Shown here in pieces: positions 1-64,000 of a stretch of 64,000 nt of DNA (position 1 is the first letter of the stretch; each line of letters starts with the position of its first letter). Origin of the DNA: Calditrichales bacterium. GTDB lineage: Bacteria > Calditrichota > Calditrichia > Calditrichales > J004. The stretch covers positions 928,001 to 992,000 of the forward strand of contig OZ254086.1 of assembly GCA_965267575.1 (NCBI GenBank), given 5' to 3'. Below the pieces are notes generated by a model. It saw nothing but the letters and a program-made list of their open reading frames with translations. It was not told where the DNA came from and ran no database searches. The position numbers were made by a program, and so were the translations under genes.

Positions 1-828
1 CACAATTTTCCTTTGGTTCCGCTCAAGCAGCATCTGCGCGATCTTTCGGAGCACAGCCTGATAGGCACCAACTGGATGCTGGAGCACCTGCATCCCAATC
101 TGCGCGGCCAGTTTGAGACAGCGAAAGCCTTTGCCCGCTCCATCGCGTCAGAAATAGCGGGCGGTGCTTCGGCGGCGAGCGACTCTCTCTATTACAACCG
201 CCTCGGCGTCACCACAATCGACAGCCTGATCGCTGATTACCGCATCCGCGTTTTGATGGCGGGCTGGCCCTTTCGCGATAGCTCGGGGGTGCAGGAGGTG
301 ATCAGTCGGTTTGTGCCGCAAACCGTTGAGGAAAAGCTGGCGCTGGACGTTTGGCGCAACAACCTATCCTGGTACGACGCCCACGTTCAGCTGGCGAAGC
401 TCTATCTGCAACAGCAAAGCTGGCCGGCCGCCGAGGTGGAACATGAGGCGTTGGCAAAGGAGAGGCCCTACGATATCAACCTGCAAAACAGGCTGGCGGA
501 AATATACATTCAGCAAAACAAACTGAATGACGCGCAATGGGCCTTAAGGCGTTCGCTGCAGGCCGGCGAGAACCTTTTTGCCTTGCGCATGCTGGGGTCA
601 CTGCTGGTAAATGAGAAAAAACTGCCGCAAGGTATCGCGCTTCTGGAACAGGCCCTGGAAATGGATGCGACCGACAGACAGACACTTTACAATCTTTCCG
701 GCGCCTATGCCATAACGGGCCGCTGGCAGGAGGCAGAGCAAAAGCTTCTGACTCTTCTGCAACATCACGCGGATTATCAACCGGCGCGGGCATTGCTGGA
801 GCAGGTTCGGCAGCAGCTGAGCAATTAG
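1..828 (+). CDS. Partial (5'-truncated) TPR-repeat protein, probably SGNH/GDSL + TPR
   Basis: Frame is open from base 1. 'EHLHPNLRG' resembles the SGNH block V (D/E)xxHP motif; C-terminal helical TPR-like repeats. Confidence 0.7.
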   Translation, partial: HNFPLVPLKQHLRDLSEHSLIGTNWMLEHLHPNLRGQFETAKAFARSIASEIAGGASAASDSLYYNRLGVTTIDSLIADYRIRVLMAGWPFRDSSGVQEVISRFVPQTVEEKLALDVWRNNLSWYDAHVQLAKLYLQQQSWPAAEVEHEALAKERPYDINLQNRLAEIYIQQNKLNDAQWALRRSLQAGENLFALRMLGSLLVNEKKLPQGIALLEQALEMDATDRQTLYNLSGAYAITGRWQEAEQKLLTLLQHHADYQPARALLEQVRQQLSN

Positions 829-875
829 CTTTTTGCAGAAAACACGGGTCTGAGGGGTAGCAGGCAGGCTTTCTT

Positions 876-1298
876 TCAGCTCATCTTTTCATAGTTGCTT
901 TTATAATCGCCGCGGGGCTTCCAGTAGCTGGAGGCGTCGCCCCGGAAACCATCATCGATAAAGCGCTTACCGCTGAGACGAGCCACAAAAGCAATCGGCG
1001 TAACCACCAAAAAATATATCAGCGTTAAAATCACCCGTGAAACCAGCCAGCCTAATGCAAAAGCCAGTCCCATCCAGACTTTATGCAGCGGCTTTACCAC
1101 TGCCGGCGCAGCCAGCCCCACGGTAAACACCAGTACCAGCACTGCCAGAAAACTCTGCCAGAATCCGCTGAGGTCTTCGTAAAAATAGAACAGGATGCCG
1201 ATACAGATAACCATCATCAAAACGGCAAACTGGCGCAGGCTTTTCTCACTTTGATTTAGCTCGCCCAGCTCCTGGCGCACGTCTCTAATCCAGCCCAT
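876..1298 (-). CDS. SxtJ-family membrane protein
   Basis: LRQF..., WMGLAFALG, VVTPIAF, SYW motifs; overlaps the stop of the upstream carbamoyltransferase. Confidence 0.85.
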   Translation of the reverse strand: MGWIRDVRQELGELNQSEKSLRQFAVLMMVICIGILFYFYEDLSGFWQSFLAVLVLVFTVGLAAPAVVKPLHKVWMGLAFALGWLVSRVILTLIYFLVVTPIAFVARLSGKRFIDDGFRGDASSYWKPRGDYKSNYEKMS

Positions 1299-3102
1299 AT
1301 TGTGTCCTCCAGTCGCCTTCTTCTTTAAATTCGGGCTGGTCGTTTTTAAGCAATATATGATTACCTAATACCAATACATCCATTTCGGTGCGCATAAAAC
1401 AGGCATAGGCCTGCATGGGCGATTCTACTATCGGCTCCCCGCGCACATTAAAGGATGTGTTGACAATAACGGGACAGCCGGTTTTTTTGTGAAATTCTTC
1501 AATCAGCCGGTAATAACGCGGATTGTGCTCCTTGTTCACCGTCTGGATGCGTGCCGAATAGTCCACGTGCGTAACCGCCGGTATTTCCGAACGCGTAAGG
1601 TTAAGTTTGTCGATGCCGAACAGTTTTTTCTCGCTGTCGCTTATTTTTTTCTGTTTCTCCTTTTTCACATCGGCCACCAGCAGCATATAGGGACTTTCAC
1701 GGTCGATCTCAAACCATTCCGACACATGATCTGCCAATACCGAAGGCGCAAAGGGACGGAAGCTTTCGCGGTATTTGATCTTGAGGTTCATCTTCTTCTG
1801 CATTTCGGGGGAACGGGCGTCGCCGATGATGCTGCGGTTGCCCAGCGCCCGCGGGCCAAACTCCATGCGTCCCTGGAACCAGCCGATCACTTTGCCCTTA
1901 TCGAGGTGGTCGGCAACTTTAGACATCAGTGTCTTTTCATCATGCAGGTGGTACGGAATTGCCTTGCGGTTTAGAATTTCGCGGATCTGCTCGTCGCTGT
2001 AAGCGGGTCCGAGATAGCTGCCCTGCTGCGGGCTTTTGCCCTTTTTGGGTTTCGCTGCTTTGCCCAGGTGCTGGTGCCAGACCACCAATGCCGCGCCCAG
2101 TGCTCCGCCGGCATCACCGGCCGCCGGCTGAATCCAGATGTCTTCAAACAGGCCTTCACGCAGCAGCTTGCCGTTGGCCACACAATTGAGCGCCACGCCG
2201 CCGGCCAGGCAGAGATATTTTTGGCCGGTTTCCTTTTTTACCTGACGTGCCATGCGCATAACAATCTCTTCCGTTACATCCTGTACGGAGCGGGCCAGGT
2301 CCATCTCACGCTGGGTGAGGCGGCTTTCGGGGCTGCGTGGCGGTCCGTCAAAAAGTGTGTTGAATTTGCGGTTGGTCATGGTTAGCCCGACGGGATAGTT
2401 AAAGTACTCCATGTTAAGCCGGAAAGAGCCGTCTTCTTTCAGGTCCACAAGGTTTTCGAGAATGGTTTTTACGTAACGCGGTTCACCGTAAGGTGCAAGG
2501 CCCATCACCTTGTATTCACCGGAGTTTACCTTAAAGCCGGTATAATAGGTAAAAGCGGAATAGAGCAATCCCAGCGAATGCGGGAAATCCATTTCGGCCA
2601 TAATAGTGACGCGGTTGCCCTTGCCTACGCCATAGGTGGAGGTGGCCCATTCGCCCACGCCATCCACGGTGAGAAAGGCGGCCTGATTAAAGGGCGACGG
2701 GAAAAAAGCGGAAGCGGCGTGCGACTCATGGTGCTCGGGGAACAGCACGTCGCCTTCAAAGCCCAGCTCCTTTTTTATTACATCGGGAATCCACAGCTTT
2801 TGGCGCAGCCACAGCGGCATGGCCATGATAAACGAGGGCAGCCCTTTGGGCGCGTAGTGCAGATATGTTTCCAGCAGACGGTTAAATTTAATGAAGGGCT
2901 TATCGTAGAAAGCCACGTAGTCGAGGTCGGCAGCGCTTAGACCCGCTTCACGCAGGCAATAATCGGCGGCGTATTTGGGAAAGCGGTGGTCGTGTTTTTT
3001 ACGGGTAAAACGCTCTTCCTGCGCAGCGGCGACTATTTTCCCATCTACAAGCAGCGCCGCGGCAGAGTCGTGGTAGAAGGCAGAAATACCGAGTATGTTC
3101 AT
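1285..3102 (-). CDS. NodU/CmcH-family carbamoyltransferase
   Basis: ILGISAFYHDSAAAL, AAQEERFTR, HHESHAASAF, GGVALNC, EFGPRALGNRS, NTSFNVRGEPIV. Confidence 0.95.
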   Translation of the reverse strand: MNILGISAFYHDSAAALLVDGKIVAAAQEERFTRKKHDHRFPKYAADYCLREAGLSAADLDYVAFYDKPFIKFNRLLETYLHYAPKGLPSFIMAMPLWLRQKLWIPDVIKKELGFEGDVLFPEHHESHAASAFFPSPFNQAAFLTVDGVGEWATSTYGVGKGNRVTIMAEMDFPHSLGLLYSAFTYYTGFKVNSGEYKVMGLAPYGEPRYVKTILENLVDLKEDGSFRLNMEYFNYPVGLTMTNRKFNTLFDGPPRSPESRLTQREMDLARSVQDVTEEIVMRMARQVKKETGQKYLCLAGGVALNCVANGKLLREGLFEDIWIQPAAGDAGGALGAALVVWHQHLGKAAKPKKGKSPQQGSYLGPAYSDEQIREILNRKAIPYHLHDEKTLMSKVADHLDKGKVIGWFQGRMEFGPRALGNRSIIGDARSPEMQKKMNLKIKYRESFRPFAPSVLADHVSEWFEIDRESPYMLLVADVKKEKQKKISDSEKKLFGIDKLNLTRSEIPAVTHVDYSARIQTVNKEHNPRYYRLIEEFHKKTGCPVIVNTSFNVRGEPIVESPMQAYACFMRTEMDVLVLGNHILLKNDQPEFKEEGDWRTQYGLD

Positions 3103-3198
3103 TCAATCCGTCTCAATTCAAAAAAAGATGAAATTAACACGGGGCTGTTTTGGGTGCAAGATTGTTTTAGTAGTGAATTTACCCGACGGCCTCGGTAT

Positions 3199-3223
3199 GT
3201 CGTTCCTGCGAAGGCAGGAATCT
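3199..3223 (+). repeat. Short palindromic repeat GTCGTTCCTGCGAAGGCAGGAATCT (REP/RPE-like)
   Basis: Hairpin TTCCTGC-GAAG-GCAGGAA; related inverted copy at 6217-6241. Confidence 0.75.
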
Positions 3224-3244
3224 ACTGTAATCTTCCTGCAACTT

Positions 3245-3337
3245 GTTACGAAGACCGCATCCGCTAATCTTCGTAACGAGAGAGAGGCTTACTCTGCAAG
3301 TTGGTAACGGAGTTAAGCGATAGCGGTCTCCGTTACC
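3245..3337. repeat. Inverted doublet of ~33-bp palindromic units (REPIN-like), copy 1
   Basis: GTTACGAAG..CTTCGTAAC (3245-3277) and GGTAACGGAG..CTCCGTTACC (3303-3337); matches the doublet at 5350-5447. Confidence 0.75.
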
Positions 3338-3344
3338 CCTCTGC

Positions 3345-4091
3345 TTAGTGTTTGATTGAACTGCGCGCGGCTTCTTCGGCCATCTCCTCGGCCAGTTCGT
3401 GGCCCAGGTAGCGGTCAATCAGGCCATGACCGAGGTAGATAAGCGGGGTGATAAGAATAGCGATAACAAGCTTGTAACTGTAATTGGTAACGGCAAATCC
3501 GAGGTATTGCGCCAGGTTAATTTTACCGGGCAGGTAAAAAGCAATCCCGAGAATAACGATGGAATCGATAAGCTGCGAAACGACCGTGGAACCGGTGGCG
3601 CGTAGCCAGATCATTTTGCCGCCGGTGCGTTTACGAAAGAGATGAAACACTAAAACATCCACCAATTGCGCCACAAGGAAGGCCACAATCGAACCCACAA
3701 TAATCCACATGGATTGGGCGAAGACCTGGCGATAACTCTCTTCGGTGACCGGCGAAATACCATCGGCGGCAGTTGGCAGCATGGTCAGGTAAATCACCAC
3801 AAAGGTGTAAATGATCATGGCCACGGCGATATAGGTAATGCGGCGCACACCGGCTTTGCCATAATATTCATTGATCAGGTCGGTGGAGAGGAAGACGATC
3901 GGCCAGGGGATAACACCTACGCTAAGAATAAACGGGCCCACCTGCGTGCTGAGCAAACCCAGGTTGAGATCAAAGAAGAAATTGGGATCTCCCAAAACGA
4001 TGAGTTTGCCACCGATGAGTTCGGCAATAATGGCATTGCCCACAAAAAAGCAGGCCAGGAAAAGAAACAGTTTTTCGCGCTTTGATTTCAT
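3345..4091 (-). CDS. yhhQ: Queuosine precursor transporter (YhhQ/Vut_1 family)
   Basis: DLINEYYG, GSIVAFLVAQLVDV, WLRATGSTVVSQLIDS motifs; multi-TM. Confidence 0.9.
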   Translation of the reverse strand: MKSKREKLFLFLACFFVGNAIIAELIGGKLIVLGDPNFFFDLNLGLLSTQVGPFILSVGVIPWPIVFLSTDLINEYYGKAGVRRITYIAVAMIIYTFVVIYLTMLPTAADGISPVTEESYRQVFAQSMWIIVGSIVAFLVAQLVDVLVFHLFRKRTGGKMIWLRATGSTVVSQLIDSIVILGIAFYLPGKINLAQYLGFAVTNYSYKLVIAILITPLIYLGHGLIDRYLGHELAEEMAEEAARSSIKH

Positions 4092-4102
4092 TGTGGTAGA
4101 TT

Positions 4103-4513
4103 TTAAATGATCAGATTTAATGCTTCTTCGGCCGTCAATATCTGTATCGCGGATTTTTTAAAATCCCGGGCATTGCGCGTAACGATGGCATCACAATTCT
4201 TGGTGCAGGCGGCTTCATACAATACGGCATCTTCAAAATCAGCGATCGGATTGTTAACGGCTTTTGCAAGAATGTCTTCATTAACCTCGGAGATACGAAA
4301 GAGGCTTAGCAGCGTTTTGATTGCTTCATCAGCCACCGTTTTGCTTTTCTCCTTTTCCACAAGATAGTGGATTGTTGTTACGGTGGTGGCACATAACCAG
4401 GCCAAAATCTTTTTGCCCTCCACATTGGAAACCAGTTGTGCTGCGGCTTCAGCAAATGGCGCGCGGTCCAACAGCAAGTCGAGAATTATGTTGGTATCTA
4501 GCAATAACTTCAT
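4103..4513 (-). CDS. PIN-domain toxin (VapC-like)
   Basis: LLDTNIILD, DFEDA, IVTRNARDF. Confidence 0.9.
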   Translation of the reverse strand: MKLLLDTNIILDLLLDRAPFAEAAAQLVSNVEGKKILAWLCATTVTTIHYLVEKEKSKTVADEAIKTLLSLFRISEVNEDILAKAVNNPIADFEDAVLYEAACTKNCDAIVTRNARDFKKSAIQILTAEEALNLII

Positions 4514-4752
4514 TTGTTTTTATCGCTGAGATATTTGCGATAATCTTCCTTTTTGACGTCCGAACCCTTAAGCATACCCCGCAAGGATTGCGTCATGGGA
4601 CCAACATCGTTTGGGGAATCCTTTTCCCGTGCACGAAGCTGTTGCAGGTAGTCCGAAACAATCGCAGATATTGATTTGCCCCGTTTGCGGGAATATTTTT
4701 TTGCAAAATCAATTAGATTATCTTCTATCCGTAAGGTAAGTTTTTTAGCCAT
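4510..4752 (-). CDS. Antitoxin (DUF6364/RHH-like)
   Basis: Likely start MAKKLTLRIED at 4752; AKKYS..GKSISAIV; DYRKYLSDK; 4-bp overlap with the PIN gene. Confidence 0.85.
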   Translation of the reverse strand: MAKKLTLRIEDNLIDFAKKYSRKRGKSISAIVSDYLQQLRAREKDSPNDVGPMTQSLRGMLKGSDVKKEDYRKYLSDKNK

Positions 4753-4783
4753 ACGATAAACCCTTGACGTACAAACAGCAAAA

Positions 4784-4812
4784 AGTATACGTATAATCCC
4801 AAATAATTGCAA
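4784..4812 (-). promoter_or_regulatory. Sigma70-type promoter of the TA operon with an overlapping palindrome
   Basis: TTGCAA-N17-TATACT on the minus strand; palindrome TATACGTATA (4786-4795) overlaps the -10. Confidence 0.55.
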
Positions 4813-4822
4813 AGGAGAAACC

Positions 4823-5290
4823 ATGCTAAAAGAAGGTCAAAAAGCGCCCGACTTTACGCTGCCCGATCAGGATGGCAAAACGCATTCACTGAGCGACTAC
4901 AAGGGTAAATGGCTGGTGCTTTATTTTTACCCGCGCGACCTGACGCCCGGTTGTACTACCGAAGCCTGCAATTTCCAGGAAGCTCTGCCCGATCTGAAAA
5001 AACTGAACACCGAGGTGGTCGGCGTTTCCAATGATCCGGTGAAAAGCCACCGCAAGTTTGCAGACAAGCACGATTTGCAGTTTACGCTGCTCAGCTCGGA
5101 TGAAAGCGATATGACAAAAAAATACGGCGCCTGGCAGGAGAAAAGCATGTACGGTAAAACCTATTGGGGTGTAGCCCGCATCACCTATATCATTGATCCT
5201 GACGGGAAAGTGGCGAAGGCTTATTCCAGGGTTAAGCCCAAGGAACACCACGCTGAAGTGGAGGAAGATTTGAAGGCGCTTCAAGGGTAG
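4823..5290 (+). CDS. bcp: Thioredoxin-dependent peroxiredoxin Bcp/PrxQ
   Basis: YFYPRDLTPGCTTEAC; AGGAG RBS. Confidence 0.95.
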   Translation: MLKEGQKAPDFTLPDQDGKTHSLSDYKGKWLVLYFYPRDLTPGCTTEACNFQEALPDLKKLNTEVVGVSNDPVKSHRKFADKHDLQFTLLSSDESDMTKKYGAWQEKSMYGKTYWGVARITYIIDPDGKVAKAYSRVKPKEHHAEVEEDLKALQG

Positions 5291-5295
5291 CACCA

Positions 5296-5321
5296 AGATG
5301 CTGAAATAAATTCAGCATGAC
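5296..5321 (-). repeat. Palindromic repeat GTCATGCTGAATTTATTTCAGCATCT
   Basis: Stem ATGCTGAA/TTCAGCAT with a GTC 5' end like the 3199 repeat. Confidence 0.65.
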
Positions 5322-5349
5322 GAAGCACTATTTAATCTGGTAAAAGACA

Positions 5350-5447
5350 TTACGAAGACCGCGTTTGCTTAACTTCGTAACGAGAATAAAGGTGAACGCT
5401 AAATCATAAATCTGGTGGCGGAGTTAAGCGCAGCGATCTCCGCTTCC
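5350..5447. repeat. Inverted doublet of palindromic units (REPIN-like), copy 2
   Basis: TTACGAAGACCGC..CTTCGTAAC and GGTGGCGGAGTTAAGCG..CTCCGCTTCC; lies between convergent bcp and GDSL genes. Confidence 0.75.
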
Positions 5448-5454
5448 TTGTTTA

Positions 5455-6171
5455 TCAATCCCGCAGCCCCAACTTTTTCTGTGCAACGGGCGCAACCAAA
5501 TCCACCCACTCAGTGTACATTTTGCCCGATGGATGCAGTTGGTCAGGCGCAAGGTAGGATAGATCATTTTCCGCCTTAAGCGAAATATCCCAGATATCCA
5601 CGTAGGCTATCCCGCGTTCGGCACAGAACTGCTTTTGCAGCGCATTAAAGCTTTGCAACTCCCGTCTGATATTTTGCGCTCCACGGGCATCGTTTTGGCC
5701 AAACGGGGTTACACTGTAATCGGGAATGGAAACCACAATGACGGCATTGCTGTCGCTACCCGCAAAGGCAACGGCAGTATCAAGCAAGGCCAGAAAACCT
5801 TCGCGCATAAAATTAATACCCCGGCCCTGATATTGATCGTTTACACCAATCAGCAGCGTCACCAGATCATACGGCGGTTGCAGATCACTGCGCTGTTTTA
5901 TGGCATCCGTAAGCTGGTTTGTGTTCCAGCCCGTACGCGCCACGATGGTGGGATTTTTCACCACGGAATCGCTGGCATTTAAGCGGGCGGCCAGTTGGTT
6001 GGGCCAGCGCTCGGCCTCGCTTACACTTTCACCAATGGTATAGGAATCGCCAAGGGCGAGGATTGTTTTTGTTTCCATTTGGTCTTCCGTTGCTTTTTTA
6101 GGGGCAACATTTTCCGAACAGGCCAGGAAAAGGAGAGCCATTGCCAGGATAGAAAGATTTTTTGTGTTCAT
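5455..6171 (-). CDS. SGNH/GDSL hydrolase, lipoprotein
   Basis: LALGDSYT, LLIGVND, DQLHPS; lipobox FLAC; likely start MNTKNL at 6171. Confidence 0.9.
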   Translation of the reverse strand: MNTKNLSILAMALLFLACSENVAPKKATEDQMETKTILALGDSYTIGESVSEAERWPNQLAARLNASDSVVKNPTIVARTGWNTNQLTDAIKQRSDLQPPYDLVTLLIGVNDQYQGRGINFMREGFLALLDTAVAFAGSDSNAVIVVSIPDYSVTPFGQNDARGAQNIRRELQSFNALQKQFCAERGIAYVDIWDISLKAENDLSYLAPDQLHPSGKMYTEWVDLVAPVAQKKLGLRD

Positions 6172-6216
6172 TTGTCTGATCCTCGATGTTCGTTTCGTAG
6201 CTTTTCCCGCCTCAAT

Positions 6217-6241
6217 GGATTCCTGCCTGCGCAGGAATGGC
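6217..6241 (-). repeat. Palindromic repeat GCCATTCCTGCGCAGGCAGGAATCC
   Basis: Same family as 3199-3223, opposite orientation. Confidence 0.75.
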
Positions 6242-6260
6242 AATTTTTGTCTGTTCAGTC

Positions 6261-7019
6261 TTATGGCATGTCCGGCAGCTGCCAGCTTTGCTTAAAGCGC
6301 AGATAATCTGCCTCGCTAAGCTGCACCAGAACCGGCTGTGTGTCCCTTTTCAGGAATGAGAGCATCTCTTTCATGCGCTTTTCCGGCATGGCTGTGCAGC
6401 CCAGCGTGGCCGTGGCGCTGTCCCGCCAGACGTGCAAAAAAATGCAGGAACCGTCCCCGGCCTTTACCGGATTCATGTTATGCTTTACTACAACACCCCA
6501 CTTGTATTGCACGGGCAACTCGATCATCAACTCCGACGAAGCCCAGTCTTCATTTACACTATCACGATGAACGACCTGGTTGTAGCTGCGTGAGTAGGGA
6601 TCGTCAACACATTCCAGATCTTCCGTGATTTGAACATAGGGATATTGTCCGGGCGGCAAAGAATCGGGCTCGGCAAAGCCGAAGGCCTCGCCCAGCAAAA
6701 AGACGCCGGAGGTGCTTTTTCCATCCCCTTCCACTTTCTGAACGCCATCCGGCGGTATTTCATGCAACCCTTTGCCCCAGGCCAGGCCGGCATGGCCCAA
6801 CACCACATCAAAGCTGCTGGTGACGGCATGCCACTGCTCGTCGGCGTTGGGACGTTCAAACCAGGCCATGCGGGCGTTGTGCGTTGTATCGTTGGCGCTT
6901 ACAACCATTAAAAGCTGTCGCGATTGTTTTGCAACGGGATTAGGTGAACTGTATTCGGAGCAGGCGCTGAATGCCAGCAAAAAAACGATCGCCGCAGAGA
7001 TATATTTTTTAAAAAGCAT
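6261..7019 (-). CDS. L,D-transpeptidase (YkuD-like) family lipoprotein
   Basis: KVEGDGKS, GSCIFLHVW...TLGCTAM; lipobox FSAC. Confidence 0.85.
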   Translation of the reverse strand: MLFKKYISAAIVFLLAFSACSEYSSPNPVAKQSRQLLMVVSANDTTHNARMAWFERPNADEQWHAVTSSFDVVLGHAGLAWGKGLHEIPPDGVQKVEGDGKSTSGVFLLGEAFGFAEPDSLPPGQYPYVQITEDLECVDDPYSRSYNQVVHRDSVNEDWASSELMIELPVQYKWGVVVKHNMNPVKAGDGSCIFLHVWRDSATATLGCTAMPEKRMKEMLSFLKRDTQPVLVQLSEADYLRFKQSWQLPDMP

Positions 7020-7022
7020 AAT

Positions 7023-8657
7023 TTACCTTAGCAGTAAAAGTTTTTGTGTTTGTGTAAGACCGGCGGAGTGCAGACGCAGAAAATAGATGCCGGAAGACCA
7101 GTTTGCCGCGTTTATACGGATGGTATGGCCGCCCGCGTTAAAACTTCCCGAAGCCACGCGCGAAATGTGCCGGCCGCGGCTGTCGTAAACGTCCAGCTCC
7201 ACGGTTGCCGGCCGGTCAAGCTGCAGGCGCACGGAGGTTTGCGGATTGAACGGATTGGGATAGGCAGCGTGCATGGTCAGCGATTGCGGCTGCTGCGGAT
7301 TTCCCCCGGGAAGCGCCGTCACATCCGTGGTATCATAGCTGACAAAGCGGATGGCATCGGCAACGATGTAGGTGTTGGTAAAAGCGTAATCGGAAATAAG
7401 GACTTTGTCCGTACTGTCTCCGCTGAAAACATATTCGCCTATTTTAACCCACTGTAGCCCGTTTGTGGTCTGGTCTACGCGCACCGTATCCACACCGTCA
7501 CGGTGAAAGACAATAAAGGGCGTATCTTCACAACGGTTAAAGGAATTGACCCACCAGCCGTACAGTTCATAACGCGCCTCCGCGGGCAGGCCGGGGCTGA
7601 ACTCAGCGTAGTCGCTGCCGTCACCTTTGGGGTTGATCTGCGAAGGCGTATCGCCCCAGTAGCCGGCGTTGGCCGAAGCGAACCAGCCATCCCCGACCAG
7701 CTGGCAGGCCTCATCACCGGTATCAATTATCTTTTCTACCTGCGGCTCTTTGGGCAAACCCAGTGAATCACGGTGCGTTACGGCAAGGATCGTTGGTACG
7801 GCGCGCTGTTCGGAGGGGTTGTTGACATAGCTGTCGCCTATTGCCATTTGCGTGGAGCCGCCGCCATCCAGGTTAATGGCATCGCTGCAACCCAGATCGA
7901 TCATGACCTGCGCCAGCTCGGTCAGGCTCAGCCCTTCGCTGGCTGTCTGCCGTCCGTCGGCCACCAGCATAATAATTGTGGAATCGCCAAAGCCCACCGC
8001 CGTGCGCGGGTCGCGGTTGCTCAACCCGACGCCGGAACCCCACATGATCTCTTCATCATACGTGACGTTAACCTGCCCGTCCTTAACCAGCATCGGCCCG
8101 CCACCAATGGCCAGAAGCACTTCATCGTAAAGTGTGCCCTCGCTTTTTTGTGGCGCCGGCAACGGGTCGGGATCATTGTTGCTGTAAGGCATCGGCGCGT
8201 CAAAGGTATATACCCCCTGCAATGTCTGGTCAAAATGGTAAACCCAGTCGGCGCGGAAATTAAAGCTGCTGTCCATCGAGAACATAGCCCGGCGCACGGG
8301 ATACGACTTGCCGTTGCGCGTAAGGGACTGCACGTTTACCGCCTTTACCTCGCCGGGATAAATAATTGTTGAGTAGGAGGTGTTGCCGCCAAAAAAGCCT
8401 CCGTTTACCGCGGCATAGGCACCAAATTTTGCGGTTTGATCGTTTACCTGGTCAGCCGCCCCGATATAGGGCCGCACGGCGAGTTTATCGTTAAAGCGGT
8501 CCAGCTCCAGATACCATGCCTGCAGGTCGGGCGACGTGCGTGTTCCTTTAAACAGCCTCACCCCTTCGGGCAGGTCGGCGTCTTGCTCGGTCCAGGTTAT
8601 TTCCTGCGCGGAAAGGGGAATAACCAGCAGCATCAATATTATTATCAGCCGACGCAT
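7023..8657 (-). CDS. Phosphodiester glycosidase (NAGPA/DUF2233) with CBM-like domain and T9SS-type CTD
   Basis: AVNGGFF, DPRTAVG, NLDGGGS; YPNPFNP...KLLLLR; AAGGAG RBS before ATG 8657. Confidence 0.85.
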   Translation of the reverse strand: MRRLIIILMLLVIPLSAQEITWTEQDADLPEGVRLFKGTRTSPDLQAWYLELDRFNDKLAVRPYIGAADQVNDQTAKFGAYAAVNGGFFGGNTSYSTIIYPGEVKAVNVQSLTRNGKSYPVRRAMFSMDSSFNFRADWVYHFDQTLQGVYTFDAPMPYSNNDPDPLPAPQKSEGTLYDEVLLAIGGGPMLVKDGQVNVTYDEEIMWGSGVGLSNRDPRTAVGFGDSTIIMLVADGRQTASEGLSLTELAQVMIDLGCSDAINLDGGGSTQMAIGDSYVNNPSEQRAVPTILAVTHRDSLGLPKEPQVEKIIDTGDEACQLVGDGWFASANAGYWGDTPSQINPKGDGSDYAEFSPGLPAEARYELYGWWVNSFNRCEDTPFIVFHRDGVDTVRVDQTTNGLQWVKIGEYVFSGDSTDKVLISDYAFTNTYIVADAIRFVSYDTTDVTALPGGNPQQPQSLTMHAAYPNPFNPQTSVRLQLDRPATVELDVYDSRGRHISRVASGSFNAGGHTIRINAANWSSGIYFLRLHSAGLTQTQKLLLLR

Positions 8658-8797
8658 ATACACTCCTTGGTCTGTTGTCTGTTTGTTAATTTGCTAAACC
8701 AACCTCATTTTTTCCAGCATAGCAAACAAATAAATTTGTACATTCAAAGTCCTGTTATTTAATTTCGGCTCTTGTAAACATAAAACACGAAAGAAAT

Positions 8798-9166
8798 ATG
8801 CATCGATCCACTCTATTTTTTGTTGTTTGTCTTGCCCTCACCGCGGTTATCGTTGTCGGCTACAGCGTATACACCGATCCCTTTGAACGTGCCAGTCAGC
8901 CCGCTTCAAATGCGGCACACAGTGCCACACAGGGCGACGCCACCCATGATTTTTCAGACATTATCCCGGTGTATTCGCAAAACTGCGCGCGTTGCCATGG
9001 CGTTACCGGCCAGGGCCAGCCCGGTATTCCGCCTTTGAAAGGCACCAACCTGAGCGATCAGGAGATGACAATGCTGATTCGCAACGGCAAAGGTGAAATG
9101 CCCGGGTTTCCTCAGCTCAGCGATGAACAAATCGCCAGACTTATCTCTCTTATTCGCCATCTGTAA
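8798..9166 (+). CDS. Monoheme class I cytochrome c
   Basis: N-terminal TM/signal, CARCH, distal Met in GEMPGF. Confidence 0.9.
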   Translation: MHRSTLFFVVCLALTAVIVVGYSVYTDPFERASQPASNAAHSATQGDATHDFSDIIPVYSQNCARCHGVTGQGQPGIPPLKGTNLSDQEMTMLIRNGKGEMPGFPQLSDEQIARLISLIRHL

Positions 9167-9325
9167 GTCCCGGAGTTATGTATAAAAACCGCCGCAAACG
9201 TCAAGTAAATCAGCCAAATGACGATATATCGCCTACCAATTTTGTTTGCTCAATATCCGCAATGTGCGGGTACGATATAATAATCTATAATATCACCAGC
9301 CAGGAAAGGTTTAGACCAGGTTATC

Positions 9326-10171
9326 ATGTTGCGTAAAACGATTCGTCTCAGGAATCCGCACGGTGAAGAGATGCATGTGGACATCAAACACCGCGAAGAT
9401 GTAAAGGATACGCCCGCTATTATTATACTTCATGGTTTTAAAGGTTTTAAGGATTGGGGATTTTTCCCGGAGGTTGGCGAGCGCCTGGCCGAGGCCGGCT
9501 ATGTGGCCGTTACCCCAAACTTCTCCCGCAACGGCATTGGTTTTGATATTAGCAAGTTTGATCGTCTTGACCTGTTTGCCAAAAATACGATCAGCCACGA
9601 GCTGCAAGACGTTAGAACGGTATTGGACGCCATCAAGGACGGAACGATCGCCCGAAAGGTCGCGGACATAAATCGAATCGGCCTGCTGGGACACAGCCGC
9701 GGTGGTGGTACGGCGCTTCTGGCCGCCCGCGAATGGTCCAACGAGATTGAGTGCCTGGTAACCTGGGCGTCGGTAAGCAGCTTTTTTCGGTTCAGCGATG
9801 AACAAATCGAACAATGGAAAAAGAAGGGCGTGGTTGAGATTGAAAATGCCCGCACCGGTCAGATGATGCCAATAGAAAAAAGCTTTTGGGAAGACCTGGA
9901 GAAAAACAAAAAGAAATTTGACCTTCACGCCGCGGCAGAAGAGCTAGAGATGCCGGCGTTATTCGTTCATGGCGACCAGGACACTTCCGTTTCCCCGGCG
10001 GAAAGTGAACAGCTGCATGAAAAATGCGGATCGTATGTTAAGCGCCTGGAGATCATTGAGGAAGCCGACCATACGTTTGGCATAAAGCATCCCATGGAAC
10101 GCACCTCGGTGCAGTTTGACAACCTGACCAGTATCACCGAAAACTGGTACGACAACTATCTGAATATTTAA
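9326..10171 (+). CDS. Alpha/beta hydrolase
   Basis: HGFKGFKDWG, GHSRGG nucleophile, HGDQD, DHTF. Confidence 0.9.
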   Translation: MLRKTIRLRNPHGEEMHVDIKHREDVKDTPAIIILHGFKGFKDWGFFPEVGERLAEAGYVAVTPNFSRNGIGFDISKFDRLDLFAKNTISHELQDVRTVLDAIKDGTIARKVADINRIGLLGHSRGGGTALLAAREWSNEIECLVTWASVSSFFRFSDEQIEQWKKKGVVEIENARTGQMMPIEKSFWEDLEKNKKKFDLHAAAEELEMPALFVHGDQDTSVSPAESEQLHEKCGSYVKRLEIIEEADHTFGIKHPMERTSVQFDNLTSITENWYDNYLNI

Positions 10172-10188
10172 AACAGAGAAGCAATTCT

Positions 10189-11037
10189 ATGCAGATCGGA
10201 CCTTACCAAATCAGTACCATCGAAACAGGATATGTAAGCCTGGACGGAGGCGCCATGTTCGGTGTGGTGCCCAAGCCGTTGTGGAGCAAAAGCAATCCCG
10301 CCGATGACAAAAACCGTATCATCCTGGCCATGCGTTCGCTTGTTATCCGCTGGAACGACCGGGTGATGATCACCGATACCGGCGTTGGCAAAAAGATGAA
10401 CGAAAAACTGAGCATGATCTACAACGTTGACCACGAAAAATACGATCTGCCCGGCAGCCTGGAAAAAGCCGGTCTGAAATCTGAAGAGGTCAGCGATGTG
10501 TTTTTGACGCACCTGCACTTTGATCATACGGGCGGCACCACCTGGCTGGATGAAAACGACGCGTTGCAACTCACTTTTCCAAACGCGACACACCATATCC
10601 AGAAGGAACACTGGCAATGGGCCAATAATCCCAGCGTGCGCGATGGCGCCAGTTTTATGAAGGAAAACTTTGTCCCGGTTAAGGAGCATGGAAAGCTTAA
10701 CCTGATTGACGGACCGGGGACTTTTGAGCCGGGCATGGAGATATTTGTCTTGCAGGGACACACACCTTCCATGCAGACACTGAAAATCAGCGATGGTAAA
10801 AAAACGCTGTTTTACTGTGCCGACTTAATGCCCACGGCTACACACATTCCGCTGCCCTACATTATGGGCTATGACCTGCAACCGATGAGTACCCTGGAAG
10901 AGAAGAAAAATGTTCTGCCACAGGCAGTGGATGAAGAGTGGCTGCTCGTTTTTGAGCACGATCCTTATCATGTAGCAGGGAAAGTAGAAAAAACGGAAAA
11001 GGGCTATTCTCTGGGCGAAGAGATAAAAGAGATCTGA
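10189..11037 (+). CDS. MBL-fold metallo-hydrolase (YtnP-like)
   Basis: LDGGAMFGVVPK, THLHFDH, GHT, FEHD. Confidence 0.9.
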   Translation: MQIGPYQISTIETGYVSLDGGAMFGVVPKPLWSKSNPADDKNRIILAMRSLVIRWNDRVMITDTGVGKKMNEKLSMIYNVDHEKYDLPGSLEKAGLKSEEVSDVFLTHLHFDHTGGTTWLDENDALQLTFPNATHHIQKEHWQWANNPSVRDGASFMKENFVPVKEHGKLNLIDGPGTFEPGMEIFVLQGHTPSMQTLKISDGKKTLFYCADLMPTATHIPLPYIMGYDLQPMSTLEEKKNVLPQAVDEEWLLVFEHDPYHVAGKVEKTEKGYSLGEEIKEI

Positions 11038-12251
11038 TCCGGGCCGTTTTGCTCCTCATCATCGTCGTCATTTGCGGCCAGCGGCAGATCGCTTTTGCTG
11101 CGGATTGAGTCGATTTGCTGTAAAGGCTTTTCAAGTTTGTTGCTGCGGGTTGTCATCAGCCGGTTAAATTCTTTCTGCGCTTCATCGATGCGCCGGCCCA
11201 TCCTGTCCATACCCTCCTTGTACAATCCCCACTGCTTATTAAATTCCGCCAGCAGGTTCATGATCTGCGCCGCAGTCTTTTCCAGGTTGAAATTCTCCAC
11301 CGCCTGGCGGATAATAGCGAGAACAGCATAAAGCGTCAGCGGCGAGCAGAGTATCACTTTCATGCGCATTGCTTCATCCAGCAGGTCGCGGTCGCTCTCA
11401 TTGATAAAGGCATAAACCTGTTCATTGGGGATAAATACCAGCACATAGTCCACAGTATTGTCGGCCGGATTGATGTAATCACGCGAGGTAACCTCTTTGA
11501 CCCGCTGGCGCACATCGCGCAGAAACTGTCCCTTGTAACTTTGGCGTTCACTGTCCGATCCTGCGGAGAGATACTGCAGATAGTTGTTCAGCGGAAACTT
11601 TACGTCCATGTTAACTTTCATATCCTGCGGTAATAAAAAGGTGAAGTCGGGACGCGTGGTGGCGCTTTGTGCGCTTTTCTGCTTGAGGTAGTTGATCCCT
11701 TCGACAAAGCCGGCCATGCGCAGGACGTCTTCGGCCATGCGTTCGCCCCATTGGCCGCGAGCACGGGAGTTGCTCAACGCGCTGTTCAGTTTTTGCGCTG
11801 TTTCCTGCAGCTTGCGCGTCTGGTCCACCGAATTTTTCAGTTGCTCGCTTAATTGACCGTAGCTCTGGCGCCGTTCACGTTCAATCCGGCCCATCAGCTC
11901 TTCAACCTTGTTTAGTTCGCCTTTCATCGAATTCAGCGTCTGATCGATCAGCTGCTTTTTATTGGCCAGATTATCTTCGCTGCGCCGCGACTGCTCTAAA
12001 AATTTCTGGTTGGCCAGTTTTAAAAACTCATCCGTGGATTTGCTCAGCGCCTGCATCGACAGGTTGCCGAACGATTCGCGCAATTGGCCGACAAGCTTTT
12101 CCAGCTCCTGCACTTTTTCAAACTGAGACTGGCGGTTCAGCTCACGGGCCAGATCTTCGGCGGATTTTTGCTGACGCAGCATGAACACATAGATCAGGCT
12201 GGCACCAATAATAAAGCCGGAGACAAATAAAACGATCTCCAAAAAAGGCAT
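11004..12251 (-). CDS. rmuC: DNA recombination protein RmuC
   Basis: N-terminal TM + coiled coil; RGQWGE, RPD, DVKFPL, VFIPNE. Confidence 0.93.
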   Translation of the reverse strand: MPFLEIVLFVSGFIIGASLIYVFMLRQQKSAEDLARELNRQSQFEKVQELEKLVGQLRESFGNLSMQALSKSTDEFLKLANQKFLEQSRRSEDNLANKKQLIDQTLNSMKGELNKVEELMGRIERERRQSYGQLSEQLKNSVDQTRKLQETAQKLNSALSNSRARGQWGERMAEDVLRMAGFVEGINYLKQKSAQSATTRPDFTFLLPQDMKVNMDVKFPLNNYLQYLSAGSDSERQSYKGQFLRDVRQRVKEVTSRDYINPADNTVDYVLVFIPNEQVYAFINESDRDLLDEAMRMKVILCSPLTLYAVLAIIRQAVENFNLEKTAAQIMNLLAEFNKQWGLYKEGMDRMGRRIDEAQKEFNRLMTTRSNKLEKPLQQIDSIRSKSDLPLAANDDDDEEQNGPDQISFISSPRE

Positions 12252-12304
12252 TAAATACTCCTTGATGTGACGGGGAATAAAGTAAGCTTAAAATAACTGC
12301 GAGG

Positions 12305-13546
12305 CTAATCTTCGTCGGGATAGCGCTGCTGTATCGATCTTATAACATCAATGATGTCCATAAAAACCTCCACCAGCTCAGGGTCAAACTGGCTGCCGGC
12401 GCCTTCCTCAATTGCCTCCAGGACTTTGGATTCATCCCAGGCTTCTTTGTAAACGCGCTTTGAGGAGAGCGCGTCATAAACGTCGGCCAACGCAACGATG
12501 CGGCCAAACAGGGGAATCTCGTCGCCTTTCTTTCCCAAAGGCCGGCCTTCTTCACCCTCATGGCCATCCAGCGCGTCACCCGTGGCCAGGTCCACATGCC
12601 CGGGATAGCCCTTTCCGTCCCAGCGCTCATGATGGTTCAGCGCCACCTCTTCGGCAATCTCGTCAAACTCCGAGCGTGCGCCCTTAAAAAGCCGCGCGCC
12701 AAGAACGGTATGCTGCTTCATTTTTTCATATTCGTCATCCGTGAACTTGCCGGGCTTTTTAAGAATCAGATCGGAGATGGCCACTTTGCCCACGTCGTGC
12801 AACATGGCGGCCATACGTAAGGCGTCACGCTGGGAGTCGATTTCTTCTTTGGGGATGCCTTTGCGCTTGGCGTAAGCTTCGTATATCTCCAGTGCATACG
12901 CAGCCACGCGGTTTACGTGGGCGCCTGTCTCCTTGGGATCGCGCAGCTCGGCCATGCTTATCATGCGCATGATTGTGGTACGGGTCAGTTGCGCCCGTTC
13001 TATAGCATTGGCCGCGTAATTGGCAAAGTGCTGGATCAGCGGTTCGTCATCTTCGCTGAAGGGGATGATATTGCCGTTGTCATCCTGGGCGTTAATTAGC
13101 TGAAGAACACCTATGATTTGTCCGCGGGTATTTTTTAGAGGCACTGCCAGCATCGATTGCGTGTGATAGCCGCTGAGCTTGTCAAAACTGCCGTCAAAGG
13201 AAAAGGGCAGCGCCGAGGAGATCTTGTAGGCATCAGGGATGTTTACGGTGGAGCCGTTTTTGGCCACAAAGCCGGCAATTGACTTATTGCTGATCGGCAT
13301 GGAAAAAGTTGTATAGATCAGCTTTTTGTTGGGTCCCAGCTTGGCGCGCAGGGTTTCGTTTTGAGAATAGCTAAACTTAAGTTTATTGTCCTCGCGGATG
13401 TAAATAGAGCCGGCGTCCGCATTGGCCAGCTCACGGGCATCGCTGAGAATTTTCTCCAAAAGGACGTCGAGGTCACCAACCTGGTTGACTTCCAGCCCCA
13501 GTTGAATAAGCTTTGATAGTTTCTGCTTGCGATCCAATACGTGCAT
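12305..13546 (-). CDS. GAF + HD-GYP cyclic-dinucleotide phosphodiesterase
   Basis: GAF (DAGSIY, SMLAVPL, GVLQLIN); HDVGK, HHERWDGKGYP, ADVYDAL. Confidence 0.93.
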   Translation of the reverse strand: MHVLDRKQKLSKLIQLGLEVNQVGDLDVLLEKILSDARELANADAGSIYIREDNKLKFSYSQNETLRAKLGPNKKLIYTTFSMPISNKSIAGFVAKNGSTVNIPDAYKISSALPFSFDGSFDKLSGYHTQSMLAVPLKNTRGQIIGVLQLINAQDDNGNIIPFSEDDEPLIQHFANYAANAIERAQLTRTTIMRMISMAELRDPKETGAHVNRVAAYALEIYEAYAKRKGIPKEEIDSQRDALRMAAMLHDVGKVAISDLILKKPGKFTDDEYEKMKQHTVLGARLFKGARSEFDEIAEEVALNHHERWDGKGYPGHVDLATGDALDGHEGEEGRPLGKKGDEIPLFGRIVALADVYDALSSKRVYKEAWDESKVLEAIEEGAGSQFDPELVEVFMDIIDVIRSIQQRYPDED

Positions 13547-13635
13547 TGGTGCCGTCCTTGTTTTCCCACAGAAGTCATCGGATAGATAAAAAAATATATA
13601 AAAAGTATAGCTAAAAAATATGATGCAATAAACAG

Positions 13636-13664
13636 TTGACAGAAAAAAAACGCCTCAGTATATT
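13636..13664 (+). promoter_or_regulatory. Sigma70 promoter for tRNA-Asp
   Basis: TTGACA-N17-TATATT, 30 bp upstream of the tRNA. Confidence 0.8.
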
Positions 13665-13694
13665 AGGTGCTCGCTTACGGAAATTTATAGAATT

Positions 13695-13768
13695 GGTCCG
13701 GTAGTTCAATTGGTTAGAGCACCTGCCTGTCACGCAGGAAGTTGCGAGTTCGAGTCTCGTCCGGACCG
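13695..13768 (+). tRNA. tRNA-Asp(GTC)
   Basis: Acceptor GGTCCGG/CCGGACC, anticodon arm CCTGC-CTGTCAC-GCAGG, T-loop TTCGAGT; CCA not encoded. Confidence 0.97.
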
Positions 13769-13778
13769 CTCTAATTTT

Positions 13779-13810
13779 AAGGGAGTCTGATTCAGGCTCC
13801 CTTTTTTATT
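13779..13810 (+). terminator. Intrinsic terminator after tRNA-Asp
   Basis: AAGGGAGTCTG-ATT-CAGGCTCCCTT followed by a T-run. Confidence 0.85.
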
Positions 13811-13822
13811 TCTGCCACCCGG

Positions 13823-13876
13823 CAATTGGTCAGAGCATCCCGACCCGTCGGGAAAGTGGCCAGGTCGAGTCTAGTC
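13823..13876 (+). pseudogene. tRNA-Asp-derived remnant with the anticodon arm replaced by a palindrome
   Basis: D-arm part 14/15 and variable/T-arm part 19/23 identical to the adjacent tRNA (counted by eye); anticodon arm replaced by TCCCGAC-CC-GTCGGGA. Confidence 0.75.
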
Positions 13877-14145
13877 TATTAAACCCAGTAAAACACCCAA
13901 AAGCCTTAGTGACCTGCGTAAAAAATCATGAAAAATCATAATCGCAAATTCTGCAGAAATTTTGGCTGATTCGGTTAATTATCCACCGTCCTAAAATCGG
14001 GAAAACGACATCTTTTCACAGGTTTAAAACACTGATTTTCGATTTTGCGGCAAAACGTTATATATTGCTGCTTATTCCACCTACTCAAAACAACGCTTAT
14101 TACAATTATCTTGATGACTAATAATAAGACGGAGGTTTTGTCAAA

Positions 14146-17100
14146 ATGGGGTATGTCGTTATTCTCTTATTCTGTGTCTTTTCTTCCCTTTTTGCTGCGC
14201 GAGCTGTAGAAAATAAAAATCTTCGTTCAAATAGTGACATAAAATTAGATACCCATACTACTTCCAAAACAAATAAAAATATACGCATAAGAGCAAAACG
14301 GCTCATCCCGGAGAAAGGACCAACACCACAGAATGTTTTACAAATGGTCCAGGATAAAAAAGGGTATTTATGGTTCGGAACGCCACATGGGCTTTTAAAA
14401 TATGATGGTTATACAATCACTAAATATCTTCACGATCCGGATAATCCAAATAGTATAAGTGATAACTTTATTAATTCAATGATTGTTAGCAGAAGTGGTG
14501 ATCTGTGGATTGGAACGCAAAATGGACTAAATAGATACGATTCAGAAAATAATAACTTCACTTCATATTATCCTGGTTCAAAAAACAGCAAAAGTTTAGA
14601 TAATTTGATTCATTTAATATTTGAAGACAACAATGGTCTCTTTTGGATTGGTACTCAGGGAGGAATATATCAATTCTTTCCCAAAGGAGGGGTTTTTAAT
14701 CGTTCTCTTTTTCGCGGACGGGCAATAGCTGAGGGTAAAACAGGTATCTTATGGTTTGGTGGTGATGAAGGCTTAAGCAAATATGAGCGGAAAAACAAAA
14801 AATACCACCATTATTTGCCCGAACCTGATACTTCTGAACTCAACAATAATCATGTTTGGACTTTATTTGTTGACAAAAAGGATGTTTTGTGGGTTGGGAC
14901 GCGCTCGGGCTTATTGCGTTTAGAAAAAGACGATTTTGGAAATGAAAAATTTATTAGGGCTACACCTAAAAACAATAGATTATATAATTATCCAACCAAT
15001 ATTGTACAATCCATTTATGAAGACAATAAGGGAATAATGTGGTTCCCAAGCGGTACTGGACTTTATCGATATGATAGAAAATCAGATAAAAAACCGAAAA
15101 AGATTGAACTAGAGTTTGATAGCGCCCAGGCAAACGAATCAATCTTATGGGAATCGGTCTTATGGACTGTTTTGGAAGATAATGCGGGGAATTTCTGGAT
15201 TGCAACAAATAAAGGGGTATACAAAGCTGATAAAAAATATCCACATATTGCCAGTTATGATCCTGAAGCTGAAAATAAAAACAGTCTGAGTAATAGCAGA
15301 GTCACTGATATTGTTGAAGACAGGGATGGTATATTATGGATCGGAACGAATGATGGTTTGAATAGATTTGACCGTAGGAGAAATGAATGGAAACACTTTT
15401 TTTCCGAACCAGGTAATTCCAATAGTTTATCATTTAACTATATAACATGCCTCGGCATTGACTCGTCTGATTATATCTGGGTTGGTACCTATAATGGAGG
15501 ATTAAATCGTTTTGATCCTCAAAAAAATGAATGGAAACAGTATGGTGCAAGAAATGACCCTGACGGTGAGATTTACTACTGGATTCATTCTATTAATGTC
15601 AGCAGAGATAATACTCTCTGGGTTGGTACATGGCATGGGGTTTTAAACAAATATGATCGTCAAAAAGATACTTTTGTTCAATATAAATATAATCCAAAAG
15701 ACACAAACTCGATAAGTAAGGCAGCAGCCATACAAGTTATTTTTGAGGATTCATTTGGGATACTTTGGTTGGGAACACATGCTGGGATTCTAAATAGTTT
15801 TGATCCGGTCCGAAATGAATTTAAGTATTATCAAAATGAATCGGGAAATTCAAAAAGTCTGAGTAATAACTCTATTGATGTTTTATATGAAGACAGTAAT
15901 AAAATGCTTTGGATTGGAACACGCAATGGATTAAACCGACTGGATTTGAATGAGCTCAATGAAGGAAATAATAAGCCGGAATTTGACCGCTTTCTTAAGG
16001 GTACTTGGGTTAGCGGGATTCTGGAAGACGATGAAGGGCATATCTGGATTAATTCTGGATTAAATGATTTAAAATTTTCAAAGCTAAATCCAAAAACAGG
16101 ACTTTTCATAGACTACAGTTATCTTTTTGAAAGTCCGCCGCAATTATTTTATAAAAGTAAAACTAGCGGTGAATTTTTTGCTGGGGGTAAAGGATTAAAA
16201 ATATTTCATCCTTTTAAAATAGAAAAAGATCAATTTAACGCGAATGTAGTATTTGCTGATTTTCAAATTTTTAATAAATCGGTCTCTGTCGCAGGTAACA
16301 TGTTAAAACGAGACATCAGAAGTGAAACTGAATACGTACTGGAAAAGACGTTAGATGCCACAAAAAAAATAGTATTATCTCACAAAGAAAGGGTTTTCGC
16401 TTTTGAATTTGCTGCTCTTCACTATTCGGATCCGGCAAAGAACCAATATGCTTATAAACTGGAGGGCTTTGATAAAGAGTGGAATTACATAGGAACACGG
16501 CGATATGTCTCATTCAATAATATACCTGCCGGAGAATATATATTCCGGGTAAAAGCATCAAACAACGAAGGTGTTTGGAACGAAAAAGGCACATCTGTTA
16601 AGATTATAATTACGCCCCCCTGGTGGAAAACCTGGTGGGCATACAGTTTGTATATTCTAACTCTCATTGGTCTGTTTTTTAGTATTCGTAGCTATGAACT
16701 TAACCGTCAAAGACTTAAACATAATTTGGAACTTGAACACCTTGAAGCCGAAAAACTCAAGGAAGTAGATAATTTAAAATCCCGCTTCTTTGCCAGTATC
16801 TCTCATGAATTCAGGACACCGCTTACCCTGATTAAAGGCCCTGTTGAAAGGTTGTTAAAACAGATCTGGAATAAAGATCAAAAGACCGATTTAAAACGTA
16901 TTTATGATAATGCAAAACGCATGAATAAACTGGTAGAGATGTACCTGGATCTGTCACGTTTGGAGAGCGGCAATCTGTCTTTACAAAAAGAAGAGTGCGA
17001 CATTGTTCCATTAACTAAATCCATTGCTGCGTCTTTCGAATCTATGGCAGAAGCCGCACAGATTAAGCTTGATTCAGATGCATATGTTGCTTCGGCCATT

Positions 17101-18303
17101 TGTTCAGTGGATGTGCAAAAATTTGAAATGATCTTAATTAATTTACTTTCAAACGCCATAAAATTTACACGGGAAGGTGGCTCAATTAATCTATTAATTG
17201 CTTCTCATCATGATAATGAAATCGCTATAGATATCTCTGACAGCGGAATAGGAATCGCTCCTGAGCAGCTTAACCGCATTTTCGAAATGTATTACCAGGT
17301 AGAAAATGATATCAATAAAAAAGTAAGTGGAACAGGAATTGGATTAGCAATGGCCAGGGAGTTAATTCAAATGCATGATGGTAAAATTGAAGTTGAAAGC
17401 TCTCCCGGTCAAGGGACTAAATTTAAAATAAGACTCCCGGCCATCCGGACTGATAAAGTTCCTTTTGATCAGCCCGTGAACAGCGGCCAAAAGTCAGTTA
17501 AACCAGGAAAAGCAGAGTCCCAAAAAGCCGATACGAAAATAAGATCAGATAAAGAGCTGATTTTAATCGTGGAAGATAACCATCAAATGTGTGAATATAT
17601 AAAAAGTCATTTGGAAAATGACTATCGGACAAAACTTGCAAATAATGGTAAGAATGGACTTGCAGCTGCACTAAAAATAAATCCGGCTTTAATAATAAGT
17701 GATGTTATGATGCCGGAAATGGATGGATATCAGTTATGCCGGGAATTAAAGACGAATGAGCTGACAAGCCATATCCCGGTTATCTTGTTGACAGCCAAAG
17801 CAGAAAAGAAAGACAAATTCGCCGGCCTTCAGATAGGTGCCGACGATTATTTAGTTAAACCCTTTGATTCGCAGGAATTACAACTACGAGTAAAAAACCT
17901 TATTGAGCAACGCCGGAGGCTGCGTGAAAAATTCATGAAGACCATAACAGTAAATCCTACAGAAATTGCGGTATCTTCTGCGGATGAAGTTTTTCTGCAA
18001 AAAGTAATTCATATTGTGGAAGAAAACATGGAAAACAGCGCCTTTGATACGGCCAGTTTTGCCAAAGCAAGCGCTTTGAGCCGGGGACACCTCAATACGA
18101 AATTAAAAGCACTAACCGGTCTTGCCAGCCATGAATTTATCCGCCAAATACGCCTAAAAAGGGCTGCCCAGCTTCTTAAGAAAAAAGCCGGTAATATTTC
18201 TGAAATAGCCTACCAGGTTGGATTTAACAGCCCGTCCCACTTCTCAAAGGCATTTAAAGGTACATTTGGAACCCTGCCAAGCGAATATGAGGCAGGTGCT
18301 TAA
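14146..18303 (+). CDS. Hybrid two-component system (Reg_prop propeller, Y_Y_Y, HisKA, HATPase, REC, AraC)
   Basis: Repeated LWIGT..GL, YKLEGFDKEW, PPWWKTWWAY, SHEFRTPL, GTGIGL, SDVMMP, EIAYQVGFNSPSHFSKAFK. Confidence 0.95.
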   Translation: MGYVVILLFCVFSSLFAARAVENKNLRSNSDIKLDTHTTSKTNKNIRIRAKRLIPEKGPTPQNVLQMVQDKKGYLWFGTPHGLLKYDGYTITKYLHDPDNPNSISDNFINSMIVSRSGDLWIGTQNGLNRYDSENNNFTSYYPGSKNSKSLDNLIHLIFEDNNGLFWIGTQGGIYQFFPKGGVFNRSLFRGRAIAEGKTGILWFGGDEGLSKYERKNKKYHHYLPEPDTSELNNNHVWTLFVDKKDVLWVGTRSGLLRLEKDDFGNEKFIRATPKNNRLYNYPTNIVQSIYEDNKGIMWFPSGTGLYRYDRKSDKKPKKIELEFDSAQANESILWESVLWTVLEDNAGNFWIATNKGVYKADKKYPHIASYDPEAENKNSLSNSRVTDIVEDRDGILWIGTNDGLNRFDRRRNEWKHFFSEPGNSNSLSFNYITCLGIDSSDYIWVGTYNGGLNRFDPQKNEWKQYGARNDPDGEIYYWIHSINVSRDNTLWVGTWHGVLNKYDRQKDTFVQYKYNPKDTNSISKAAAIQVIFEDSFGILWLGTHAGILNSFDPVRNEFKYYQNESGNSKSLSNNSIDVLYEDSNKMLWIGTRNGLNRLDLNELNEGNNKPEFDRFLKGTWVSGILEDDEGHIWINSGLNDLKFSKLNPKTGLFIDYSYLFESPPQLFYKSKTSGEFFAGGKGLKIFHPFKIEKDQFNANVVFADFQIFNKSVSVAGNMLKRDIRSETEYVLEKTLDATKKIVLSHKERVFAFEFAALHYSDPAKNQYAYKLEGFDKEWNYIGTRRYVSFNNIPAGEYIFRVKASNNEGVWNEKGTSVKIIITPPWWKTWWAYSLYILTLIGLFFSIRSYELNRQRLKHNLELEHLEAEKLKEVDNLKSRFFASISHEFRTPLTLIKGPVERLLKQIWNKDQKTDLKRIYDNAKRMNKLVEMYLDLSRLESGNLSLQKEECDIVPLTKSIAASFESMAEAAQIKLDSDAYVASAICSVDVQKFEMILINLLSNAIKFTREGGSINLLIASHHDNEIAIDISDSGIGIAPEQLNRIFEMYYQVENDINKKVSGTGIGLAMARELIQMHDGKIEVESSPGQGTKFKIRLPAIRTDKVPFDQPVNSGQKSVKPGKAESQKADTKIRSDKELILIVEDNHQMCEYIKSHLENDYRTKLANNGKNGLAAALKINPALIISDVMMPEMDGYQLCRELKTNELTSHIPVILLTAKAEKKDKFAGLQIGADDYLVKPFDSQELQLRVKNLIEQRRRLREKFMKTITVNPTEIAVSSADEVFLQKVIHIVEENMENSAFDTASFAKASALSRGHLNTKLKALTGLASHEFIRQIRLKRAAQLLKKKAGNISEIAYQVGFNSPSHFSKAFKGTFGTLPSEYEAGA

Positions 18304-18324
18304 AAATACGCCTTAGAAACTAAG

Positions 18325-18387
18325 AATTCTTACGCCAGCGCTTAAAATTCCTACAACAGCGCTAACACTCCTTAAATTCACGCTCTA
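18325..18387 (+). promoter_or_regulatory. 21-bp-period direct repeats, putative HTCS/AraC operator
   Basis: AATTCTTACGCCAGCGCTTAA / AATTCCTACAACAGCGCTAAC (16/21) plus a weaker third unit. Confidence 0.55.
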
Positions 18388-18521
18388 TTATAAACACAAT
18401 TAAAAAGTGGATATAATCCTGGCTAAATCGGCCCGCAACCTGATTATGTATTCATTGTATTAACGTTCCGGCCAAAGGTTTTTCCAATTGTGTTATCTAA
18501 ACCAACCCGCGGAGGTGTCGT

Positions 18522-19871
18522 ATGGTACGCTTTTTTTACTTTTTAATCGCCGTTCTGTTTTTTTCTGCTTTGGGCAATACAAATTGTTTTGCCCAAAAAG
18601 AATGGTCCAGACATTCTGAGCCTGTGCTTGAAGGTGGTGATGTCAAAACCTGGAACCATCACCTGATGTGGGCAACTGTAATTTTTAATCCGGATGCCAT
18701 TCGTTATGAAATGTGGTTTACGGCAACTTCCGCGGAAACTGAAAGCTGGAGGCCTATGCATATCGGCTTTGCCACCTCTTTTGACGGTATATCCTGGACC
18801 GTGCACCCGGAGCCGGTTTTGGAACCCAGCGCGGAAGGATGGGATATGTGGACGGTTGAAGAGCCGGCCGTAATTAGGGAAAGACTGCCTAATGCCGTTA
18901 TATACAAAATGTGGTACAGCGCCAGCAGTGAGTTTGATGATGTCTTTAAAATCGGATACGCCACATCAACTGATGGGATAAATTGGGTAAAGGATACGCT
19001 AAATAATCCGGTAATGGTGCCCGGATCGGACGCCTGGCAAGTTCAGGGTTTTTCTTCGGCGTACGTAATAAAAGGTGAAGATGGCTATAAAATGTGGTAT
19101 ACAGGCTGGAGCAAAGATTGGGTTTTTTCAAACATCGGATATGCTACATCCGAAGACGGTATTAGCTGGATGCCTGACTCCGTAAACAACCCCGTAATAA
19201 AAAAAGGTAAAACCCTAAGTTGGGATGATGGAGCTGTTGGCGATCCTGTCGTAATCCTTATAGATACTGTATACCATATGTGGTTCTGCGGAAAAAGGCC
19301 AAACGAAGGTGGCCCCTGGCAAACGGGCTGGGCGACCTCGGATGATGGTATTCATTGGAAAAAATTCAATGACAGCACCACAACTACGCCTTCATATGCC
19401 GACAGCGATCCAGTATTAAAACGAGACGACGCGATTGGTAAATGGGATGAAAGGAATACTGTTCCAGGCACTGTTTTTTTTGATCAGGCAACAAAAACGT
19501 TTCGAATGTGGTATAACGGAAAAACAATTGGAGATACATGGAAAATAGGCTATGCCGAAACAATTGTTACAGATATTGAAGGAAACGATTTCACGTCTAT
19601 ACCGGGTGTCTTTTCTCTACAACAAAACTATCCCAATCCGTTCAACCCAACAACTACTATTTCTTACCAGCTACCCAAAATCAGCCGTGTAGATTTAAGT
19701 GTTTACAACCTTCTGGGACAAAAGGTGGCCACGCTTGTTAATAAAAAACAACCGGCGGGTAGTTATACGGTAGAGTTTGATGGTGGCAAATTGGCCAGTG
19801 GCGTCTATTATTATGTACTGGAGACAGATGCGGGTTTTAAGCAAAGCAGAAAATTATTGCTGCTAAAATAG
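18522..19871 (+). CDS. Secreted five-bladed beta-propeller glycosidase-like protein with T9SS-type CTD
   Basis: Signal peptide; repeated Y(K/H)MW(Y/F)...IG(Y/W)ATSxDGIxW...NPV; QNYPNPFNP...KLLLLK. Confidence 0.8.
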   Translation: MVRFFYFLIAVLFFSALGNTNCFAQKEWSRHSEPVLEGGDVKTWNHHLMWATVIFNPDAIRYEMWFTATSAETESWRPMHIGFATSFDGISWTVHPEPVLEPSAEGWDMWTVEEPAVIRERLPNAVIYKMWYSASSEFDDVFKIGYATSTDGINWVKDTLNNPVMVPGSDAWQVQGFSSAYVIKGEDGYKMWYTGWSKDWVFSNIGYATSEDGISWMPDSVNNPVIKKGKTLSWDDGAVGDPVVILIDTVYHMWFCGKRPNEGGPWQTGWATSDDGIHWKKFNDSTTTTPSYADSDPVLKRDDAIGKWDERNTVPGTVFFDQATKTFRMWYNGKTIGDTWKIGYAETIVTDIEGNDFTSIPGVFSLQQNYPNPFNPTTTISYQLPKISRVDLSVYNLLGQKVATLVNKKQPAGSYTVEFDGGKLASGVYYYVLETDAGFKQSRKLLLLK

Positions 19872-20045
19872 TAAAACAGCCGGTCTATTGTTCTGCCATT
19901 CCGGTCTGATTTTCAGGCAACCCGGGATTCATGTGTCCGCGGTGTTGTGGATCCCGGGCCAAGGAATGGGCGATGAAAGACGGGGATCGAGCCTATCTTT
20001 CCAAATGCGGAGGCTTTTTCAAATTTTATAAACTGGGGGGAAAGA

Positions 20046-20870
20046 ATGATTTCTTTTTTTAACTACCTTCCGACAAAATCCGTTACCCGAATATGGCACG
20101 GTCAATTAGTAGCGGCTTTTATGATTTTGGCAACCGCTGTTGTCTTCATAATGCCCAAAGCAAGTCTTGGACAAACAGACTGGACGAGATTCGAAAGCAA
20201 CCCGGTACTTGACGTCGGTGCGGATGGCGCCTGGGACGATGGAGGGGTTTGGCATCATACCGTGCTGTTTCATAACGATGAATATCATCTTTGGTATACC
20301 AATTCAAACGCAACGGCTATTGGCTACGCAAGGTCATCTGACAAAATAAACTGGATAAAGGATGCATCAAATCCTGTTCTTGAAAGCGACCCGGTTCTAT
20401 TGCCGGGACCTTCCGGAAGCTGGGATGACGCAGATCCAAGCCAGTCCAAAATATTATTCGACGGCACGACTTTTCACATGTGGTATATTGGACGCGGTGG
20501 TAGCAGCGACAATAAATGGCGGATAGGATATGCAACCGCCCCTTTGGATACACTGACCACTGTGCTCTACAAAAGTGCCTATTATGCAGCACGTGGCTTT
20601 TCAAAGGAACAGAATTACCCGAACCCATTCAACCCATATACCACGATACAATATAGTCTAGCCAAACCTGAACACGTTTCAATTAAAATCTATAATCTTG
20701 CCGGACAAGATATAACAACTCTTGTAGACAAAAAACAACTAGCCGGGCATCACGGGGTTATCTGGCAACCTGCGGATTTGCCAAGCGGAATCTACATATA
20801 TCGCATGCAAATCCAAGAGTATATTATCAACAAAGATGATTCTACTCAAGTAGGCTTAAACTTTTATTAA
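20046..20870 (+). pseudogene. Decayed paralog of 18522-19871 (internal deletion, frameshifted CTD)
   Basis: Only ~2 propeller repeats; junction NPVLE-SDPVL; the canonical end KMILLK* lies in another frame ending at TAG 20853. Confidence 0.65.
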
Positions 20871-20985
20871 TTGGGGTAGTAGCGGATCGTTGAGAAATGT
20901 GTTCAGGGTATTTAAGCTACGTAAATGCCGGATTACGAAGCAGTATCTTAACTGCGCAAAGATTCTGTTTGTCAATCCTGGCGAG

Positions 20986-21072
20986 AGGGAGTCTATTTTA
21001 GGCTCCCTTTTTTATTTCTGCTATCATGGTAACCGGAAAGATTCCCGCCCCCTCCGGAAAGTGGCGAGTTCG
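20986..21072 (+). repeat. Second copy of terminator + tRNA-remnant repeat
   Basis: AGGGAGTCT...AGGCTCCCTTTTTTATTTCTGC is 33/36 identical to 13780-13815; TCCCG..GGAAAGTGGCGAGTTCG is 25/30 identical to 13838-13867. Confidence 0.8.
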
Positions 21073-21162
21073 GAAAATTGATTGAGAGGTTGGTATCGAA
21101 GCGGCTCACCAGAAATGCCTGCTTATGGCAAAGTGTAGGTAAGATAAAATCAGCTTCTTATC

Positions 21163-21600
21163 TTATTTTCTTCCGCTCTTTATATCCGTATAAATCTCAT
21201 CCGAATGCACAGTCGTAAAATATTTATTCATGGCATTATTGTATGCCTCGCGCGCTTCCTCTGTGGCCCATGCCTCCTCAAAAAGCTCGTTATTGCGCTC
21301 ATTGGCTTTGTTTACATCCTCGAAAGACTTAAGCCCGTAGATAACCAGATAATCACGGCTGTCGTTGCCCCACAAGTGGCGTACATTGCGGTGCCATAAA
21401 ATATGCTCGTTCTTTTTGATAACCTTATCGGTGTAAAGCTGGTTGAGCGAATCAAATTCAGCATTTGATCCATCGTCGGGAAAGGCCAGTTGCAGCTTGG
21501 TTATCACAACAACCTCATTATCCGATGGTTGCTGCGCCAGGAGGTTGGTAAAACACAAAAGAAATAAAAGAACTACGATGGAGTGAGTCAAGGTCTTCAT
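21163..21600 (-). CDS. Exported hypothetical protein (possibly NIPSNAP-like fold)
   Basis: Signal peptide; RHLWG..., HSDEIY motifs; function unknown. Confidence 0.7.
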   Translation of the reverse strand: MKTLTHSIVVLLFLLCFTNLLAQQPSDNEVVVITKLQLAFPDDGSNAEFDSLNQLYTDKVIKKNEHILWHRNVRHLWGNDSRDYLVIYGLKSFEDVNKANERNNELFEEAWATEEAREAYNNAMNKYFTTVHSDEIYTDIKSGRK

Positions 21601-21747
21601 GAAGCCCCCTAAGTAAAGGTGTGTAGACCATAAGCAGGCAAGAAAGGCCGCATATTAGACCCACACCAGCATCATGTCAACATTGCGCATTAGTTCACAT
21701 AAGCGGGGCTGAATCCTGTCAATCTCCGGGGTCAAAAAGGGGTATGC

Positions 21748-22170
21748 TTATTTTACGGTTTTGCTCTCACTAAGAGCTTCCGCAGGGCGCATAGGGCTGA
21801 CCTCGCAACCTAGCATCTGCATACAGCGCAGGAGCTGTTCGATGTGAAATGGTTTTGGAAGGATAAAATCCGCGCCGAGTTGACGCGCCATTTTTAAATA
21901 CATGATGGAATTATGGTTGGAGCCGCCGCCGGATATTGCAAGAATCTTTTTATCGGAGCCCGCTTCCTTTATCTCCTGTATAAATTCAAGACCGTCCTTT
22001 TCCGGCATAACGATATCGAGGACGATATAGTCCGGTTCATGGCTGTTATAGAGTTTTGCGCCCTGCTCACCGTCAAAAGCGGTAATTACTTCATGACCCT
22101 GTTTTTCAAGCAGTTTTTCCAGCAGATGGCAAAGCTGATGATCGTCCTCAACAATTAGAATCTTACTCAT
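21748..22170 (-). CDS. Single-domain response regulator
   Basis: ILIVEDD, DIVMPEKDG, AISGGG, LPKPF. Confidence 0.92.
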   Translation of the reverse strand: MSKILIVEDDHQLCHLLEKLLEKQGHEVITAFDGEQGAKLYNSHEPDYIVLDIVMPEKDGLEFIQEIKEAGSDKKILAISGGGSNHNSIMYLKMARQLGADFILPKPFHIEQLLRCMQMLGCEVSPMRPAEALSESKTVK

Positions 22171-22261
22171 TACAAAACTCCGTTTTTTTTCTATTCCTAT
22201 TAACGACCATCTCTATTATAACCCTTAGCCCGCTTTGTATCTGCGGTCAAAAACAAGGCGA

Positions 22262-22642
22262 TCAGTTTCCGGCAGGGTGTCCCAGCATGGAAAGACAGCG
22301 CAGTATCTGCTCCATGTGAAAAGGTTTGGGCAGAATAAAATCCGCCCCCAGAGCGCGCGCCGCTTTTAGATAGGAGATGGAACTATTGTGTGCCCCGCCA
22401 CCGGATATCGCCAGAATCTTCGTCGTGCTCTTTTTATCGCGCAGGCTCTGAATAAACTCCAGGCCGTCTTTCTCGGGCATCACTATATCTGTAATAACCA
22501 CGTCAAATTCGTTTTCACGATACAGCTTTTCTGCTTCAAGCCCGTTCTCGGCACTTAAAACGGTATAGCCCTCACCACGCAGTATGTGTGACAGAAGACT
22601 ATTCATCTGCGGTTCGTCTTCGACAATTAAAATCTTGCTCAT
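22262..22642 (-). CDS. Single-domain response regulator (paralog of 21748-22170)
   Basis: Shared MSKILIVED, DIVMPEKDGLEFIQ, KILAISGGG, GADFILPKPFH. Confidence 0.92.
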   Translation of the reverse strand: MSKILIVEDEPQMNSLLSHILRGEGYTVLSAENGLEAEKLYRENEFDVVITDIVMPEKDGLEFIQSLRDKKSTTKILAISGGGAHNSSISYLKAARALGADFILPKPFHMEQILRCLSMLGHPAGN

Positions 22643-25284
22643 TTCTTACTCCCGGGTACAAGTAAATCTTTAATTTGTTTGGAAAACTCTTTTATCTGAA
22701 AGGGCTTGCGAATGATCAGGTTTACCAGACCTTCTTCCTTCAACAGCTTCACCTTTTTTTCATCTTCAAAACCTGTCATAACAATTACAGGCATTTCCGG
22801 CCTAATGCTTTTTACTGACAGCGCCAACTCATATCCATCCATATTCGGCATACTAAGGTCCGTTATCAGCATATCAAAATCATTTGGATGATTTTCAAAT
22901 AGTTTCAGGGCATCCTCCGGGCTGTTTTTGTAAATAACACGGTAGCCGGCCAACTCCAGCAGCTCCTTGCTGACCCGGGAAATGGCCTGCTCATCATCCA
23001 CAAGCAAGATATTTGCCTGACCCGCATAAAGCTCAGCAGCATCTTCGCTTTGTTGTTCACTGTCGTTAGCCGGCTCGTGCGATGGAAAGTAGACGCTAAA
23101 AACCGTGCCTTTACCGGGACTGCTCTTAACACGTACATCACCGTGATGGTCTTTCACTATACCATGCACCATGGACAAGCCCATACCGGTACCCTGGCCA
23201 ACCGGCTTTGTAGTATAAAAGGGATCAAATATTTTTCTTATTTTTGTAGGATCGATACCGCAGCCATCGTCGGAAACTTCAAGCAAAGCATATTTTCCGT
23301 CTTTAAGCTCGTTGTCCGCGGAAACAGTCACCTCACGCACCGAAACATCAATCCGGCCTTTTTTTTCACCGATCGCGTGGTAGGCATTGGTACAAAGATT
23401 CATTAAAACGGAATGCAACTGCGTGGGATCCCCTTTGACCAGCAACAAATCTTCATTTTTATAATTATAGCTGATTGTTATATGCGCCGGTATGGAAGCA
23501 CGCAAAAACTTGACCACCTCTTTCACGATAAGCTTCATGCGTATCGTTGTAATTTGCCGTTCCGCCTGGCGGCTGAAAGTAAGGATCTGCGTAACAAGAT
23601 CTCGCGCCCGGACGGATGCGGTGAGGATCTCCTGAATGGCCATTTTATTGGAGGAACTTTGCTGCATGGCCAGTTCGGCATAACCCATAATGATGCTCAG
23701 AATATTGTTAAAGTCGTGGGCGATGCCACCGGCAAGTACCCCCATGGCCTCCATTTTCTGGCTTTGCAGCAACTGGGCCTGCAGGTATTTCTCCCGGGTT
23801 ATGTTGCGCAGCTCCAGTTGGTAAAGCTGTTTTTCGTCTCCCTGCTTATCAACCAACGATGCGGTCAGCATATAATATTTTGTCTCTTCGGAGGCATAGC
23901 GGACCGATATTTCCGTGTTGGAAAGGGCCTTTTTATCTTTAAGCTCTTTGATAAAAGTTTTCGCCTCTTCCTCTTTTTCAAAAAGGTTATTGGCCAGGGT
24001 CAGTTGCGCTGAATCGTCATCTCTGCGGAGGTACTCCATTGCCATCGTGTTGGCATCGATGATATTTCCCTTTTCGTCAAATAGAATAATACCATCCTGC
24101 GAGCGTTCAAAAAGGCGGCGGAACTTGCGTTCGGAATTGAGGATTTGCTCTTCGGCTTTCCTGCGCTCACTGAGATCGCGAATCGCTACAACACGGGCAT
24201 CTTTGCCATTGTAACGGCAGTTTTGTGCAACAAGCTCGACCGGATATTCTTCCCCGTTTTTGCGAACAGCCGTGATCTCATAGGGCCTTGCTAAATTTAA
24301 CCCCATATGCTTGCGTGCTTTATCAACGTCTTTGGGCGGGGCCAGCATGGAGACCGGCGCGTTGATTAACTCGGATAGTGCGTAGCCGGTTATCCCGGTC
24401 ATGGCTTTATTGGCGCTTACGATTTTCTCATCGATGTGGATAAAAACGCCGTCAAATGAGGCATCCACAAGGGCTTTGAAACGTTGTTCATTTTCACGGA
24501 TCAACGCCAGGGCTTTTTTCTCATTACTGATATCTCGCAGGACCCCGCATATAGCGCTCTTCCCCCGATAGGTAATCACACTAAAGGCCACATTAACGGC
24601 CACCTCGTTATCCATACTATCCACTGCAAGCTGTTCACCCAGGCTGTGACGCTCGTTTTCCAGAACAAAGCTGAAATTTTTAATCAGGCTGTTATAGGTA
24701 GAGCTGAACACATCACGAAGCGTAAGTCTTCGCGCTTCTTCGCGGCTATATTTGAGAATACGGCAAAAAGAGGGATTGACTTTAAACAGTTTGTAGTCAT
24801 CCAGGTCAGCCAAAAATATGCCTTCGTTGATCGTCTCAAAGACGGCACTGAACAATTCTGCTTTTTCATTCAGTTCAATTTCCGCCAGACGCAGCTTTTC
24901 GCGCTGTTCGCGGTAGCGTAATGCCCGCACAATGGCCGGTATGAGACGCTCGGGCTTATTTTTAAGAACATAATCTACAGCGCCGGAGGTCAGGCTTTCC
25001 ACGGCCGCCTCTTCGCCAATCGTTCCCGAGAAAAAGATAAACGGCGTATCCGGCGATATTTGCTGTGCTATTGTCAGAGCCGCCTTGCCATCATAGGCGG
25101 GAAGCGTGTAGTCCGAAATAATTAAATCAAAGCGCTGTTGCCGCAGCAATTGCTCAAAATCATCGCGGTCTTCAACGGCGACAACCTCCGCGGCAATGCC
25201 CTCATTTTCCAGTTCAAGGCGGATAAGCTCCGTATCTACCTTGTTGTCTTCCAGGTTTAATATTTTTAAAGGTGAATCAAACAT
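22639..25284 (-). CDS. Hybrid sensor kinase REC-PAS(x3)-HisKA-HATPase-REC
   Basis: SDYTLP, GGIAHDFNNIL, NLCTNA, GTGMGL, TDLSMP. Confidence 0.93.
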   Translation of the reverse strand: MFDSPLKILNLEDNKVDTELIRLELENEGIAAEVVAVEDRDDFEQLLRQQRFDLIISDYTLPAYDGKAALTIAQQISPDTPFIFFSGTIGEEAAVESLTSGAVDYVLKNKPERLIPAIVRALRYREQREKLRLAEIELNEKAELFSAVFETINEGIFLADLDDYKLFKVNPSFCRILKYSREEARRLTLRDVFSSTYNSLIKNFSFVLENERHSLGEQLAVDSMDNEVAVNVAFSVITYRGKSAICGVLRDISNEKKALALIRENEQRFKALVDASFDGVFIHIDEKIVSANKAMTGITGYALSELINAPVSMLAPPKDVDKARKHMGLNLARPYEITAVRKNGEEYPVELVAQNCRYNGKDARVVAIRDLSERRKAEEQILNSERKFRRLFERSQDGIILFDEKGNIIDANTMAMEYLRRDDDSAQLTLANNLFEKEEEAKTFIKELKDKKALSNTEISVRYASEETKYYMLTASLVDKQGDEKQLYQLELRNITREKYLQAQLLQSQKMEAMGVLAGGIAHDFNNILSIIMGYAELAMQQSSSNKMAIQEILTASVRARDLVTQILTFSRQAERQITTIRMKLIVKEVVKFLRASIPAHITISYNYKNEDLLLVKGDPTQLHSVLMNLCTNAYHAIGEKKGRIDVSVREVTVSADNELKDGKYALLEVSDDGCGIDPTKIRKIFDPFYTTKPVGQGTGMGLSMVHGIVKDHHGDVRVKSSPGKGTVFSVYFPSHEPANDSEQQSEDAAELYAGQANILLVDDEQAISRVSKELLELAGYRVIYKNSPEDALKLFENHPNDFDMLITDLSMPNMDGYELALSVKSIRPEMPVIVMTGFEDEKKVKLLKEEGLVNLIIRKPFQIKEFSKQIKDLLVPGSKK

Positions 25285-25296
25285 AATTCTCGATGG

Positions 25297-25740
25297 TTAT
25301 TTGTCGGGTGCAATATTGATGACGGCCCAGAACAATCCCAGTTGCTTGATGCAATCACTAAACTGATCATAATCGACCGGTTTGACCACATAGGCGTTTA
25401 CCCCCAGCTCGTAACTGCGAACAAGGTCTCTTTCTTCGCGGGATGATGTAAGCACGACTACCGGAATATGCTTAAGCTTCTTATCAGAACGCATTTCCTT
25501 AAGCACTTCCAGGCCGTCTACTTTGGGCATTTTCAAATCAAGCAAAACCACGACGGGATCGCCGTTGCCGCGGTTGCTGTATCTTCCATTACGCTTTAAA
25601 TAGTCCAACGCCTCCTGTCCGTCGCCTACCACTTCCAGGCGGTTAGCAAGGTGTGAATCCTCCAGCGCGAGCATGGTCAGTTCCACATCATTGGGATCAT
25701 CTTCGGCAAGCAATATCTTTTTGAGATCGTTACGTGTCAT
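25297..25740 (-). CDS. Rcp1-like single-domain response regulator
   Basis: LLDLKMPKVDG, VVLTSSREERD, GVNAYVVKP. Confidence 0.92.
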   Translation of the reverse strand: MTRNDLKKILLAEDDPNDVELTMLALEDSHLANRLEVVGDGQEALDYLKRNGRYSNRGNGDPVVVLLDLKMPKVDGLEVLKEMRSDKKLKHIPVVVLTSSREERDLVRSYELGVNAYVVKPVDYDQFSDCIKQLGLFWAVINIAPDK

Positions 25741-28700
25741 ATCTTCTCCAATACTTTTTTCTGCTCCTGTGGCAATGTAAAGTAAAACGTTGCCCCTTCA
25801 TTTACACGGCCTTCCGCCCAAACGCGTCCGCCGTGGCGTGTAACAATACGTTTCACATTGGCCAGGCCAATGCCGGTGCCTTCAAACTCGTCCCGGGCGT
25901 GCAGGCGCTGAAACACGTTGAACAGCTTATGGGCGTAGCTCATGTCAAAGCCTACCCCGTTATCACTTACGGATATCACGTGCTCGGCGTTTTCCTCATC
26001 GCAACGGTATGTCACATTTATCCGCGGCTTTTGCCCGTTTGCCGAGTATTTAAGGGCGTTTTCAAGCAGGTTGTTCAACACCTGCCGGATCAGGGCGCCA
26101 TCGGCATTTACCTCAGGCAGCGTGTCGGCGCTTACCAGCGCGCCCCTCTTTTCAATTTCCTCGCTGTTTTCATCAAGCACTTTTTTAACAATCTGGTTCA
26201 GATCCACTTTTGCCAAACGCATCTCCGCCCGGCCCATATGCGAGAACTCCAGCAGATCGTCAATCAGATCACCCATGCGCTGCGCGGATGAGCTGATCAC
26301 GTCAATAAAGCGCTGGCCTCTTTCATCCAGCTTATCGTTGTATCTTTCCGAGAGGTTGCGAACAAACGCGGATATATGGCGCAACGGTGCGCGCAAATCG
26401 TGGGAGACGGAATAGCTGAAGGATTCCAGCTCCTTGTTAACCGCCTCAAGCTGCTGAGTCCTTTGCCTGACCCGTTGCTCAAGCATCGTATTTATATTTT
26501 CCATCTGCTTGTAGAGCCGCGCATTATCAATAATAACCGCGGTGCGTCGCGCAACATCTTCGGCAACGATCAGGTCTTCCTCACTGTAATGCCTTCCTGA
26601 CTCCGACGACACAAAAGTGAGAGCGCCAATAACTTTATCACCGGCTTTTAAGGGCACGGCCAATGCAGATACCAGCCCCAGTGCCTTTAAAATATCCAGG
26701 TGTTTTTCGTCCCGGGCCGCCAGTTCAAGCAACTCGGGTTTAATTTCAGACCAAAGCTGGCTTTTTCCTGTCCGCACCAGTTGCCCCAGCCCGGGCTCCT
26801 GGCTTAAATCCGGCGGGTAAAGTTCATACAATTCCCTGGCCAGTTTCACTTTTTTCGGATCCGGATGGGAAACGGCGATTCGGTTAAGCACATGTTTCTC
26901 AGCATCGTACAAGTCCACGGCAGCCCAATCTGCAATGCCCGGCACACAGCCGTCGGCCAGCGCCTGCAGCGCTTTATTCATGTCATGTTGCGACGCCAAT
27001 ACCGAGCCCATGGTTTTTATCAGTGTTTTTTGCCGCGTATTGGTCAGTTCCAGTTCACGCCGCACAGCCTGTTCATTTGCCAGCGCCTTTAAACGCTCTT
27101 CTTCGACTTTCAGTTTTTCGGTGATGTCCTGAATGTCTCCCACAAAGAAGGCCGGCTGTCCGTTACTTTCACGAACCAAAACGACGTTAAGCCTTATCCA
27201 CACATCCATGCCGCGGCTGTTAAATACACGCAATTTTTGGGTAAAGGAGGATTGCTTCCCTGAGACAAGACTTTCCATATTCTGCGCACATGCCTCCACG
27301 TCAGCGGGATGTGTTATTTCGGGCCACTTTTTAGCCAGCAAAGCTTCCTCGCTGTATTCAACGATTCTCATAAACGCGCGGTTTACGCGAATAAACCTGC
27401 CCGCCGGATCGGCAATGGCCCGCCCGATAGCGGCATTCTCAAAAGCCAGACGAAAGCTCTCTTCGCTGCGCCGCAGCTCAAGTTCTGCTTTGTGCCGTTC
27501 TTTTATCTCTTGCTGTAGCTTTTTATTGCTTTTTTGCAGGGCATTGGTCCTGCGTGCCACTTCATCCTCGAGATCCAAACGAATCTGCAGCAATTCCAGC
27601 TTTGTGGCGCAGATAGAAGCCCACTGTAAAACCAGCCGCTGGGAGCGCTCGTCAAAGTGACCGGCTTCCGCGTTTACAAGCTGGATAACACCAAGATACC
27701 GCTCCCGCGACCCGGACAGCGGTACAGCCAGCAGCGAGTGCAATGAAGACGGGGGATCGCCATCCTCCGGCAGCACCAACGACTGCAGGTCCTCGCAGTT
27801 GTAAGCCTCAAACGCTTGCTGATATTGTTCCCCGGCGCATTTCAGTTCGTGCCTGTTTCTATATGAGTAAGAAATAATCACGCTCTGGGCCGGCGCTATT
27901 TTGCGGGTAAACTGAACAATAAAAGAGAGCATCTCGCCAATGTCATCGATTCTTATCAGCTTTTGGCGTGCATCATTAAAATCCTTTAACTGTTGGGCGT
28001 TTTTGGCCAGCAGGTCATGCGCCTCCTGCATATCGGCCTGCACGTTTTTGCGCTGCTCTATTTCTGCTTGCAGGGACTTGTTTATCTCGGCCACTGCTTT
28101 TTGCTGCCCAACCATTCGCTGGCTCATCGCGACCAGACCGGGCACAAGAAGTGAGATGGCCAGGGCGGACAGCAAAAGCACCAGCGGGATATTTGAATGA
28201 ACACTGCTTAACAGGCTTTCATCCGGCCACAAGGTTATGGTCCAGTTACCGGGTTGATGAATGTGCGTTCTAAGTTCAAAGCTATGCTCCGGGGTGTCCT
28301 GCATGTGGCTGCCATAAACAAGCATGTCATAGGCGTGGATGGCAAAATCGAAATTATCTTCCCGGACAGAATTTGTGATGGGCCCGAAAAACAGCTGCTT
28401 GTCAAAACGGGCCAAAATCTGATGACTTTCCCCGGTTACAAGCATATAAAAATCTCTGTCGTTGAATGCTATGCTTTGGGCATTTTCCCAGGAGTGGAAT
28501 GCCGGCAGCACAGACATATCGCCCGTGATATTGCCGCTGCGGATTGTATCCGCGGATGTTCGCCAGGCCATCCCGGCAAGACCATTAATATCATCAACAT
28601 AAAACTCAGCATCACGATACCAGTCCCTGGCGGTATCATAAACGCCGCTTTCGGCCCTTTCCAACATACGCTCCAGCGCCAGAAAATCGCTGCGTATATA

Positions 28701-29468
28701 TTTTCCAAGAGCGTGATGCACATCGTTCATTTCAAAACGCAGCAGATCATTAATCTGCCGTGACTGATAGCGTTCCAGCGCGTACCACAACAAAAATGAA
28801 CCGGCGACCATGCTCAGCATTAGCGGCACTACGATCCAACGTTTTTCAAAAAAATGTTTGTGTGCATCCAGGTGATAGGCCTGCACCATTAAAGCCAGAC
28901 TGATCAATAAAATCAAAAAAGCGGCCTGCGGCGCCATATGCGTTAAGCCGGACCAGGCATAGGCCGCCTGCCAGCCGCTTACGTACCCAACCAACGAGAC
29001 AGAAGCAATAATAAAGGCGACCAGGACGGCCGTGGCAATGACAACTGAATTGGGCCGCCGCTGAATATAAAACAAACCGGCAGACACCAAAAAAAAGGCA
29101 ACCGCCGTATTGGGCGCCATACGCCCCGGATGGCTTGTATTCGTTACAATTTGCGGCTCAACAAAAAGCGTATCGATATGCAGATTAACGCTAAACACAT
29201 ATTGCGCAAGCACAAGCAGGCTAAAAAGCGCGGCTATTAAAGAAAAAGCAGCGGAGTAGTCCCCTCCTCTACTCCGGTACTGTAGCAACAGCGCCAGGCC
29301 GCAAAGCAAACCGAGCAATGCCGTGTTAAACTGAATGGGCACCACGTTTTCATTGAGCTGGAGAAGTTGCTCAATATCCGCAATCCAGCCCGCCAAAAAT
29401 AGCAGGCTAAAAAATGCGACCAAAGCTCCTATCCCCCGGCACATATATAAATATTGGGGTTTGTGCAA
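25737..29468 (-). CDS. Membrane sensor histidine kinase (multi-TM, periplasmic domain, GAF, PAS, GAF, HisKA, HATPase)
   Basis: MAPNTA TM region; ESFSYSVSHDLRAPLR, NALKY, GTGIGLA. Confidence 0.9.
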   Translation of the reverse strand: MHKPQYLYMCRGIGALVAFFSLLFLAGWIADIEQLLQLNENVVPIQFNTALLGLLCGLALLLQYRSRGGDYSAAFSLIAALFSLLVLAQYVFSVNLHIDTLFVEPQIVTNTSHPGRMAPNTAVAFFLVSAGLFYIQRRPNSVVIATAVLVAFIIASVSLVGYVSGWQAAYAWSGLTHMAPQAAFLILLISLALMVQAYHLDAHKHFFEKRWIVVPLMLSMVAGSFLLWYALERYQSRQINDLLRFEMNDVHHALGKYIRSDFLALERMLERAESGVYDTARDWYRDAEFYVDDINGLAGMAWRTSADTIRSGNITGDMSVLPAFHSWENAQSIAFNDRDFYMLVTGESHQILARFDKQLFFGPITNSVREDNFDFAIHAYDMLVYGSHMQDTPEHSFELRTHIHQPGNWTITLWPDESLLSSVHSNIPLVLLLSALAISLLVPGLVAMSQRMVGQQKAVAEINKSLQAEIEQRKNVQADMQEAHDLLAKNAQQLKDFNDARQKLIRIDDIGEMLSFIVQFTRKIAPAQSVIISYSYRNRHELKCAGEQYQQAFEAYNCEDLQSLVLPEDGDPPSSLHSLLAVPLSGSRERYLGVIQLVNAEAGHFDERSQRLVLQWASICATKLELLQIRLDLEDEVARRTNALQKSNKKLQQEIKERHKAELELRRSEESFRLAFENAAIGRAIADPAGRFIRVNRAFMRIVEYSEEALLAKKWPEITHPADVEACAQNMESLVSGKQSSFTQKLRVFNSRGMDVWIRLNVVLVRESNGQPAFFVGDIQDITEKLKVEEERLKALANEQAVRRELELTNTRQKTLIKTMGSVLASQHDMNKALQALADGCVPGIADWAAVDLYDAEKHVLNRIAVSHPDPKKVKLARELYELYPPDLSQEPGLGQLVRTGKSQLWSEIKPELLELAARDEKHLDILKALGLVSALAVPLKAGDKVIGALTFVSSESGRHYSEEDLIVAEDVARRTAVIIDNARLYKQMENINTMLEQRVRQRTQQLEAVNKELESFSYSVSHDLRAPLRHISAFVRNLSERYNDKLDERGQRFIDVISSSAQRMGDLIDDLLEFSHMGRAEMRLAKVDLNQIVKKVLDENSEEIEKRGALVSADTLPEVNADGALIRQVLNNLLENALKYSANGQKPRINVTYRCDEENAEHVISVSDNGVGFDMSYAHKLFNVFQRLHARDEFEGTGIGLANVKRIVTRHGGRVWAEGRVNEGATFYFTLPQEQKKVLEKI

Positions 29469-29543
29469 TATACCACCGCCTTCTTTATAACCTATGTTCG
29501 GACAATGAAAATCTATCTGCTGTCAGGCGAAACTTGATTTTTG

Positions 29544-29562
29544 TGTAGGAAAAACACCTACG
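29544..29562. promoter_or_regulatory. Putative NarL/LuxR-type binding site TGTAGG-N7-CCTACG
   Basis: Palindrome upstream of the kinase gene; related site at 30352-30370. Confidence 0.45.
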
Positions 29563-29566
29563 TAGG

Positions 29567-30196
29567 TTAAATTAGCAGACGTGCTTTTATGCAGTATTTT
29601 ACAAGCTCGGCACTGCTTTTCATTTTCATTTTCTTAAGAATGCGTGAACGGTACGTGGCGACTGTCTTACTGCTGATAAAAAGCTTATCTGCTATTTCAG
29701 CACTGCTGTTTCCGGACGCGATCATACGCAATACCTGGAATTCACGGGTGGAAAGACGTTCGTGCAGCAGACGCGCTTTGTTTGAGTCCGAAGCGCCGGA
29801 AGAATAATCAATGTCTATATTTATATATTTTTTATTGCGTACCGTCTTGCGTATTGCCAACAGAAGCTCAGCGGGATCCGCCTCTTTATTTACAAAGCCG
29901 TCGGCACCCAGCCGCAAGGCGTGTATGGCAAACTCTTCTTCGGGGAAAATTGTAAGCAGCAATATTTTTACACCAGGATAACTGCTCTTTAAGGGATTTA
30001 TGAGCTCCAGCCCCCCGGTCCGCGGCATATTTATGTCAAGGATCAACACATCCGGCCTGGCATGTTCCAGAATGGCCAGAAGCCCGTCACTGTCACAGGC
30101 TTCATTAATAACTTCCATATCGTCTTCGGCCCCAAGGATATATCGTAGCCCGGACCGCGTTACAGGATGGTCGTCCGCAATTACGATCTTAATCAT
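29567..30196 (-). CDS. NarL/FixJ-family response regulator
   Basis: ADDHP, LDINMP, LSTREFQVL, KTVATYR. Confidence 0.93.
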   Translation of the reverse strand: MIKIVIADDHPVTRSGLRYILGAEDDMEVINEACDSDGLLAILEHARPDVLILDINMPRTGGLELINPLKSSYPGVKILLLTIFPEEEFAIHALRLGADGFVNKEADPAELLLAIRKTVRNKKYINIDIDYSSGASDSNKARLLHERLSTREFQVLRMIASGNSSAEIADKLFISSKTVATYRSRILKKMKMKSSAELVKYCIKARLLI

Positions 30197-30351
30197 CCTA
30201 AAAAAATTACCTTCCCTGGCAGCATGCCCGGCAGGTCACGGGATCTTCCAATATTTAAGATAAAATCGCTCCGGTATTATTGTCAGTTAAGAACGTGAAT
30301 AAATATCAAAGCAAACCTCAAAAAGGGCAATCGGAAAGTGTATGAAAGTGA

Positions 30352-30370
30352 TGTAGGAATTTTGACCACA
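30352..30370. promoter_or_regulatory. Putative NarL/LuxR-type binding site TGTAGG-N7-ACCACA
   Basis: Same left half-site and spacing as 29544-29562. Confidence 0.4.
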
Positions 30371-31000
30371 TCAGGCGAGCAGTTTATTGCGAATACAGTA
30401 ATTGATCAGCTCGGCGCTGTTTTCAAAACCCATTTTCTGAAATACGCGCGCGCGATAGGTTGCGACTGTTTTTTCGCTTATATGGAGAGAACCGGCAATT
30501 TTTCCGGTAGACATACCGCCTCCAATCATGCGCATAACCTCGAATTCGCGGTCGGAAAGTCTATCGTGCGGAAGGTCTGTTTCAGCCTGGCCCTTTTCAA
30601 GCATCCGGCTGGCCAGGTCCTCACTTATATACTTTTTGCCGTAATTGATGCGTCTGATGGCGCGGACAACCTCTTTCGGATCGGCCTCTTTATTCAAATA
30701 ACCCATAGCCCCCAGGCGCAGGGCGCGCATAGCAAATTGCTCTTCAGGATAGATACTCAACATAAGTGCTTTTATATGGGGATAGCCGTTAACGATCATT
30801 TCAAGAAGCGCGAAGCTGTTGTCATTCGGCAAATTGATATCAAGAATAGCAACGTTTATCTGCGGGTCCTGCAAAGCTTTAATCGCTTCCGCTTTATTGT
30901 TTGCTTCTGCGACAACCTGCATGTCACCTTCATGCTCGATTAGCTCTCTGATTCCGAGCCGGGTGAGGGGGTGATCTTCCACGATCATTACTTTGATCAT
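30371..31000 (-). CDS. NarL/FixJ-family response regulator (UvrY-like)
   Basis: EDHP, LDINLP, LSDREFEV, KTVATYRAR. Confidence 0.93.
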   Translation of the reverse strand: MIKVMIVEDHPLTRLGIRELIEHEGDMQVVAEANNKAEAIKALQDPQINVAILDINLPNDNSFALLEMIVNGYPHIKALMLSIYPEEQFAMRALRLGAMGYLNKEADPKEVVRAIRRINYGKKYISEDLASRMLEKGQAETDLPHDRLSDREFEVMRMIGGGMSTGKIAGSLHISEKTVATYRARVFQKMGFENSAELINYCIRNKLLA

Positions 31001-32790
31001 TACGGCCTCCCTTTACGCGGAATATACAGTTTTATTTGCGTTCCTCCCTGCGCCCGCTTACACAATAAAAACCGGCCGCCGACACTATTGGCACGCTCTT
31101 CCATGCTCAGTAAACCCAGGGATGTCCGGTCTTTCCGCAGTTTATCTATACCCACGCCATCATCGTTTATAATAACCGTAAGATTGCCGCCATTTTGTTC
31201 AAGCTTAACTTCCACCAGGCTTGCCTGCGCATGTTTCAGAATATTGGTTAAAGCCTCTTGGATGATATGAAATACAGCTGTTTTTTCGTTACGTTGCGGT
31301 TGCCAATGCAAAGTTTTTTTTTGAAATACTGTTTGTATAGATGTCTTTTTTTCAAAATCGTCAAGCTGCCAGGCCAGAATTTCTTCCAGCGGTAAGTTTA
31401 ATATGGCAGGATGAAGTTTGCTGATAAGACTTCGGGTCTGTTTGATGGCACGCTCCAGGGAATGAATACACAGGTCAAGTTTCTCAAAATAGGCTTTATT
31501 GCCCGGGATGCTGGCACTGTTTTTTTTGGCCTCGTTTTTTAATCCGTGCAATATATATTTTGTGGAAACCAGTTCCTGCGCAAATTCATCGTGCAGCGTT
31601 TCGGCAATGCTTCTGCGCTCCTCTTCCCGTACCTGTTGCACTTTATGTGTCAGTTCACGCAGCCTTTGCGTGCGTTCGATTTTTTCTGATATGTCGCGCG
31701 CCATAACTGTAAAATAGACCCGCTTGCCTGTCGTAAATGTACTGAAACTCACCTCAACGGGAAATGTAAGGCCGCCTTTTTTGTAATAAAGACGGTCGCC
31801 TAAAAAGTGCGTGTCTTCTTCCAGGGCCGCCTGCACGTGGCGGTCAATATCTTCAGCACTATGGGCCACCACATCATAGTGGCGCATTTTCAGCAGCTCT
31901 TCGCGGCTAAAACCGGTCATCTGGCAAAAAGCCTTATTCACGTCCACAATAAGCCGCGTATGCACATCTACGATATAAATGGCGTCTTTGGCCGTTTCAA
32001 CAATCGATTTATGCCGCGACATGGTATGCCGCAGCGTCTGTTCGGCACGTTTCAGCTCATCAATATCTTCAAAAATGATCATCGCGTATTGTGCTTCCCC
32101 CGCGTCATTACGCACCATGGCCGTGTGCTGACAAACCCAGAACAATTTTCCATCCTTGCTTACGCAACGTTTTTCCAGCCGCGTATCATTATTGCTAAAA
32201 TCGTGCCTGGACAAACGGATATCTTTTTGATGATCGCCTTTGTAGGTCAGCGACATAATGGTCCGTCCCATCAATTCCGGATAGGCAAACCCAAACATCT
32301 GAACAAACTTGCGGTTAACGTCAATTATCTCGGCGTCGAGGTTGACAAAGGCAATGGCCAGCGGTCCGTTTTCAAAAGCCAGGCGGAAGCGCTCTTTTTC
32401 TTTTCGCAGATTGTTTTCCAAAAGGTGCTCACGGGTCACGTCGCGGGTAATTTTGGCAAAGCCGACAAATTCATTTTTTTCGTGGAGGGCAATAAGGATG
32501 GCATGGGCGTAAAAACTGCCTTCACCGGCCCGCCGCCGCCAGCCGTACTCTTCAAAGCGGCCGGATTCACGTGCTTTGTCCAAGTGATGTTCAGGAAGTT
32601 TTTTGCGGCGATCGTCTTCCAGGTAGAGGGTCCGGAAGTGCTTGCCGATAATCTGTTCGCGAGTCCAGCCTTTGATCAGCTCGGCGCCGCTGTTCCAGCT
32701 TTGGATAATACCCTGCTCATCCAGCAAAAAAATGGCATAATCAGGGAGATTGTCTATTAACAGACTGTATTTTTGGCCTATATCCAACAT
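31000..32790 (-). CDS. Cytoplasmic PAS(x3)-HisKA_3 sensor kinase
   Basis: SWNSGAE PAS; EERRSIAETLHDE, QEALTN, DDGVG, LGLLSMEER. Confidence 0.92.
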   Translation of the reverse strand: MLDIGQKYSLLIDNLPDYAIFLLDEQGIIQSWNSGAELIKGWTREQIIGKHFRTLYLEDDRRKKLPEHHLDKARESGRFEEYGWRRRAGEGSFYAHAILIALHEKNEFVGFAKITRDVTREHLLENNLRKEKERFRLAFENGPLAIAFVNLDAEIIDVNRKFVQMFGFAYPELMGRTIMSLTYKGDHQKDIRLSRHDFSNNDTRLEKRCVSKDGKLFWVCQHTAMVRNDAGEAQYAMIIFEDIDELKRAEQTLRHTMSRHKSIVETAKDAIYIVDVHTRLIVDVNKAFCQMTGFSREELLKMRHYDVVAHSAEDIDRHVQAALEEDTHFLGDRLYYKKGGLTFPVEVSFSTFTTGKRVYFTVMARDISEKIERTQRLRELTHKVQQVREEERRSIAETLHDEFAQELVSTKYILHGLKNEAKKNSASIPGNKAYFEKLDLCIHSLERAIKQTRSLISKLHPAILNLPLEEILAWQLDDFEKKTSIQTVFQKKTLHWQPQRNEKTAVFHIIQEALTNILKHAQASLVEVKLEQNGGNLTVIINDDGVGIDKLRKDRTSLGLLSMEERANSVGGRFLLCKRAQGGTQIKLYIPRKGRP

Positions 32791-32871
32791 AAGCTTACGG
32801 GGTTTAGGATTGTGCAGCCAATACGACCCGCTATGGTACGCAGCCCTAACCCCGATGGCAAGCTTTAAATA

Positions 32872-34848
32872 TCAGGGGAGATAAAGCATTTTTTTCTGCT
32901 GCGTTTGCCCTTCCGCCGTAATGCGATAGGTGTAAAGCCCTGCGGCCAGTTCACGGGCTACAAAAGAGAGCTCCTTGCTGCCGGCAGAATCGTAGGTAAG
33001 TGTTCTTGATTCTACCTTGCGCCCGCGGATGTCAAAAACTTCAAAGACCACACGGCCGGGGCTGGCGATAAAAAACTCTATGGATGTACCCGGGTTAAAG
33101 GGATTGGGATAATTCTGCTCCAGGCGGAAGCTCTCCGGTTGTGCTCCCGGGCCGCCGATGGAGGAAACATTGTCTAGACGGAACTGCTGCAGGTTAAAGC
33201 CGCCCTGCTCAAAAACCAGGCGTAATTCCTGGCTGCCGGCGCTCATCTCAATGGTGTCTTTAAGGCTCAGCTCTTTCCAGCTGTACCAACCGCCGGTAGC
33301 TGCCACAGCCACGGGCCCGGCCACCTTACTGCCGTTGACGTAAACGCTTATCTGCCCGCCGCCGCTTTGCGAAGCAACATATAAGGTAAGATTGTATCCA
33401 CCGCTCTCGGTCACGTCAACCGTGTAATCGACCCATTCGCCGTCTTCAATCCAGCCGATGCTGTATTCCGCGCCGTCGGAAGCGTTGCTCTTTTCCAGGT
33501 CAACGCCATCGTTGCGCAGCTCGTAGCCGCGGTTCCAGGGCTGGTCGGCATCCCAGTAGGTTTTTTTCCAGTCGTTGTCACCATAGGCCTGGTTGATATT
33601 GCCGATATCATAAGCGTAAGCCGGGATCATGCCGGGAACCTCGAGGTGCATGTAAGGCATGGTTTCCGTGCCATAATTCTCATTCAGCATGGAAGGCAGC
33701 AGGTCCGGACGATAGGTGCATTTGTCCAGCGCAAGGTTGTCGGCCATCTCCCACAATGCCGCCGTGGCAAAATTCTGCGAAGGACGCGACGCCCGACCGT
33801 TCCAGTAATCCAGCACCTGCTGGTAGCCCGGCAGGATCGGCGCGCTGTAGGGGCTTGTGATCGTGGCTAACTTTTTATGGGTCCACCAGCACCAGCTTAC
33901 GTTTTCCTGCTCCAGCAGGCGGATCGTTTCGTAAAACCAGGGATTGCTGTTTTCGCCGGACTCGCCCATCCACAATGGGATGCCCCAGTCGCGGCGCATA
34001 TTCAGGTAAGTCTGGATTGTCCCTTTGGTGGTTTCGCTCCAGTACTTGTGGAAGCTGTAAGAGATGTTGAAATCCCAGGGCGGTACCAGCTCCGAAAAAT
34101 CGGTGGCGTAGGTGTTGCCTTCCACAAAAAGCACATGCTGATCGCCCAGGTCGCGGATGGCGTTTGTCAGCCTCACATAAAGCGCGCGCAGGTCACGCCC
34201 CGGCACCCCGGAGGGTAGCACCGGCTCGTTGATCAGGTCGTAACCTGCAATGACGGCTTCGTCTTTGTAGCGCCGTGAAATCTCGCTCCAGATGGCAACG
34301 GTTTTGTCCTTGTATTTTTCTTCCAGCCACAGCCGCGCCGTACCGTCACTGTCGCTGATGTTGCCGCCGTTCTGGCCGCCGGGGGCGGCATGCATATCCA
34401 AAATCAGGTATAGATCGTATTTACGGCACCAGGCGATCACCGTGTCAATCACGGCAAAGCCCTCTTCCAGGAATCCCGCCGAATCCATCGGTGACAGCTT
34501 GTTGTAATGAAGCGGCAGACGGATGCTGTTAAAACCCCATTCGGCGATTTTGGCGATGTCCGCCTCGGCCACGTAGTTTGCTTCATAGCGGCGGTAAAAC
34601 TCTGCGGTATTTTCCTCGCCAATCAGATCGGTGATCATTTCACGGATGGAGGTGGGCGAGCCGAAGCCGGGCGTGTGCAGCATATAACCCTCCGGCACAA
34701 GCCAGCCGCCCAGCCCATAACCGCGCAGGAAAACCTCGCTGCCGGTTGAATCGACAAACACACCGTTTTGCGCTTTAAAATTTAAACCGTTGGCGGAAGC
34801 GGCGCCGCAAAGAACAAGAAACAACAGAGACGTCAATAACTTTTTCAT
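32872..34848 (-). CDS. GH5 beta-glucanase + CBM6 + T9SS-type CTD
   Basis: LGGWLVPEGYM, YDLINEP, WMGESGEN; GWIEDGEW..ATGGW; YPNPFNP. Confidence 0.9.
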   Translation of the reverse strand: MKKLLTSLLFLVLCGAASANGLNFKAQNGVFVDSTGSEVFLRGYGLGGWLVPEGYMLHTPGFGSPTSIREMITDLIGEENTAEFYRRYEANYVAEADIAKIAEWGFNSIRLPLHYNKLSPMDSAGFLEEGFAVIDTVIAWCRKYDLYLILDMHAAPGGQNGGNISDSDGTARLWLEEKYKDKTVAIWSEISRRYKDEAVIAGYDLINEPVLPSGVPGRDLRALYVRLTNAIRDLGDQHVLFVEGNTYATDFSELVPPWDFNISYSFHKYWSETTKGTIQTYLNMRRDWGIPLWMGESGENSNPWFYETIRLLEQENVSWCWWTHKKLATITSPYSAPILPGYQQVLDYWNGRASRPSQNFATAALWEMADNLALDKCTYRPDLLPSMLNENYGTETMPYMHLEVPGMIPAYAYDIGNINQAYGDNDWKKTYWDADQPWNRGYELRNDGVDLEKSNASDGAEYSIGWIEDGEWVDYTVDVTESGGYNLTLYVASQSGGGQISVYVNGSKVAGPVAVAATGGWYSWKELSLKDTIEMSAGSQELRLVFEQGGFNLQQFRLDNVSSIGGPGAQPESFRLEQNYPNPFNPGTSIEFFIASPGRVVFEVFDIRGRKVESRTLTYDSAGSKELSFVARELAAGLYTYRITAEGQTQQKKMLYLP

Positions 34849-34856
34849 CAGATCAC

Positions 34857-35885
34857 CTATGGTAGTAAAGCATCACGCAGTTGCGTAACCCATTGATTGT
34901 TTTCTTTGTCGTATGCCCCAAAGCCGGCGGCAAACTCCCAGTAGGCCCAGCTAAAACCGAGCGCTTCGGCGCTGCGTGTGACAAAATTCGTCCAGCGGGC
35001 GCGGCTGGCCATATCGGCTTTGCTGTAGGCGCCAAACTCCCCGATGTGCAGCGGCACATTGTTGGCGGCGGAGAACGCGGCCGCTTTGTTTAATGCCTCC
35101 GTCACGGCACTCTTTTCGGCGCTTGTACCCAGCCAGGTGGTTCCCAGCCATTCATCGGCGCCGTCCACCCATTCCGCACCCTGGTGCGTAAAGTGGAACG
35201 GCTCGTAATAATGCACGGTCACGATCAGGTTGTCGTCAGCGGGCAGCTGCAACTTGTCCAGGCCATGCACGCCGCCCCATTCCGCCGTGCCTATAACAAG
35301 CGTGTGTACGGTATCAATCTGGCGGATCATCGCCACTGTTTCCGCGGCCAGCGTGTTCCACAGTTCGGCAGTGAGATTGTCGTGCGGCTCGTTGAGCAGC
35401 TCCCACATGACCGTGGTGGGATATGCGGCGTAATGTTCGGCCAGCTGCGCCCAGATTGCCTTGTAGCGTTCCGTTTGCGCGGCGGGCTCGGCAAATATCT
35501 CCTGATAATGGTGGATATTCAGCATCACGGCCAGGTTGTTTTCCAGCGCTTTGTTTACGGCCCAATCCACCCGCGCCAGAAAAGCCGCGTCTATGGTGTA
35601 GGGCGCCGTTTCCTGCGCGTGGGCGCTCCAGCGTACGGTAATGCGCACTGAGTTAAAGCCGGCATCGGCGATGATGCCGAACCACTCTTCCTGCAGCACA
35701 ATGCCCCAATCGCCTTCGTTGGGCGCTTCCAGGGCGTTGCCTAGGTTAATGCCGCGGCCCAGCAGGGCGTTCTGCTCAAACGGGTCGGGCTTGGTCAGGT
35801 TACCGGGCTTTTCCTGTTCCGGCTCGGTGGTGCTTTGCGAGGAACAGGCAAACGCCAGCAAAAAAACAATCAGAAAACGCAACAC
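34857..35885 (-). CDS. GH5 endoglucanase lipoprotein
   Basis: Lipobox AFAC; GINLGNALEAP, ELLNEP, HYYEPFHFTHQGA, IGEFG. Confidence 0.92.
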   Translation of the reverse strand: MLRFLIVFLLAFACSSQSTTEPEQEKPGNLTKPDPFEQNALLGRGINLGNALEAPNEGDWGIVLQEEWFGIIADAGFNSVRITVRWSAHAQETAPYTIDAAFLARVDWAVNKALENNLAVMLNIHHYQEIFAEPAAQTERYKAIWAQLAEHYAAYPTTVMWELLNEPHDNLTAELWNTLAAETVAMIRQIDTVHTLVIGTAEWGGVHGLDKLQLPADDNLIVTVHYYEPFHFTHQGAEWVDGADEWLGTTWLGTSAEKSAVTEALNKAAAFSAANNVPLHIGEFGAYSKADMASRARWTNFVTRSAEALGFSWAYWEFAAGFGAYDKENNQWVTQLRDALLP

Positions 35886-35893
35886 ATTAACTC

Positions 35894-37471
35894 CTACCAG
35901 AACCGGATATAGAGAATAGCCAGTATCGCGAAAATCAGGATTGAACTGATATTAAACACATTACCGGTATGGAACAGTTTATCGCTGATGATAAAGCCCT
36001 TGGGATCTTCTGTACGGTTCTTGGATTTATTTTCAATTAATGAAATGATGATCATGGCAACGCTGACGATCAGGAAGACCACGCCCATACGATTTAAGAA
36101 CGGGAAGTCCGGATACATCATTTTAAAGCCCCAGCTCAGCGGGATGGTCAGCACAGCTGCCCAGACAGCCGAGTTAGCCGTGGCCTTTTTCCAGAACAGG
36201 CCGAAGATAAAAATGGCAAAGATACCCGGGCTTACAAAGCCGGAGAATTCCTGGATAAACTGGAACACCTGTTCGAATGTTTTCAGGGTCGGCGCGATAA
36301 TAACGGCAATAAGCAGGGCGATGGCGCTGCCGATACGACCCACCAGCACAAGGCCGGTTTCGGTCGCGTCTTTTTTGATCAGCTGTTTGTAAATGTCTAT
36401 GGAAAAGATGGTGGCCGTGCTGTTCACCATGGAACTGAGCGAACTGACGATGGCAGCGATAAGCGCGGCAAAAGCCAGACCTTTCAGGCCGATCGGCACG
36501 TAGGTGCTGAGCAGCCAGGGATAAGCCTCGTCGGGTTTGGCCAGATCGGGATTAAGCATGGCAGCGGCAATACCCGGCACCACAACAATCATCGGCAGCA
36601 AAAGTTTGAGAAAGCCGCCAAAGACCAAACCACGCTGCGCTTCCTGCACGCTCTTGGCCGCCAGACCGCGCTGGGTGATGTACTGGTTACAGCCCCAGTA
36701 GAAAAAGTGCGCCATCCACATACCGCCCAGCAAAACACCCAAACCGGGCAGTTCTTTATAGTTCGGATTGTCCGGCGAAAGAATCATATCAAACTTGTCC
36801 GGCATCTCACTTATCAACATGGAAAGACCGGTAAATACGCCGCCTTGGTTGCTTACCGCGTTAAGCGCCATAAAACTTGTTACCAGACCGCCGATGATCA
36901 AAACCGTCACCTGCACCACGTCCGTCCAGGCTACGGCTTTAAGACCACCGTAGATGGAGTAAAGCGCCGAGAAAGCGGCCAGGCCGATGATACCGTACAT
37001 CAGCGGAATGCCCATGATGGTGCGCATGGCCAGCGCGCCGAGATAAAGCACCGACGTCAGGTTTACAAAGATGTAGAGCAGCAGCCAGAAAATCGCCAAA
37101 CCGGTGCGCACGCGGTGGTCGTAGCGGATTTCCAGAAGCTGCGGCATGGTATAGATCTCTTTTTCCAGGAAAATGGGCAGAAAGAATTTTGCAATCACAA
37201 TAAGCGCGATGGCCGCGGTCCATTCGTAGGTGGCAATCCCCAACCCGATCACGTAGCCGGAGCCGGACATGCCAATAAACTGCTCGGCGGAGATATTGGC
37301 CGCGATCAGTGATGCGCCCACCGCCCACCAGGGCAGTGCTTTACTGGCCAGAAAGTAATCTTTACTGTCCTTTTTGTGTCCCTTTTTCTCACGCGATACC
37401 CACAAACCCAAAAACACAATAAAGGCGATGTAGCCTATGAATATGATATAATCCAGTGTGGAAAAATTCAT
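35894..37471 (-). CDS. Sodium:sugar symporter (SLC5, vSGLT-like)
   Basis: IAANISAEQFIGMSG, GGLKAVAWTD, AAIVSSL, FQFIQE. Confidence 0.93.
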   Translation of the reverse strand: MNFSTLDYIIFIGYIAFIVFLGLWVSREKKGHKKDSKDYFLASKALPWWAVGASLIAANISAEQFIGMSGSGYVIGLGIATYEWTAAIALIVIAKFFLPIFLEKEIYTMPQLLEIRYDHRVRTGLAIFWLLLYIFVNLTSVLYLGALAMRTIMGIPLMYGIIGLAAFSALYSIYGGLKAVAWTDVVQVTVLIIGGLVTSFMALNAVSNQGGVFTGLSMLISEMPDKFDMILSPDNPNYKELPGLGVLLGGMWMAHFFYWGCNQYITQRGLAAKSVQEAQRGLVFGGFLKLLLPMIVVVPGIAAAMLNPDLAKPDEAYPWLLSTYVPIGLKGLAFAALIAAIVSSLSSMVNSTATIFSIDIYKQLIKKDATETGLVLVGRIGSAIALLIAVIIAPTLKTFEQVFQFIQEFSGFVSPGIFAIFIFGLFWKKATANSAVWAAVLTIPLSWGFKMMYPDFPFLNRMGVVFLIVSVAMIIISLIENKSKNRTEDPKGFIISDKLFHTGNVFNISSILIFAILAILYIRFW

Positions 37472-37493
37472 TTTGACTCCCTGAGTTAGGTTT

Positions 37494-40400
37494 TTATCGT
37501 ATCAATAACATTTTTTTTACGGCAACTGCTTTACCGTCAATTTTCATTTGATAAAAATACAATCCGCTGGCATTATTGTGCGCGATAAAATCCGCCGTGT
37601 GCCATCCTGCCGTCATGTTGCCGTTAACCAGTACAGCGATCTCGCGGCCCAGCACATCATACACGGCCAGATGCACGTTTGCCGCCCGTGCCAGCCCAAA
37701 GGCAATGCGCGTTTGCGGATTAAACGGATTGGGGTAATTCGGTTTTAGCTCAAATTGCAGCGGGTAATTTGCCACATCGTTTTCAATATGTGTATAGACC
37801 GTATTTTGGACGCCCGGACTACCGTTACCGGCGGAAGCGGCCCAGCTTTGGGCCAGGGCGTTATCTTTTGCGGGATTAATCAATTCCAGTGTGGCTCCGT
37901 CCCCGTCCGGCGATAAGGGCCACGGTGATTTATCGTCGTAGCGCACCGAATCTACCAGCGCCAGTGTGGCATCAAAGAGTCGCAGCAATTCGCCGGCGCC
38001 ATCAAAGCCGAACTCGACGGGTCCAAGCAGGGTGATGTCCGGATCGCTGAAAAAGGAGCGAAATGCCAGCGTATCGCGGCTGAGCACGAGATATTCTCCG
38101 GCAGCCAACGACGTGCCCTGCGGCAAAACAAAGGCATGCTGATCGTCGCTGTCTTTGAACACCCAGCCGCTCAGGTCCACCTGCTCATTTCCCGCGTTCA
38201 GCAGTTCAAGCCAGTCTTCACACTCAAAGTCGGGGTGGCTGTTATAGTTGATCTCATTTATCACAATGGCCGGGGTTTCTGTTTTTGTAAAAAGCGCTTT
38301 AAGCGATTGCCCCTGCGGGCGGACAAAAATGTTGGACTGCGATGAAGCATGACCCTCCCAGCCGCTGAAGTTATAGCCCGGGTCCGGTTTAGCCTGCAGC
38401 TCTACATCCTGCTCGTTAAAAAAGGGCGCTTTGAAGTCGCTGCCGGAGACGTCCACGCCTTCTACAAAAACGCGGCCGCCCTGCGCAGGGGCCAAAACAT
38501 TCAGCATGGGCCCGGAGGTTAGATTGAATTCCAGCATGATGTGCGCCAGCAGGTAAGGAGAACGGTATTCGGCGAACTCACGCATCACGGAAATACCCCA
38601 CTGCCATATGCCGAAATCGCGGTTCCAGCGCTGGTGATGGCGTCCGATCTCAGTGGCTATTTTGTTCTGCAGCGAATCGAGCAACGCCAAAACGTGCGGG
38701 CCGCCCAGGTTCCGGTTAAGATGAACTACCGCGCGATTACTGAAGCGGCGGCGGAACTGCGGGTTTTGGGTAATCAGACGGAAAAGCTCCGTGGACCAGG
38801 CCGGATTGGGCCAGTTGGGGCCGTTCTCCTGCAGGGCAAAGTCCATCATATTTTTGTCATAAGTTGAGCCACTATACAGACCAAAGGAAAAATCGGTGTC
38901 GAACAGCAGCCAGCGGAAACGGCCGTCTTCGTGTTGCGGCCGCCAGTATTTGATATTGTTGCCGGGCCAGTCGGTGTTGGCGCCAAAAAGCTGCAGCAGG
39001 GTGTAATCGATATAGGAATCGACGTCCATCATTCCTGCCAGCGGCGGGAATGCTTCTTCACGCGTCATATCCGTAGTGCGCAGATAATCGAGCATGGAGC
39101 GGTAAGCATCGGCACTGCCATGGATGACAAATTTGTCGTTTTCAAGCAGATCAATGCTGTCGGGGTCAATATTATAATGGCCGGCGAAATAGTGCTCATT
39201 AGCCTTTTCGCGCAGGTTGTGGATGCCCCAGTATTCACCGTTGATATAAAGCACCACCGGTCTGTAAGCAAGGTGGTCAATATCCATGCGCGAGGCCAGG
39301 CTGTGCATCAAAGGATCGCGTAGCAGGGTGGACTCCCAGTCGTTGCCGCCGTTGCGCAGCACAAAGGCTTCAAAGCGGTCGATGCCTTTTGCGCCAAAAA
39401 GCGGGTAGTCCAGATCTCCGGCGCCATAAGCCGAGCGGAAAAATACCGCCAGCGATTTCTGCGGGTGCGCGCGCGACCAGCCACCCATGATCTTGATTCC
39501 CGCCTGCGCGTTCCAGGCCGGGCTGCCATCTTTTTCAAACATCTCCAGCGTTACCGGCACCTCGATGTCTTTCCAGAAGTTGGCGCCAAAGTAGGGCACG
39601 GAAGGCTGGGCGTCAGGCCCGTGCATGTAAATACCGGTTTGTTCATCAAACAAATTGGCAGGCTCTGTGGCCAGGGAAATAACCGGCAAATCGTGGTTTT
39701 CGTTTATAAAATAAGTGGCGCTGAAAACATCTCCGGGCACGTAACCCGGTGCGAAGGCGCGTGCCCGCAGCACGGTCGTATTTTGTATTCTGAAAGGTGT
39801 CTCGTATAAAGCGGAGTTTTCATGGGGTGTGCTGCCGTCCAGCGTGTAACGGATGGCAAAGCCGGAATCGGCCTGCAGATAAACGCGCGGGGCTGTTACG
39901 AAAAAGCCCCCGACGGGAGAGGCGCTGATGTCCGGCGCCCTGCCGGCGTAGTGCGGCCCCATGTTGGCGGCGGCCGGAGTGGGTTGCACAAAAATGCCCC
40001 TGTTCTCCGAACCATCCGGTAAGAGGCCAAACGATTCATCCGCGGCAAGGGCAGGCACGGCCATACTGTCCACAAGGCCGCTGCTGCCGGAGAGATATAA
40101 CGTTTCGGAGCCGCTGTTGACTTTGAAGTTGGCGTGCCATTCCACCTGCGGCAGCCATGCCTGCGGCTGCGGTGTTTCGGAAACAAAAGCTTCCGAAGTG
40201 TAGCCGGCGCTCAAGAATGGAATGCAGCTCATATCGCTGGAGTTCTCCCCGAAATTGTGCACTTCAATGGCCAGCATGTTTTGGCCGTTTTGCAGGGCGC
40301 TCATGTCAAGCTCGTATCGTTCCGCCCGGCCACCGCTGTACAGTTGCGCTTCGCGGCCGGTGTTTGCCCATTGGTCAAAGGTCACCGTCTCGCCGGGTTC

Positions 40401-41000
40401 ACCGATGTTGGCCCGCGCTACCTCAGTGCCGTTGATGTAGGCGACAAAAGCATCATCATAATCTATATGCAGATAGAGGGCAGCCAGAGAATCGGGATAG
40501 TTAATCTGAAAGGGCAAGCGCAGGTAAACGGTGCGTACCGGGCTTACAACCGATGCGTCGTCTCCATCCCCGTAGCCCACGCCGGTTGGTCCGCTGAGCC
40601 AGGCGTCATCGTTGAAGCCGGTCTCCTTCCAGCTATTGCCGATATCGTATGTTACCTGACGGTAGCGGCAGGTATCGCCCCAGCCGATGAGACGATCGAA
40701 AAAAAGCGTTTTGTTTTGTGCGCTTTTGCCCGAAGCCAGCACCAGCAGAAATGAATCCGGCGCCAGGGTCAGCGAAGGAAGGCGCCATTTCAGGGGAAGG
40801 TCTCTGTCGTCGGAGAGAAAAAAGCCGTCCGTGGCAACACTATCCAGGCCTCCGTTAAAAAGTTCAATCCAATCCGGATAGTCCCCGTCCCTGTCGTTTA
40901 AAAATGTACGATTGGCGCTCATCACTTCGTTGATACGCAAGGTATCCTGTTGGCTGAAGGCAATGCCCAGCGCCAGCAGGAGCACAATGAAGTGATTCAT
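37494..41000 (-). CDS. Secreted CotH-kinase-family protein with lamin-tail domains and T9SS-type CTD
   Basis: INEVMS..DWIEL, YTLDGSTP, LRNGGND, INGEYWG, DWPGNN, FDTDF; YPNPFNP...KMLLIR. Confidence 0.88.
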   Translation of the reverse strand: MNHFIVLLLALGIAFSQQDTLRINEVMSANRTFLNDRDGDYPDWIELFNGGLDSVATDGFFLSDDRDLPLKWRLPSLTLAPDSFLLVLASGKSAQNKTLFFDRLIGWGDTCRYRQVTYDIGNSWKETGFNDDAWLSGPTGVGYGDGDDASVVSPVRTVYLRLPFQINYPDSLAALYLHIDYDDAFVAYINGTEVARANIGEPGETVTFDQWANTGREAQLYSGGRAERYELDMSALQNGQNMLAIEVHNFGENSSDMSCIPFLSAGYTSEAFVSETPQPQAWLPQVEWHANFKVNSGSETLYLSGSSGLVDSMAVPALAADESFGLLPDGSENRGIFVQPTPAAANMGPHYAGRAPDISASPVGGFFVTAPRVYLQADSGFAIRYTLDGSTPHENSALYETPFRIQNTTVLRARAFAPGYVPGDVFSATYFINENHDLPVISLATEPANLFDEQTGIYMHGPDAQPSVPYFGANFWKDIEVPVTLEMFEKDGSPAWNAQAGIKIMGGWSRAHPQKSLAVFFRSAYGAGDLDYPLFGAKGIDRFEAFVLRNGGNDWESTLLRDPLMHSLASRMDIDHLAYRPVVLYINGEYWGIHNLREKANEHYFAGHYNIDPDSIDLLENDKFVIHGSADAYRSMLDYLRTTDMTREEAFPPLAGMMDVDSYIDYTLLQLFGANTDWPGNNIKYWRPQHEDGRFRWLLFDTDFSFGLYSGSTYDKNMMDFALQENGPNWPNPAWSTELFRLITQNPQFRRRFSNRAVVHLNRNLGGPHVLALLDSLQNKIATEIGRHHQRWNRDFGIWQWGISVMREFAEYRSPYLLAHIMLEFNLTSGPMLNVLAPAQGGRVFVEGVDVSGSDFKAPFFNEQDVELQAKPDPGYNFSGWEGHASSQSNIFVRPQGQSLKALFTKTETPAIVINEINYNSHPDFECEDWLELLNAGNEQVDLSGWVFKDSDDQHAFVLPQGTSLAAGEYLVLSRDTLAFRSFFSDPDITLLGPVEFGFDGAGELLRLFDATLALVDSVRYDDKSPWPLSPDGDGATLELINPAKDNALAQSWAASAGNGSPGVQNTVYTHIENDVANYPLQFELKPNYPNPFNPQTRIAFGLARAANVHLAVYDVLGREIAVLVNGNMTAGWHTADFIAHNNASGLYFYQMKIDGKAVAVKKMLLIR

Positions 41001-41012
41001 GCATCACCATCC

Positions 41013-43265
41013 TTAGTTATAGCGGAACCCTGCCTCCAGGCCGCCAATATTCACAACAAAATCGCCGGCCTCAACACGTTTCTTGTTATCCCTGCCGGTG
41101 AAGGCCAGATCAGCCGGTTTCAGCTCAAAGGTAACCTCACGCACTTCGCCGGGCTTAAGGGCAATCTTTTGAAAACCGCGCACCATGCGCACCGGCCGCG
41201 AAACGGAACCGTACATGTCAGTTACATAAAGGTGTACCACTTCTTTACCTTCGCGCTGGCCGCTGTTTTTAACTTTTACGCGTATCTGCAGTTTGTCTTC
41301 CTTGCCGATTGTTTCACGGTCCAGGGCAAGATCGCTGTATTCAAACGTGGTGTAGCTAAGGCCGTAGCCGAAAGGCCACTGCGGCCGGTAGTCGTTTGTA
41401 TCAAATTTTTCGATCGGCTTGTGGTCATAGTTGGTAAAATCGTTAACGTCCGCCGGATAGGAGAAGGGCAGCTTGCCGGATGGCGTCACATCGCCAAACA
41501 GGATGTCGGCCAGAGCGCGGCCGCCTTCGTTGCCGGGCAGGTAAGCCATCACAATGGCATCAGCCTTTTCGGCGATACCGTTTACAACACGTGGCCGGCC
41601 TTCCACAAGCACAATTACAACCGGTTTGCCCAATCCATATACCTTATTGGCAAATTCAATTTGGCGGGCGTCCAGCATCAGGTTGTTTATGTTGCCGGGG
41701 GTTTCGCAGTAAGGTGCTTCGCCAAGCGCCATTACGATTACATCGGCGGAAGCAGCCTGCTTTTGCACTTCATCCCAGTTGCCGTTGCCATCAAAATCAA
41801 CACCCTGGGCAAAAGTCATATTCTCGGCGCCCACTTTGGCTTCGATTGCCTCGCGGATGGTGCGCTTTTCGTGGGGATAAAGCTCTTCGCGGTTGCCTTG
41901 CCAGGTTATGGTCCAGCCGCCGTTCAGCACGGAAAGCATGTCCGAGGTGGGACCGGTTACAAGTACTTTGCTCTCTTTTTTCAGCGGCAACAGATTGCCG
42001 TCGTTCTTAAGCAGCGTAATTGCCTCGCGGGCCGCATCCAGGCTAAGCTGTGTATGTTCCTTTGTGGCAAATTGCTTTTTCAGCTCTGCTTTGGGATAGG
42101 GGTTTTCAAACAATCCGGTGCGGAATTTTACGCGCAGAATACGGCGTACTGCGTCATCGATGCGTTCTTCGGGCACATCGCCTTTTTGGGCCAGATCCAG
42201 CAAATGATCATAAAAGGTAAAATCGTAGGGCACCATGCTCATATCCACGCCGGCCATAACCGCCATGCGTACGGCTTCACGCGGCGTCTCGGCCACGCGG
42301 TCGCGGTCGTGCAAACGCTTGATGTCCTCCCAGTCGCTCACGACAAATCCGTCAAATTTCAGTTCGCCCTTGAGGATATCGTTCAACACATAAGCATCAC
42401 TGTGTGTGGGTATGCCGTTGATCTCGGCGGAGTTCAGCATCACGGTCTGCACGCCGGCATCCACAGCGGCGGCAAACGGCGGCAGAAAGATGTCGCGCAG
42501 CATGCGTTCGGGTATCCAGGCCGGGGTGCGGTCTTTGCCGTTAAGCGGTACGCTGTAACCCAGATAATGCTTCATGCAGGCTGCCACGCGATCGTCAGCG
42601 CCTACATTATTGTCTTTGCCTTCCGTGCCGTCCACATAGGCGCGCCCCATAACGGACACCGTGTAGGAACATTCGCCAAAGGTTTCCCAGAAACGGGGCC
42701 ACAACGGCATGCGGCCCACGCCAAGAACGGGATTAAAATTCCAGGGAATACCGGAAGCCCGCACTTCTTTGGCCGTGGCATGGGCGGCTTTCTCCACCAG
42801 GTCGGGACGCCAGGTCGCGGCCATGGTTATGCTTTGCGGGAAAAGGGTTGCGTCTTTGGTGTAATTGGCACCGTGGATCGCATCGATGCCGTAGATAACG
42901 GGAATGCCGAGACGCGTTTCTTTTGTGGCGACATCCTGAATAGCGGTGATCAAGGTGTGCCACTCGTCAATGGTTAAAGCCACATCGTAAACGTTCAGTA
43001 ACGAGCCTACGTTGTAATCCACAACGGCCATACGCAGCTTTTCGGGATCCAGCTCAAACTGGTGAAAGGTATCTGCTTTTGTTTTGGCAACCGCCTGAAT
43101 GGTCACCTGGGTCATCTGGCCGACCTTTTCGTCCAGCGTCATTTTCGCCAGCAGGTCGTCAATTTTCTTTTCGATCGGATCGCTTGTATCAGGTCGCATG
43201 GCCACTAAACTCAATGAAACTATCGCCATAAGCAGCAGCACAATCGATGTAAGAGCCTTTGTCAT
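41013..43265 (-). CDS. GH3 beta-glucosidase
   Basis: MTLDEKVGQM, DAIHG, KHY, VSDW, LLKN, FGYGLSYTTF; GGAGG RBS before ATG 43265. Confidence 0.95.
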   Translation of the reverse strand: MTKALTSIVLLLMAIVSLSLVAMRPDTSDPIEKKIDDLLAKMTLDEKVGQMTQVTIQAVAKTKADTFHQFELDPEKLRMAVVDYNVGSLLNVYDVALTIDEWHTLITAIQDVATKETRLGIPVIYGIDAIHGANYTKDATLFPQSITMAATWRPDLVEKAAHATAKEVRASGIPWNFNPVLGVGRMPLWPRFWETFGECSYTVSVMGRAYVDGTEGKDNNVGADDRVAACMKHYLGYSVPLNGKDRTPAWIPERMLRDIFLPPFAAAVDAGVQTVMLNSAEINGIPTHSDAYVLNDILKGELKFDGFVVSDWEDIKRLHDRDRVAETPREAVRMAVMAGVDMSMVPYDFTFYDHLLDLAQKGDVPEERIDDAVRRILRVKFRTGLFENPYPKAELKKQFATKEHTQLSLDAAREAITLLKNDGNLLPLKKESKVLVTGPTSDMLSVLNGGWTITWQGNREELYPHEKRTIREAIEAKVGAENMTFAQGVDFDGNGNWDEVQKQAASADVIVMALGEAPYCETPGNINNLMLDARQIEFANKVYGLGKPVVIVLVEGRPRVVNGIAEKADAIVMAYLPGNEGGRALADILFGDVTPSGKLPFSYPADVNDFTNYDHKPIEKFDTNDYRPQWPFGYGLSYTTFEYSDLALDRETIGKEDKLQIRVKVKNSGQREGKEVVHLYVTDMYGSVSRPVRMVRGFQKIALKPGEVREVTFELKPADLAFTGRDNKKRVEAGDFVVNIGGLEAGFRYN

Positions 43266-43290
43266 TTTTTCCTCCATTGAGCAATAACAT

Positions 43291-45096
43291 TTATTTTATT
43301 AAAACCATTTTTCCAAAATCGTGCACTATCTTCCCCGCAGATATGGCGCTCAGTCGGTAGTAGTAAACACCCGATGCCAGCGCGCTGGCGTTAAAATTTA
43401 AACTGCGTTCGCCCGCTGCAAAATCGTTTTCCCGCGAGCTGTAGACCTCGCGTCCGCCGGCATCAAAGACGGTCAGCCGCACATCGGCACGAGCCGGTAA
43501 ATAGAAATCTATACGCGTTTGCGGATTAAAGGGATTGGGGTAGTTGCCGTGGATTTTCAGACTGCGCGGCAAAGCACTCTGTCTGCCCGGCTGTGTGCTT
43601 ACAAGCTGTTCCACGCGGATGCTGCTGAGCAACGGATGTCCGGTCCATTCGGTAAAGTGAATGTCGAGTATACCGTCTTCAACAGCGACGTTTTCCATGC
43701 GCAGCTTATAGGCGGTCTCTACACCGGCCGTTTGCACCAGGTCCAGGCCTTCCACGAGGTTGGCACCCTCCACATCAATGCTAAACACGCGCTGTCCGGC
43801 AGACGATTTGTCCAGTTCGGCAAAACCGAGTTCCACATTGTAGCTACCCTGAGGTACCCGGACGCGGTATTTTACAACCTCATCCAAAGCGGAGAGGTAG
43901 AGCGAATCCAGTTCGCTGTTCTGCACGTCCGCTTCGCCATACACCTGGTGATATCCGTCCATGTGACCGTACTCCACAGCGGGGCCCCAATCCTGGTCGG
44001 CCAGCCAGCTGCCGCCGTAAACGGCATCACCGCCTGCGTTGATCTGCAGCGGAAAGGTAAGCGGTATTTCACGATAAACAGGCACTACATTGTAGCTTTG
44101 AAGATTAGCCTCTTCGCGCGCGTCGCTTATGCCGAAAATAACCAGCGAATATTCCGCTCCGTCGCTCATGGACGATGTTTCCAGCAAAACCGTACGCTTG
44201 TCCGGCTTCAATTCGACGGATTTTACCTGCAGACCGGGCACCACATAGTTGGATAAAACCGAAGCACCTACAGAATCAACGTCTTCCGAAAACTCCGCGG
44301 TGATCGTGCTGTCCTTGGCACGGGCCCAAAGCAGAACCGGCGGCTTGTTGTCCACAAAACCGGTAGCCGCGGCATCCGTAATGGCCAGAACAAGATAGCC
44401 GTCCCGGAAGATGGCATTGTCCGGCGACATATCGACGCGGTTGCCGCTCCAGGTATGCGAGGCTTTTTCCCAACGCTCCTCATCCCACTCGTCAAATTCG
44501 TCGCGCCACTCCAGCGTAAAATTGTTGTTGGTTCCGGTGTCCCCTTGGCCGGGCGTGTAGGCGTAGTAAGCCACCCAATCGTACCAGGCAAAAACGGGCA
44601 GGATGGCGGGATTCCATTCACCCACCCACGGCTCCCACACCGCCGCCCAGATATTCATCATCAGCTTTTGCTCAAAAACGAGCGTTTGAATATGATCCCC
44701 GGTCTGGCGGTAGATTTCCTCGCCGTTTACAAACCAGGCCACATAATCCGGTGTCCATTCAAAAGCATAGGTATTAAAAACATCAAACGGCGCAAAGTCA
44801 ACGCGGTTATGACTGTTATAGATGGTTTGACGTGGCGTAATAGTGGTTGTCTGAACATCGTCGTCATAGCGCCCGAGGATTTCTATATCGATCTCGTTCC
44901 ACTCGTTGCAGCAAACTTCGAAATCATTGTAGGTAAAAAAATTACTGAGAAGTCCTGTTCCGCGGGCCGCTTTGTAATTGACCTCAAAACGTCCGTACAA
45001 AAAAGATTCTTTGGTTCGCAGCTCCGCGCCCTTGTAGTCTTTAGCCTGCGCAAAAAATGCGGCAACAAGCAGCACGGCGATCGTTTTTAGCAGCAT
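43291..45096 (-). CDS. GH16 (EIDIE, lichenase-type) + Ig-like + malectin + T9SS-type CTD
   Basis: YGRFEV, WNEIDIEILG, FEWTPD; INAGG..FAE..RVFSI; YPNPFNP. Confidence 0.9.
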   Translation of the reverse strand: MLLKTIAVLLVAAFFAQAKDYKGAELRTKESFLYGRFEVNYKAARGTGLLSNFFTYNDFEVCCNEWNEIDIEILGRYDDDVQTTTITPRQTIYNSHNRVDFAPFDVFNTYAFEWTPDYVAWFVNGEEIYRQTGDHIQTLVFEQKLMMNIWAAVWEPWVGEWNPAILPVFAWYDWVAYYAYTPGQGDTGTNNNFTLEWRDEFDEWDEERWEKASHTWSGNRVDMSPDNAIFRDGYLVLAITDAAATGFVDNKPPVLLWARAKDSTITAEFSEDVDSVGASVLSNYVVPGLQVKSVELKPDKRTVLLETSSMSDGAEYSLVIFGISDAREEANLQSYNVVPVYREIPLTFPLQINAGGDAVYGGSWLADQDWGPAVEYGHMDGYHQVYGEADVQNSELDSLYLSALDEVVKYRVRVPQGSYNVELGFAELDKSSAGQRVFSIDVEGANLVEGLDLVQTAGVETAYKLRMENVAVEDGILDIHFTEWTGHPLLSSIRVEQLVSTQPGRQSALPRSLKIHGNYPNPFNPQTRIDFYLPARADVRLTVFDAGGREVYSSRENDFAAGERSLNFNASALASGVYYYRLSAISAGKIVHDFGKMVLIK

Positions 45097-45102
45097 GAAG
45101 CC

Positions 45103-46601
45103 TCACATCTTTTTGCCGTAATCGAGACGGTTATGAGTAGTTAATTGCGGAAACTCCGGTACCAGAACCGGGAAAGGCACGTTGCGCTGAATGACAAACA
45201 TATCTACGGATGTCAAATTTATTTTTTCAAAGGCGCTCGTATTGATGCTGATCTTGTCACTGTGGCGTTGGCGCAGCTCACTGATGTAGGGGTCAATGTG
45301 GTTTTCCACAAGCTGTAAAGCATTCAGGCTGTCATAATTCATGGAGCGCAGAATATTTTGCCTGCCATACAGTGCCAGCAGATTGTCACGCCACATGGCT
45401 ACATCACGCTCAACCGCGGGATGTTTTTCATAGCCCTTTTGATACGCTTCTTTTGTAATCTCCAGATCGCGCAACAAATCGACAATGGCCAGTTTGAATT
45501 GTTCGCCAAATTGTCCCTGTGGCATTTTGCGCTCCCGGAAAACAAGCGGATGCACCTGGATGGCTTCCTCGAAATCAGCCACAGTCCACATCTCGCCGTC
45601 AATGGAAAAAAGCACCTGGTTACGGATTTTCTCCACGCGCGACATGACATCGTCGATTACCATTTCGTTTTCACCGTCCCGGCGCCAGAAGCGGCTGTTG
45701 AAAGCTCTCTCCTTATCGGCGCTGGTTTTGAAGTACTGCGGCCCGACGGCGTTAACCAGTTCGGTAAAAATAGGCCGGTTGAATTCCACCCGCTTTCCGC
45801 GCATTAGATCAGCCACATGGCCTCGTAAATATCGCGCGCGCCGATTTCCTTAATCTTATCCTGCACATCTGTTACATACTGCTGTAACTGCGCGCCCCCG
45901 ATAACCGGCCGGCGTGTCCAGCCGTCTATCCTCACCAGGAGGTGACGATCCTTGTCCAGTTTGAGCGGACCAATCACATCGCCCTGGGCGCGTTCGCTGT
46001 AGAAAAGCGCCTGCAGCAGGCGGTCATCCAGCGGCTGCAGGAAACCGAAGGACTCGCGCGGCGGCGTAAGCGAGGAGCTGTCCGGATTAAGGTGGTCGAA
46101 GACCTCGTCAAAGCCCATCTCGCCGTTTTGCATCCGGCGCGCCACTTCCGCGGCCAGGGCATCGTTATTGAGCGGGATCATTTCCACGTCGTAGGTACGC
46201 TCGGCCATTTGTAAAACCGTGCGCAGCAATGTTGAATCAACCTGCGCCAGGTCGCCGGCCATCTCTTTGTAATGGATACGGCGCATTGCCTGCTCGCGGC
46301 GTCCCTTAAGATAATTTTGTACTTCGGGGTTGGAAAGCATAACGCCGTCGGCCTCGGCCTCAATGGCCAGCAGCTTTTCGGCGATCAGCGAATTTAATAC
46401 GATTTTACGATGCACATAATTGTCGTTTTTACACCACGCCGGACGGATAGTGTATTCCGCCCGGCGGATGAATTCGTTCACGGAAATCGTACGGTCGCCA
46501 ACCTTTACCAGGATTGTTTCGTCGAATTCCGCTTTTTCGGTAGATGTGCATTGCGCAAGCAGCAAAACAGATGCTGCCAGTAATACAATCCGTTTATACA
46601 T
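45103..46601 (-). pseudogene. SurA/PPIase-like lipoprotein split by a one-base frameshift (or sequencing error)
   Basis: ORFs 45804-46601 and 45103-45816 overlap; one extra base at ~45818 gives a continuous frame; lipobox LAQC; VGDRTISVNEF. Confidence 0.7.
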
Positions 46602-47659
46602 TAAAACATTATCCCCAGGCCGTAGCTGTGTACGTCACCCAGCAGGCCCACATCTCGAAATGCATAGTCAAATTTAATGGCCAGATTACCCATCAGGTAT
46701 TTCTGGAATCCTCCGCCCAGCGTCAGGCCGAACTCGGACCGGTCATCCGGCAGGAAGAGGCCCTTGTAGCCGCCACGCAAAAAGAACTTACCCATGGTGG
46801 GCGCATGAAATTCATATTCACCGCCGAGGTTTACCGATTCCGCGTTGTTGTTGGGATGCAATGCGTCAAGAGCAAACGTAAAACGGTTTTGGTCGGTTTT
46901 GATTGCGTTGACGGCAAAGCCCAGCCGGAAGATCAGCGGCAGTTCCCACTCCTGTGGCAGGTACTGGCCCTGAACGTCGCCGAAATTGCCATCCTCGTTG
47001 GGCAGCGGATCAATCTTTGTAAGCAGGTCCAGCCCTTCGAAACGCATCCGCGTACCGTAATTGGAAATACTCATAGCGATGCGCATACCGTCGCCGCGCT
47101 CACCCGTTGGCGAAAAGAAAAAGGTATTTAGCGTAACACCAAGGTCCACCGCCAGGGCGCTGGCGCTCATATGCCAGATGTCGAAGCCGACGAATTTCCC
47201 GGAGGCGCCAAAGGCAAACCAGTCCGTAAGCTTGCGCGCAAAGGAAAGGTTAAAAGCGTAGGAACTGGAGCTGAACACCTCACCGGTGCCTTCCTGGAAG
47301 TCAACGGTTGTAACATCCATATCACCGTAATCCATGTAAATAAGGCCCGCCCCTATGGTCCCGACGCCCGGTACAACCAGGGCCGTTCCCACAAAGGAAG
47401 AGTTAATATCCACCACCCAGGGCTGGATGGTGAACTGCGCTTCGCTCTGCTTCATAAAGGCCAGACCGGCTGGATTCCAGTACATGGCCGACACATCGCT
47501 GGCCATTGTTACGTAGGCCTCGCCCATGGCCACGCCGGCGCTGCCGTAGCCTACCTCCAGAAAGTCGGCTGTTGTGGTGCCGAAGCGGTTGGGACGCTGC
47601 TGTCCCCAAACCAGCATGGGCACGATCAAGAGTATCAGAAGAATATATTTCGTTTTCAT
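46601..47659 (-). CDS. PorV/PorQ-like (FadL-fold, UPF0164) outer membrane protein
   Basis: FLEVGYGSAGVAMGEA, YWNPAGL, DLGV, LPLIFRLG, RGGYK, DYAF, C-terminal F. Confidence 0.85.
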   Translation of the reverse strand: MKTKYILLILLIVPMLVWGQQRPNRFGTTTADFLEVGYGSAGVAMGEAYVTMASDVSAMYWNPAGLAFMKQSEAQFTIQPWVVDINSSFVGTALVVPGVGTIGAGLIYMDYGDMDVTTVDFQEGTGEVFSSSSYAFNLSFARKLTDWFAFGASGKFVGFDIWHMSASALAVDLGVTLNTFFFSPTGERGDGMRIAMSISNYGTRMRFEGLDLLTKIDPLPNEDGNFGDVQGQYLPQEWELPLIFRLGFAVNAIKTDQNRFTFALDALHPNNNAESVNLGGEYEFHAPTMGKFFLRGGYKGLFLPDDRSEFGLTLGGGFQKYLMGNLAIKFDYAFRDVGLLGDVHSYGLGIMF

Positions 47660-47671
47660 ACCTGCCCTCTT

Positions 47672-50600
47672 CTATTTAACCACAGCGAATTTACCCAGCT
47701 TGGTATCGCCGGTTCTTTCCGCTTTTACATGATAAAGGTAGATGCCGGCCGCTATTTCGAGGCCTTCGCTGGTCAACATATCCCAGTGAATGATACCATT
47801 ATCATTTGGATTATTAACTTCGATTTCATCAATCAATACACCGGAAACCGTAAAGATCTTAATGGTGCATTGCGCCGGCAGGTTGGTAAACATCAGTCTG
47901 CGAGGCTGGTTGAGGAATTTGTTGACTACCGCTTCCTCAAAGGCGTTGGTTACCACATAGGGATTGGGCACCACGCGGATGTCGTCCATGGATGAACTGA
48001 TCAGCCTGGTATTCAGCTCGCCTTCCGGATTGACCTTAAAGCTCACTGAATCCGTGTGCCAGAAAGGACGCTGGAATTTTACGCTGAATACATCCCCGGG
48101 CTGCGGCAGACTGGCGCTGTCGGCAAAAGACTGGAAGTCCAGCGCGAAAGCCGTTGTCGCAAAACGCCCGCGGTTGTCCAGCGGCCCAACCAGAATACGG
48201 TCTTCAAGAATTTCGAAGGTTCCGTTCAGGTTAAGATCGTGGACGACCATTTCCATTTTTTCGAAACTGCCGGTAGTGTCCATAAAGGTGGAGTTCTGCA
48301 CGTAGAAATTGAACGGCAGCTGGAACAGCAGAAAGTCGCGGCTGACCGTCTCATTGTTTTCATCGCGCAGGTTCCGTCGTGAGCTCTGGCTGACATATGC
48401 GGAATCATCGTTTGTAAAGACAATATCAAAATCCCACGGGTAATAGCGGATTTCCTGCGCGGCAGGACTGATATTAAGCCGCGGATTATCACCCACCAGC
48501 CAGCCGCTGTTTTGCGCGTCAAAAGCGGCGCGCTCACGAGGCTGATAAACGTTCAGGCGCATGCCGTCAAAAACGTCGGTGCTGATCGTATCGGCCACGC
48601 GCAGTGTAGCATAGCGCAGTGTATCTGTTGTGCCCGGTTCCACCTCTTCAACCAGTGTAATGTTATTAAAGGCAAAGGAAGTCGGTACGTCTTCATAAAC
48701 CAGCTCGGAAGAACTGGTGACATCATAGACATGCAGGCTGTTGGTCGTGTAGATCAGGGCATTAGGCACACTCGACAAAGCGTCGATCGTATCGATGCCG
48801 AACTTGACCATATAGGTGTGGTTGGGCTTCAGGCTGTTGTTTGCCAGGATTTGCGCGTCAACATAGCCGCTACCAATCAGGCCTTCCATTTCAACATCAT
48901 CCACCGTTGGCGGCACATAGCCGGAAGCATTGGGCCGCGGCACAACGATCGCTACGTTCTGTCCGATGGCGCGTACCTGGTCCTGCTCATTCAGATCCAC
49001 AATGATGGTGTTTTCCGACGGGGCGATACCCGGTCCGATATCCGGCGCGCCATAGTCGTAAGCGACCAGGGCGTAATAATAGGTGCGGCCGTTCTCAACA
49101 TTTTCATCAATAAAGTGGTGTACGATACCGCTATCAAAACCGAGGTTGTAGCCGACGCCGTTAACCAGGCCGTAATCGGTAAACCCAACGCGGCCGTTTT
49201 TCAGGTCGCACTGGAAAATGGGTTTTTTGATAAACGGCGTTCCAAAGCCATCGGTAATAACTTCGGCGTCTGAGAAACGCTTATCGGTTGCACGATATAC
49301 TTTATAACCCTCGAAGTCATTAATGTTGCCAACGAACGGGTCACGCGTTCTCTTGTCGGCGATGTCATCCCAAGTCAAAATCACTTTTCCGTCCGCGGCC
49401 GTAGCCGTAAGGGTGGGCATGCGCGGCGGCTGTGCAAAACGGTAATCCGATTCATAGATTACCTGCACGATGCGCTTTTGCTCATAAAGTGCGGGAGCGG
49501 TATGTGCGTCCGAGTTCAAACCGGACAGTTCATCATAGGCATGCAGTTCGGACATGGAGATACGCTCTTCACGGCCCTGGAACAGCGGGAAAGGTCCGGA
49601 TGCGAATGTCTCGATCAGGTTGGAAATATTACCGAGAAATTCCAGCGTAGAGTCCTGACCGATCAGTTCCCACATGGAGCGGTCGCCACGGAACCAGCGG
49701 TAGCTGGAGCTATGGCTTGGTACCGGAAACAGACGGAAAGATGTCAAACCGACCATATCCGATTCTGAAACATCCGTTGCGGCAAAGTCAGGCTCGGCGC
49801 CGATACCCTGCACATAATCGGGACGATGGTTGCCCTCGGTTCCGTCGGCATCGGGGCCGGTATAGTTCAGTTCCAGAGGTCCAACGCCATCCAGGCCTAC
49901 GTCGTCACCGGGGAATTCATTGCTTTGGTAAATGCCATCACCGTTCAGGTCGTTGCCGTCATCCCAGTCCTGGTCTTCATCTGCGTCCCAGTGTTCGCGC
50001 AGATCTTCAAGTTTCAAATTGTAAAACGCAAGGAATTTATCAAGGTCGTCGATGCCTTCAGTGGGACCAACAAGTGCTGTGGCCACGTTATCGCGCTGCT
50101 CATTCAACAGACCGTCCTGGTCGTTATCTATGTCGTCATAGGGGATGCCCGGGCTTTCCAGGTAAGCAAAACCCATCACACCCGTATTCAAACCACCGCG
50201 ACCGGTTCCGTCCACATCCCAGGAGTACGCCATGTCAATCTGGCGGTCAAAGAAACCAAGCTCGTCATCGGCCTCACCGCCGATACCGTTGTCCACCCAG
50301 TAACCAAAGGCCACTTCGGGCAGATCATAGTCGGAAATGTTGGCGATGCTATATTCCCAGAAAATCGCGTCACGTGCCTGCGGGTTATTCCACTGAAAAC
50401 CACGCTGAGACACACGTACACCAATACCGCCCCAGGGCAGTCCGTTTTGCTGCTCGATGCTGTTGGTAAGTTTGTCACCGATAAAAACACCGGGACGCGG
50501 GTAATACTTAGCCCTGTCTTCCGGACCGAGATACTCCTGATCATTGGCGTCGTTGGCCACGAAATAGGTTTCCAGGTCGGCATAAATAATACCGCGGCCA

Positions 50601-51166
50601 AAGCGGCCGTTCCATTCACCGGGCCATTTGGTGTTGGTGCCCTGTGCCGGCCAGCCCATGGTCGGCCAGCTTTGCGGCAGGTTGCTCATGGCCGGGTACT
50701 CGCTGGCTTCATTGAAGTAGCCAAATACGGGGTAGAGTCCCCATTCCACCAGACCGAGCGGATCGGTATCCATTTCTTCACGGTAGCTGGTCTGCAGGAA
50801 GTAGAGCGTATCCAGGCCGGGCGTGCTCATAATGTCAACGGGATCGGTTACCGGAACGGTGTCGTTTTCAACATAAACCCGGGCACCGATCAGCAGGCCC
50901 ACACCATCAAGCATGCGCACGCCGTCGTCATTGTTGGGCCAGCGCGACCACAGGGGCGGGCCAACGCCATCTACCCACTTGGACAGCTCGGTTGTATTCT
51001 GAAAATAGAGGAACACGCGGTTACCCGTCATGTAGCCTTCACGCTCGGCGGCTTTATCGCCGGCGGGGTCATCCGGCCCTTCGTATCGCTGGCCCTGGGC
51101 CAGAAGGGTGGAACCTGCGCCGAAGAGCAGCGCCAACAGTAAAATTATCCTAATCTTGCACATCAT
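47672..51166 (-). CDS. Large secreted protein with Ca-binding DxDxDG motifs, Fn3-like region and variant CTD
   Basis: Signal peptide; DIDNDQDG, DLNGDG; FEGYKVYR..YYYALVAYD; VVPNPY..FTNLP..IFTVSG..GIYLYHV..GKFAVVK. Confidence 0.75.
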   Translation of the reverse strand: MMCKIRIILLLALLFGAGSTLLAQGQRYEGPDDPAGDKAAEREGYMTGNRVFLYFQNTTELSKWVDGVGPPLWSRWPNNDDGVRMLDGVGLLIGARVYVENDTVPVTDPVDIMSTPGLDTLYFLQTSYREEMDTDPLGLVEWGLYPVFGYFNEASEYPAMSNLPQSWPTMGWPAQGTNTKWPGEWNGRFGRGIIYADLETYFVANDANDQEYLGPEDRAKYYPRPGVFIGDKLTNSIEQQNGLPWGGIGVRVSQRGFQWNNPQARDAIFWEYSIANISDYDLPEVAFGYWVDNGIGGEADDELGFFDRQIDMAYSWDVDGTGRGGLNTGVMGFAYLESPGIPYDDIDNDQDGLLNEQRDNVATALVGPTEGIDDLDKFLAFYNLKLEDLREHWDADEDQDWDDGNDLNGDGIYQSNEFPGDDVGLDGVGPLELNYTGPDADGTEGNHRPDYVQGIGAEPDFAATDVSESDMVGLTSFRLFPVPSHSSSYRWFRGDRSMWELIGQDSTLEFLGNISNLIETFASGPFPLFQGREERISMSELHAYDELSGLNSDAHTAPALYEQKRIVQVIYESDYRFAQPPRMPTLTATAADGKVILTWDDIADKRTRDPFVGNINDFEGYKVYRATDKRFSDAEVITDGFGTPFIKKPIFQCDLKNGRVGFTDYGLVNGVGYNLGFDSGIVHHFIDENVENGRTYYYALVAYDYGAPDIGPGIAPSENTIIVDLNEQDQVRAIGQNVAIVVPRPNASGYVPPTVDDVEMEGLIGSGYVDAQILANNSLKPNHTYMVKFGIDTIDALSSVPNALIYTTNSLHVYDVTSSSELVYEDVPTSFAFNNITLVEEVEPGTTDTLRYATLRVADTISTDVFDGMRLNVYQPRERAAFDAQNSGWLVGDNPRLNISPAAQEIRYYPWDFDIVFTNDDSAYVSQSSRRNLRDENNETVSRDFLLFQLPFNFYVQNSTFMDTTGSFEKMEMVVHDLNLNGTFEILEDRILVGPLDNRGRFATTAFALDFQSFADSASLPQPGDVFSVKFQRPFWHTDSVSFKVNPEGELNTRLISSSMDDIRVVPNPYVVTNAFEEAVVNKFLNQPRRLMFTNLPAQCTIKIFTVSGVLIDEIEVNNPNDNGIIHWDMLTSEGLEIAAGIYLYHVKAERTGDTKLGKFAVVK

Positions 51167-51182
51167 ATGTCTTTCAACCCTT

Positions 51183-53897
51183 TTAGAATGTTAGGCCAAC
51201 GCCAAATTTCACGTAACGCGGCGCTGAATATTGCGATGGGTTTTGTATCCTGTCATAATATGTATTGAAATCTTCCTTGTGCGATGCCAGCTCCGAAGGC
51301 TCAACTACATCGGTATAGGCACGTCCGGATTGGCCATTCACTGCTACTTCGTTCAACGCATCCAGCAGATTGAAAACACTCAGGTCAAACTGCAGGCCAA
51401 ATCTCTGAGATAGGCGCATCTTGTAGAAAGCCGTCATGTCCAGGCTTACCTGAGTCGGGCGGTAATCGTTGTTCGGAGGCAGGTTAAGGTCGGCAAGCGT
51501 GCTCACACCCAGCGGAGACCAGGTATACGGAGCGCCGCTATTGTAATAACCCGTAAATGTAAGGCCCCACTGCGGCTTGTAGTAGCCAACCGTGGCGTTA
51601 AGCGTATGGCGCTGATCCCAGCTCATTACAATCAGCTTGTTTACAGGGTCTATATTGCTGCCGGCACGGCTGAAGGTCTGCGTCGGGTTATCGGCGTTGC
51701 CCCGTGTGTATTGCAGCGTGTAGTTTAGAAACGCGGCCCACTCTCCGAGGCGGTAATCCACTTTTACTTCAAGTCCTTTTGCGTTGCCGTAATCTTTGTT
51801 TGTATACAGACCGTATTCCACCTGGTTGTATGTGGTTACCACTTTCGCGCTCAGCAAATTATAGATGTCGCGGTAAAACAGGGCCAGTTCCAGGCCAAAT
51901 CCGTCGAACAGTTCCTGCCACAATCCCATTTCATATTGGACTGTTTTCTGGGCTTTTATCTCAGCGTTGCCCATGGTCGTGGCAAAGTCGCTGGGAGAAA
52001 CCAGGAAATTACTGTTCTGGTAGAGCGCGTAAAGCGGCGGCATCTGGAAAAAGTGACCATAGCTAAAGCGCAAAACCGCTTTGTCGCCAAGCTGGTAGGC
52101 CAGACCCAAACGGGGGCTTACCTGGATTTTCTTTTCAGCCTTGGGATAACTGGAAGTCTGGTTTAAGGAATCAGCAAACTCCAGCTGGTTGCCGGGGTTG
52201 CGGCGATCCGAAGGATAGACCGTATTGGGATCAAAATAGTCCAGACGCAGACCCAGGTTGATCACCATATCCTGGTATTCCATTTTATCCTGGATATAGG
52301 CAGCCACTTCGATTGGCTCCACCGTATAGGCATCCGTAAAACTGGATGTCGGCGGCAGGATTTCGGGGATATATTCGGCCGTTCCGTCAATCAGGTTTGC
52401 CCGCAGATCTTCGCCGTCCTGAACGGCAAACAGTTCATTGCGGATGGCGCTTTCCCTGTTATCCAGGCGGTGAAAGATATAATGAAAACCGGTCTTGATA
52501 GCATGTTTGTTGTTAATCTGCCAGGTCAGGTCAAGTTTGGCATTGTAATCTTCAAGCGTGCGCTCGTTATGGGTTTTTACCTGGCCGCCCGTAAAAAAGC
52601 CCACATCTTCCGTACTACGCAAATAACCATCATGAACATAGCGCGCATCAAGCGGATTGTCGAACAGGTAATAACCATTAAAATTATTCACGTAGGATAC
52701 ATTAAACTGGTAAAAAGCTGATAAGCCTAGAGACTGGTTAAGCTGCATGGAATACATATCCGTCTCACGGAAAGCCGTTGGCAGTCCGTCCGGGTTATAT
52801 TTAAAGCTATGATCGTATCCGTTCCACTCATCGTCATTGCGGGTATAAAGCAGGGAGACTTTCATCTCGTCGCTAAACTTATAGGTCAATTTGCCCAACA
52901 GAGATGTGTTGAGCGAATTGTTCATGGGGACAAAACTGTTATCACCTGTATGCTGCGTCAGCCAGGTTCCTTCCGGGCCGGAATAGTCACTGTAATCATC
53001 CACGTTAAAACGGCGGATTCCGTTCAGGTGGTTTTTGTTGTCCTGGAAACGGGCATTGGTAAAAAAGTAGAGTTTACCGGGAAGCAGCGAGCCACTCAGG
53101 TTAACTTTGTAATCCTGGTTTCGCAGCATGTCCACTTCACCCAGCCCAATAAAAATATCGTCGTTTGAGGTCAGATAGGTTCCGGAATTCACCGATACCG
53201 ATCCGCTGAGCTTGTCTCCGCCATCCTTGACTACGGCATTTACAACACCGCTCATGGCGCGTCCGTATTCGGCGTTAAACGTACCGGTTATAACTTCAAG
53301 GTCGCTAATCGACTCCGGCTCCAGGTCTACCGTCGAACCTTCGCCGCCAAACAGTTCATCCACCGGCAACCCGTCAACCATATAGGAAACTTCATTGCTC
53401 CGGCCGCCGCGGAAGTGGCCGTTTACAACACCGGCCTGCATCGAAATAACCGCGCCAACATTCTCAACCGGCAGAATATCGATCTGGTCGGAGCTGATAG
53501 CGCGCATAGAACTGGTCTGATCTTTCTTGGTAGCAATCTTGCTGGCCTGAACCGTAATTACCTCGCCTTCAAGCACCTCGCTGTCCAGCGTTATTTCAAG
53601 ATAGGCCGTGCGGTTTACGGAAACGCGTACATCTTCGACTTTAACTGTTTTATAGCCCAGCATTTCTACGGACAACTCGTAGGTTCCGGGCGCTACGTTC
53701 AGAATAAAAAAGCTGCCATCAAGGCCAACGGAAGCGCCCAAAGACGTACCGGTTACCAGCACGTTGGCGCCCGGCAGGGGTTCTCCGCTTTGCGCATCGA
53801 ATACCGTTCCGGCAATCTTGCCTGTTGTCTGGGCAAAGGCACTGCCAGCTGCGCATGTAATTAGAATTATAAATGTGAGTAAAATTTTTCGTTTCAT
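51183..53897 (-). CDS. TonB-dependent receptor with N-terminal carboxypeptidase-regulatory-like domain
   Basis: GKIAGTV..GEPLPGANV; RGGRSNEVSYMVDG, GTFNAEYG; SPRLG; PRYVKFGVGLTF; likely start MKRKIL at 53897. Confidence 0.92.
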   Translation of the reverse strand: MKRKILLTFIILITCAAGSAFAQTTGKIAGTVFDAQSGEPLPGANVLVTGTSLGASVGLDGSFFILNVAPGTYELSVEMLGYKTVKVEDVRVSVNRTAYLEITLDSEVLEGEVITVQASKIATKKDQTSSMRAISSDQIDILPVENVGAVISMQAGVVNGHFRGGRSNEVSYMVDGLPVDELFGGEGSTVDLEPESISDLEVITGTFNAEYGRAMSGVVNAVVKDGGDKLSGSVSVNSGTYLTSNDDIFIGLGEVDMLRNQDYKVNLSGSLLPGKLYFFTNARFQDNKNHLNGIRRFNVDDYSDYSGPEGTWLTQHTGDNSFVPMNNSLNTSLLGKLTYKFSDEMKVSLLYTRNDDEWNGYDHSFKYNPDGLPTAFRETDMYSMQLNQSLGLSAFYQFNVSYVNNFNGYYLFDNPLDARYVHDGYLRSTEDVGFFTGGQVKTHNERTLEDYNAKLDLTWQINNKHAIKTGFHYIFHRLDNRESAIRNELFAVQDGEDLRANLIDGTAEYIPEILPPTSSFTDAYTVEPIEVAAYIQDKMEYQDMVINLGLRLDYFDPNTVYPSDRRNPGNQLEFADSLNQTSSYPKAEKKIQVSPRLGLAYQLGDKAVLRFSYGHFFQMPPLYALYQNSNFLVSPSDFATTMGNAEIKAQKTVQYEMGLWQELFDGFGLELALFYRDIYNLLSAKVVTTYNQVEYGLYTNKDYGNAKGLEVKVDYRLGEWAAFLNYTLQYTRGNADNPTQTFSRAGSNIDPVNKLIVMSWDQRHTLNATVGYYKPQWGLTFTGYYNSGAPYTWSPLGVSTLADLNLPPNNDYRPTQVSLDMTAFYKMRLSQRFGLQFDLSVFNLLDALNEVAVNGQSGRAYTDVVEPSELASHKEDFNTYYDRIQNPSQYSAPRYVKFGVGLTF

Positions 53898-53921
53898 ACC
53901 GGAAATCCTTTTGGCCACATT

Positions 53922-53953
53922 AAAAAATGGGAGAGTCCCGAAGGACCCTCCCA
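53922..53953 (-). terminator. Intrinsic terminator-like hairpin between the CBM gene and the TonB receptor gene
   Basis: Minus strand TGGGAGGGTCC-TTCG-GGACTCTCCCA-TTTTTT. Confidence 0.8.
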
Positions 53954-53969
53954 GATATTACGTTCGCTT

Positions 53970-56477
53970 TTATTTAACCAATAGCATTTTACGTGTCTGT
54001 ACAAAATCAGCCGCTTCAATGATGTAGAAATATACACCGGAAGAGAGGCCTGTACCATCTACTTTAACGAAATGCGTACCGGCGGTATGGTTACCACTTA
54101 CCAATGTACGGATTTTCTGACCGACAACATTGTAAAGCGTAATGGTAGCTTTGCCTGCTTTAGGCAGAGCGTATTCAATGGTTGTCGTCGGGTTGAACGG
54201 GTTGGGATAGTTTTGTCCCAGGTTGTATTCACGTACAACCGCGATTTCTTTATCACCGATAGCGCTTACAACAGCATTGGTATCACCGATCCAGGTGTAG
54301 AACCAGTTCTGGACACCCTGCCAGCTGTTGTCAAAGTTATTCGGCGAATAGGAAAGAATACCATCGCGCACGTTAGCCTGATCCGAGTCATGGAAAACCA
54401 GATCCAGCGGAATGCGCATACCACGCTTGGGCTCAAACAGAGCATCGTCGGAAGCGTTGCCGGTTGGCAATTCAGCCAACGGAATCATTACTTCAACGGC
54501 AAAGTCGGAAGCGCCAAAATCAACAAATTCGTAGTTGGCGTCGTCATTTGTGTAATAGAGGCTGGCGTCGCTGTTTTGTGTATGCTCAAAACCATCCGGA
54601 CGCAGAACGAACTTATAATCCGGCTCTTCGCCGCGCTTGAAGCCGTTATGCACAACCGTTTGGTTATAGAGACCCATGTAAACTTCGATAACATCATCTT
54701 CCCAGAAATTACCGGCAGGATCATAGCTGAAAACATCATCAAGAACATCAAATGCCATGTAGAGATTTTCACTGTCGATTGCCAGGTAGGCAGTGGAAGA
54801 ATAGTCATCATCATCATCAAAGTTGCCCAAAGCGATGTGGCTTTGAGAAGGTGAAAACTCAAAAGGACGAATATCGCTGTTAAACCATTCATCCAGGTTA
54901 CCGTCTGCGGCAAAACCGGCAGGGGCGGCCTGGGCGATCGTCGCAACGCCTTCAGCCGTATTAACCGTAGCAGATGCGGAAGCACCCACAGAACTGGTGT
55001 TACCGGCGGCGTCTGTACAGGTTACCGCATAGTAATAGGAAACTTCCGTGTCTTCCAACGGATAGATGAGGCGATGAATCGCGCTCTGCTCGCCTTCAAC
55101 AACACCCGTTGCCAAAACTTCAACGCCCGGGGCGTCTACGTCGGTAATCGGTTCGGTGCTGGCGTAAACATTATAAAATTCGCCTTGTTCACCGGGTACA
55201 TCCTGCCAGATAACCAGGTTGAAATAGCTGGATGTATTGGGCGCGCCGCTTACACCGGTCGGAGCAGCGGGAGCAACCACGTCGATATCCGGGTTACCTG
55301 TCCAGAAATCATCAAAATAGATCGTACGGCCGGCCATACCATTACCTTCAGACAAAAACTGCAAAACAGTAATAGCAGAAGTATCGAGATCAGCAGTACC
55401 GTCAACATAAGCGAAATCTTTTAATGCGAGAGCGTATTCATGCCACTCACCATCATCAGCAACCACATCAACCGGGTGGCCCACTTTACCTGCGCCGCCT
55501 TCAATTTGCATACGGATGGTCGGTGTACCAACATCAGCCTTCATCTTGAACTTCAGAGAATCGGTCATCCAGTCACGGGCCAGATCTGTAGCAGGCAGGT
55601 TCCATCCGGCACCAGTCCAGCCGCCGCATCCGCCGTCACCCTGAATCCACTTCAGCCCGTTTTTGCCTTCGGAGGAGCCGGCACCTTCTTCAACGCTTAA
55701 CTGCGATTCACACCAGGTGAACTGCTCATGGGCACCCGGAACGCTGTTTCCGTTAAACAGAACCAGGCTTTTGCCCAGATAGCCTTTGAGCGTCATGTTA
55801 TCAAGAATAACGGAACCCTGGGAAATGTCGCCTTCACCGGAACCATTGATCGAGAATTCAAAAGCAAACTGACGGATTTTATCTGTATCCAGCTTGTCGT
55901 TACCTTCAATACCGGCCCAGCCTGTACGGTTGAACGCTTCACCGCCCCACTCATCCAGATCGGGATTGCCACGGCCGTCTTCCAGCTTGATCTTGATCTC
56001 ATTCCAGCCCGGCTCATTATCCAGGATGTAATGGAAGCTGTAGTAAAACTCCATGTTGTTGGAGTTGGTCGACGTATCCGGTGCGTTACTGGCATCACTC
56101 AGGTTGATGCGCAGATGAACGCGGCCTGCCAGGTCTTGCTTTACATCATTATAATACCAGATGCTCAGCGTATCGAAAGCCGACCAGTCATAAAATCCCG
56201 CACTGTCCGGGTTGGTATGCTCAAGCTTTACAAAGCCGCCATAACCTTCAATGTTATGCACTTTGTAATCCAGGCGTATGGCGCCGGAACCGTCCTGAAC
56301 AACTTCTGTCTCCAGCGGGTACCCAATATTACTCGTCGAATCCGACGAGGATGGTGAGCGGACTATGGAGAAATAGGTCGAATCCAGCTGCGTATCAAAC
56401 GACTGGATCACGTCCTGCGCCCACAGCCCCAGCGGGAACAGAAGCACCATAAATAGGAACACGTAAGTCTTCTTCAT
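53970..56477 (-). CDS. Non-catalytic multi-CBM protein (galactose-binding-like x2, Fn3, CBM9-like, T9SS-type CTD)
   Basis: DWSAFDTLSIW, WHEYALALKDF, YYYAVT, DGNLDEW..LYMAFDVLDD..VEVMIPL; QNYPNPFNP; AGGAGG RBS. Confidence 0.75.
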   Translation of the reverse strand: MKKTYVFLFMVLLFPLGLWAQDVIQSFDTQLDSTYFSIVRSPSSSDSTSNIGYPLETEVVQDGSGAIRLDYKVHNIEGYGGFVKLEHTNPDSAGFYDWSAFDTLSIWYYNDVKQDLAGRVHLRINLSDASNAPDTSTNSNNMEFYYSFHYILDNEPGWNEIKIKLEDGRGNPDLDEWGGEAFNRTGWAGIEGNDKLDTDKIRQFAFEFSINGSGEGDISQGSVILDNMTLKGYLGKSLVLFNGNSVPGAHEQFTWCESQLSVEEGAGSSEGKNGLKWIQGDGGCGGWTGAGWNLPATDLARDWMTDSLKFKMKADVGTPTIRMQIEGGAGKVGHPVDVVADDGEWHEYALALKDFAYVDGTADLDTSAITVLQFLSEGNGMAGRTIYFDDFWTGNPDIDVVAPAAPTGVSGAPNTSSYFNLVIWQDVPGEQGEFYNVYASTEPITDVDAPGVEVLATGVVEGEQSAIHRLIYPLEDTEVSYYYAVTCTDAAGNTSSVGASASATVNTAEGVATIAQAAPAGFAADGNLDEWFNSDIRPFEFSPSQSHIALGNFDDDDDYSSTAYLAIDSENLYMAFDVLDDVFSYDPAGNFWEDDVIEVYMGLYNQTVVHNGFKRGEEPDYKFVLRPDGFEHTQNSDASLYYTNDDANYEFVDFGASDFAVEVMIPLAELPTGNASDDALFEPKRGMRIPLDLVFHDSDQANVRDGILSYSPNNFDNSWQGVQNWFYTWIGDTNAVVSAIGDKEIAVVREYNLGQNYPNPFNPTTTIEYALPKAGKATITLYNVVGQKIRTLVSGNHTAGTHFVKVDGTGLSSGVYFYIIEAADFVQTRKMLLVK

Positions 56478-57901
56478 AAAGACCTCCTGATTTTGTTAGA
56501 GTTGGGTGAATTGTGTGAGAGATTGTTTTTATGCTTGCCACGCCCAAAAGGCATAGCGGATCGTAAAAAAGGTTGCTCAAAAATGTGGCCGCTTTTATGG
56601 CCGGCCAGCCACAATACGACAAAAGCGAGCGCCAGAAAGGCGGCGGAAAAGACGGTCAGAAAAACATTACCTGCTTGTGAGGTAAAAGCCCAGACCATTA
56701 AAACAGCGGCCGGAACGGTAACGGCAAAAAGCAGCCAGCTTAAGCGCCCCGGTGTGCGCCCGCTGAGCAGAGCAAAAAGTATTAACGCCAGCAAAGCAGG
56801 AACAATGAAGATGGTTATAACGGCGACCGTATCAAACAGATTGAAAGCAAAAGAAAGTGTAGTGGGCACCAATACGATAACCAGCGGTACAGAGACGATC
56901 GAAAACAGCCTGGCGGCCAAAACGCGCTTGCGCCCCACCGGCGCCTCGATTATCCGCGGCAAAATATCATAACTGAAAAGCGTCGCCGATGAGAACAACA
57001 GAGATGCCAGTGCCGACAGCAGCATGAGCGCCAGGGCTAGGTAGCCCACGAAACCGGCGGCTCCCGCTTCACTGGCAACAAAGGGGCGCGAAAGTGCCGG
57101 GGTGCTGGCCGTCAGCAAAACGGCGATCAACGTAAATGCCAGCGCTGCTGCCCAAAGTGCTTTGCGCGCGGCGGCAATACTGCCGGTGGCAAAAAGGCGC
57201 TGCAACTGATTCTGGTCCCCCAGCCAAAGCCAGGCCACCACAAAAACGAGCGCGAAAAACGGCAGACTGAAAAATCCGCCCTCCATCGGAAACGCATGCT
57301 TGGTTCCGGTAAGTACAAACCCGGTAAGCAGCAGCAGCATAAAAACCGTATGAACGGCACCGCTGAATACAATCGCCCTGAGCCCGCCGATGATGGCAAA
57401 AAGTCCGGCAAATATCAATATGACATAAGCGCCCAGGTAGGGGTTCCAGCCCAGCATTTTTTGCAGCAACGTACCTGCGGCAAAAAGCAAAAGCAAAATA
57501 CGCAAAAGGTTAAAAAGCATCAGTCCGGCAGCATACCACAGTGCTATGCCGACATTAAAACGGCGGCGAATGAATTCGGAAATTGAACGCAGGGAATCAC
57601 TCATATAAGCAGGGATAAAGAAAACACCGAGGAGAAGCAGCGCCGGCAAAATAAGCAGGTCTGCATAAAAGGCGTTGCCCCAGCCTTTATCCAGCCCGAT
57701 ATACTCCATGATATGCCAGGCCGAGATATAAGCTGCCGGTAATGATAAACCGCTCAGCCAGGGAGAGAGCCTGAAGCCTGCCATGAAATACTCACGGCTG
57801 CTCTCATCATTATGACGACGCGCCATATACAGACTTGCCAGCAAGCTAAGGCCGGCAGCCAGAAAAAAGATGACTGATTCAAAGCTTAAATTCAGAGTCA
57901 C
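56474..57901 (-). CDS. Divergent SLC5/SSS-family membrane protein
   Basis: EYFMAG, SEFIRRRF, GGLRAIV, DQNQLQR, SSATLF; substrate-site motifs altered. Confidence 0.75.
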   Translation of the reverse strand: MTLNLSFESVIFFLAAGLSLLASLYMARRHNDESSREYFMAGFRLSPWLSGLSLPAAYISAWHIMEYIGLDKGWGNAFYADLLILPALLLLGVFFIPAYMSDSLRSISEFIRRRFNVGIALWYAAGLMLFNLLRILLLLFAAGTLLQKMLGWNPYLGAYVILIFAGLFAIIGGLRAIVFSGAVHTVFMLLLLTGFVLTGTKHAFPMEGGFFSLPFFALVFVVAWLWLGDQNQLQRLFATGSIAAARKALWAAALAFTLIAVLLTASTPALSRPFVASEAGAAGFVGYLALALMLLSALASLLFSSATLFSYDILPRIIEAPVGRKRVLAARLFSIVSVPLVIVLVPTTLSFAFNLFDTVAVITIFIVPALLALILFALLSGRTPGRLSWLLFAVTVPAAVLMVWAFTSQAGNVFLTVFSAAFLALAFVVLWLAGHKSGHIFEQPFLRSAMPFGRGKHKNNLSHNSPNSNKIRRSL

Positions 57902-57940
57902 AAATTATCCACGGTAATAAAAGTTGAAACTACTCTTATG

Positions 57941-57955
57941 ACATAAAGCGTGCCA
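57941..57955 (-). promoter_or_regulatory. Sigma54 -24/-12 promoter (variant -12)
   Basis: TGGCACG-CTTT-ATGT, 40 bp upstream of the 57901 start. Confidence 0.7.
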
Positions 57956-58033
57956 AGACCGCCCGGCAAGACCTAAAGTCTTTAAATACAGTGGTTTGCG
58001 ACATGGCGGATGGGAAGAGGTAATTTCGGCGAG

Positions 58034-58069
58034 TTATCATTTTGATAAGGCGACTTATTAAATTGATAA
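58034..58069. promoter_or_regulatory. Tandem palindromic enhancer (UAS) TTATCA-N3-TGATAA x2
   Basis: TTATCATTTTGATAA (58034) and TTATTAAATTGATAA (58055), 21 bp apart. Confidence 0.75.
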
Positions 58070-58070
58070 A

Positions 58071-59831
58071 TCAGCGTAACAGCATCATTTTTACGCTGTG
58101 CGTTTCTCTTTCAGCCATAACGCTGAAAAAGTAGATGCCGGAAGACAGGCTGCTTCCGTCCAGCGTCCAGGTCTGTTTCCCGGCCGGGAGCGGGCCGTCG
58201 TGCAGCAGGCTTACAACCTGTCCTTTGATATTCGTGATCCGCGCAGTTACCTGCTGGTTTGTGGGGTTAATAAAATTCAGCCTGGCAGACGGATTAAACG
58301 GATTTGGATATACGGACATCTCAAAATCCAGGGGAAGATTGCCCTGCGCTTCCGGCAGGTCACTGACTATCCGCTCCAGTTCAATGCCGCTCACCGTGGC
58401 CACGCCCGTTTCTGCTACAAAAGCAAGCGTAAGCCGATTGTCTTTCACCTGAACGCCGCTCAGTGTTTTGGTTAGGGCGCTTTTGCTGCCTGCTTCCGCA
58501 ACTATATCCAGATCGTCCAGGTACAGATTGTTTTCCGCATAGACGTCAAAAACACGCTGTCCGCTGTTGCTGTATTGGTTTTCGCTGAACAGCAGCTTTA
58601 CGTTGTAGCTGCCATTTGGCAGGCGGACATCATAAAACCCGATACCGCGCACTTCGCTGGCAAAAACGGCATCATTGTCCGTGTTGGCAATCGCGATGCT
58701 TTGCTCTACGGCCGTACCCCCGCCATAACCGAACGCTTTTGTATAACGCCACTCCTGGTCGGCCGCATAGGCGCCCTCACTGCTGCCGCCGACATTAACA
58801 AAAAAAGATTCCTGCGGCGCGCTGGCCACAACAACGTTGGCCAGTTCAATCACGTTACCGGCGTCGTCGGCAACATTCAAAACAATAAGATTGTAATTGA
58901 TTTCGGGATCGCGCCCGCTGGTATAAACACGGGCATCGGGGCCGTTAACTTCCACGGATTCGACAGTGAGACCGGGAATAAGATAATTGGAAGGTTGCTG
59001 CGCTGTTGCCGGGTCCAGCACATCTGAAAAGCGCACATGGATTGTATCCCCGATAAAGAAAGCGCCATGCACCCATGGTTTGGAAACATCCGCATCTTCA
59101 ATGGGCGCGCCGCTGTAGCCCGTTGGTGACGGTTTGGTCAGGCACAAAATCATATAGCCATCGTGGAAAACAACATTGTCCTGGATGAAATCGGCATTGT
59201 TTCCGTCAAAAGTATGGGTAGCTTTTTGCCAGCGCACAGCGTCAAAACTGTCAAAATTATCTTCCCACAAAAGGGTGAAATTATCATTCTCACCGGGGCT
59301 GTAGCGGTAATAGCGAATCCAGTCATAAAAAGCGTAAAGCGGCAGATTGTCGGGATCCAGCGTTCCGGCCCAATCGGGATAAAGCGGAGGCCATACGTTC
59401 ATCATAATTTTCTGGGCGCGGTCCAGGGTAAGCACATGCGTGCCGGTCTGGCGATAGACCTCTGCCCCGTCGATGGACCAGGCGATATAGTGCGGCGTCC
59501 ATTCAATGGCATATTCGTGGAAGTCGGCATGCGGATTGTAAGGCACGACATGGCGCTCAACGTGGTCAACGCGCCCCGGTGTAATGGCATTGAACTGCAC
59601 CTCGTTGGTGTAGCGACCCATGATCTCTATGTCCAGTTCATTCCAGCTGTTGGCGCCGGTGTTTTCGTGGTAGGTAAACAGCGAGGAAAGCATGCCTGAT
59701 GCCTGTGCAGACTTCATACGTACTTCGATGCGGCCATAGGTATAGGCGGCTTTTGTGCGGTATTCGGCACCGCGATAGTCCTTCGCCATTAAAACAGCCG
59801 TCATTACTAAAACAATCAATAAATATTTCAT
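58071..59831 (-). CDS. GH16 (ELDIE) + Ig-like + malectin + T9SS-type CTD; paralog of 43291-45096
   Basis: KDYRGAEYRT, WNELDIEIMG, IEWTP; FSE..RVFDV; YPNPFNP...KMMLLR. Confidence 0.9.
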   Translation of the reverse strand: MKYLLIVLVMTAVLMAKDYRGAEYRTKAAYTYGRIEVRMKSAQASGMLSSLFTYHENTGANSWNELDIEIMGRYTNEVQFNAITPGRVDHVERHVVPYNPHADFHEYAIEWTPHYIAWSIDGAEVYRQTGTHVLTLDRAQKIMMNVWPPLYPDWAGTLDPDNLPLYAFYDWIRYYRYSPGENDNFTLLWEDNFDSFDAVRWQKATHTFDGNNADFIQDNVVFHDGYMILCLTKPSPTGYSGAPIEDADVSKPWVHGAFFIGDTIHVRFSDVLDPATAQQPSNYLIPGLTVESVEVNGPDARVYTSGRDPEINYNLIVLNVADDAGNVIELANVVVASAPQESFFVNVGGSSEGAYAADQEWRYTKAFGYGGGTAVEQSIAIANTDNDAVFASEVRGIGFYDVRLPNGSYNVKLLFSENQYSNSGQRVFDVYAENNLYLDDLDIVAEAGSKSALTKTLSGVQVKDNRLTLAFVAETGVATVSGIELERIVSDLPEAQGNLPLDFEMSVYPNPFNPSARLNFINPTNQQVTARITNIKGQVVSLLHDGPLPAGKQTWTLDGSSLSSGIYFFSVMAERETHSVKMMLLR

Positions 59832-61411
59832 TGCGCATTCACCTCGAAATAGTTGTAGTTGGCGCCACCGGCTTCAACCATCAGGCGCAGGACCTGCTCG
59901 CCCTGCTCCAGGCTGAATGTCTTTGTCGTCACATTCTGCCAGTTCTGCCAGCCGCCGCTGGAGGGAATGTCAACCAGCCCGGTGAGGTCATTGTTCCCGC
60001 TGTAAAAGCGAAATTGAGCGCCGCTTTGGTTGGCCGCGCAACGAACGGTTATACTGTAGGAACCGCTTTGCGGCACATCAATGGTGTATTCCAGCCACTC
60101 GCCGTTTTCGGCCCAACCCACATTGTAGCCACCGCCGGCATCACTGCAGCGTTCGATATCCACGCCTTCATCGCTGCGGAAGGCACCGCCTGTGTTGCTT
60201 AGCGGTGTTGTATCGAAATAGGCCACGTTTTGCCCGCCGAGATCGTAGGCTTCACACTGCACGCGTCCCGGCACCTCAAACGGTTCACCGTTGTAGGGCG
60301 TCTGTTCGCAGCCGCTGCCCACCGTCAGATTCAGGATATCGGAAACCTGCGCCATGCCGTTTTTGTCGGTCGCCCGGGCACGCACCATAAGACAGCCTTG
60401 CGGCACGTCGTTCCAGGTGTAACGGAAGGGCGCGCTGTTCACTGTGGCAATCTTCCTGGCGCCGTTAAAAAAAGCCACTTCGCTGATATTCGCGTTATGT
60501 TCAACCGTCGCCTCCAGCGTGACAGGCACACCGGCCTCATAAGTATCGCCGTCCTTTGCTTCCAGCGTTATCTGCGGTCGTTCACCGGCGCGTTCATACA
60601 CCCGCACATAATCGATGTACATGCGTTGCGGAAATTGTGTCGTTTCATCAGGGTAGCCCGGCCAGTTTCCGCCAACGGCCACGTTCAGCAAAATGTGGAA
60701 GCGCTTGTCAAACGGCGCCGGCCAGGGCGCACTGTTGCTGTACCATTCATCCTGCGTGGCATACAGCTCACCATCCACGTACCAGCGCATTTCGCCTGGT
60801 TCCCACTCCAATGCAAACAGGTGATATTCATCCGCGAAACGACCATTATCCAAAGAAAAACTGGTGCCTGTATGCACATTTCCCGGCCAGCTGTCACCGT
60901 AATGCAGCGTTCCGTGAACGGTCGACGGTTCATGTCCGACCAACTCCATGATGTCGATTTCGCCGCTGGCAGCCCAGCCGCCATATTCCCAGTCCGTGGG
61001 CAACATCCATATCGCCGGCCAAATGCCCTGTCCGAAAGGCAGTTTGGCGCGAATCTCAAAGCGTCCGTAAAGCCAGTCGCCTTTGTTTTTAGTGGTCATC
61101 CTGGCCGAGGTATATTCGGAGCCTTCATAATTTTCTTTCCGCGCTTCAATTACCAGAACACTATCCAGTATGTAGGCGTTTTGCGAACGTGCGGTATAGT
61201 TTTGCCATTCGTTGTTACCCCACCCGCTGGCGCCCAGCTCAAAGTTCCAGCGTGAACCATCAACGGCCTCTCCGTTGAACTCGTCCTGCCAGACCAGTTT
61301 CCAATCGCCGTCCTGCCCGGAATCGTTATTTTCCGGTTGCGCGGGATTGGAACAGCTAAAGGAGGTATTCACCAGCAGCAATATGATCAGAAGATTTTTA
61401 TAAACAGACAT
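59828..61411 (-). CDS. GH16 laminarinase-type (EIDIME) lipoprotein + Ig-like + CBM6
   Basis: WQDEF, GWGNNEWQ, GIWPAIWML, GEIDIMELVG, NVAVGGNWPG; GGWQNW; likely start MSVYKN at 61411. Confidence 0.92.
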   Translation of the reverse strand: MSVYKNLLIILLLVNTSFSCSNPAQPENNDSGQDGDWKLVWQDEFNGEAVDGSRWNFELGASGWGNNEWQNYTARSQNAYILDSVLVIEARKENYEGSEYTSARMTTKNKGDWLYGRFEIRAKLPFGQGIWPAIWMLPTDWEYGGWAASGEIDIMELVGHEPSTVHGTLHYGDSWPGNVHTGTSFSLDNGRFADEYHLFALEWEPGEMRWYVDGELYATQDEWYSNSAPWPAPFDKRFHILLNVAVGGNWPGYPDETTQFPQRMYIDYVRVYERAGERPQITLEAKDGDTYEAGVPVTLEATVEHNANISEVAFFNGARKIATVNSAPFRYTWNDVPQGCLMVRARATDKNGMAQVSDILNLTVGSGCEQTPYNGEPFEVPGRVQCEAYDLGGQNVAYFDTTPLSNTGGAFRSDEGVDIERCSDAGGGYNVGWAENGEWLEYTIDVPQSGSYSITVRCAANQSGAQFRFYSGNNDLTGLVDIPSSGGWQNWQNVTTKTFSLEQGEQVLRLMVEAGGANYNYFEVNAQ

Positions 61412-61448
61412 GACGGCACCTTTTGCTAAATAGAATCTTTTTATATAA

Positions 61449-61463
61449 ACAAGAGGCATGCCA
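61449..61463 (-). promoter_or_regulatory. Sigma54 -24/-12 promoter (variant -12)
   Basis: TGGCATG-CCTC-TTGT, 38 bp upstream of the 61411 start. Confidence 0.7.
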
Positions 61464-61527
61464 TCAGCGAAAGCAGCGCGGGGCAGCGGATATCTAAGGA
61501 CGGACACAAACAATCATCACACTAATT

Positions 61528-61563
61528 CTTATCAAATTGATAAGCAGTTTATCAATATAATAA
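61528..61563. promoter_or_regulatory. Tandem palindromic enhancer (UAS) TTATCA-N3-TGATAA x2
   Basis: CTTATCAAATTGATAAG (61528) and TTATCAATATAATAA (61549). Confidence 0.75.
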
Positions 61564-63009
61564 CTATTTAAGACCGAGTTCCTTGCACATACGGTAAAAA
61601 TTGGGTGGGGCCAAACCAAGGGTTTGCGCGGCTTCGGCGTCGGAATTGCTTTTGGAACGAACAAAGCTGAAATACTCGGCGCGCATTTCCCGCTCCAGCT
61701 TGCGCCACTCTTTAACTTCATCCAGCTCAAAGCGCCACAGGCCTTTGCCGCGCCGGCGCATGGTATTGCCCAGAGCGTTTTGCACGTCCGCCGGGTTGAT
61801 GTCGCCGTCACTCAGAACCAGGATGCGCTGCAATACATTCTGCAACTGACGCACATTGCCGGGCCAGTCAAATTCCTGCAGAGCTTGCAACGCCTTTTTT
61901 TCTACATTCGGCTTGTCCAGTTTCATCTTATCGCACATGCGTTCCAGGAAGTAGTCCACCAGTTCGGGAATGTCACCGCGCCTTTCAACCAGATCCGGCA
62001 CGCGCAGGGTAACCACGTTCAAACGGTAGTAAAGATCTTCACGGAACATCTTATCCTGCACAGCCTCCAAAAGATTTTTATTGGTGGCGGCTATAATGCG
62101 CACATCCACCTGCACCTTCTCCGTGCGGCCAATCTTATCGATTTCACCTTCCTGCAAAACACGCAATAGCTTGGCCTGCGCCGACGCCGGTAATTCCGCG
62201 ACTTCATCCAGGAATAGCGTACCTTTGTGCGCGATTTCAAACAGGCCTTTTTTGTGGGTACTGGCACCTGTAAAGGCGCCTTTCTCAAAACCAAACAGCT
62301 CGCTTTCGATCAACTCGCTGGGCAGGCTGCCGCAGTTTATGGCAACAAATTTTTCCGTGCGCCGGTTGCTGCTGTAGTGCAGATGGTTGGCCACCAGTTC
62401 CTTGCCCGTTCCGGAGTTCCCAAAAATCAGAACGGTCGGCTCCTGGCGGCTCAGCTTTTCAATCTGCGAGCGCAAATTCTCCATGGCCGGCGATTCACCG
62501 ATGATACGTTTTTCTTCCAGCAGATCGTCGATGGTGCGTTTTAACTTGCGCTCCGAAAGGTATTGCTCTTTTGCCAGCTTTTTCTTTTCGTAAGCGTTAA
62601 AGATGCTCAGGATAAAATCGGTGGGCTGATAAATATAATCCTCGATATCGCCGGGATACTTGGTACAATACCACATGGCACCGGCCTCAATCAGGCGGTT
62701 GGCAAATTCAAAATCACCCACGTTGATGGTCATTTTCGTGATCACGATGATCTGCAGAAAACGGTCGATGTTTTTTATTTCGCGTATCAGCTTTTCCCCG
62801 CTGATGCCCCCTACTATCTGGTAATCCATTATCACCACATCAAAACCATCGCGGTCATTTTGCAGGTGCTCCAGAGCTGTCTGACCGTCGGCGGCCATGG
62901 CCTTTATGCGGATGCGGTCTTCAAAAGGCTCCAGGGTCCGTTGAACGCGTTTGGCGTCGTATTCTTCGTCTTCAATCAGCAGGAGATTTATTGTCTTGGG
63001 AAAAAGCAT
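61564..63009 (-). CDS. Sigma54-dependent response regulator (REC-AAA+-HTH, NtrC family)
   Basis: IEDE..MDYQ; GNSGTGKE, GAFTGA, LFLDEV, FREDLYYRL, WPGNVRQL, C-terminal HTH. Confidence 0.95.
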   Translation of the reverse strand: MLFPKTINLLLIEDEEYDAKRVQRTLEPFEDRIRIKAMAADGQTALEHLQNDRDGFDVVIMDYQIVGGISGEKLIREIKNIDRFLQIIVITKMTINVGDFEFANRLIEAGAMWYCTKYPGDIEDYIYQPTDFILSIFNAYEKKKLAKEQYLSERKLKRTIDDLLEEKRIIGESPAMENLRSQIEKLSRQEPTVLIFGNSGTGKELVANHLHYSSNRRTEKFVAINCGSLPSELIESELFGFEKGAFTGASTHKKGLFEIAHKGTLFLDEVAELPASAQAKLLRVLQEGEIDKIGRTEKVQVDVRIIAATNKNLLEAVQDKMFREDLYYRLNVVTLRVPDLVERRGDIPELVDYFLERMCDKMKLDKPNVEKKALQALQEFDWPGNVRQLQNVLQRILVLSDGDINPADVQNALGNTMRRRGKGLWRFELDEVKEWRKLEREMRAEYFSFVRSKSNSDAEAAQTLGLAPPNFYRMCKELGLK

Positions 63010-63998
63010 TACTTCTCGTTCCGTTTAGGATTTATGTCAATTGTAAAGCGGCAGCCCTTGCCTTGCAGGTTTTCTGCATCAATGCGCCAGCCGCAGCGCT
63101 TGGCGATTTCAAAGGAAAGATAGCAGCCATAGCCGGAATTGCGGCTGTTGGTTTTGGTGGAAATATTTTCCTGGAATATCTTTTTAACACCAAATTCATC
63201 TTCTTCCAGCAGTTCGGGATTAATGCCTTTGCCATTGTCCTCAATCGCGATAACCGTTTGCTCATTGGCGATTGTCTTAACGGTTATAACCGTGTCTTCT
63301 GCGGCGGCGTGGTCTAAACTGTTCTGGAGCAGGGGTTCAATAACTTCCCAAACCACAAATTCGTTCACCTGTACCACCGGAAAATTTTCATCCAGCTCAA
63401 GCTCGAAGCGCAGACGCTCCACATTTCCGGAGAGTCGCATAAAAATGTTATCCACAATAAAGCGGATCACCTCATTGATATTGGTTTTAAAAAGCGGATT
63501 GCGGATGGTGTGCACGGGCGGATCGTACCATTTCATATCATAAATTACGCGTGATATAAAATTAGCGTACTTTCCAACGCGGTATCGCACGTCATCAATG
63601 TTGGACTGCTCCAGCCGCTTCAGGTCCTCCTTGATAAAGCCCATTACTTTTTCTGCTTTATGGTGCGTGTGATAAATACGCTTGGTAAACATAGATTCTT
63701 TCTCGTGGGTAATGTGCTCGCGCAGATAGTGTTCACGTTCGCGGAACAATGCCTGCTGGGCTTCGTCGCGTTCGCGGATGGTATAGGTGGAAATATAAAA
63801 CATGCCCAGCAAACCAAATACGATCAGCGCGGTGAAAACCAGCGTGGTTTCGTTGTAGCTTGTATTTACCTGCTGCGTGAGAAAGGAAAAGTCCGGCTGG
63901 ATACGCACGTACACGGCCCCGGAAAACTCGCCGTTGGGCACCAATGGCACAAACACATGAAACTGTTCATCTTCACCGGAAAAGGTGTAGATACGTTC
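63009..63998 (-). CDS. Partial membrane sensor histidine kinase with atypical H-box
   Basis: Frame is open to the window end; TM helix, YHTHHKAEK, QNSLDH, EDNGKG, GYGCY. Confidence 0.8.
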   Translation of the reverse strand, partial: ERIYTFSGEDEQFHVFVPLVPNGEFSGAVYVRIQPDFSFLTQQVNTSYNETTLVFTALIVFGLLGMFYISTYTIRERDEAQQALFREREHYLREHITHEKESMFTKRIYHTHHKAEKVMGFIKEDLKRLEQSNIDDVRYRVGKYANFISRVIYDMKWYDPPVHTIRNPLFKTNINEVIRFIVDNIFMRLSGNVERLRFELELDENFPVVQVNEFVVWEVIEPLLQNSLDHAAAEDTVITVKTIANEQTVIAIEDNGKGINPELLEEDEFGVKKIFQENISTKTNSRNSGYGCYLSFEIAKRCGWRIDAENLQGKGCRFTIDINPKRNEK

Positions 63999-64000
63999 GT

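Follow-up and report, generated by a model that had tools for sequence, protein, structure and literature searches.

A polysaccharide utilisation locus in the strict sense is, as we take it, an adjacent susC/susD pair accompanied by CAZymes. SusD is described as having a TPR architecture (PMC2954216). In Bacteroides thetaiotaomicron, non-SusD proteins encoded beside non-SusC TonB-dependent transporters (TBDTs) were proposed to be seated on the outside of the transporter (Price, Deutschbauer and Arkin, bioRxiv 10.1101/2023.03.17.533168). Among T9SS proteins, the tail of PorZ stays on PorQ and that of PorU on PorV, and the type-B cargo SprB has its cognate PorP/SprF barrel encoded alongside, according to the account in PMC10202324. 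The uncleaved PorZ and PorU tails are given as 96 and 108 aa and the cleaved tails as 67 to 88 aa (PMC11285876). In BamG-BamH, as described in PMC12578637, a FadL/PorV-like 14-stranded barrel holds a surface protein by extracellular loops and packs against another barrel.

The locus described here encodes a TBDT, a large secreted protein designated BIG and a PorV-like barrel. With moderate confidence, we regard this trio as the core, at the outer membrane, of a polysaccharide utilisation locus that does not depend on SusD; here the target would be beta-glucans, and BIG would be held by the barrel beside the TBDT. No description of such a module was found in the literature searched.

Gene content of the locus and search for SusD

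The window, a stretch of 64,000 nucleotides from a Calditrichales bacterium (GCA_965267575.1 OZ254086.1:928001-992000), contains the following features at the centre of the locus:

53970-56477, minus: CBM9/CBM11 protein, 835 aa (CBM9_1 E 5e-9, CBM_11 E 2e-7, Por_Secre_tail E 8.6e-9)
53928-53953, minus: terminator-like hairpin, 11-bp stem with 7 GC pairs and a T run (consensus scan)
51183-53918, minus: TBDT, 911 aa (CarboxypepD_reg, Plug and TonB barrel; Pfam)
47672-51166, minus: BIG, 1164 aa (0 Pfam families)
46601-47659, minus: PorV/PorQ-family (FadL-like) outer-membrane barrel, 352 aa (NF033709, 209.6 bits, cut-off 90)
45804-46601, minus: SurA-like protein, N-terminal half, 265 aa (SurA_N_2, 27.5 bits, E 3.2e-6)
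45103-45816, minus: SurA-like protein, C-terminal half, 237 aa, in another frame (own domain search without match)

An initial annotation of this DNA had described five tightly packed, co-oriented genes. The packing on the minus strand was confirmed, with successive gaps of 51, 16, 12, -1 and -13 nt from the CBM gene to the C-terminal half of the SurA-like gene; the fifth gene turned out to be two ORFs separated by a frame switch. Pfam analysis of the neighbouring genes revealed the following, the first five upstream and the last six downstream:

63009-63956, minus: histidine kinase
61564-63009, minus: sigma-54-dependent response regulator
59828-61513, minus: GH16+CBM6
58071-59831, minus: GH16+malectin+CTD
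56474-57901, minus: divergent SSF-like transporter, overlapping the CBM gene by 4 nt
43291-45096, minus: GH16+malectin+CTD
41013-43277, minus: GH3
37494-41000, minus: CotH+LTD+CTD
35894-37471, minus: SSF symporter
34857-35885, minus: GH5
32872-34848, minus: GH5+CBM6+CTD

The downstream genes (32872-45096, minus strand) form an operon context with intergenic gaps of 6 to 22 nt.

The TBDT was identified as a TonB-dependent transporter by its Plug (E 7.9e-10) and TonB_dep_Rec_b-barrel (E 6.1e-26) domains. Against the SusC/RagA model TIGR04056, it scored 59.8 bits (cut-off 368.25), matching over residues 34-164 only, and is thus not a member of that family. The absence of SusD beside the TBDT, claimed by the initial annotation, was borne out. 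SusD Pfam families (SusD_RagB, SusD-like) had no match in the 36 ORFs of the window, in a scan that counted 14 ORFs at E ≤ 0.01, 13 at E ≤ 0.001 and 9 at E ≤ 1e-5, and no SusD match was obtained in 238 flank ORFs of related loci. BIG is without the alpha-helical TPR-based fold, being all-beta, and no SusD structure occurred among the fold matches listed. The SusD HMM search proposed earlier yielded no family match among the genes of the module. A strict polysaccharide utilisation locus is ruled out, SusD being absent and the TBDT lying under the SusC cut-off. The layout of the locus is otherwise functionally similar to one.

Conservation of the trio and its surroundings

Survey of related loci, likewise proposed in the initial annotation, revealed that the trio is conserved across the phyla named there and that the flanking CAZymes vary. 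Among 50 related loci with room on either side, 48 have the three genes next to one another (46 in the order TBDT-BIG-PorV and 2 in the order TBDT-PorV-BIG), with median gaps of 15 nt between the TBDT and BIG genes and 14 nt between the BIG and PorV genes. Related trio loci came from Calditrichota, Fidelibacterota, KSB1, Ignavibacteriota, Eisenbacteria and Rhodothermota, and the arrangement is far beyond chance. A TBDT orthologue was located upstream of BIG in 56/59 loci with at least 2.9 kb of room and was absent nearby in the other three (L014, L017, L032). The PorV-like barrel was present in 58/59 loci with room and absent in L040. These exceptions count against an uptake complex. Locus L014 contains three tandem BIG genes, with no TBDT within 7.5 kb upstream.

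TBDT, BIG and barrel co-diverge (Spearman 0.92-0.94 of similarity scores across 56 loci), and the three gene trees have 20 to 22 of 40 splits in common, compared to at most 3 after random relabelling. In one MAG with two trios (L001, L077), all three proteins differ between the copies. The TBDT, BIG and the PorV-like barrel have been inherited, duplicated and diversified as one unit.

The trios are flanked by GH16/GH3/GH5, GH130 with an ABC transporter, GH94 with PF10091, GH92, GH97/GH27, GH95, GH59/GH31 and LacI regulators. They sit among CAZymes, sugar regulators and inner-membrane sugar transporters, the types of which shift from clade to clade. When mapped on the BIG tree, CAZyme class required 10 changes for 10 classes in 35 rows (shuffled mean 19.1, minimum 16), and phylum required 10 changes for 5 classes in 24 rows; BIG clades track the flanking CAZyme class, not phylum. 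Any set of linked genes would be expected to show both co-divergence and such label tracking, and neither is proof of physical interaction. Some trio loci have few or no CAZymes, which counts against an uptake complex; nucleoside-hydrolase-like genes were found in L023 and L033 and S9 peptidases in L020 and L025.

The CBM protein ends in a canonical type-A T9SS C-terminal domain (TIGR04183 E 2e-10; 121.8 bits against an HMM built from the window's own type-A tails), and the protein is probably a surface glycan-binding protein. A CTD protein is positioned directly upstream of the TBDT in 28/47 cases. The CBM protein is thereby a variable upstream companion of the TBDT, outside the invariant core. 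The hairpin (53953-53928), strong and terminator-like in the consensus scan, lies within the 51-nt gap between the CBM and TBDT genes; it sets the CBM gene apart from the trio, which counts against the uptake complex proposed below.

The SurA-like gene is facultative, being present in 30/52 loci with room. Its relatives consist of one ORF of about 490 to 600 aa. A tblastn analysis with six single-ORF relatives (488-563 aa), which covered both halves, and the sequence at the junction placed the frame switch of the window copy near 45816-45822; it is a frameshift or a sequencing error. The N-terminal half aligns with residues ~20-270 of the single-ORF relatives, and its SurA_N_2 score is slightly below the Pfam cut-off of 28.5. 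No PPIase/Rotamase domain was found by Pfam in the window's copy; Rotamase domains are present in some relatives (L038, L047, L048, L054, L060). The protein may be a lipoprotein because its signal peptide ends in Cys (LLAQC).

The alternative utilisome of the initial annotation is thus supported in part: the SusD-less module and the PorV-like anchor find support, the CBM gene is variable and the SurA-like gene facultative, and none of the refuting outcomes open to computation was observed. Of the proposed SurA/PPIase lipoprotein, a SurA_N_2 match slightly below the cut-off and the Cys-ending signal peptide were seen, in a gene that is frameshifted and without a detected PPIase domain.

Architecture of BIG and docking of its tail

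BIG was divided into the following parts:

49427-51079, minus: head domain, residues 30-580, compact and beta-rich (AF2 pLDDT 87.8, pTM 0.87)
49037-49429, minus: Fn3-like domain, residues ~580-710, with the highest conservation in the family
48017-48766, minus: variable beta-sandwich region, residues ~801-1050, least conserved and length-variable
47675-47989, minus: variant C-terminal domain, residues ~1060-1164, long and strongly conserved, with predicted docking on the PorV-like barrel

BIG is secreted and belongs to a family without a name, which comprises 3887 clusters at 50% identity (E ≤ 1e-3); its orthologue in the cultured Caldithrix abyssi is Calab_3088. Its N-terminus, MMCKIRIILLLALLFGAGSTLLAQGQ..., has no Cys beyond the hydrophobic core. 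T9SS is the only visible route of BIG to the surface because a signal peptide is present and a lipobox Cys is absent. Pfam searches revealed no family in BIG and nothing consistent across 30 family members, CHU_C being weak and restricted to 2 of these 30. The AF2 model of the whole protein (pLDDT 85.5, pTM 0.72) is mostly beta, and whole-protein fold matches were mainly Fn3 chains. Loops of the head are Asp-rich and Ca-binding-like, with the invariant residues D347/D349/D351/G352/E356 and D422/G424/D426/G427. The fold matches of the head were weak (TM 0.26-0.36) and comprised the beta-supersandwich domains found in dextran dextrinase, GH116, GH94 and Cu amine oxidase. BIG shows no recognisable glycan-binding domain, which, like these weak matches, counts against a role in an uptake complex. 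Mean identity of the Fn3-like domain was 0.56 in all members and 0.48 in distant members. The variable region had an identity of 0.17-0.20 and a gap fraction of 0.16-0.21 in distant members, and the extra length of longer family members falls in this region, which is a candidate for the substrate-specific part. Short family members carry the head together with an ordinary type-A tail, which means that the head can function in the absence of the special one, a further point against the uptake complex.

These features could also belong to a free-standing surface glycan-binding protein or novel enzyme that sits on the barrel without contacting the TBDT, gene adjacency then reflecting co-regulation alone. 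The weak resemblance of the head to beta-supersandwich domains found alongside glycoside hydrolases and phosphorylases is consistent with this explanation, as are the members with head and ordinary tail and the three tandem BIG genes of L014, with no TBDT in the 7.5 kb upstream. However, the TBDT-then-BIG order is near-invariant with very short gaps, and the head and Fn3-like domain stay conserved across clades with unrelated CAZymes, which is easier to reconcile with a protein partner that stays the same than with a substrate or catalytic site that changes. We consider a free-standing BIG unlikely.

Counted from the VPNPY motif to its end, the tail of BIG is 99 aa long, compared to 79 to 83 aa for the canonical tails of the window. 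It scored 15.1 bits against the HMM of the window's type-A tails (canonical tails, 106-122 bits) and 17.3 bits against TIGR04183 (NCBIfam cut-off, 23), and no PF18962 match was found in BIG by Pfam. These values agree with the variant CTD of the 1164-aa protein that had been noticed initially. Judged by sequence, the tail is related to the type-A T9SS C-terminal sorting domain but divergent from it. It ranks with the best-conserved parts of the protein (identity 0.54 in all and 0.44 in distant members). Only the C-terminal ~100 aa of BIG match NCBIfam models, weakly, and the best family matches are the tails of PorZ (NF052228, E 9.8e-7) and PorU.

The barrel belongs to the PorV/PorQ family, its NF033709 match extending over residues 28-352. 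It lies under the equivalog cut-offs of PorV (NF033710, 75.8 of 250 bits), PorQ (NF033711, 78 of 220) and PorV2 (56.7 of 325), and it matched the PDB structure of PorV (6h3i_F) with E 1e-7. The barrel is thus a locus-specific PorV/PorQ-family paralogue. Complex prediction of the BIG tail with the co-encoded barrel gave an ipSAE of 0.90 in three runs (best of three controls, 0.37), a pass that may mirror likeness to a solved structure because a PorV-substrate complex (8gl6, and related entries with the same PorV chain) is already solved. The docking mark was reached by 116/157 solved complexes and 2/215 mismatched pairs. Contact agreement between runs was at least 93%, and partner pLDDT was at least 74. 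Contact residues made up 12 of 22 conserved tail positions (Fisher p 0.011); those of the barrel were not enriched in conserved positions (10/54, p 0.28). The BIG tail is therefore predicted to dock on the co-encoded barrel, in support of the locus-specific PorV-like anchor suggested by the initial annotation. The modelled score fits a retained tail and a merely shuttled one alike; retention would be supported indirectly by the length and conservation of the tail, its PorZ/PorU-like matches and the predicted docking.

Alternatively, BIG and the barrel may be a locus-specific secretion and attachment device, in which the barrel shuttles CTD enzymes of the locus from the T9SS translocon, BIG processes these or tethers them at the surface in the manner of PorZ or PorU, and the TBDT imports alone. 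PorV is a substrate shuttle (PMC12578637, citing Glew 2017), and CTD-tagged proteins are plentiful in trio loci. The best, though weak, matches of BIG are to PorZ, in the NCBIfam model and in Foldseek (5m11, E 5.6e-7), and PorU, matched by the tail, also appeared as 6za2 at rank 29 of the fold matches. Nevertheless, the matches are limited to the tail and Ig-like parts (PorZ TM 0.09-0.12), the scores for the PorU sortase (18.1 of 420 bits) and PorZ (27.6 of 260) come from the tail only, and BIG has no peptidase Pfam domain. BIG also diversifies with CAZyme class and is multi-copy per genome, which is unusual for general machinery, and its gene is tightly coupled to that of the TBDT, not to the enzymes. 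In the loci of many trios, the enzymes seen are of cytoplasmic or periplasmic types (GH130, GH94) with ABC importers, and CTD enzymes are few. A secretion device is accordingly quite improbable in our estimate.

Proposed uptake complex and comparison with known systems

If the trio is an uptake complex, the GH16/GH5 enzymes and the CBM protein would be exported by T9SS via their canonical type-A tails and would act on beta-glucan at the cell surface, binding and cleaving it. BIG would be exported by the same route, and its longer conserved variant tail would be kept, not removed, and plugged onto the co-encoded barrel, like PorZ on PorQ and PorU on PorV. BIG would thereby gain a non-covalent anchor in the outer membrane, next to the TBDT. 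The head and Fn3-like domain may associate with the TBDT, the variable beta-sandwich region capturing oligosaccharides that BIG would pass to the TBDT for import driven by TonB; in Bacteroidota, this is the task of SusD and of SusE/F-like proteins. Once in the periplasm, the oligosaccharides would be trimmed by GH3, and the SSF symporters would take up the sugars. Where present, the SurA-like protein may be a chaperone for barrel assembly or for the periplasmic transit of BIG.

The TBDT might instead work outward, exporting BIG or other locus proteins in the manner of Myxococcus Oar. Oar-type receptors are linked to an N-terminal carboxypeptidase-regulatory-like domain and PF25183 features, and the TBDT has such a domain and matches PF25183. 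Oar is reported to be needed for PopC secretion (PMC6434023). However, BIG and the enzymes already have an export route in their T9SS tails, and in these loci the TBDT occurs alongside inner-membrane sugar importers and LacI-type sugar regulators, an import signature. Outward transport is thus highly improbable.

As an uptake complex, the trio resembles SusC/SusD in that a TBDT with a carboxypeptidase-regulatory-like domain directly adjoins the gene of a surface partner, and in that the pair, with substrate-specific orthogroups, lies among CAZymes, regulators and inner-membrane sugar transporters. In contrast to the TPR-helical SusD, BIG is all-beta and without SusD Pfam match; it is no lipoprotein, is twice the size of SusD and has a T9SS tail and its own barrel gene, and the TBDT fails the SusC/RagA cut-off. 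The alternative lids of B. thetaiotaomicron are, in the preprint, lipoproteins of Bacteroidota for which smaller substrates are suggested, whereas BIG is T9SS cargo with its own barrel, mostly outside Bacteroidota.

With PorZ-PorQ and PorU-PorV, as portrayed in PMC10202324 and PMC11285876, the trio would share a longer, uncleaved-type CTD that a PorV/PorQ-family barrel retains; their tails are the best matches of the BIG tail, and its docking on the barrel is predicted. BIG differs in lacking either body, full-length curated models scoring far below cut-off, and in being multi-copy, encoded with a TBDT in nutrient loci and diversifying with substrate. SprB/SprF similarly has a cargo gene followed by the gene for a dedicated PorV-like barrel, but the barrel here is NF033709, the BIG tail is nearer type A/PorZ than type B, and the trio has no link to gliding. 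BamG-BamH, likened here by its description, is a structural precedent for a PorV-like barrel as a permanent subunit, although it serves outer-membrane protein biogenesis and BamH is a lipoprotein.

We tentatively suggest that, in much of the FCB superphylum beyond classical Bacteroidota, the trio could represent a second TonB glycan-capture architecture that exists in parallel with SusCD. Its surface partner would be a T9SS cargo, kept on the transporter by a duplicated PorV/PorQ barrel that was recruited as a permanent subunit. If so, machines for nutrient uptake would be built in part from T9SS components, and the BIG family, unnamed, with thousands of clusters and without a Pfam domain, would correspond functionally to SusD.

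Gene content of the glycan locus

Analysis of the minus strand revealed a single long gene array (32872 to 63956) with an intergenic spacing of mostly 6 to 22 nt. Six ORFs lie within its core (45103 to 56477):

53970 to 56477, minus strand: 835-aa protein with CBM9_1, CBM_11 and a canonical type IX secretion (T9SS) sorting domain
51183 to 53918, minus strand: TonB-dependent transporter (TBDT), 911 aa, with CarboxypepD_reg, Plug and barrel
47672 to 51166, minus strand: BIG, 1164 aa, with zero Pfam domains
46601 to 47659, minus strand: PorV/PorQ-family barrel, 352 aa (NF033709, 209.6 bits; cut-off, 90)
45804 to 46601, minus strand: SurA_N-like ORF, 265 aa, slightly below the cut-off
45103 to 45816, minus strand: 237-aa ORF, no match

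The core is flanked by carbohydrate-active enzymes (CAZymes; three GH16, one GH3 and two GH5) and by two SSF-type transporters, a CotH+LTD protein, a sigma-54-type response regulator and a kinase. These surrounding genes indicate that beta-glucans are the target of the locus. The core had initially been annotated as a glycan-uptake module lacking SusD, and the SusD families indeed matched none of the 36 ORFs scanned in the window.

The fifth gene of this module had been described as SurA-like. In the window it is read as two ORFs, the 265-aa and 237-aa halves of one gene. Both halves are aligned by six single-ORF relatives (488 to 563 aa), and the frame switches near 45816 to 45822, outside any homopolymer run; the switch may be a genuine frameshift or an assembly error. 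The orthologue in the related locus L010 is likewise split. With an HMM made from the first matches, a SurA-like ORF was detected in 30 of 52 loci with room for it and directly after the core in 19 (among the 79 best loci, described below). Some of these copies contain genuine Rotamase domains; the gene is absent beside the trios (TBDT, BIG and PorV-like barrel) of the closest relatives, L001 and L003.

Several other features of the array were recorded. A strong, terminator-like hairpin (53928 to 53953, minus strand) separates the CBM gene from the TBDT gene in the tightly packed array and could be an attenuator or processing site setting unequal expression levels. A search for sigma-54 promoters below the NtrC-like regulator gave one match to the consensus versus 7.2 expected by chance, and such a promoter was rejected; this sole match has one mismatch and lies within the TBDT gene. 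The gene of an SSF-like transporter (56474 to 57901, minus strand; 475 aa; partial Pfam model match) shares 4 nt with the start of the CBM gene. In relatives, the transporters encoded at this position are distant from this protein (75 to 92 bits versus 994 bits for itself). Inside the glycan operon, 37494 to 41000 (minus strand) encodes a CotH kinase-like protein that combines lamin-tail domains with a T9SS tail. CotH proteins adjoin other trios too (L020:2-1213 and L035:1-1281); the L035 copy has a T9SS tail, and none was detected in the truncated L020 copy at E<=1e-8.

Elsewhere in the window, the plus strand (14146 to 20870) encodes a hybrid two-component regulator of 1385 aa (Reg_prop, Y_Y_Y, HisKA, HATPase, receiver and AraC HTH); next come a GH130-like protein that bears a T9SS tail and a second tail-bearing protein, of 274 aa. 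The regulator sits in a low-GC stretch (0.35 to 0.37 versus about 0.5 elsewhere), and the region looks like a Bacteroidota-style sensor with a glycan module, separately acquired. Directly downstream of the glycan operon lies a dense signalling block (22639 to 32790, minus strand) of an 881-aa hybrid kinase, a 1243-aa GAF/PAS kinase, two LuxR-type response regulators and a PAS/HisKA_3 kinase. A 546-aa protein (7023 to 8663, minus strand) combines a phosphodiester glycosidase (NAGPA) domain with a Golvesin C-terminal domain and carries a T9SS tail.

Conservation and co-divergence of the trio

Scanning one genome per species matched at least 603 stretches, at least 541 of which were confirmed as relatives; the best 80 gave 79 loci. 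Their taxonomy is that of the MAG record titles, taken as given.

Record-title labels of the 79 best loci
Calditrichota: 12
Neomarinimicrobiota / Marinimicrobia: 14
KSB1: 5
Ignavibacteria-type: 12
Eisenbacteria: 6
Rhodothermales-type: 4
Stahlbacteria: 1
Bacteroidota-type names: 9
Lentisphaeria: 1
Deferribacteres: 1
Plain "bacterium": 14

Orthologues were identified by phmmer with the window proteins against all locus ORFs. The TBDT was present in 56 of the 59 loci with at least 2.9 kb upstream (missing in L014, L017 and L032), and the PorV-like barrel was present in 58 of the 59 with at least 1.3 kb downstream (missing in L040). The synteny anticipated for the module was conserved: among the 50 loci with room on both sides, the order was TBDT-BIG-PorV in 46 and TBDT-PorV-BIG in 2; L073 is an ORF-calling artefact. 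The median gap was 15 nt from TBDT to BIG (<=60 nt in 50 of 57) and 14 nt from BIG to the barrel (<=60 nt in 46 of 53), figures that are approximate because ORF starts were set at the first start codon. In 28 of 47 cases among the 79 best loci, the gene directly upstream of the TBDT encodes a protein tagged with a T9SS sorting domain. L014:282-12263 carries a tandem of three BIG paralogues and then one PorV-like barrel, with no TBDT within 7.5 kb upstream.

The trio proteins diverged together. Their similarity scores to the window copies correlate (Spearman, 0.92 to 0.94; 56 loci), and FastTree trees built for each protein from 43 loci have 20 to 22 of 40 splits in common, compared with a maximum of 2 to 3 after random relabelling. 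Two trios of one MAG differ in all three proteins, with BIG identities to the window of 66% (L001) and 30% (L077). Calditrichaceae MAGs hold the nearest relatives.

The flanking CAZymes vary among related loci, from GH16/GH3/GH5 to GH130 with ABC sugar transporters and to GH94 with PF10091, a pairing that we take to be beta-1,2-glucan-related. GH92, GH97 with GH27, GH95, GH59 with GH31, GH2 and GH9 were found as well, together with nucleoside-hydrolase-like genes and many LacI regulators. SusD was found in none of 238 same-strand flank ORFs of L017 to L077 searched with Pfam (96, 97 and 45 ORFs; E<=1e-8 or 1e-10); for L001 to L017, the 89 ORFs of the flanks were labelled by phmmer alone.

In a FastTree tree of BIG (64 rows), a clade of 19 rows (support, 97) unites the window with all beta-glucan loci and comprises Calditrichota, Fidelibacterota and unlabelled MAGs. 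A second clade of 9 rows (support, 100) has members from Eisenbacteria, Ignavibacteriota, Rhodothermota and Calditrichota. GH94 and/or PF10091 occur in the flanks of L065, L067, L069, L074 and L077 of this clade; L064 and L066 have only a LacI regulator and L068 only an ABC solute-binding protein, and nothing was identified in L071. CAZyme class required 10 changes on the tree (10 classes, 35 rows) against a mean of 19.1 and a minimum of 16 in 300 shuffles. Phylum required 10 changes (5 classes, 24 rows; shuffle mean, 14.3; minimum, 11), and CAZyme class on the same 24 rows required 7 (7 classes). Linked genes are inherited together, so the co-divergence and the tracking of CAZyme class indicate a locus that travels and diversifies as a whole, not protein contact. 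In L023:12084-17572 and L033:10668-11444 (KSB1 and Marinimicrobia MAGs), up to four nucleoside-hydrolase-like (IU_nuc_hydro) genes, which are not classical CAZymes, follow the trio; this hints at a non-polysaccharide substrate for their clade.

The BIG family and its C-terminal tail

A word-indexed search with BIG gave 1734 relatives among 7999 candidates scored, the best of which (61 to 70% identity) are in records named Calditrichota, KSB1 and Neomarinimicrobiota. An exhaustive HMMER scan against representatives of 50%-identity clusters matched 3887 clusters at E<=1e-3, of which 1734 reached E<=1e-10 and 420 reached E<=1e-30. Pfam yielded nothing consistent or meaningful on 30 diverse members, a PDB sequence search gave no match at E<=1, and the ESM Atlas returned only unnamed clusters for whole BIG and no usable match among named clusters for its head domain. 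Judged by sequence, BIG thus represents a large, unnamed family.

BIG has a signal peptide and lacks a lipobox Cys. The AF2 model (30-row alignment; pLDDT, 85.5; pTM, 0.72) is mostly beta, and the head (residues 30 to 580) folded alone reached a pLDDT of 87.8 and a pTM of 0.87. Fold searches with whole BIG matched only chains of Ig/Fn3 domains at low TM. The head gave weak matches to beta-supersandwich domains (best TM, 0.26 to 0.36) of dextran dextrinase (9ju0), copper amine oxidases, GH116 (7w2t and 5bvu), GH94 (8bou and 3rrs) and cyclic glucan synthase (8rfe). Its Asp-rich motifs D347/D349/D351/G352/E356 and D422/G424/D426/G427 are invariant; they resemble calcium sites and may act as such.

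Identity along BIG (all members; distant members)
Asp-rich loops, residues 341 to 475: 0.53; 0.40
Fn3-like region, residues 580 to 710: 0.56; 0.48
Variable region, residues 801 to 1050: 0.25 to 0.31; 0.17 to 0.20
Tail, residues 1060 to 1164: 0.54; 0.44

The extra length of longer members is located in the variable region. Conservation of head, Fn3 and tail would fit constant protein partners, and the variable beta-sandwiches would fit changing ligands. In seven shorter members (P0136, P0138, P0141, P0144, P0159, P0171 and P0174), all or part of the head is joined to a type-A T9SS tail of the ordinary kind, which shows the head to be a module also found apart from the special tail.

The BIG tail is divergent, conserved within the family and PorZ/PorU-like. 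It starts with the usual VPNPY-type motif but extends 99 aa to the C terminus, versus 79 to 83 aa in the ordinary tails of the window, and it scores 15 bits with an HMM of seven such tails, which themselves score 106 to 122 bits. Among curated models, it matches the PorZ and PorU tails best. In Bacteroidota, adjacency of porU and porV is known. The identity of BIG as the T9SS sortase PorU or as PorZ was rejected, as only the tail matches; the family is, moreover, multi-copy within one MAG and substrate-linked. According to PMC11285876, cleaved tails of Porphyromonas gingivalis measure 67 to 88 aa and the uncleaved tails of PorZ and PorU 96 and 108 aa. PMC10202324 describes the PorZ tail as retained on PorQ and the PorU tail on PorV, and cognate PorV-like barrels as possibly shielding such tails against cleavage.

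A locus-specific PorV-like anchor had been proposed, and complex prediction supports docking of the tail on the barrel. BIG residues 1040 to 1164 (30-row alignment) with the barrel (34-row alignment) scored 0.90 in three of three runs, compared with 0.37 for the best of three controls. Contact agreement between runs was at least 93% and partner pLDDT at least 74. Of 157 solved complexes, 116 reached the mark for this score, as did 2 of 215 mismatched pairs; since a PorV-substrate complex is already solved, similarity to it may explain the pass. Of the 22 tail positions conserved in at least 90% of members, 12 are contact residues (P = 0.011); for the barrel, the figure is 10 of 54 (P = 0.28). 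The barrel belongs to the PorV/PorQ family, yet it scores under the equivalog cut-offs of PorV, PorQ and PorV2. The model suggests that the BIG tail can dock on the barrel as a T9SS tail does on PorV, its staying there being a separate matter, and binding of the tail to the co-encoded barrel is likely. No fusion of BIG with the barrel or TBDT occurred among 272 collected proteins, which is weak evidence, and a search for longer barrel proteins found nine, none fused to BIG. One of these nine, P0273 (946 aa, single record), joins a PorV-like barrel (residues 11 to 300) to an extension of about 550 aa ending in an ordinary T9SS tail.

A proposed uptake module beside known systems

These observations fit a SusD-independent uptake module in which BIG, delivered by T9SS, partners the TBDT and has a dedicated PorV paralogue as its anchor. 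The trio very probably serves uptake of nutrients, mostly glycans. BIG would bind glycan and contact the TBDT, its tail would be retained on the barrel, and the SurA-like protein may act as a chaperone. That BIG is seated on the TBDT as a lid or feeder is a tentative proposal, to which we give slightly less than even chances. We speculate that T9SS and a barrel anchor substitute for surface lipoproteins in phyla without that Bacteroidota route.

For a characterised GH16 laminarinase of hot-spring metagenomic origin, PMC12296878 gives best matches of about 66 to 67% identity in Marinimicrobia, KSB1 and Calditrichaeota; by this description, which does not extend to gene context, the pattern echoes the cross-phylum conservation of the trio. 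The text of the Caldithrix abyssi genome paper (PMC5317091) does not mention SusD, SusC, Por secretion or Calab_3088, the BIG orthologue of that species. A description of the trio was not found in the open full-text literature searched, which covered main texts.

SusC/SusD pairs are the marker by which polysaccharide utilisation loci are found and counted, and phyla without SusD are therefore largely invisible in such surveys. The conserved trio would supply a second marker for glycan-uptake loci in Calditrichota, Fidelibacterota (Marinimicrobia/SAR406), KSB1, Ignavibacteriota, Eisenbacteria and Rhodothermota, groups that abound in sediments, oxygen-minimum zones and hot springs, and BIG clades would permit substrate prediction. 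A new use of type IX secretion parts is also suggested, with a PorV paralogue as the fixed anchor of a transporter partner, and a large domain-unannotated protein family is brought to the attention of structural biologists.

Compared with known systems, the module would work like a polysaccharide utilisation locus centred on SusCD, but all SusD membership tests were negative and the TBDT scored under the SusC cut-off. Non-SusD lids known in Bacteroides (bioRxiv 10.1101/2023.03.17.533168) are lipoproteins, unlike BIG. The pair of BIG and its barrel would work like PorZ-PorQ, PorU-PorV and SprB-SprF, although BIG itself stands outside those families.

What the first reader, a model, noticed from the sequence alone, without database searches (positions are those of the whole stretch)
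57941..63998. Sigma54-controlled polysaccharide locus with a readable regulatory code: two promoters, each with a tandem palindromic UAS
Seen: two intergenic regions each contain TGGCA(C/T)G-N4-(A/T)TGT about 40 bp before a start codon. Each also has two copies of TTATCA-N3-TGATAA 20-21 bp apart, 65-115 bp upstream of the -24 element. A GAFTGA-containing activator and a kinase are encoded immediately upstream. Known: sigma54 activators bind tandem upstream sites, while Bacteroides PULs typically use HTCS, SusR or ECF control. Inference: this motif is the operator of the 61564-63009 activator and defines a beta-glucan regulon.
Basis: partly seen in the sequence, partly recalled or inferred. Interest (0 to 1): 0.75.

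Follow-up and report, generated by a model that had tools for sequence, protein, structure and literature searches.

The report
Sigma-54 switch for beta-glucan digestion genes
A sugar-sensing signalling trio in a little-studied bacterial phylum appears to switch on its beta-glucan-digesting genes through a paired DNA motif and a special promoter type, a wiring that is conserved in many relatives but is a new example of a familiar kind of switch.

Summary
Both intergenic regions carry a -24/-12 element (57941-57955, 61449-61463, minus strand). Each also has two TTATYA-N3-TRATAA palindromes 20-21 bp apart, centred 74-108 bp upstream of the GG.

This is far above chance. Only 3 perfect palindromes exist in the 4.73-Mb genome, and 2 are here. 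Tandem pairs occur at 4 places, against 0 in reversed or block-shuffled genomes. All four are followed by a sigma54-type element. The two outside the window precede GH3-GH30-GH5 and lie beside GH9/DoxX-YdjC.

The organism is a Calditrichota bacterium, not Bacteroides, and the locus has no SusD. rpoN is present. The activator is a REC-AAA+-HTH protein with GAFTGA and no close paralog.

Orthologs in 80 loci from other genomes keep a solute-binding protein, kinase and activator in that order. The tandem motif is found in 44 of 80 loci, against 0 in reversed controls. A sigma54-type element lies near 36 of 52 tandem sites, where about 3 are expected.

Verdict: a real, conserved sigma54 beta-glucan regulon and a new member of a known kind. 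DNA binding, transcription starts and the inducer are not tested.

The parts
63009..64000 (-). Sensor histidine kinase. Only the C-terminal part lies in the window; the full gene is 489 aa and runs to window-equivalent 64478.
   Evidence: HATPase_c matches at E 1.8e-15. The full protein has two hydrophobic segments flanking a domain of about 170 aa. H270/H272/H273 in RIYHTHHKAEK are invariant in 57 sequences. An SBP_bac_1 gene lies directly upstream, outside the window.
61564..63009 (-). NtrC-type enhancer-binding protein of 481 aa: receiver domain, AAA+ sigma54-interaction domain and a C-terminal helix-turn-helix-like tail.
   Evidence: Pfam matches: PF00158 at 2.1e-70, AAA_lid_14, Response_reg at 5.9e-11. 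GAFTGA is present. D62, Walker A/B, GxFTGA and R323/R329 are invariant in 80 sequences. The best paralog in the genome is 38% identical.
61549..61563 (.). Distal palindrome of operator 1 (TTATTATATTGATAA on the minus strand). It abuts the activator's stop codon.
61529..61543 (.). Proximal palindrome of operator 1 (TTATCAATTTGATAA, perfect). Its centre is 74 bp upstream of the -24 GG.
61449..61463 (-). Sigma54-type -24/-12 element TGGCATGCCTCTTGT. The transcription start is predicted near 61437.
   Evidence: It matches the genome's own sigma54 promoter pattern.
59828..61411 (-). GH16 glucanase with Big_7 and CBM6 domains; first gene of operon 1.
   Evidence: Pfam. NCBIfam gives endo-1,3-1,4-beta-glycanase-like hits below the cut-off.
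58071..59831 (-). GH16 glucanase with a malectin domain and a type IX secretion C-terminal sorting domain; second gene of operon 1.
   Evidence: Pfam. The BglS-like hit is E 1.1e-46, below the cut-off. Its start overlaps the stop of the previous gene by 4 nt.
58055..58069 (.). Distal palindrome of operator 2 (TTATCAATTTAATAA on the minus strand).
58034..58048 (.). Proximal palindrome of operator 2 (TTATCAAAATGATAA, perfect). Its centre is 87 bp upstream of the -24 GG.
57941..57955 (-). Sigma54-type -24/-12 element TGGCACGCTTTATGT. The transcription start is predicted near 57929.
56474..57901 (-). Sodium:solute symporter family transporter; first gene of operon 2.
   Evidence: Pfam SSF at 4.3e-17. 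An SSF gene also follows the tandem operator in relative L037.
53970..56477 (-). CBM9/CBM11 protein with a type IX secretion sorting domain.
   Evidence: Pfam. Homologs lie downstream of the activator in L101, L106, L117, L119, L125 and L127.
51183..53918 (-). TonB-dependent receptor (CarboxypepD_reg, Plug and barrel domains) with no SusD partner.
   Evidence: Pfam. SusC/RagA matches the N-terminus only and below the cut-off. The genome's single SusD_RagB hit lies elsewhere.
32872..51166 (-). Rest of the inferred operon 2, ten genes with gaps of 23 nt or less: 1164-aa protein, PorV/PorQ-family protein, SurA_N-like protein, 237-aa protein, GH16-malectin-T9SS, GH3, CotH-LTD-T9SS, SSF, GH5, GH5-CBM6-T9SS.
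   Evidence: ORF spacing. Pfam and NCBIfam. Co-transcription is inferred from the spacing alone.

Best explanation
This is a sigma54-dependent beta-glucan utilisation regulon of a Calditrichota bacterium, run by a three-gene sensor module.

Proposed mechanism:
1. A membrane-anchored periplasmic solute-binding protein (just outside the window) binds a beta-gluco-oligosaccharide.
2. It signals to the periplasmic domain of the adjacent histidine kinase.
3. The kinase phosphorylates Asp62 of the REC-AAA+-HTH activator (61564-63009).
4. The activator's unusual C-terminal helix-turn-helix (LGLAPPNFYRMCKELGLK) binds two TTATYA-N3-TRATAA palindromes about two helical turns apart, most likely one dimer per palindrome.
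5. The protein assembles into the active AAA+ ring, loops the DNA, and uses its GAFTGA loop to open sigma54 holoenzyme bound at TGGCAYG-N4-WTGT, 54-87 bp downstream of the proximal palindrome.

In this genome the switch sits at four promoters:
- GH16-GH16 (61411 to 58071).
- An inferred 25-kb, 13-gene operon starting with the SSF transporter (57901 to 32872). It includes a TonB-dependent receptor, CBM proteins, GH16, GH3 and two GH5.
- GH3-GH30-GH5 at genome position 2.667 Mb.
- A site between GH9 and DoxX-like/YdjC genes at 4.091 Mb.

Shown by sequence: the motifs, their rarity, their conservation and the domain content. Inferred: binding, phosphotransfer, looping, operon extents and the inducer.
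For: Rarity of the motif:
- The genome holds 3 perfect palindromes, 2 of them here.
- It holds 4 tandem pairs, against 0 in the reversed genome and 0 in 3 shuffles.

Link to sigma54 promoters:
- Each of the 4 tandems is followed by a -24/-12 element at 54, 73, 74 or 87 bp.
- No single site with at most 1 mismatch elsewhere pairs convincingly with such an element.
- These promoters fit the genome's own sigma54 pattern. TGGCAYG-N4-WTGT occurs 16 times; 9 are intergenic and all 9 point at a gene start, in 7.6% intergenic DNA. rpoN is present.

Target genes form one pathway:
- GH16 x3, GH3 x2, GH30, GH5 x3, SSF x2, a TonB-dependent receptor and CBM6/9/11 proteins, with GH9 beside the fourth site.

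Activator:
- It has intact receiver, AAA+ and GAFTGA features, invariant in 80 sequences.
- It has no paralog above 38% identity among 22 other hits.
- Its C-terminal helix-turn-helix is at least 90% conserved at most positions in 75 orthologs and unlike those of 20 paralogs.
- Other sigma54 promoters in the genome carry different upstream palindromes.

Footprinting in relatives:
- The tandem pattern is found in 13 of 22 genomes with an ortholog and in 1 of 19 without.
- It precedes GH16 (8), SSF, GH3 or GH5 in 11 of 15 relative loci.
- In 80 orthologous loci from Calditrichota, KSB1, Ignavibacteria and Neomarinimicrobiota MAGs, 44 carry tandems. Spacing peaks at 22-23 bp. Reversed sequences give 0 pairs at any spacing from 15 to 59 bp.
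- 36 of 52 tandem sites have a -24/-12 element within 20-130 bp, where about 3 are expected. Distances cluster at 60-63, 69-75 and 79-87 bp.

Sensor module:
- Solute-binding protein, kinase and activator keep this order. Full-length matches number 60, 64 and 79 of 80 loci.
- The complex prediction of the solute-binding protein with the kinase's periplasmic domain gave only weak support. Median score was 0.44 and the best of 3 controls 0.00. Runs agreed in at least 88% of contacts and partner pLDDT was at least 77. The mark was reached by 116 of 157 solved complexes and 2 of 215 mismatched pairs, but scores of 0.60 or under came from only 18 of those 157 and from both mismatches that passed.
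Against: - There are no experimental data. No RNA run holds the stretch, so transcription starts are unmapped and binding is untested.
- The -12 element ends in GT, not the canonical GC. One regulon promoter has TGGTAC and one TGGCAA at -24.
- Pfam finds no HTH_8 domain in the activator at E <= 0.001.
- 36 of 80 orthologous loci show no tandem within the fetched flanks. 9 of 22 ortholog-bearing genomes gave no match to the strict pattern.
- At 2 mismatches the AT-rich pattern also hits unrelated places: 4 of 15 loci, and the backward-read control matched in 4 genomes.
- Proximal-site distances in this genome (54, 73, 74, 87 bp) do not all differ by whole helical turns.
- At the fourth site the target strand is ambiguous, and distant GH9 homologs in relatives have no operator.
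- Co-occurrence counts come from related genomes and overstate independence.
Confidence: 0.8

Rival explanations
1. The promoters and palindromes are real, but the palindromes are bound by a different, unlinked DNA-binding protein such as a repressor or nucleoid protein. The adjacent activator would then bind some other sequence.
For: No binding data exist. The motif is AT-rich, and loose matches occur at unrelated genes (4 of 15 loci). The motif is also missing near 36 of 80 orthologs.
Against: The tandem pattern is found mostly in genomes with the activator ortholog: 13 of 22 against 1 of 19. It often starts within 100 bp of the ortholog's stop codon. It keeps a phased 60-87 bp distance to -24/-12 elements. 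The activator's helix-turn-helix is as conserved as the motif. No other repeated element was seen upstream of all four promoters.
Confidence: 0.07
2. The system is as described, but the signal is not laminarin. It senses cello-oligosaccharides or mixed-linkage (beta-1,3-1,4) oligosaccharides from plant or lichenan-type glucans, or a common product such as cellobiose or gentiobiose.
For: The GH16 enzymes score best against lichenase and endo-1,3-1,4-beta-glycanase models, below the cut-offs. The regulon includes GH5 x3 and sits beside a GH9, families typical of beta-1,4-glucanases. The closest studied three-component sugar sensor, CuaDSR, senses cellobiose (passages).
Against: GH16 + GH30 + GH3 is the set I recall (no call here) as typical of laminarin loci in marine Bacteroidota. 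GH30 suggests beta-1,6 branches. Enzyme specificity cannot be read from family membership.
Confidence: 0.4
3. The -24/-12 matches are not functional sigma54 promoters. The operons would be read from housekeeping-sigma promoters, and the palindromes would act in some other way.
For: The -12 ends in GT/GA rather than GC. No transcription start is mapped.
Against: The same variant is strongly enriched in gene-oriented intergenic positions genome-wide (9 of 16). It is found beside 36 of 52 tandem sites in other genomes, where about 3 are expected. The sigma70 consensus scan found no promoter-like site on the minus strand in either intergenic region, though that consensus may not suit this phylum.
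Confidence: 0.04

Closest known systems
NtrB/NtrC-type two-component sigma54 activators with tandem upstream activating sequences (NtrC, DctD, ZraR, AtoC)
   Same: The activator has the same REC-AAA+(GAFTGA)-HTH architecture and a partner kinase gene beside it. Two dyad-symmetric sites lie about 2 helical turns apart, 55-110 bp upstream of a -24/-12 promoter. That these families use tandem sites is recalled, not taken from a call.
   Different: It reaches no NCBIfam equivalog cut-off; the best hits, NifA and NtrC, score 333 and 330 bits against cut-offs of 529 and 559. The helix-turn-helix sequence and the operator (TTATYA-N3-TRATAA) are different. The targets are secreted glycoside hydrolases and glycan transport genes. 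An orphan solute-binding protein is conserved upstream of the kinase.
CuaDSR three-component system of Ruminiclostridium cellulolyticum (PMC10384115; abstract and passages read)
   Same: A solute-binding-protein gene is adjacent to kinase and regulator genes. That binding protein is a dedicated sensor separate from the transporter's own, and the system controls beta-glucan (cellobiose/cellulose) utilisation genes.
   Different: CuaR is a receiver plus HTH_AraC regulator, not a sigma54 activator. The organism is a Firmicute, and CuaD is a lipoprotein rather than membrane-helix anchored. The target there is an ABC importer and phosphorylase, not secreted GH16/GH5 enzymes and a TonB-dependent receptor.
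LevR/CelR-type sigma54 activators of Firmicutes (PMC6615313; passages read)
   Same: Sigma54 plus a dedicated enhancer-binding protein and an upstream activating sequence control carbohydrate catabolism (levan, cellobiose).
   Different: Per the same paper's abbreviation and reference lists, those activators are regulated through PTS regulation domains, not by a receiver domain and kinase. They control PTS uptake operons, not outer-membrane or type IX secretion glycan machinery.
Bacteroidota polysaccharide utilisation loci (SusC/SusD with HTCS, SusR or ECF/anti-sigma control)
   Same: The locus is a large co-oriented cluster of glycoside hydrolases, carbohydrate-binding proteins and a TonB-dependent receptor, with its own sensor and regulator at one end. 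The enzymes carry type IX secretion sorting domains.
   Different: There is no SusD next to the receptor, and only one SusD_RagB hit in the whole genome, elsewhere. The receptor does not reach the SusC/RagA cut-off. Regulation is by sigma54 and an NtrC-type activator. The organism is Calditrichota. The typical regulator types of Bacteroidota PULs are recalled.
Fibrobacter succinogenes Fisuc_0397 (PMC3079729; one passage read)
   Same: [quoted passage not shown] The authors noted it as a possible regulator.
   Different: The passage gives only gene proximity, with no operator, promoter or regulon described. Relatedness to the activator here was not tested.

Membership tests
Bacterial enhancer-binding protein, response-regulator (NtrC) class | AAA+ sigma54-interaction domain with Walker A/B and arginine finger | tested here: met
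   PF00158 matches at E 2.1e-70 over the full profile. G197-E204 (position 198 varies), D268/E269 and R323/R329 are invariant in 80 sequences.
Bacterial enhancer-binding protein, response-regulator (NtrC) class | GAFTGA loop that contacts sigma54 | tested here: met
   GAFTGA lies at residues 244-249. G, F, T, G and A are invariant; position 245 varies.
Bacterial enhancer-binding protein, response-regulator (NtrC) class | N-terminal receiver domain with phospho-acceptor aspartate and a cognate kinase | tested here: met
   PF00072 matches at E 5.9e-11. E13/D14, D62 and K92 are invariant. The kinase gene overlaps the activator's start by 1 nt. Phosphotransfer itself is not testable here.
Bacterial enhancer-binding protein, response-regulator (NtrC) class | C-terminal Fis-type helix-turn-helix DNA-binding domain | tested here: inconclusive
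   Pfam gives no HTH_8 hit at E <= 0.001. The last 27 residues are highly conserved in 75 orthologs and sit where paralogs have their helix-turn-helix. No structure was predicted.
Bacterial enhancer-binding protein, response-regulator (NtrC) class | Equivalence to a named activator (NtrC, NifA, AtoC, ZraR, GlrR and others) | tested here: not met
   All 25 NCBIfam hits shown (of 28) fall below their curated cut-offs. It belongs to the class but to no named equivalog.
Sigma54-dependent promoter | -24 TGGCA(C/T) and -12 (T/A)TG at the fixed canonical spacing, oriented toward a gene, with rpoN in the genome | tested here: met
   rpoN DNA-binding domain matches at E 2.7e-61.
Sigma54-dependent promoter | C of the -12 GC dinucleotide | tested here: not met
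   Both window promoters have T (TTGT, ATGT). This is the genome's norm: among gene-oriented intergenic hits the last base is T in 9-11, A in 5-8, C in 2-5 and G in 0-1. That GC is the canonical -12 dinucleotide is recalled.
Sigma54-dependent promoter | Transcription start 11-13 nt downstream of -12, dependent on rpoN and the activator | not testable with these tools
   No RNA run holding the stretch was listed.
Bacteroidota PUL (SusC/SusD type) | Adjacent SusC-like and SusD-like gene pair | tested here: not met
   The protein after the receptor (1164 aa) has no Pfam family. The genome's single SusD_RagB hit lies at 4.697 Mb, and SusD-like_3 gave none.
Three-component system (solute-binding protein, kinase, regulator) | Solute-binding-protein gene conserved next to the kinase and regulator genes without ABC permease genes | tested here: met
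   SBP_bac_1 matches at E 1.7e-19 directly upstream of the kinase. Its neighbours are DUF4956 and VTC genes, not permeases. The order is kept in relatives, with the binding protein full length in 60 of 80 loci.
Three-component system (solute-binding protein, kinase, regulator) | Physical contact between the solute-binding protein and the kinase's sensor domain | tested here: inconclusive
   The verdict was weak support: median score 0.44, best control 0.00.

The most novel reading that the evidence does not exclude
The solute-binding protein, kinase and sigma54 activator, together with the phased tandem operator, may be the ancestral, widely shared glycan-sensing switch of the FCB lineages outside Bacteroidia (Calditrichota, KSB1, Ignavibacteriota, Neomarinimicrobiota). 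It would be the functional counterpart of HTCS/SusR/ECF control in Bacteroidota PULs, governing SusD-less, type IX secretion-linked beta-glucan loci. These lineages would read a relaxed -12 element (TTGT/TTGA), so their sigma54 regulons would be systematically missed by canonical GG-N10-GC scans.
Probability: 0.45. Interest if true: 0.65.

Novelty: new member of a known kind. Interest (0 to 1): 0.5.

Why it matters
Calditrichota and their neighbours are widespread sediment bacteria with almost no genetics. How they control polysaccharide degradation is not described in the papers I could search. The Caldithrix abyssi genome paper's main text never mentions sigma, NtrC, two-component, GH16 or laminarin; its supplements were not opened.

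This study yields a 15-bp operator, its spacing rule, a promoter pattern and a regulator family. Together they let beta-glucan regulons be predicted directly from MAG sequence across several phyla. They also point to a specific solute-binding protein as the likely oligosaccharide receptor. Finally, the results show that sigma54 promoter scans tuned to TTGC would under-call promoters in this genome.

Tried and rejected
- RNA evidence: the look-up of sequencing runs listed no RNA holder for window 56000-63000, so no reads were laid and no transcription start could be checked.
- Rfam: 0 matches at gathering score in 56000-64000, so no known RNA element explains the intergenic regions.
- Sigma70 and terminator consensus scan of 57700-61700: 1 promoter-like site, on the plus strand inside a gene, and 6 terminator-like sites against a shuffle mean of 5.2. 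Nothing useful came of it. One 'terminator' (57968-57951) overlaps the -24 element and is probably a chance match.
- GH9 test for the fourth site: homologs in 6 of 40 relatives (35-39% identity) lie in other gene contexts without operator or -24/-12 element. This could not settle which strand the fourth promoter serves.
- IHF-site reading of the palindrome: considered from the recalled consensus WATCAANNNNTTR. By eye the palindrome does not fit, and no scan was run.
- My first sigma54 regex missed many promoters in relatives (22 of 53 sites). Inspection showed variants at positions 5-7 of the -24 element. The looser pattern was defined after seeing them, so the figure of 36 of 52 is partly post hoc, though its background rate was measured on the same loci.
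- One regex had a wrong spacer and its sigma54 column should be ignored.
- The gene set used for 'intergenic' counts is a crude greedy longest-ORF call of 3,864 genes. It wrongly buried the GH16 promoter inside an over-extended ORF.


Full report
**The observation**

All genes from 32.9 kb to the window's end lie on the minus strand. Read on that strand, the gap between the activator's stop (61564) and the GH16-CBM6 start (61411) contains these elements:
- TTATTATATTGATAA (61563-61549)
- TTATCAATTTGATAA (61543-61529)
- TGGCATGCCTCTTGT (61463-61449)

The gap between the second GH16 gene (stop at 58071) and the SSF transporter start (57901) contains:
- TTATCAATTTAATAA (58069-58055)
- TTATCAAAATGATAA (58048-58034)
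- TGGCACGCTTTATGT (57955-57941)

Palindrome spacing is 20 and 21 bp. Palindrome centres lie 74/94 and 87/108 bp upstream of the -24 GG. The -12 G is 37 and 39 nt before the start codon. The caveats are that one copy in each pair has one mismatch, and that the -12 element ends in GT rather than GC.

**Is it more than chance?**

In the 4,732,520-bp genome the perfect palindrome occurs 3 times, two of them in these two gaps. There are 41 matches at one mismatch or fewer and 436 at two or fewer. With the degenerate form TTATYA-N3-TRATAA, pairs 20-23 bp apart with at most 2 mismatches in total occur at 4 places. The reversed genome gives 0, and each of three 7-mer block shuffles gives 0. TGGCAYG-N4-WTGY occurs 22 times on both strands.

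**The other two tandem sites**

The site at genome 2,667,033 (plus strand) is followed 73 bp later by TGGTACGCTTTTTGA and then by a GH3-GH30-GH5 gene row.

The site at genome 4,090,571 lies between two divergent genes. One is a GH9 gene with a type IX secretion sorting domain, whose start is only 22 bp from the operator. The other side holds a 146-aa DoxX-like ORF (named from its look; no family search was run on it) followed by a YdjC gene. The -24/-12 element there is TGGCAAGTAAAATGC on the plus strand. That element is nearly palindromic and also reads TGGCATTTTACTTGC on the minus strand. In that reading the GH9 gene would be driven with the operator downstream of the start. I could not settle the direction.

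No other palindrome with at most 1 mismatch in the genome pairs convincingly with a -24/-12 element.

**The promoters fit the organism's own sigma54 pattern**

rpoN is present. Using a crude longest-ORF gene set (3,864 genes, 7.6% intergenic), TGGCAYG-N4-WTGT occurs 16 times. Nine are intergenic, and all nine point at a gene start within 250 bp. The canonical ...TTGC form is rare: 6 in total, 2 so placed. By last base, gene-oriented intergenic hits are T in 9-11, A in 5-8, C in 2-5 and G in 0-1. Several of these promoters lie directly downstream of other activator genes, and they carry different upstream palindromes. The TTATCA palindrome is therefore specific to this regulon.

**The regulator module**

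The 481-aa protein has a receiver, a sigma54-interaction AAA+ domain and an AAA lid, and it contains GAFTGA.
- In an alignment of 80 sequences, D62, E13/D14, K92, Walker A, GxFTGA, D268/E269 and R323/R329 are invariant.
- It reaches no NCBIfam equivalog cut-off.
- Its nearest paralog among 22 other hits in the genome is 38% identical.
- Pfam finds no HTH_8 domain. However, the last 27 residues (SDAEAA..LGLAPPN[YF][YH]RMCKELG[LI]K) are at least 90% conserved at most positions in 75 orthologs. They differ from the C-termini of 20 paralogs.

The kinase runs past the window's end. In full it is 489 aa with two hydrophobic segments around a domain of about 170 aa. It has an invariant RIYHTHHKAEK box.

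Directly upstream, outside the window, lies a 440-aa SBP_bac_1 protein with an N-terminal hydrophobic anchor. It has no ABC permease neighbours.

**The target genes**

Operon 1 holds two GH16 enzymes, one with CBM6 and one with malectin and a type IX secretion tail.

From the second promoter, thirteen genes follow with gaps of at most 52 nt, down to 32872:
- SSF transporter
- CBM9/CBM11-T9SS protein
- TonB-dependent receptor
- a 1164-aa protein
- PorV/PorQ-family protein
- SurA_N-like protein
- a 237-aa protein
- GH16-malectin-T9SS
- GH3
- CotH-LTD-T9SS
- SSF transporter
- GH5
- GH5-CBM6-T9SS

Co-transcription is inferred from spacing only. The locus is not a SusC/SusD PUL. The genome has one SusD_RagB match, far away, and none to SusD-like_3.

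**Who is it?**

The closest relatives of the activator in named records are MAGs labelled Calditrichota/Calditrichia. More distant orthologs (52-64% identity) are labelled KSB1, Ignavibacteria/Melioribacter and Neomarinimicrobiota.

**Footprinting in the 40 nearest genomes**

Twenty-one of the 40 genomes have an ortholog at 53-64% identity. Other matches are at most 48% identical.

Within 450 bp downstream of the ortholog's stop, tandem palindromes are present in L005, L006, L007, L013, L017, L021 and L024. My -24/-12 pattern matched in six of these seven, all but L021. L022 and L023 carry the same half-sites with a 4-nt spacer. Elsewhere synteny is broken or the contig ends.

The tandem pattern, at up to 2 mismatches, matched in 14 of 41 genomes. 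That is 13 of the 22 with an ortholog (own genome included) and 1 of the 19 without; the exception is G035, which is 73% complete. The backward-read control matched in 4 genomes. These genomes are kin, so the contrast overstates independence.

Of 15 relative loci fetched around such matches, 11 put the tandem in front of glycan genes:
- GH16 in L034, L035, L036, L038, L039, L040, L042 and L046
- SSF in L037
- GH3 in L045
- GH5 in L048

Nine of the 15 also had a -24/-12 match. The other four (L041, L043, L047, L049) look like chance hits.

**Footprinting in 80 named orthologous loci**

- Tandems 20-22 bp apart with at most 3 mismatches occur in 42 of 80 loci, against 2 of 80 in reversed sequences. 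At one mismatch or fewer the figures are 30 against 0.
- The spacing histogram peaks at 22 bp (30 pairs) and 23 bp (12 pairs). Reversed sequences give no pair at any spacing from 15 to 59 bp. At spacings of 20-23 bp, 53 sites fall in 44 loci.
- 36 of 52 merged sites have a -24/-12 element within 20-130 bp, with 0.059 expected per site. The pattern was loosened after inspection.
- Distances from the proximal palindrome centre to the GG cluster at 60-63, 69-75 and 79-87 bp. This suggests a face-of-helix constraint.
- Homologs of this locus's GH16, GH5, GH3, GH30, CBM9/11 or receptor genes lie downstream of the activator in 42 of 80 loci, by my count's rows. A divergent GH3 lies upstream in two more.
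- Solute-binding protein, kinase and activator keep this order. Full-length matches number 60, 64 and 79 of 80; many of the rest are cut by contig ends.
- In eight loci the tandem sits just upstream of the solute-binding-protein gene. That would mean autoregulation or control of a divergent GH3.

**Mechanism**

The best-supported reading is a three-component sensor. The solute-binding protein would bind a beta-gluco-oligosaccharide and signal to the kinase. The kinase would phosphorylate D62 of the activator. Activator dimers would sit on two palindromes about two turns apart, assemble the AAA+ ring, and open sigma54 holoenzyme by DNA looping. Everything after 'the motifs and domains are there and conserved' is inference from established knowledge of NtrC-class activators.

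A complex prediction paired the solute-binding protein (residues 36-440) with the kinase's periplasmic domain (residues 38-210), using my own alignments. It gave only weak support:
- Median score was 0.44; the best of 3 controls was 0.00.
- Runs agreed in at least 88% of contacts, and partner pLDDT was at least 77.
- The mark was reached by 116 of 157 solved complexes and 2 of 215 mismatched pairs.
- Scores of 0.60 or under came from only 18 of those 157 and from both mismatches that passed.

**The inducer is open**

The GH16 enzymes score best against lichenase-type models, below the cut-offs. GH5 and GH9 suggest beta-1,4 bonds and GH30 suggests beta-1,6 bonds. Laminarin, mixed-linkage glucan and cellodextrins are all possible.

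**Comparison with what is known**

The activator is a member of the NtrC class, and all tested defining features but one are met. The helix-turn-helix is unconfirmed by Pfam. It is not an equivalog of any named activator.
- Sigma54 control of sugar catabolism is known in Firmicutes through PRD-type activators such as CelR (cellobiose) and LevR (levan) (PMC6615313, passages).
- A sensor made of a solute-binding protein, a kinase and a regulator for cellobiose is known in Ruminiclostridium. There the regulator is AraC-type (PMC10384115, abstract and passages).
- In Fibrobacter, a sigma54-like response regulator next to a GH9 gene was noted without further analysis (PMC3079729, one passage).
- Full-text searches for Caldithrix/Calditrichota with sigma-54/RpoN, and for enhancer-binding protein or sigma54 with polysaccharide utilisation or laminarin, listed no paper describing this system (listings only).
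- The Caldithrix abyssi genome paper's main text has 0 occurrences of sigma, NtrC, two-component, GH16 or laminarin. Its supplements were not opened.

**Verdict**

The finding is real and the interpretation largely right. It is a new regulon and activator subfamily of a well-known kind, with a cleanly readable operator-promoter grammar conserved across several little-studied phyla. It remains entirely computational.

Noticed in passing
whole genome G000; window promoters at 57941-57955 and 61449-61463: The organism's sigma54 -12 element is mostly TTGT or TTGA, not the canonical TTGC. Among gene-oriented intergenic hits the last base is T in 9-11, A in 5-8, C in 2-5 and G in 0-1.
   Followed up: partly
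G000:C1:4090651-4090667 (L003 about 8652-8668): The -24/-12 element of the fourth regulon site is nearly palindromic (TGGCAAGTAAAATGCCA) and reads as a sigma54 promoter on both strands. On the minus strand it would drive the GH9-T9SS gene with the tandem operator downstream of the transcription start.
   Followed up: partly
window 32872-57901, minus strand: Thirteen genes with gaps of at most 52 nt look like one operon of about 25 kb behind a single sigma54 promoter. It includes a PorV/PorQ-family protein (46601-47659), a CotH-kinase/lamin-tail/T9SS protein (37494-41000) and an unannotated 1164-aa protein after the TonB-dependent receptor.
   Followed up: no
G000:C1:4696593-4696898: This is the only SusD_RagB match in the whole genome, and SusD-like_3 gave none. 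The glycan loci of this organism are essentially SusD-less.
   Followed up: partly
G000 genome positions 272041, 1042505, 1211626, 2604276, 3662619, 4194893: Sigma54-type promoters sit directly downstream of other activator genes. Each has its own different upstream palindrome, for example TTGTCGCAGCCACGCGACAA and GTAAACGATGTTTAC. Placing an activator gene just before its target promoter seems to be a general layout in this genome.
   Followed up: partly
L085, L087, L094, L095, L101, L112, L116, L119 (about 100-200 bp upstream of the solute-binding-protein gene): In these relatives a tandem operator lies upstream of the sensor operon itself, in L112 with -24/-12 elements on both sides. This suggests autoregulation or control of a divergent GH3. 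No such site exists upstream of the solute-binding-protein gene in G000.
   Followed up: no
L022, L023, L123 (downstream of activator orthologs of 53-54% identity): The operator half-sites are kept but with a 4-nt spacer (TTATTA-TTTT-TGATAA, TTATCT-TTTT-TGATAA), followed by TGGCACGGAGTTTGA about 130-140 bp further on.
   Followed up: no
L130:4790-6287 (window-equivalent 65789-67286), minus strand: DUF4956 and VTC-domain genes lie immediately upstream of the solute-binding-protein gene, and the DUF4956 ORF overlaps its start. Whether the sensor genes are co-transcribed with them is unknown.
   Followed up: no
window 29567-32790, minus strand: A second kinase with three PAS domains and HisKA_3 (31000-32790) lies directly after the long operon. 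Two ORFs of 209 aa follow it and were not annotated. This may be another regulatory input.
   Followed up: no
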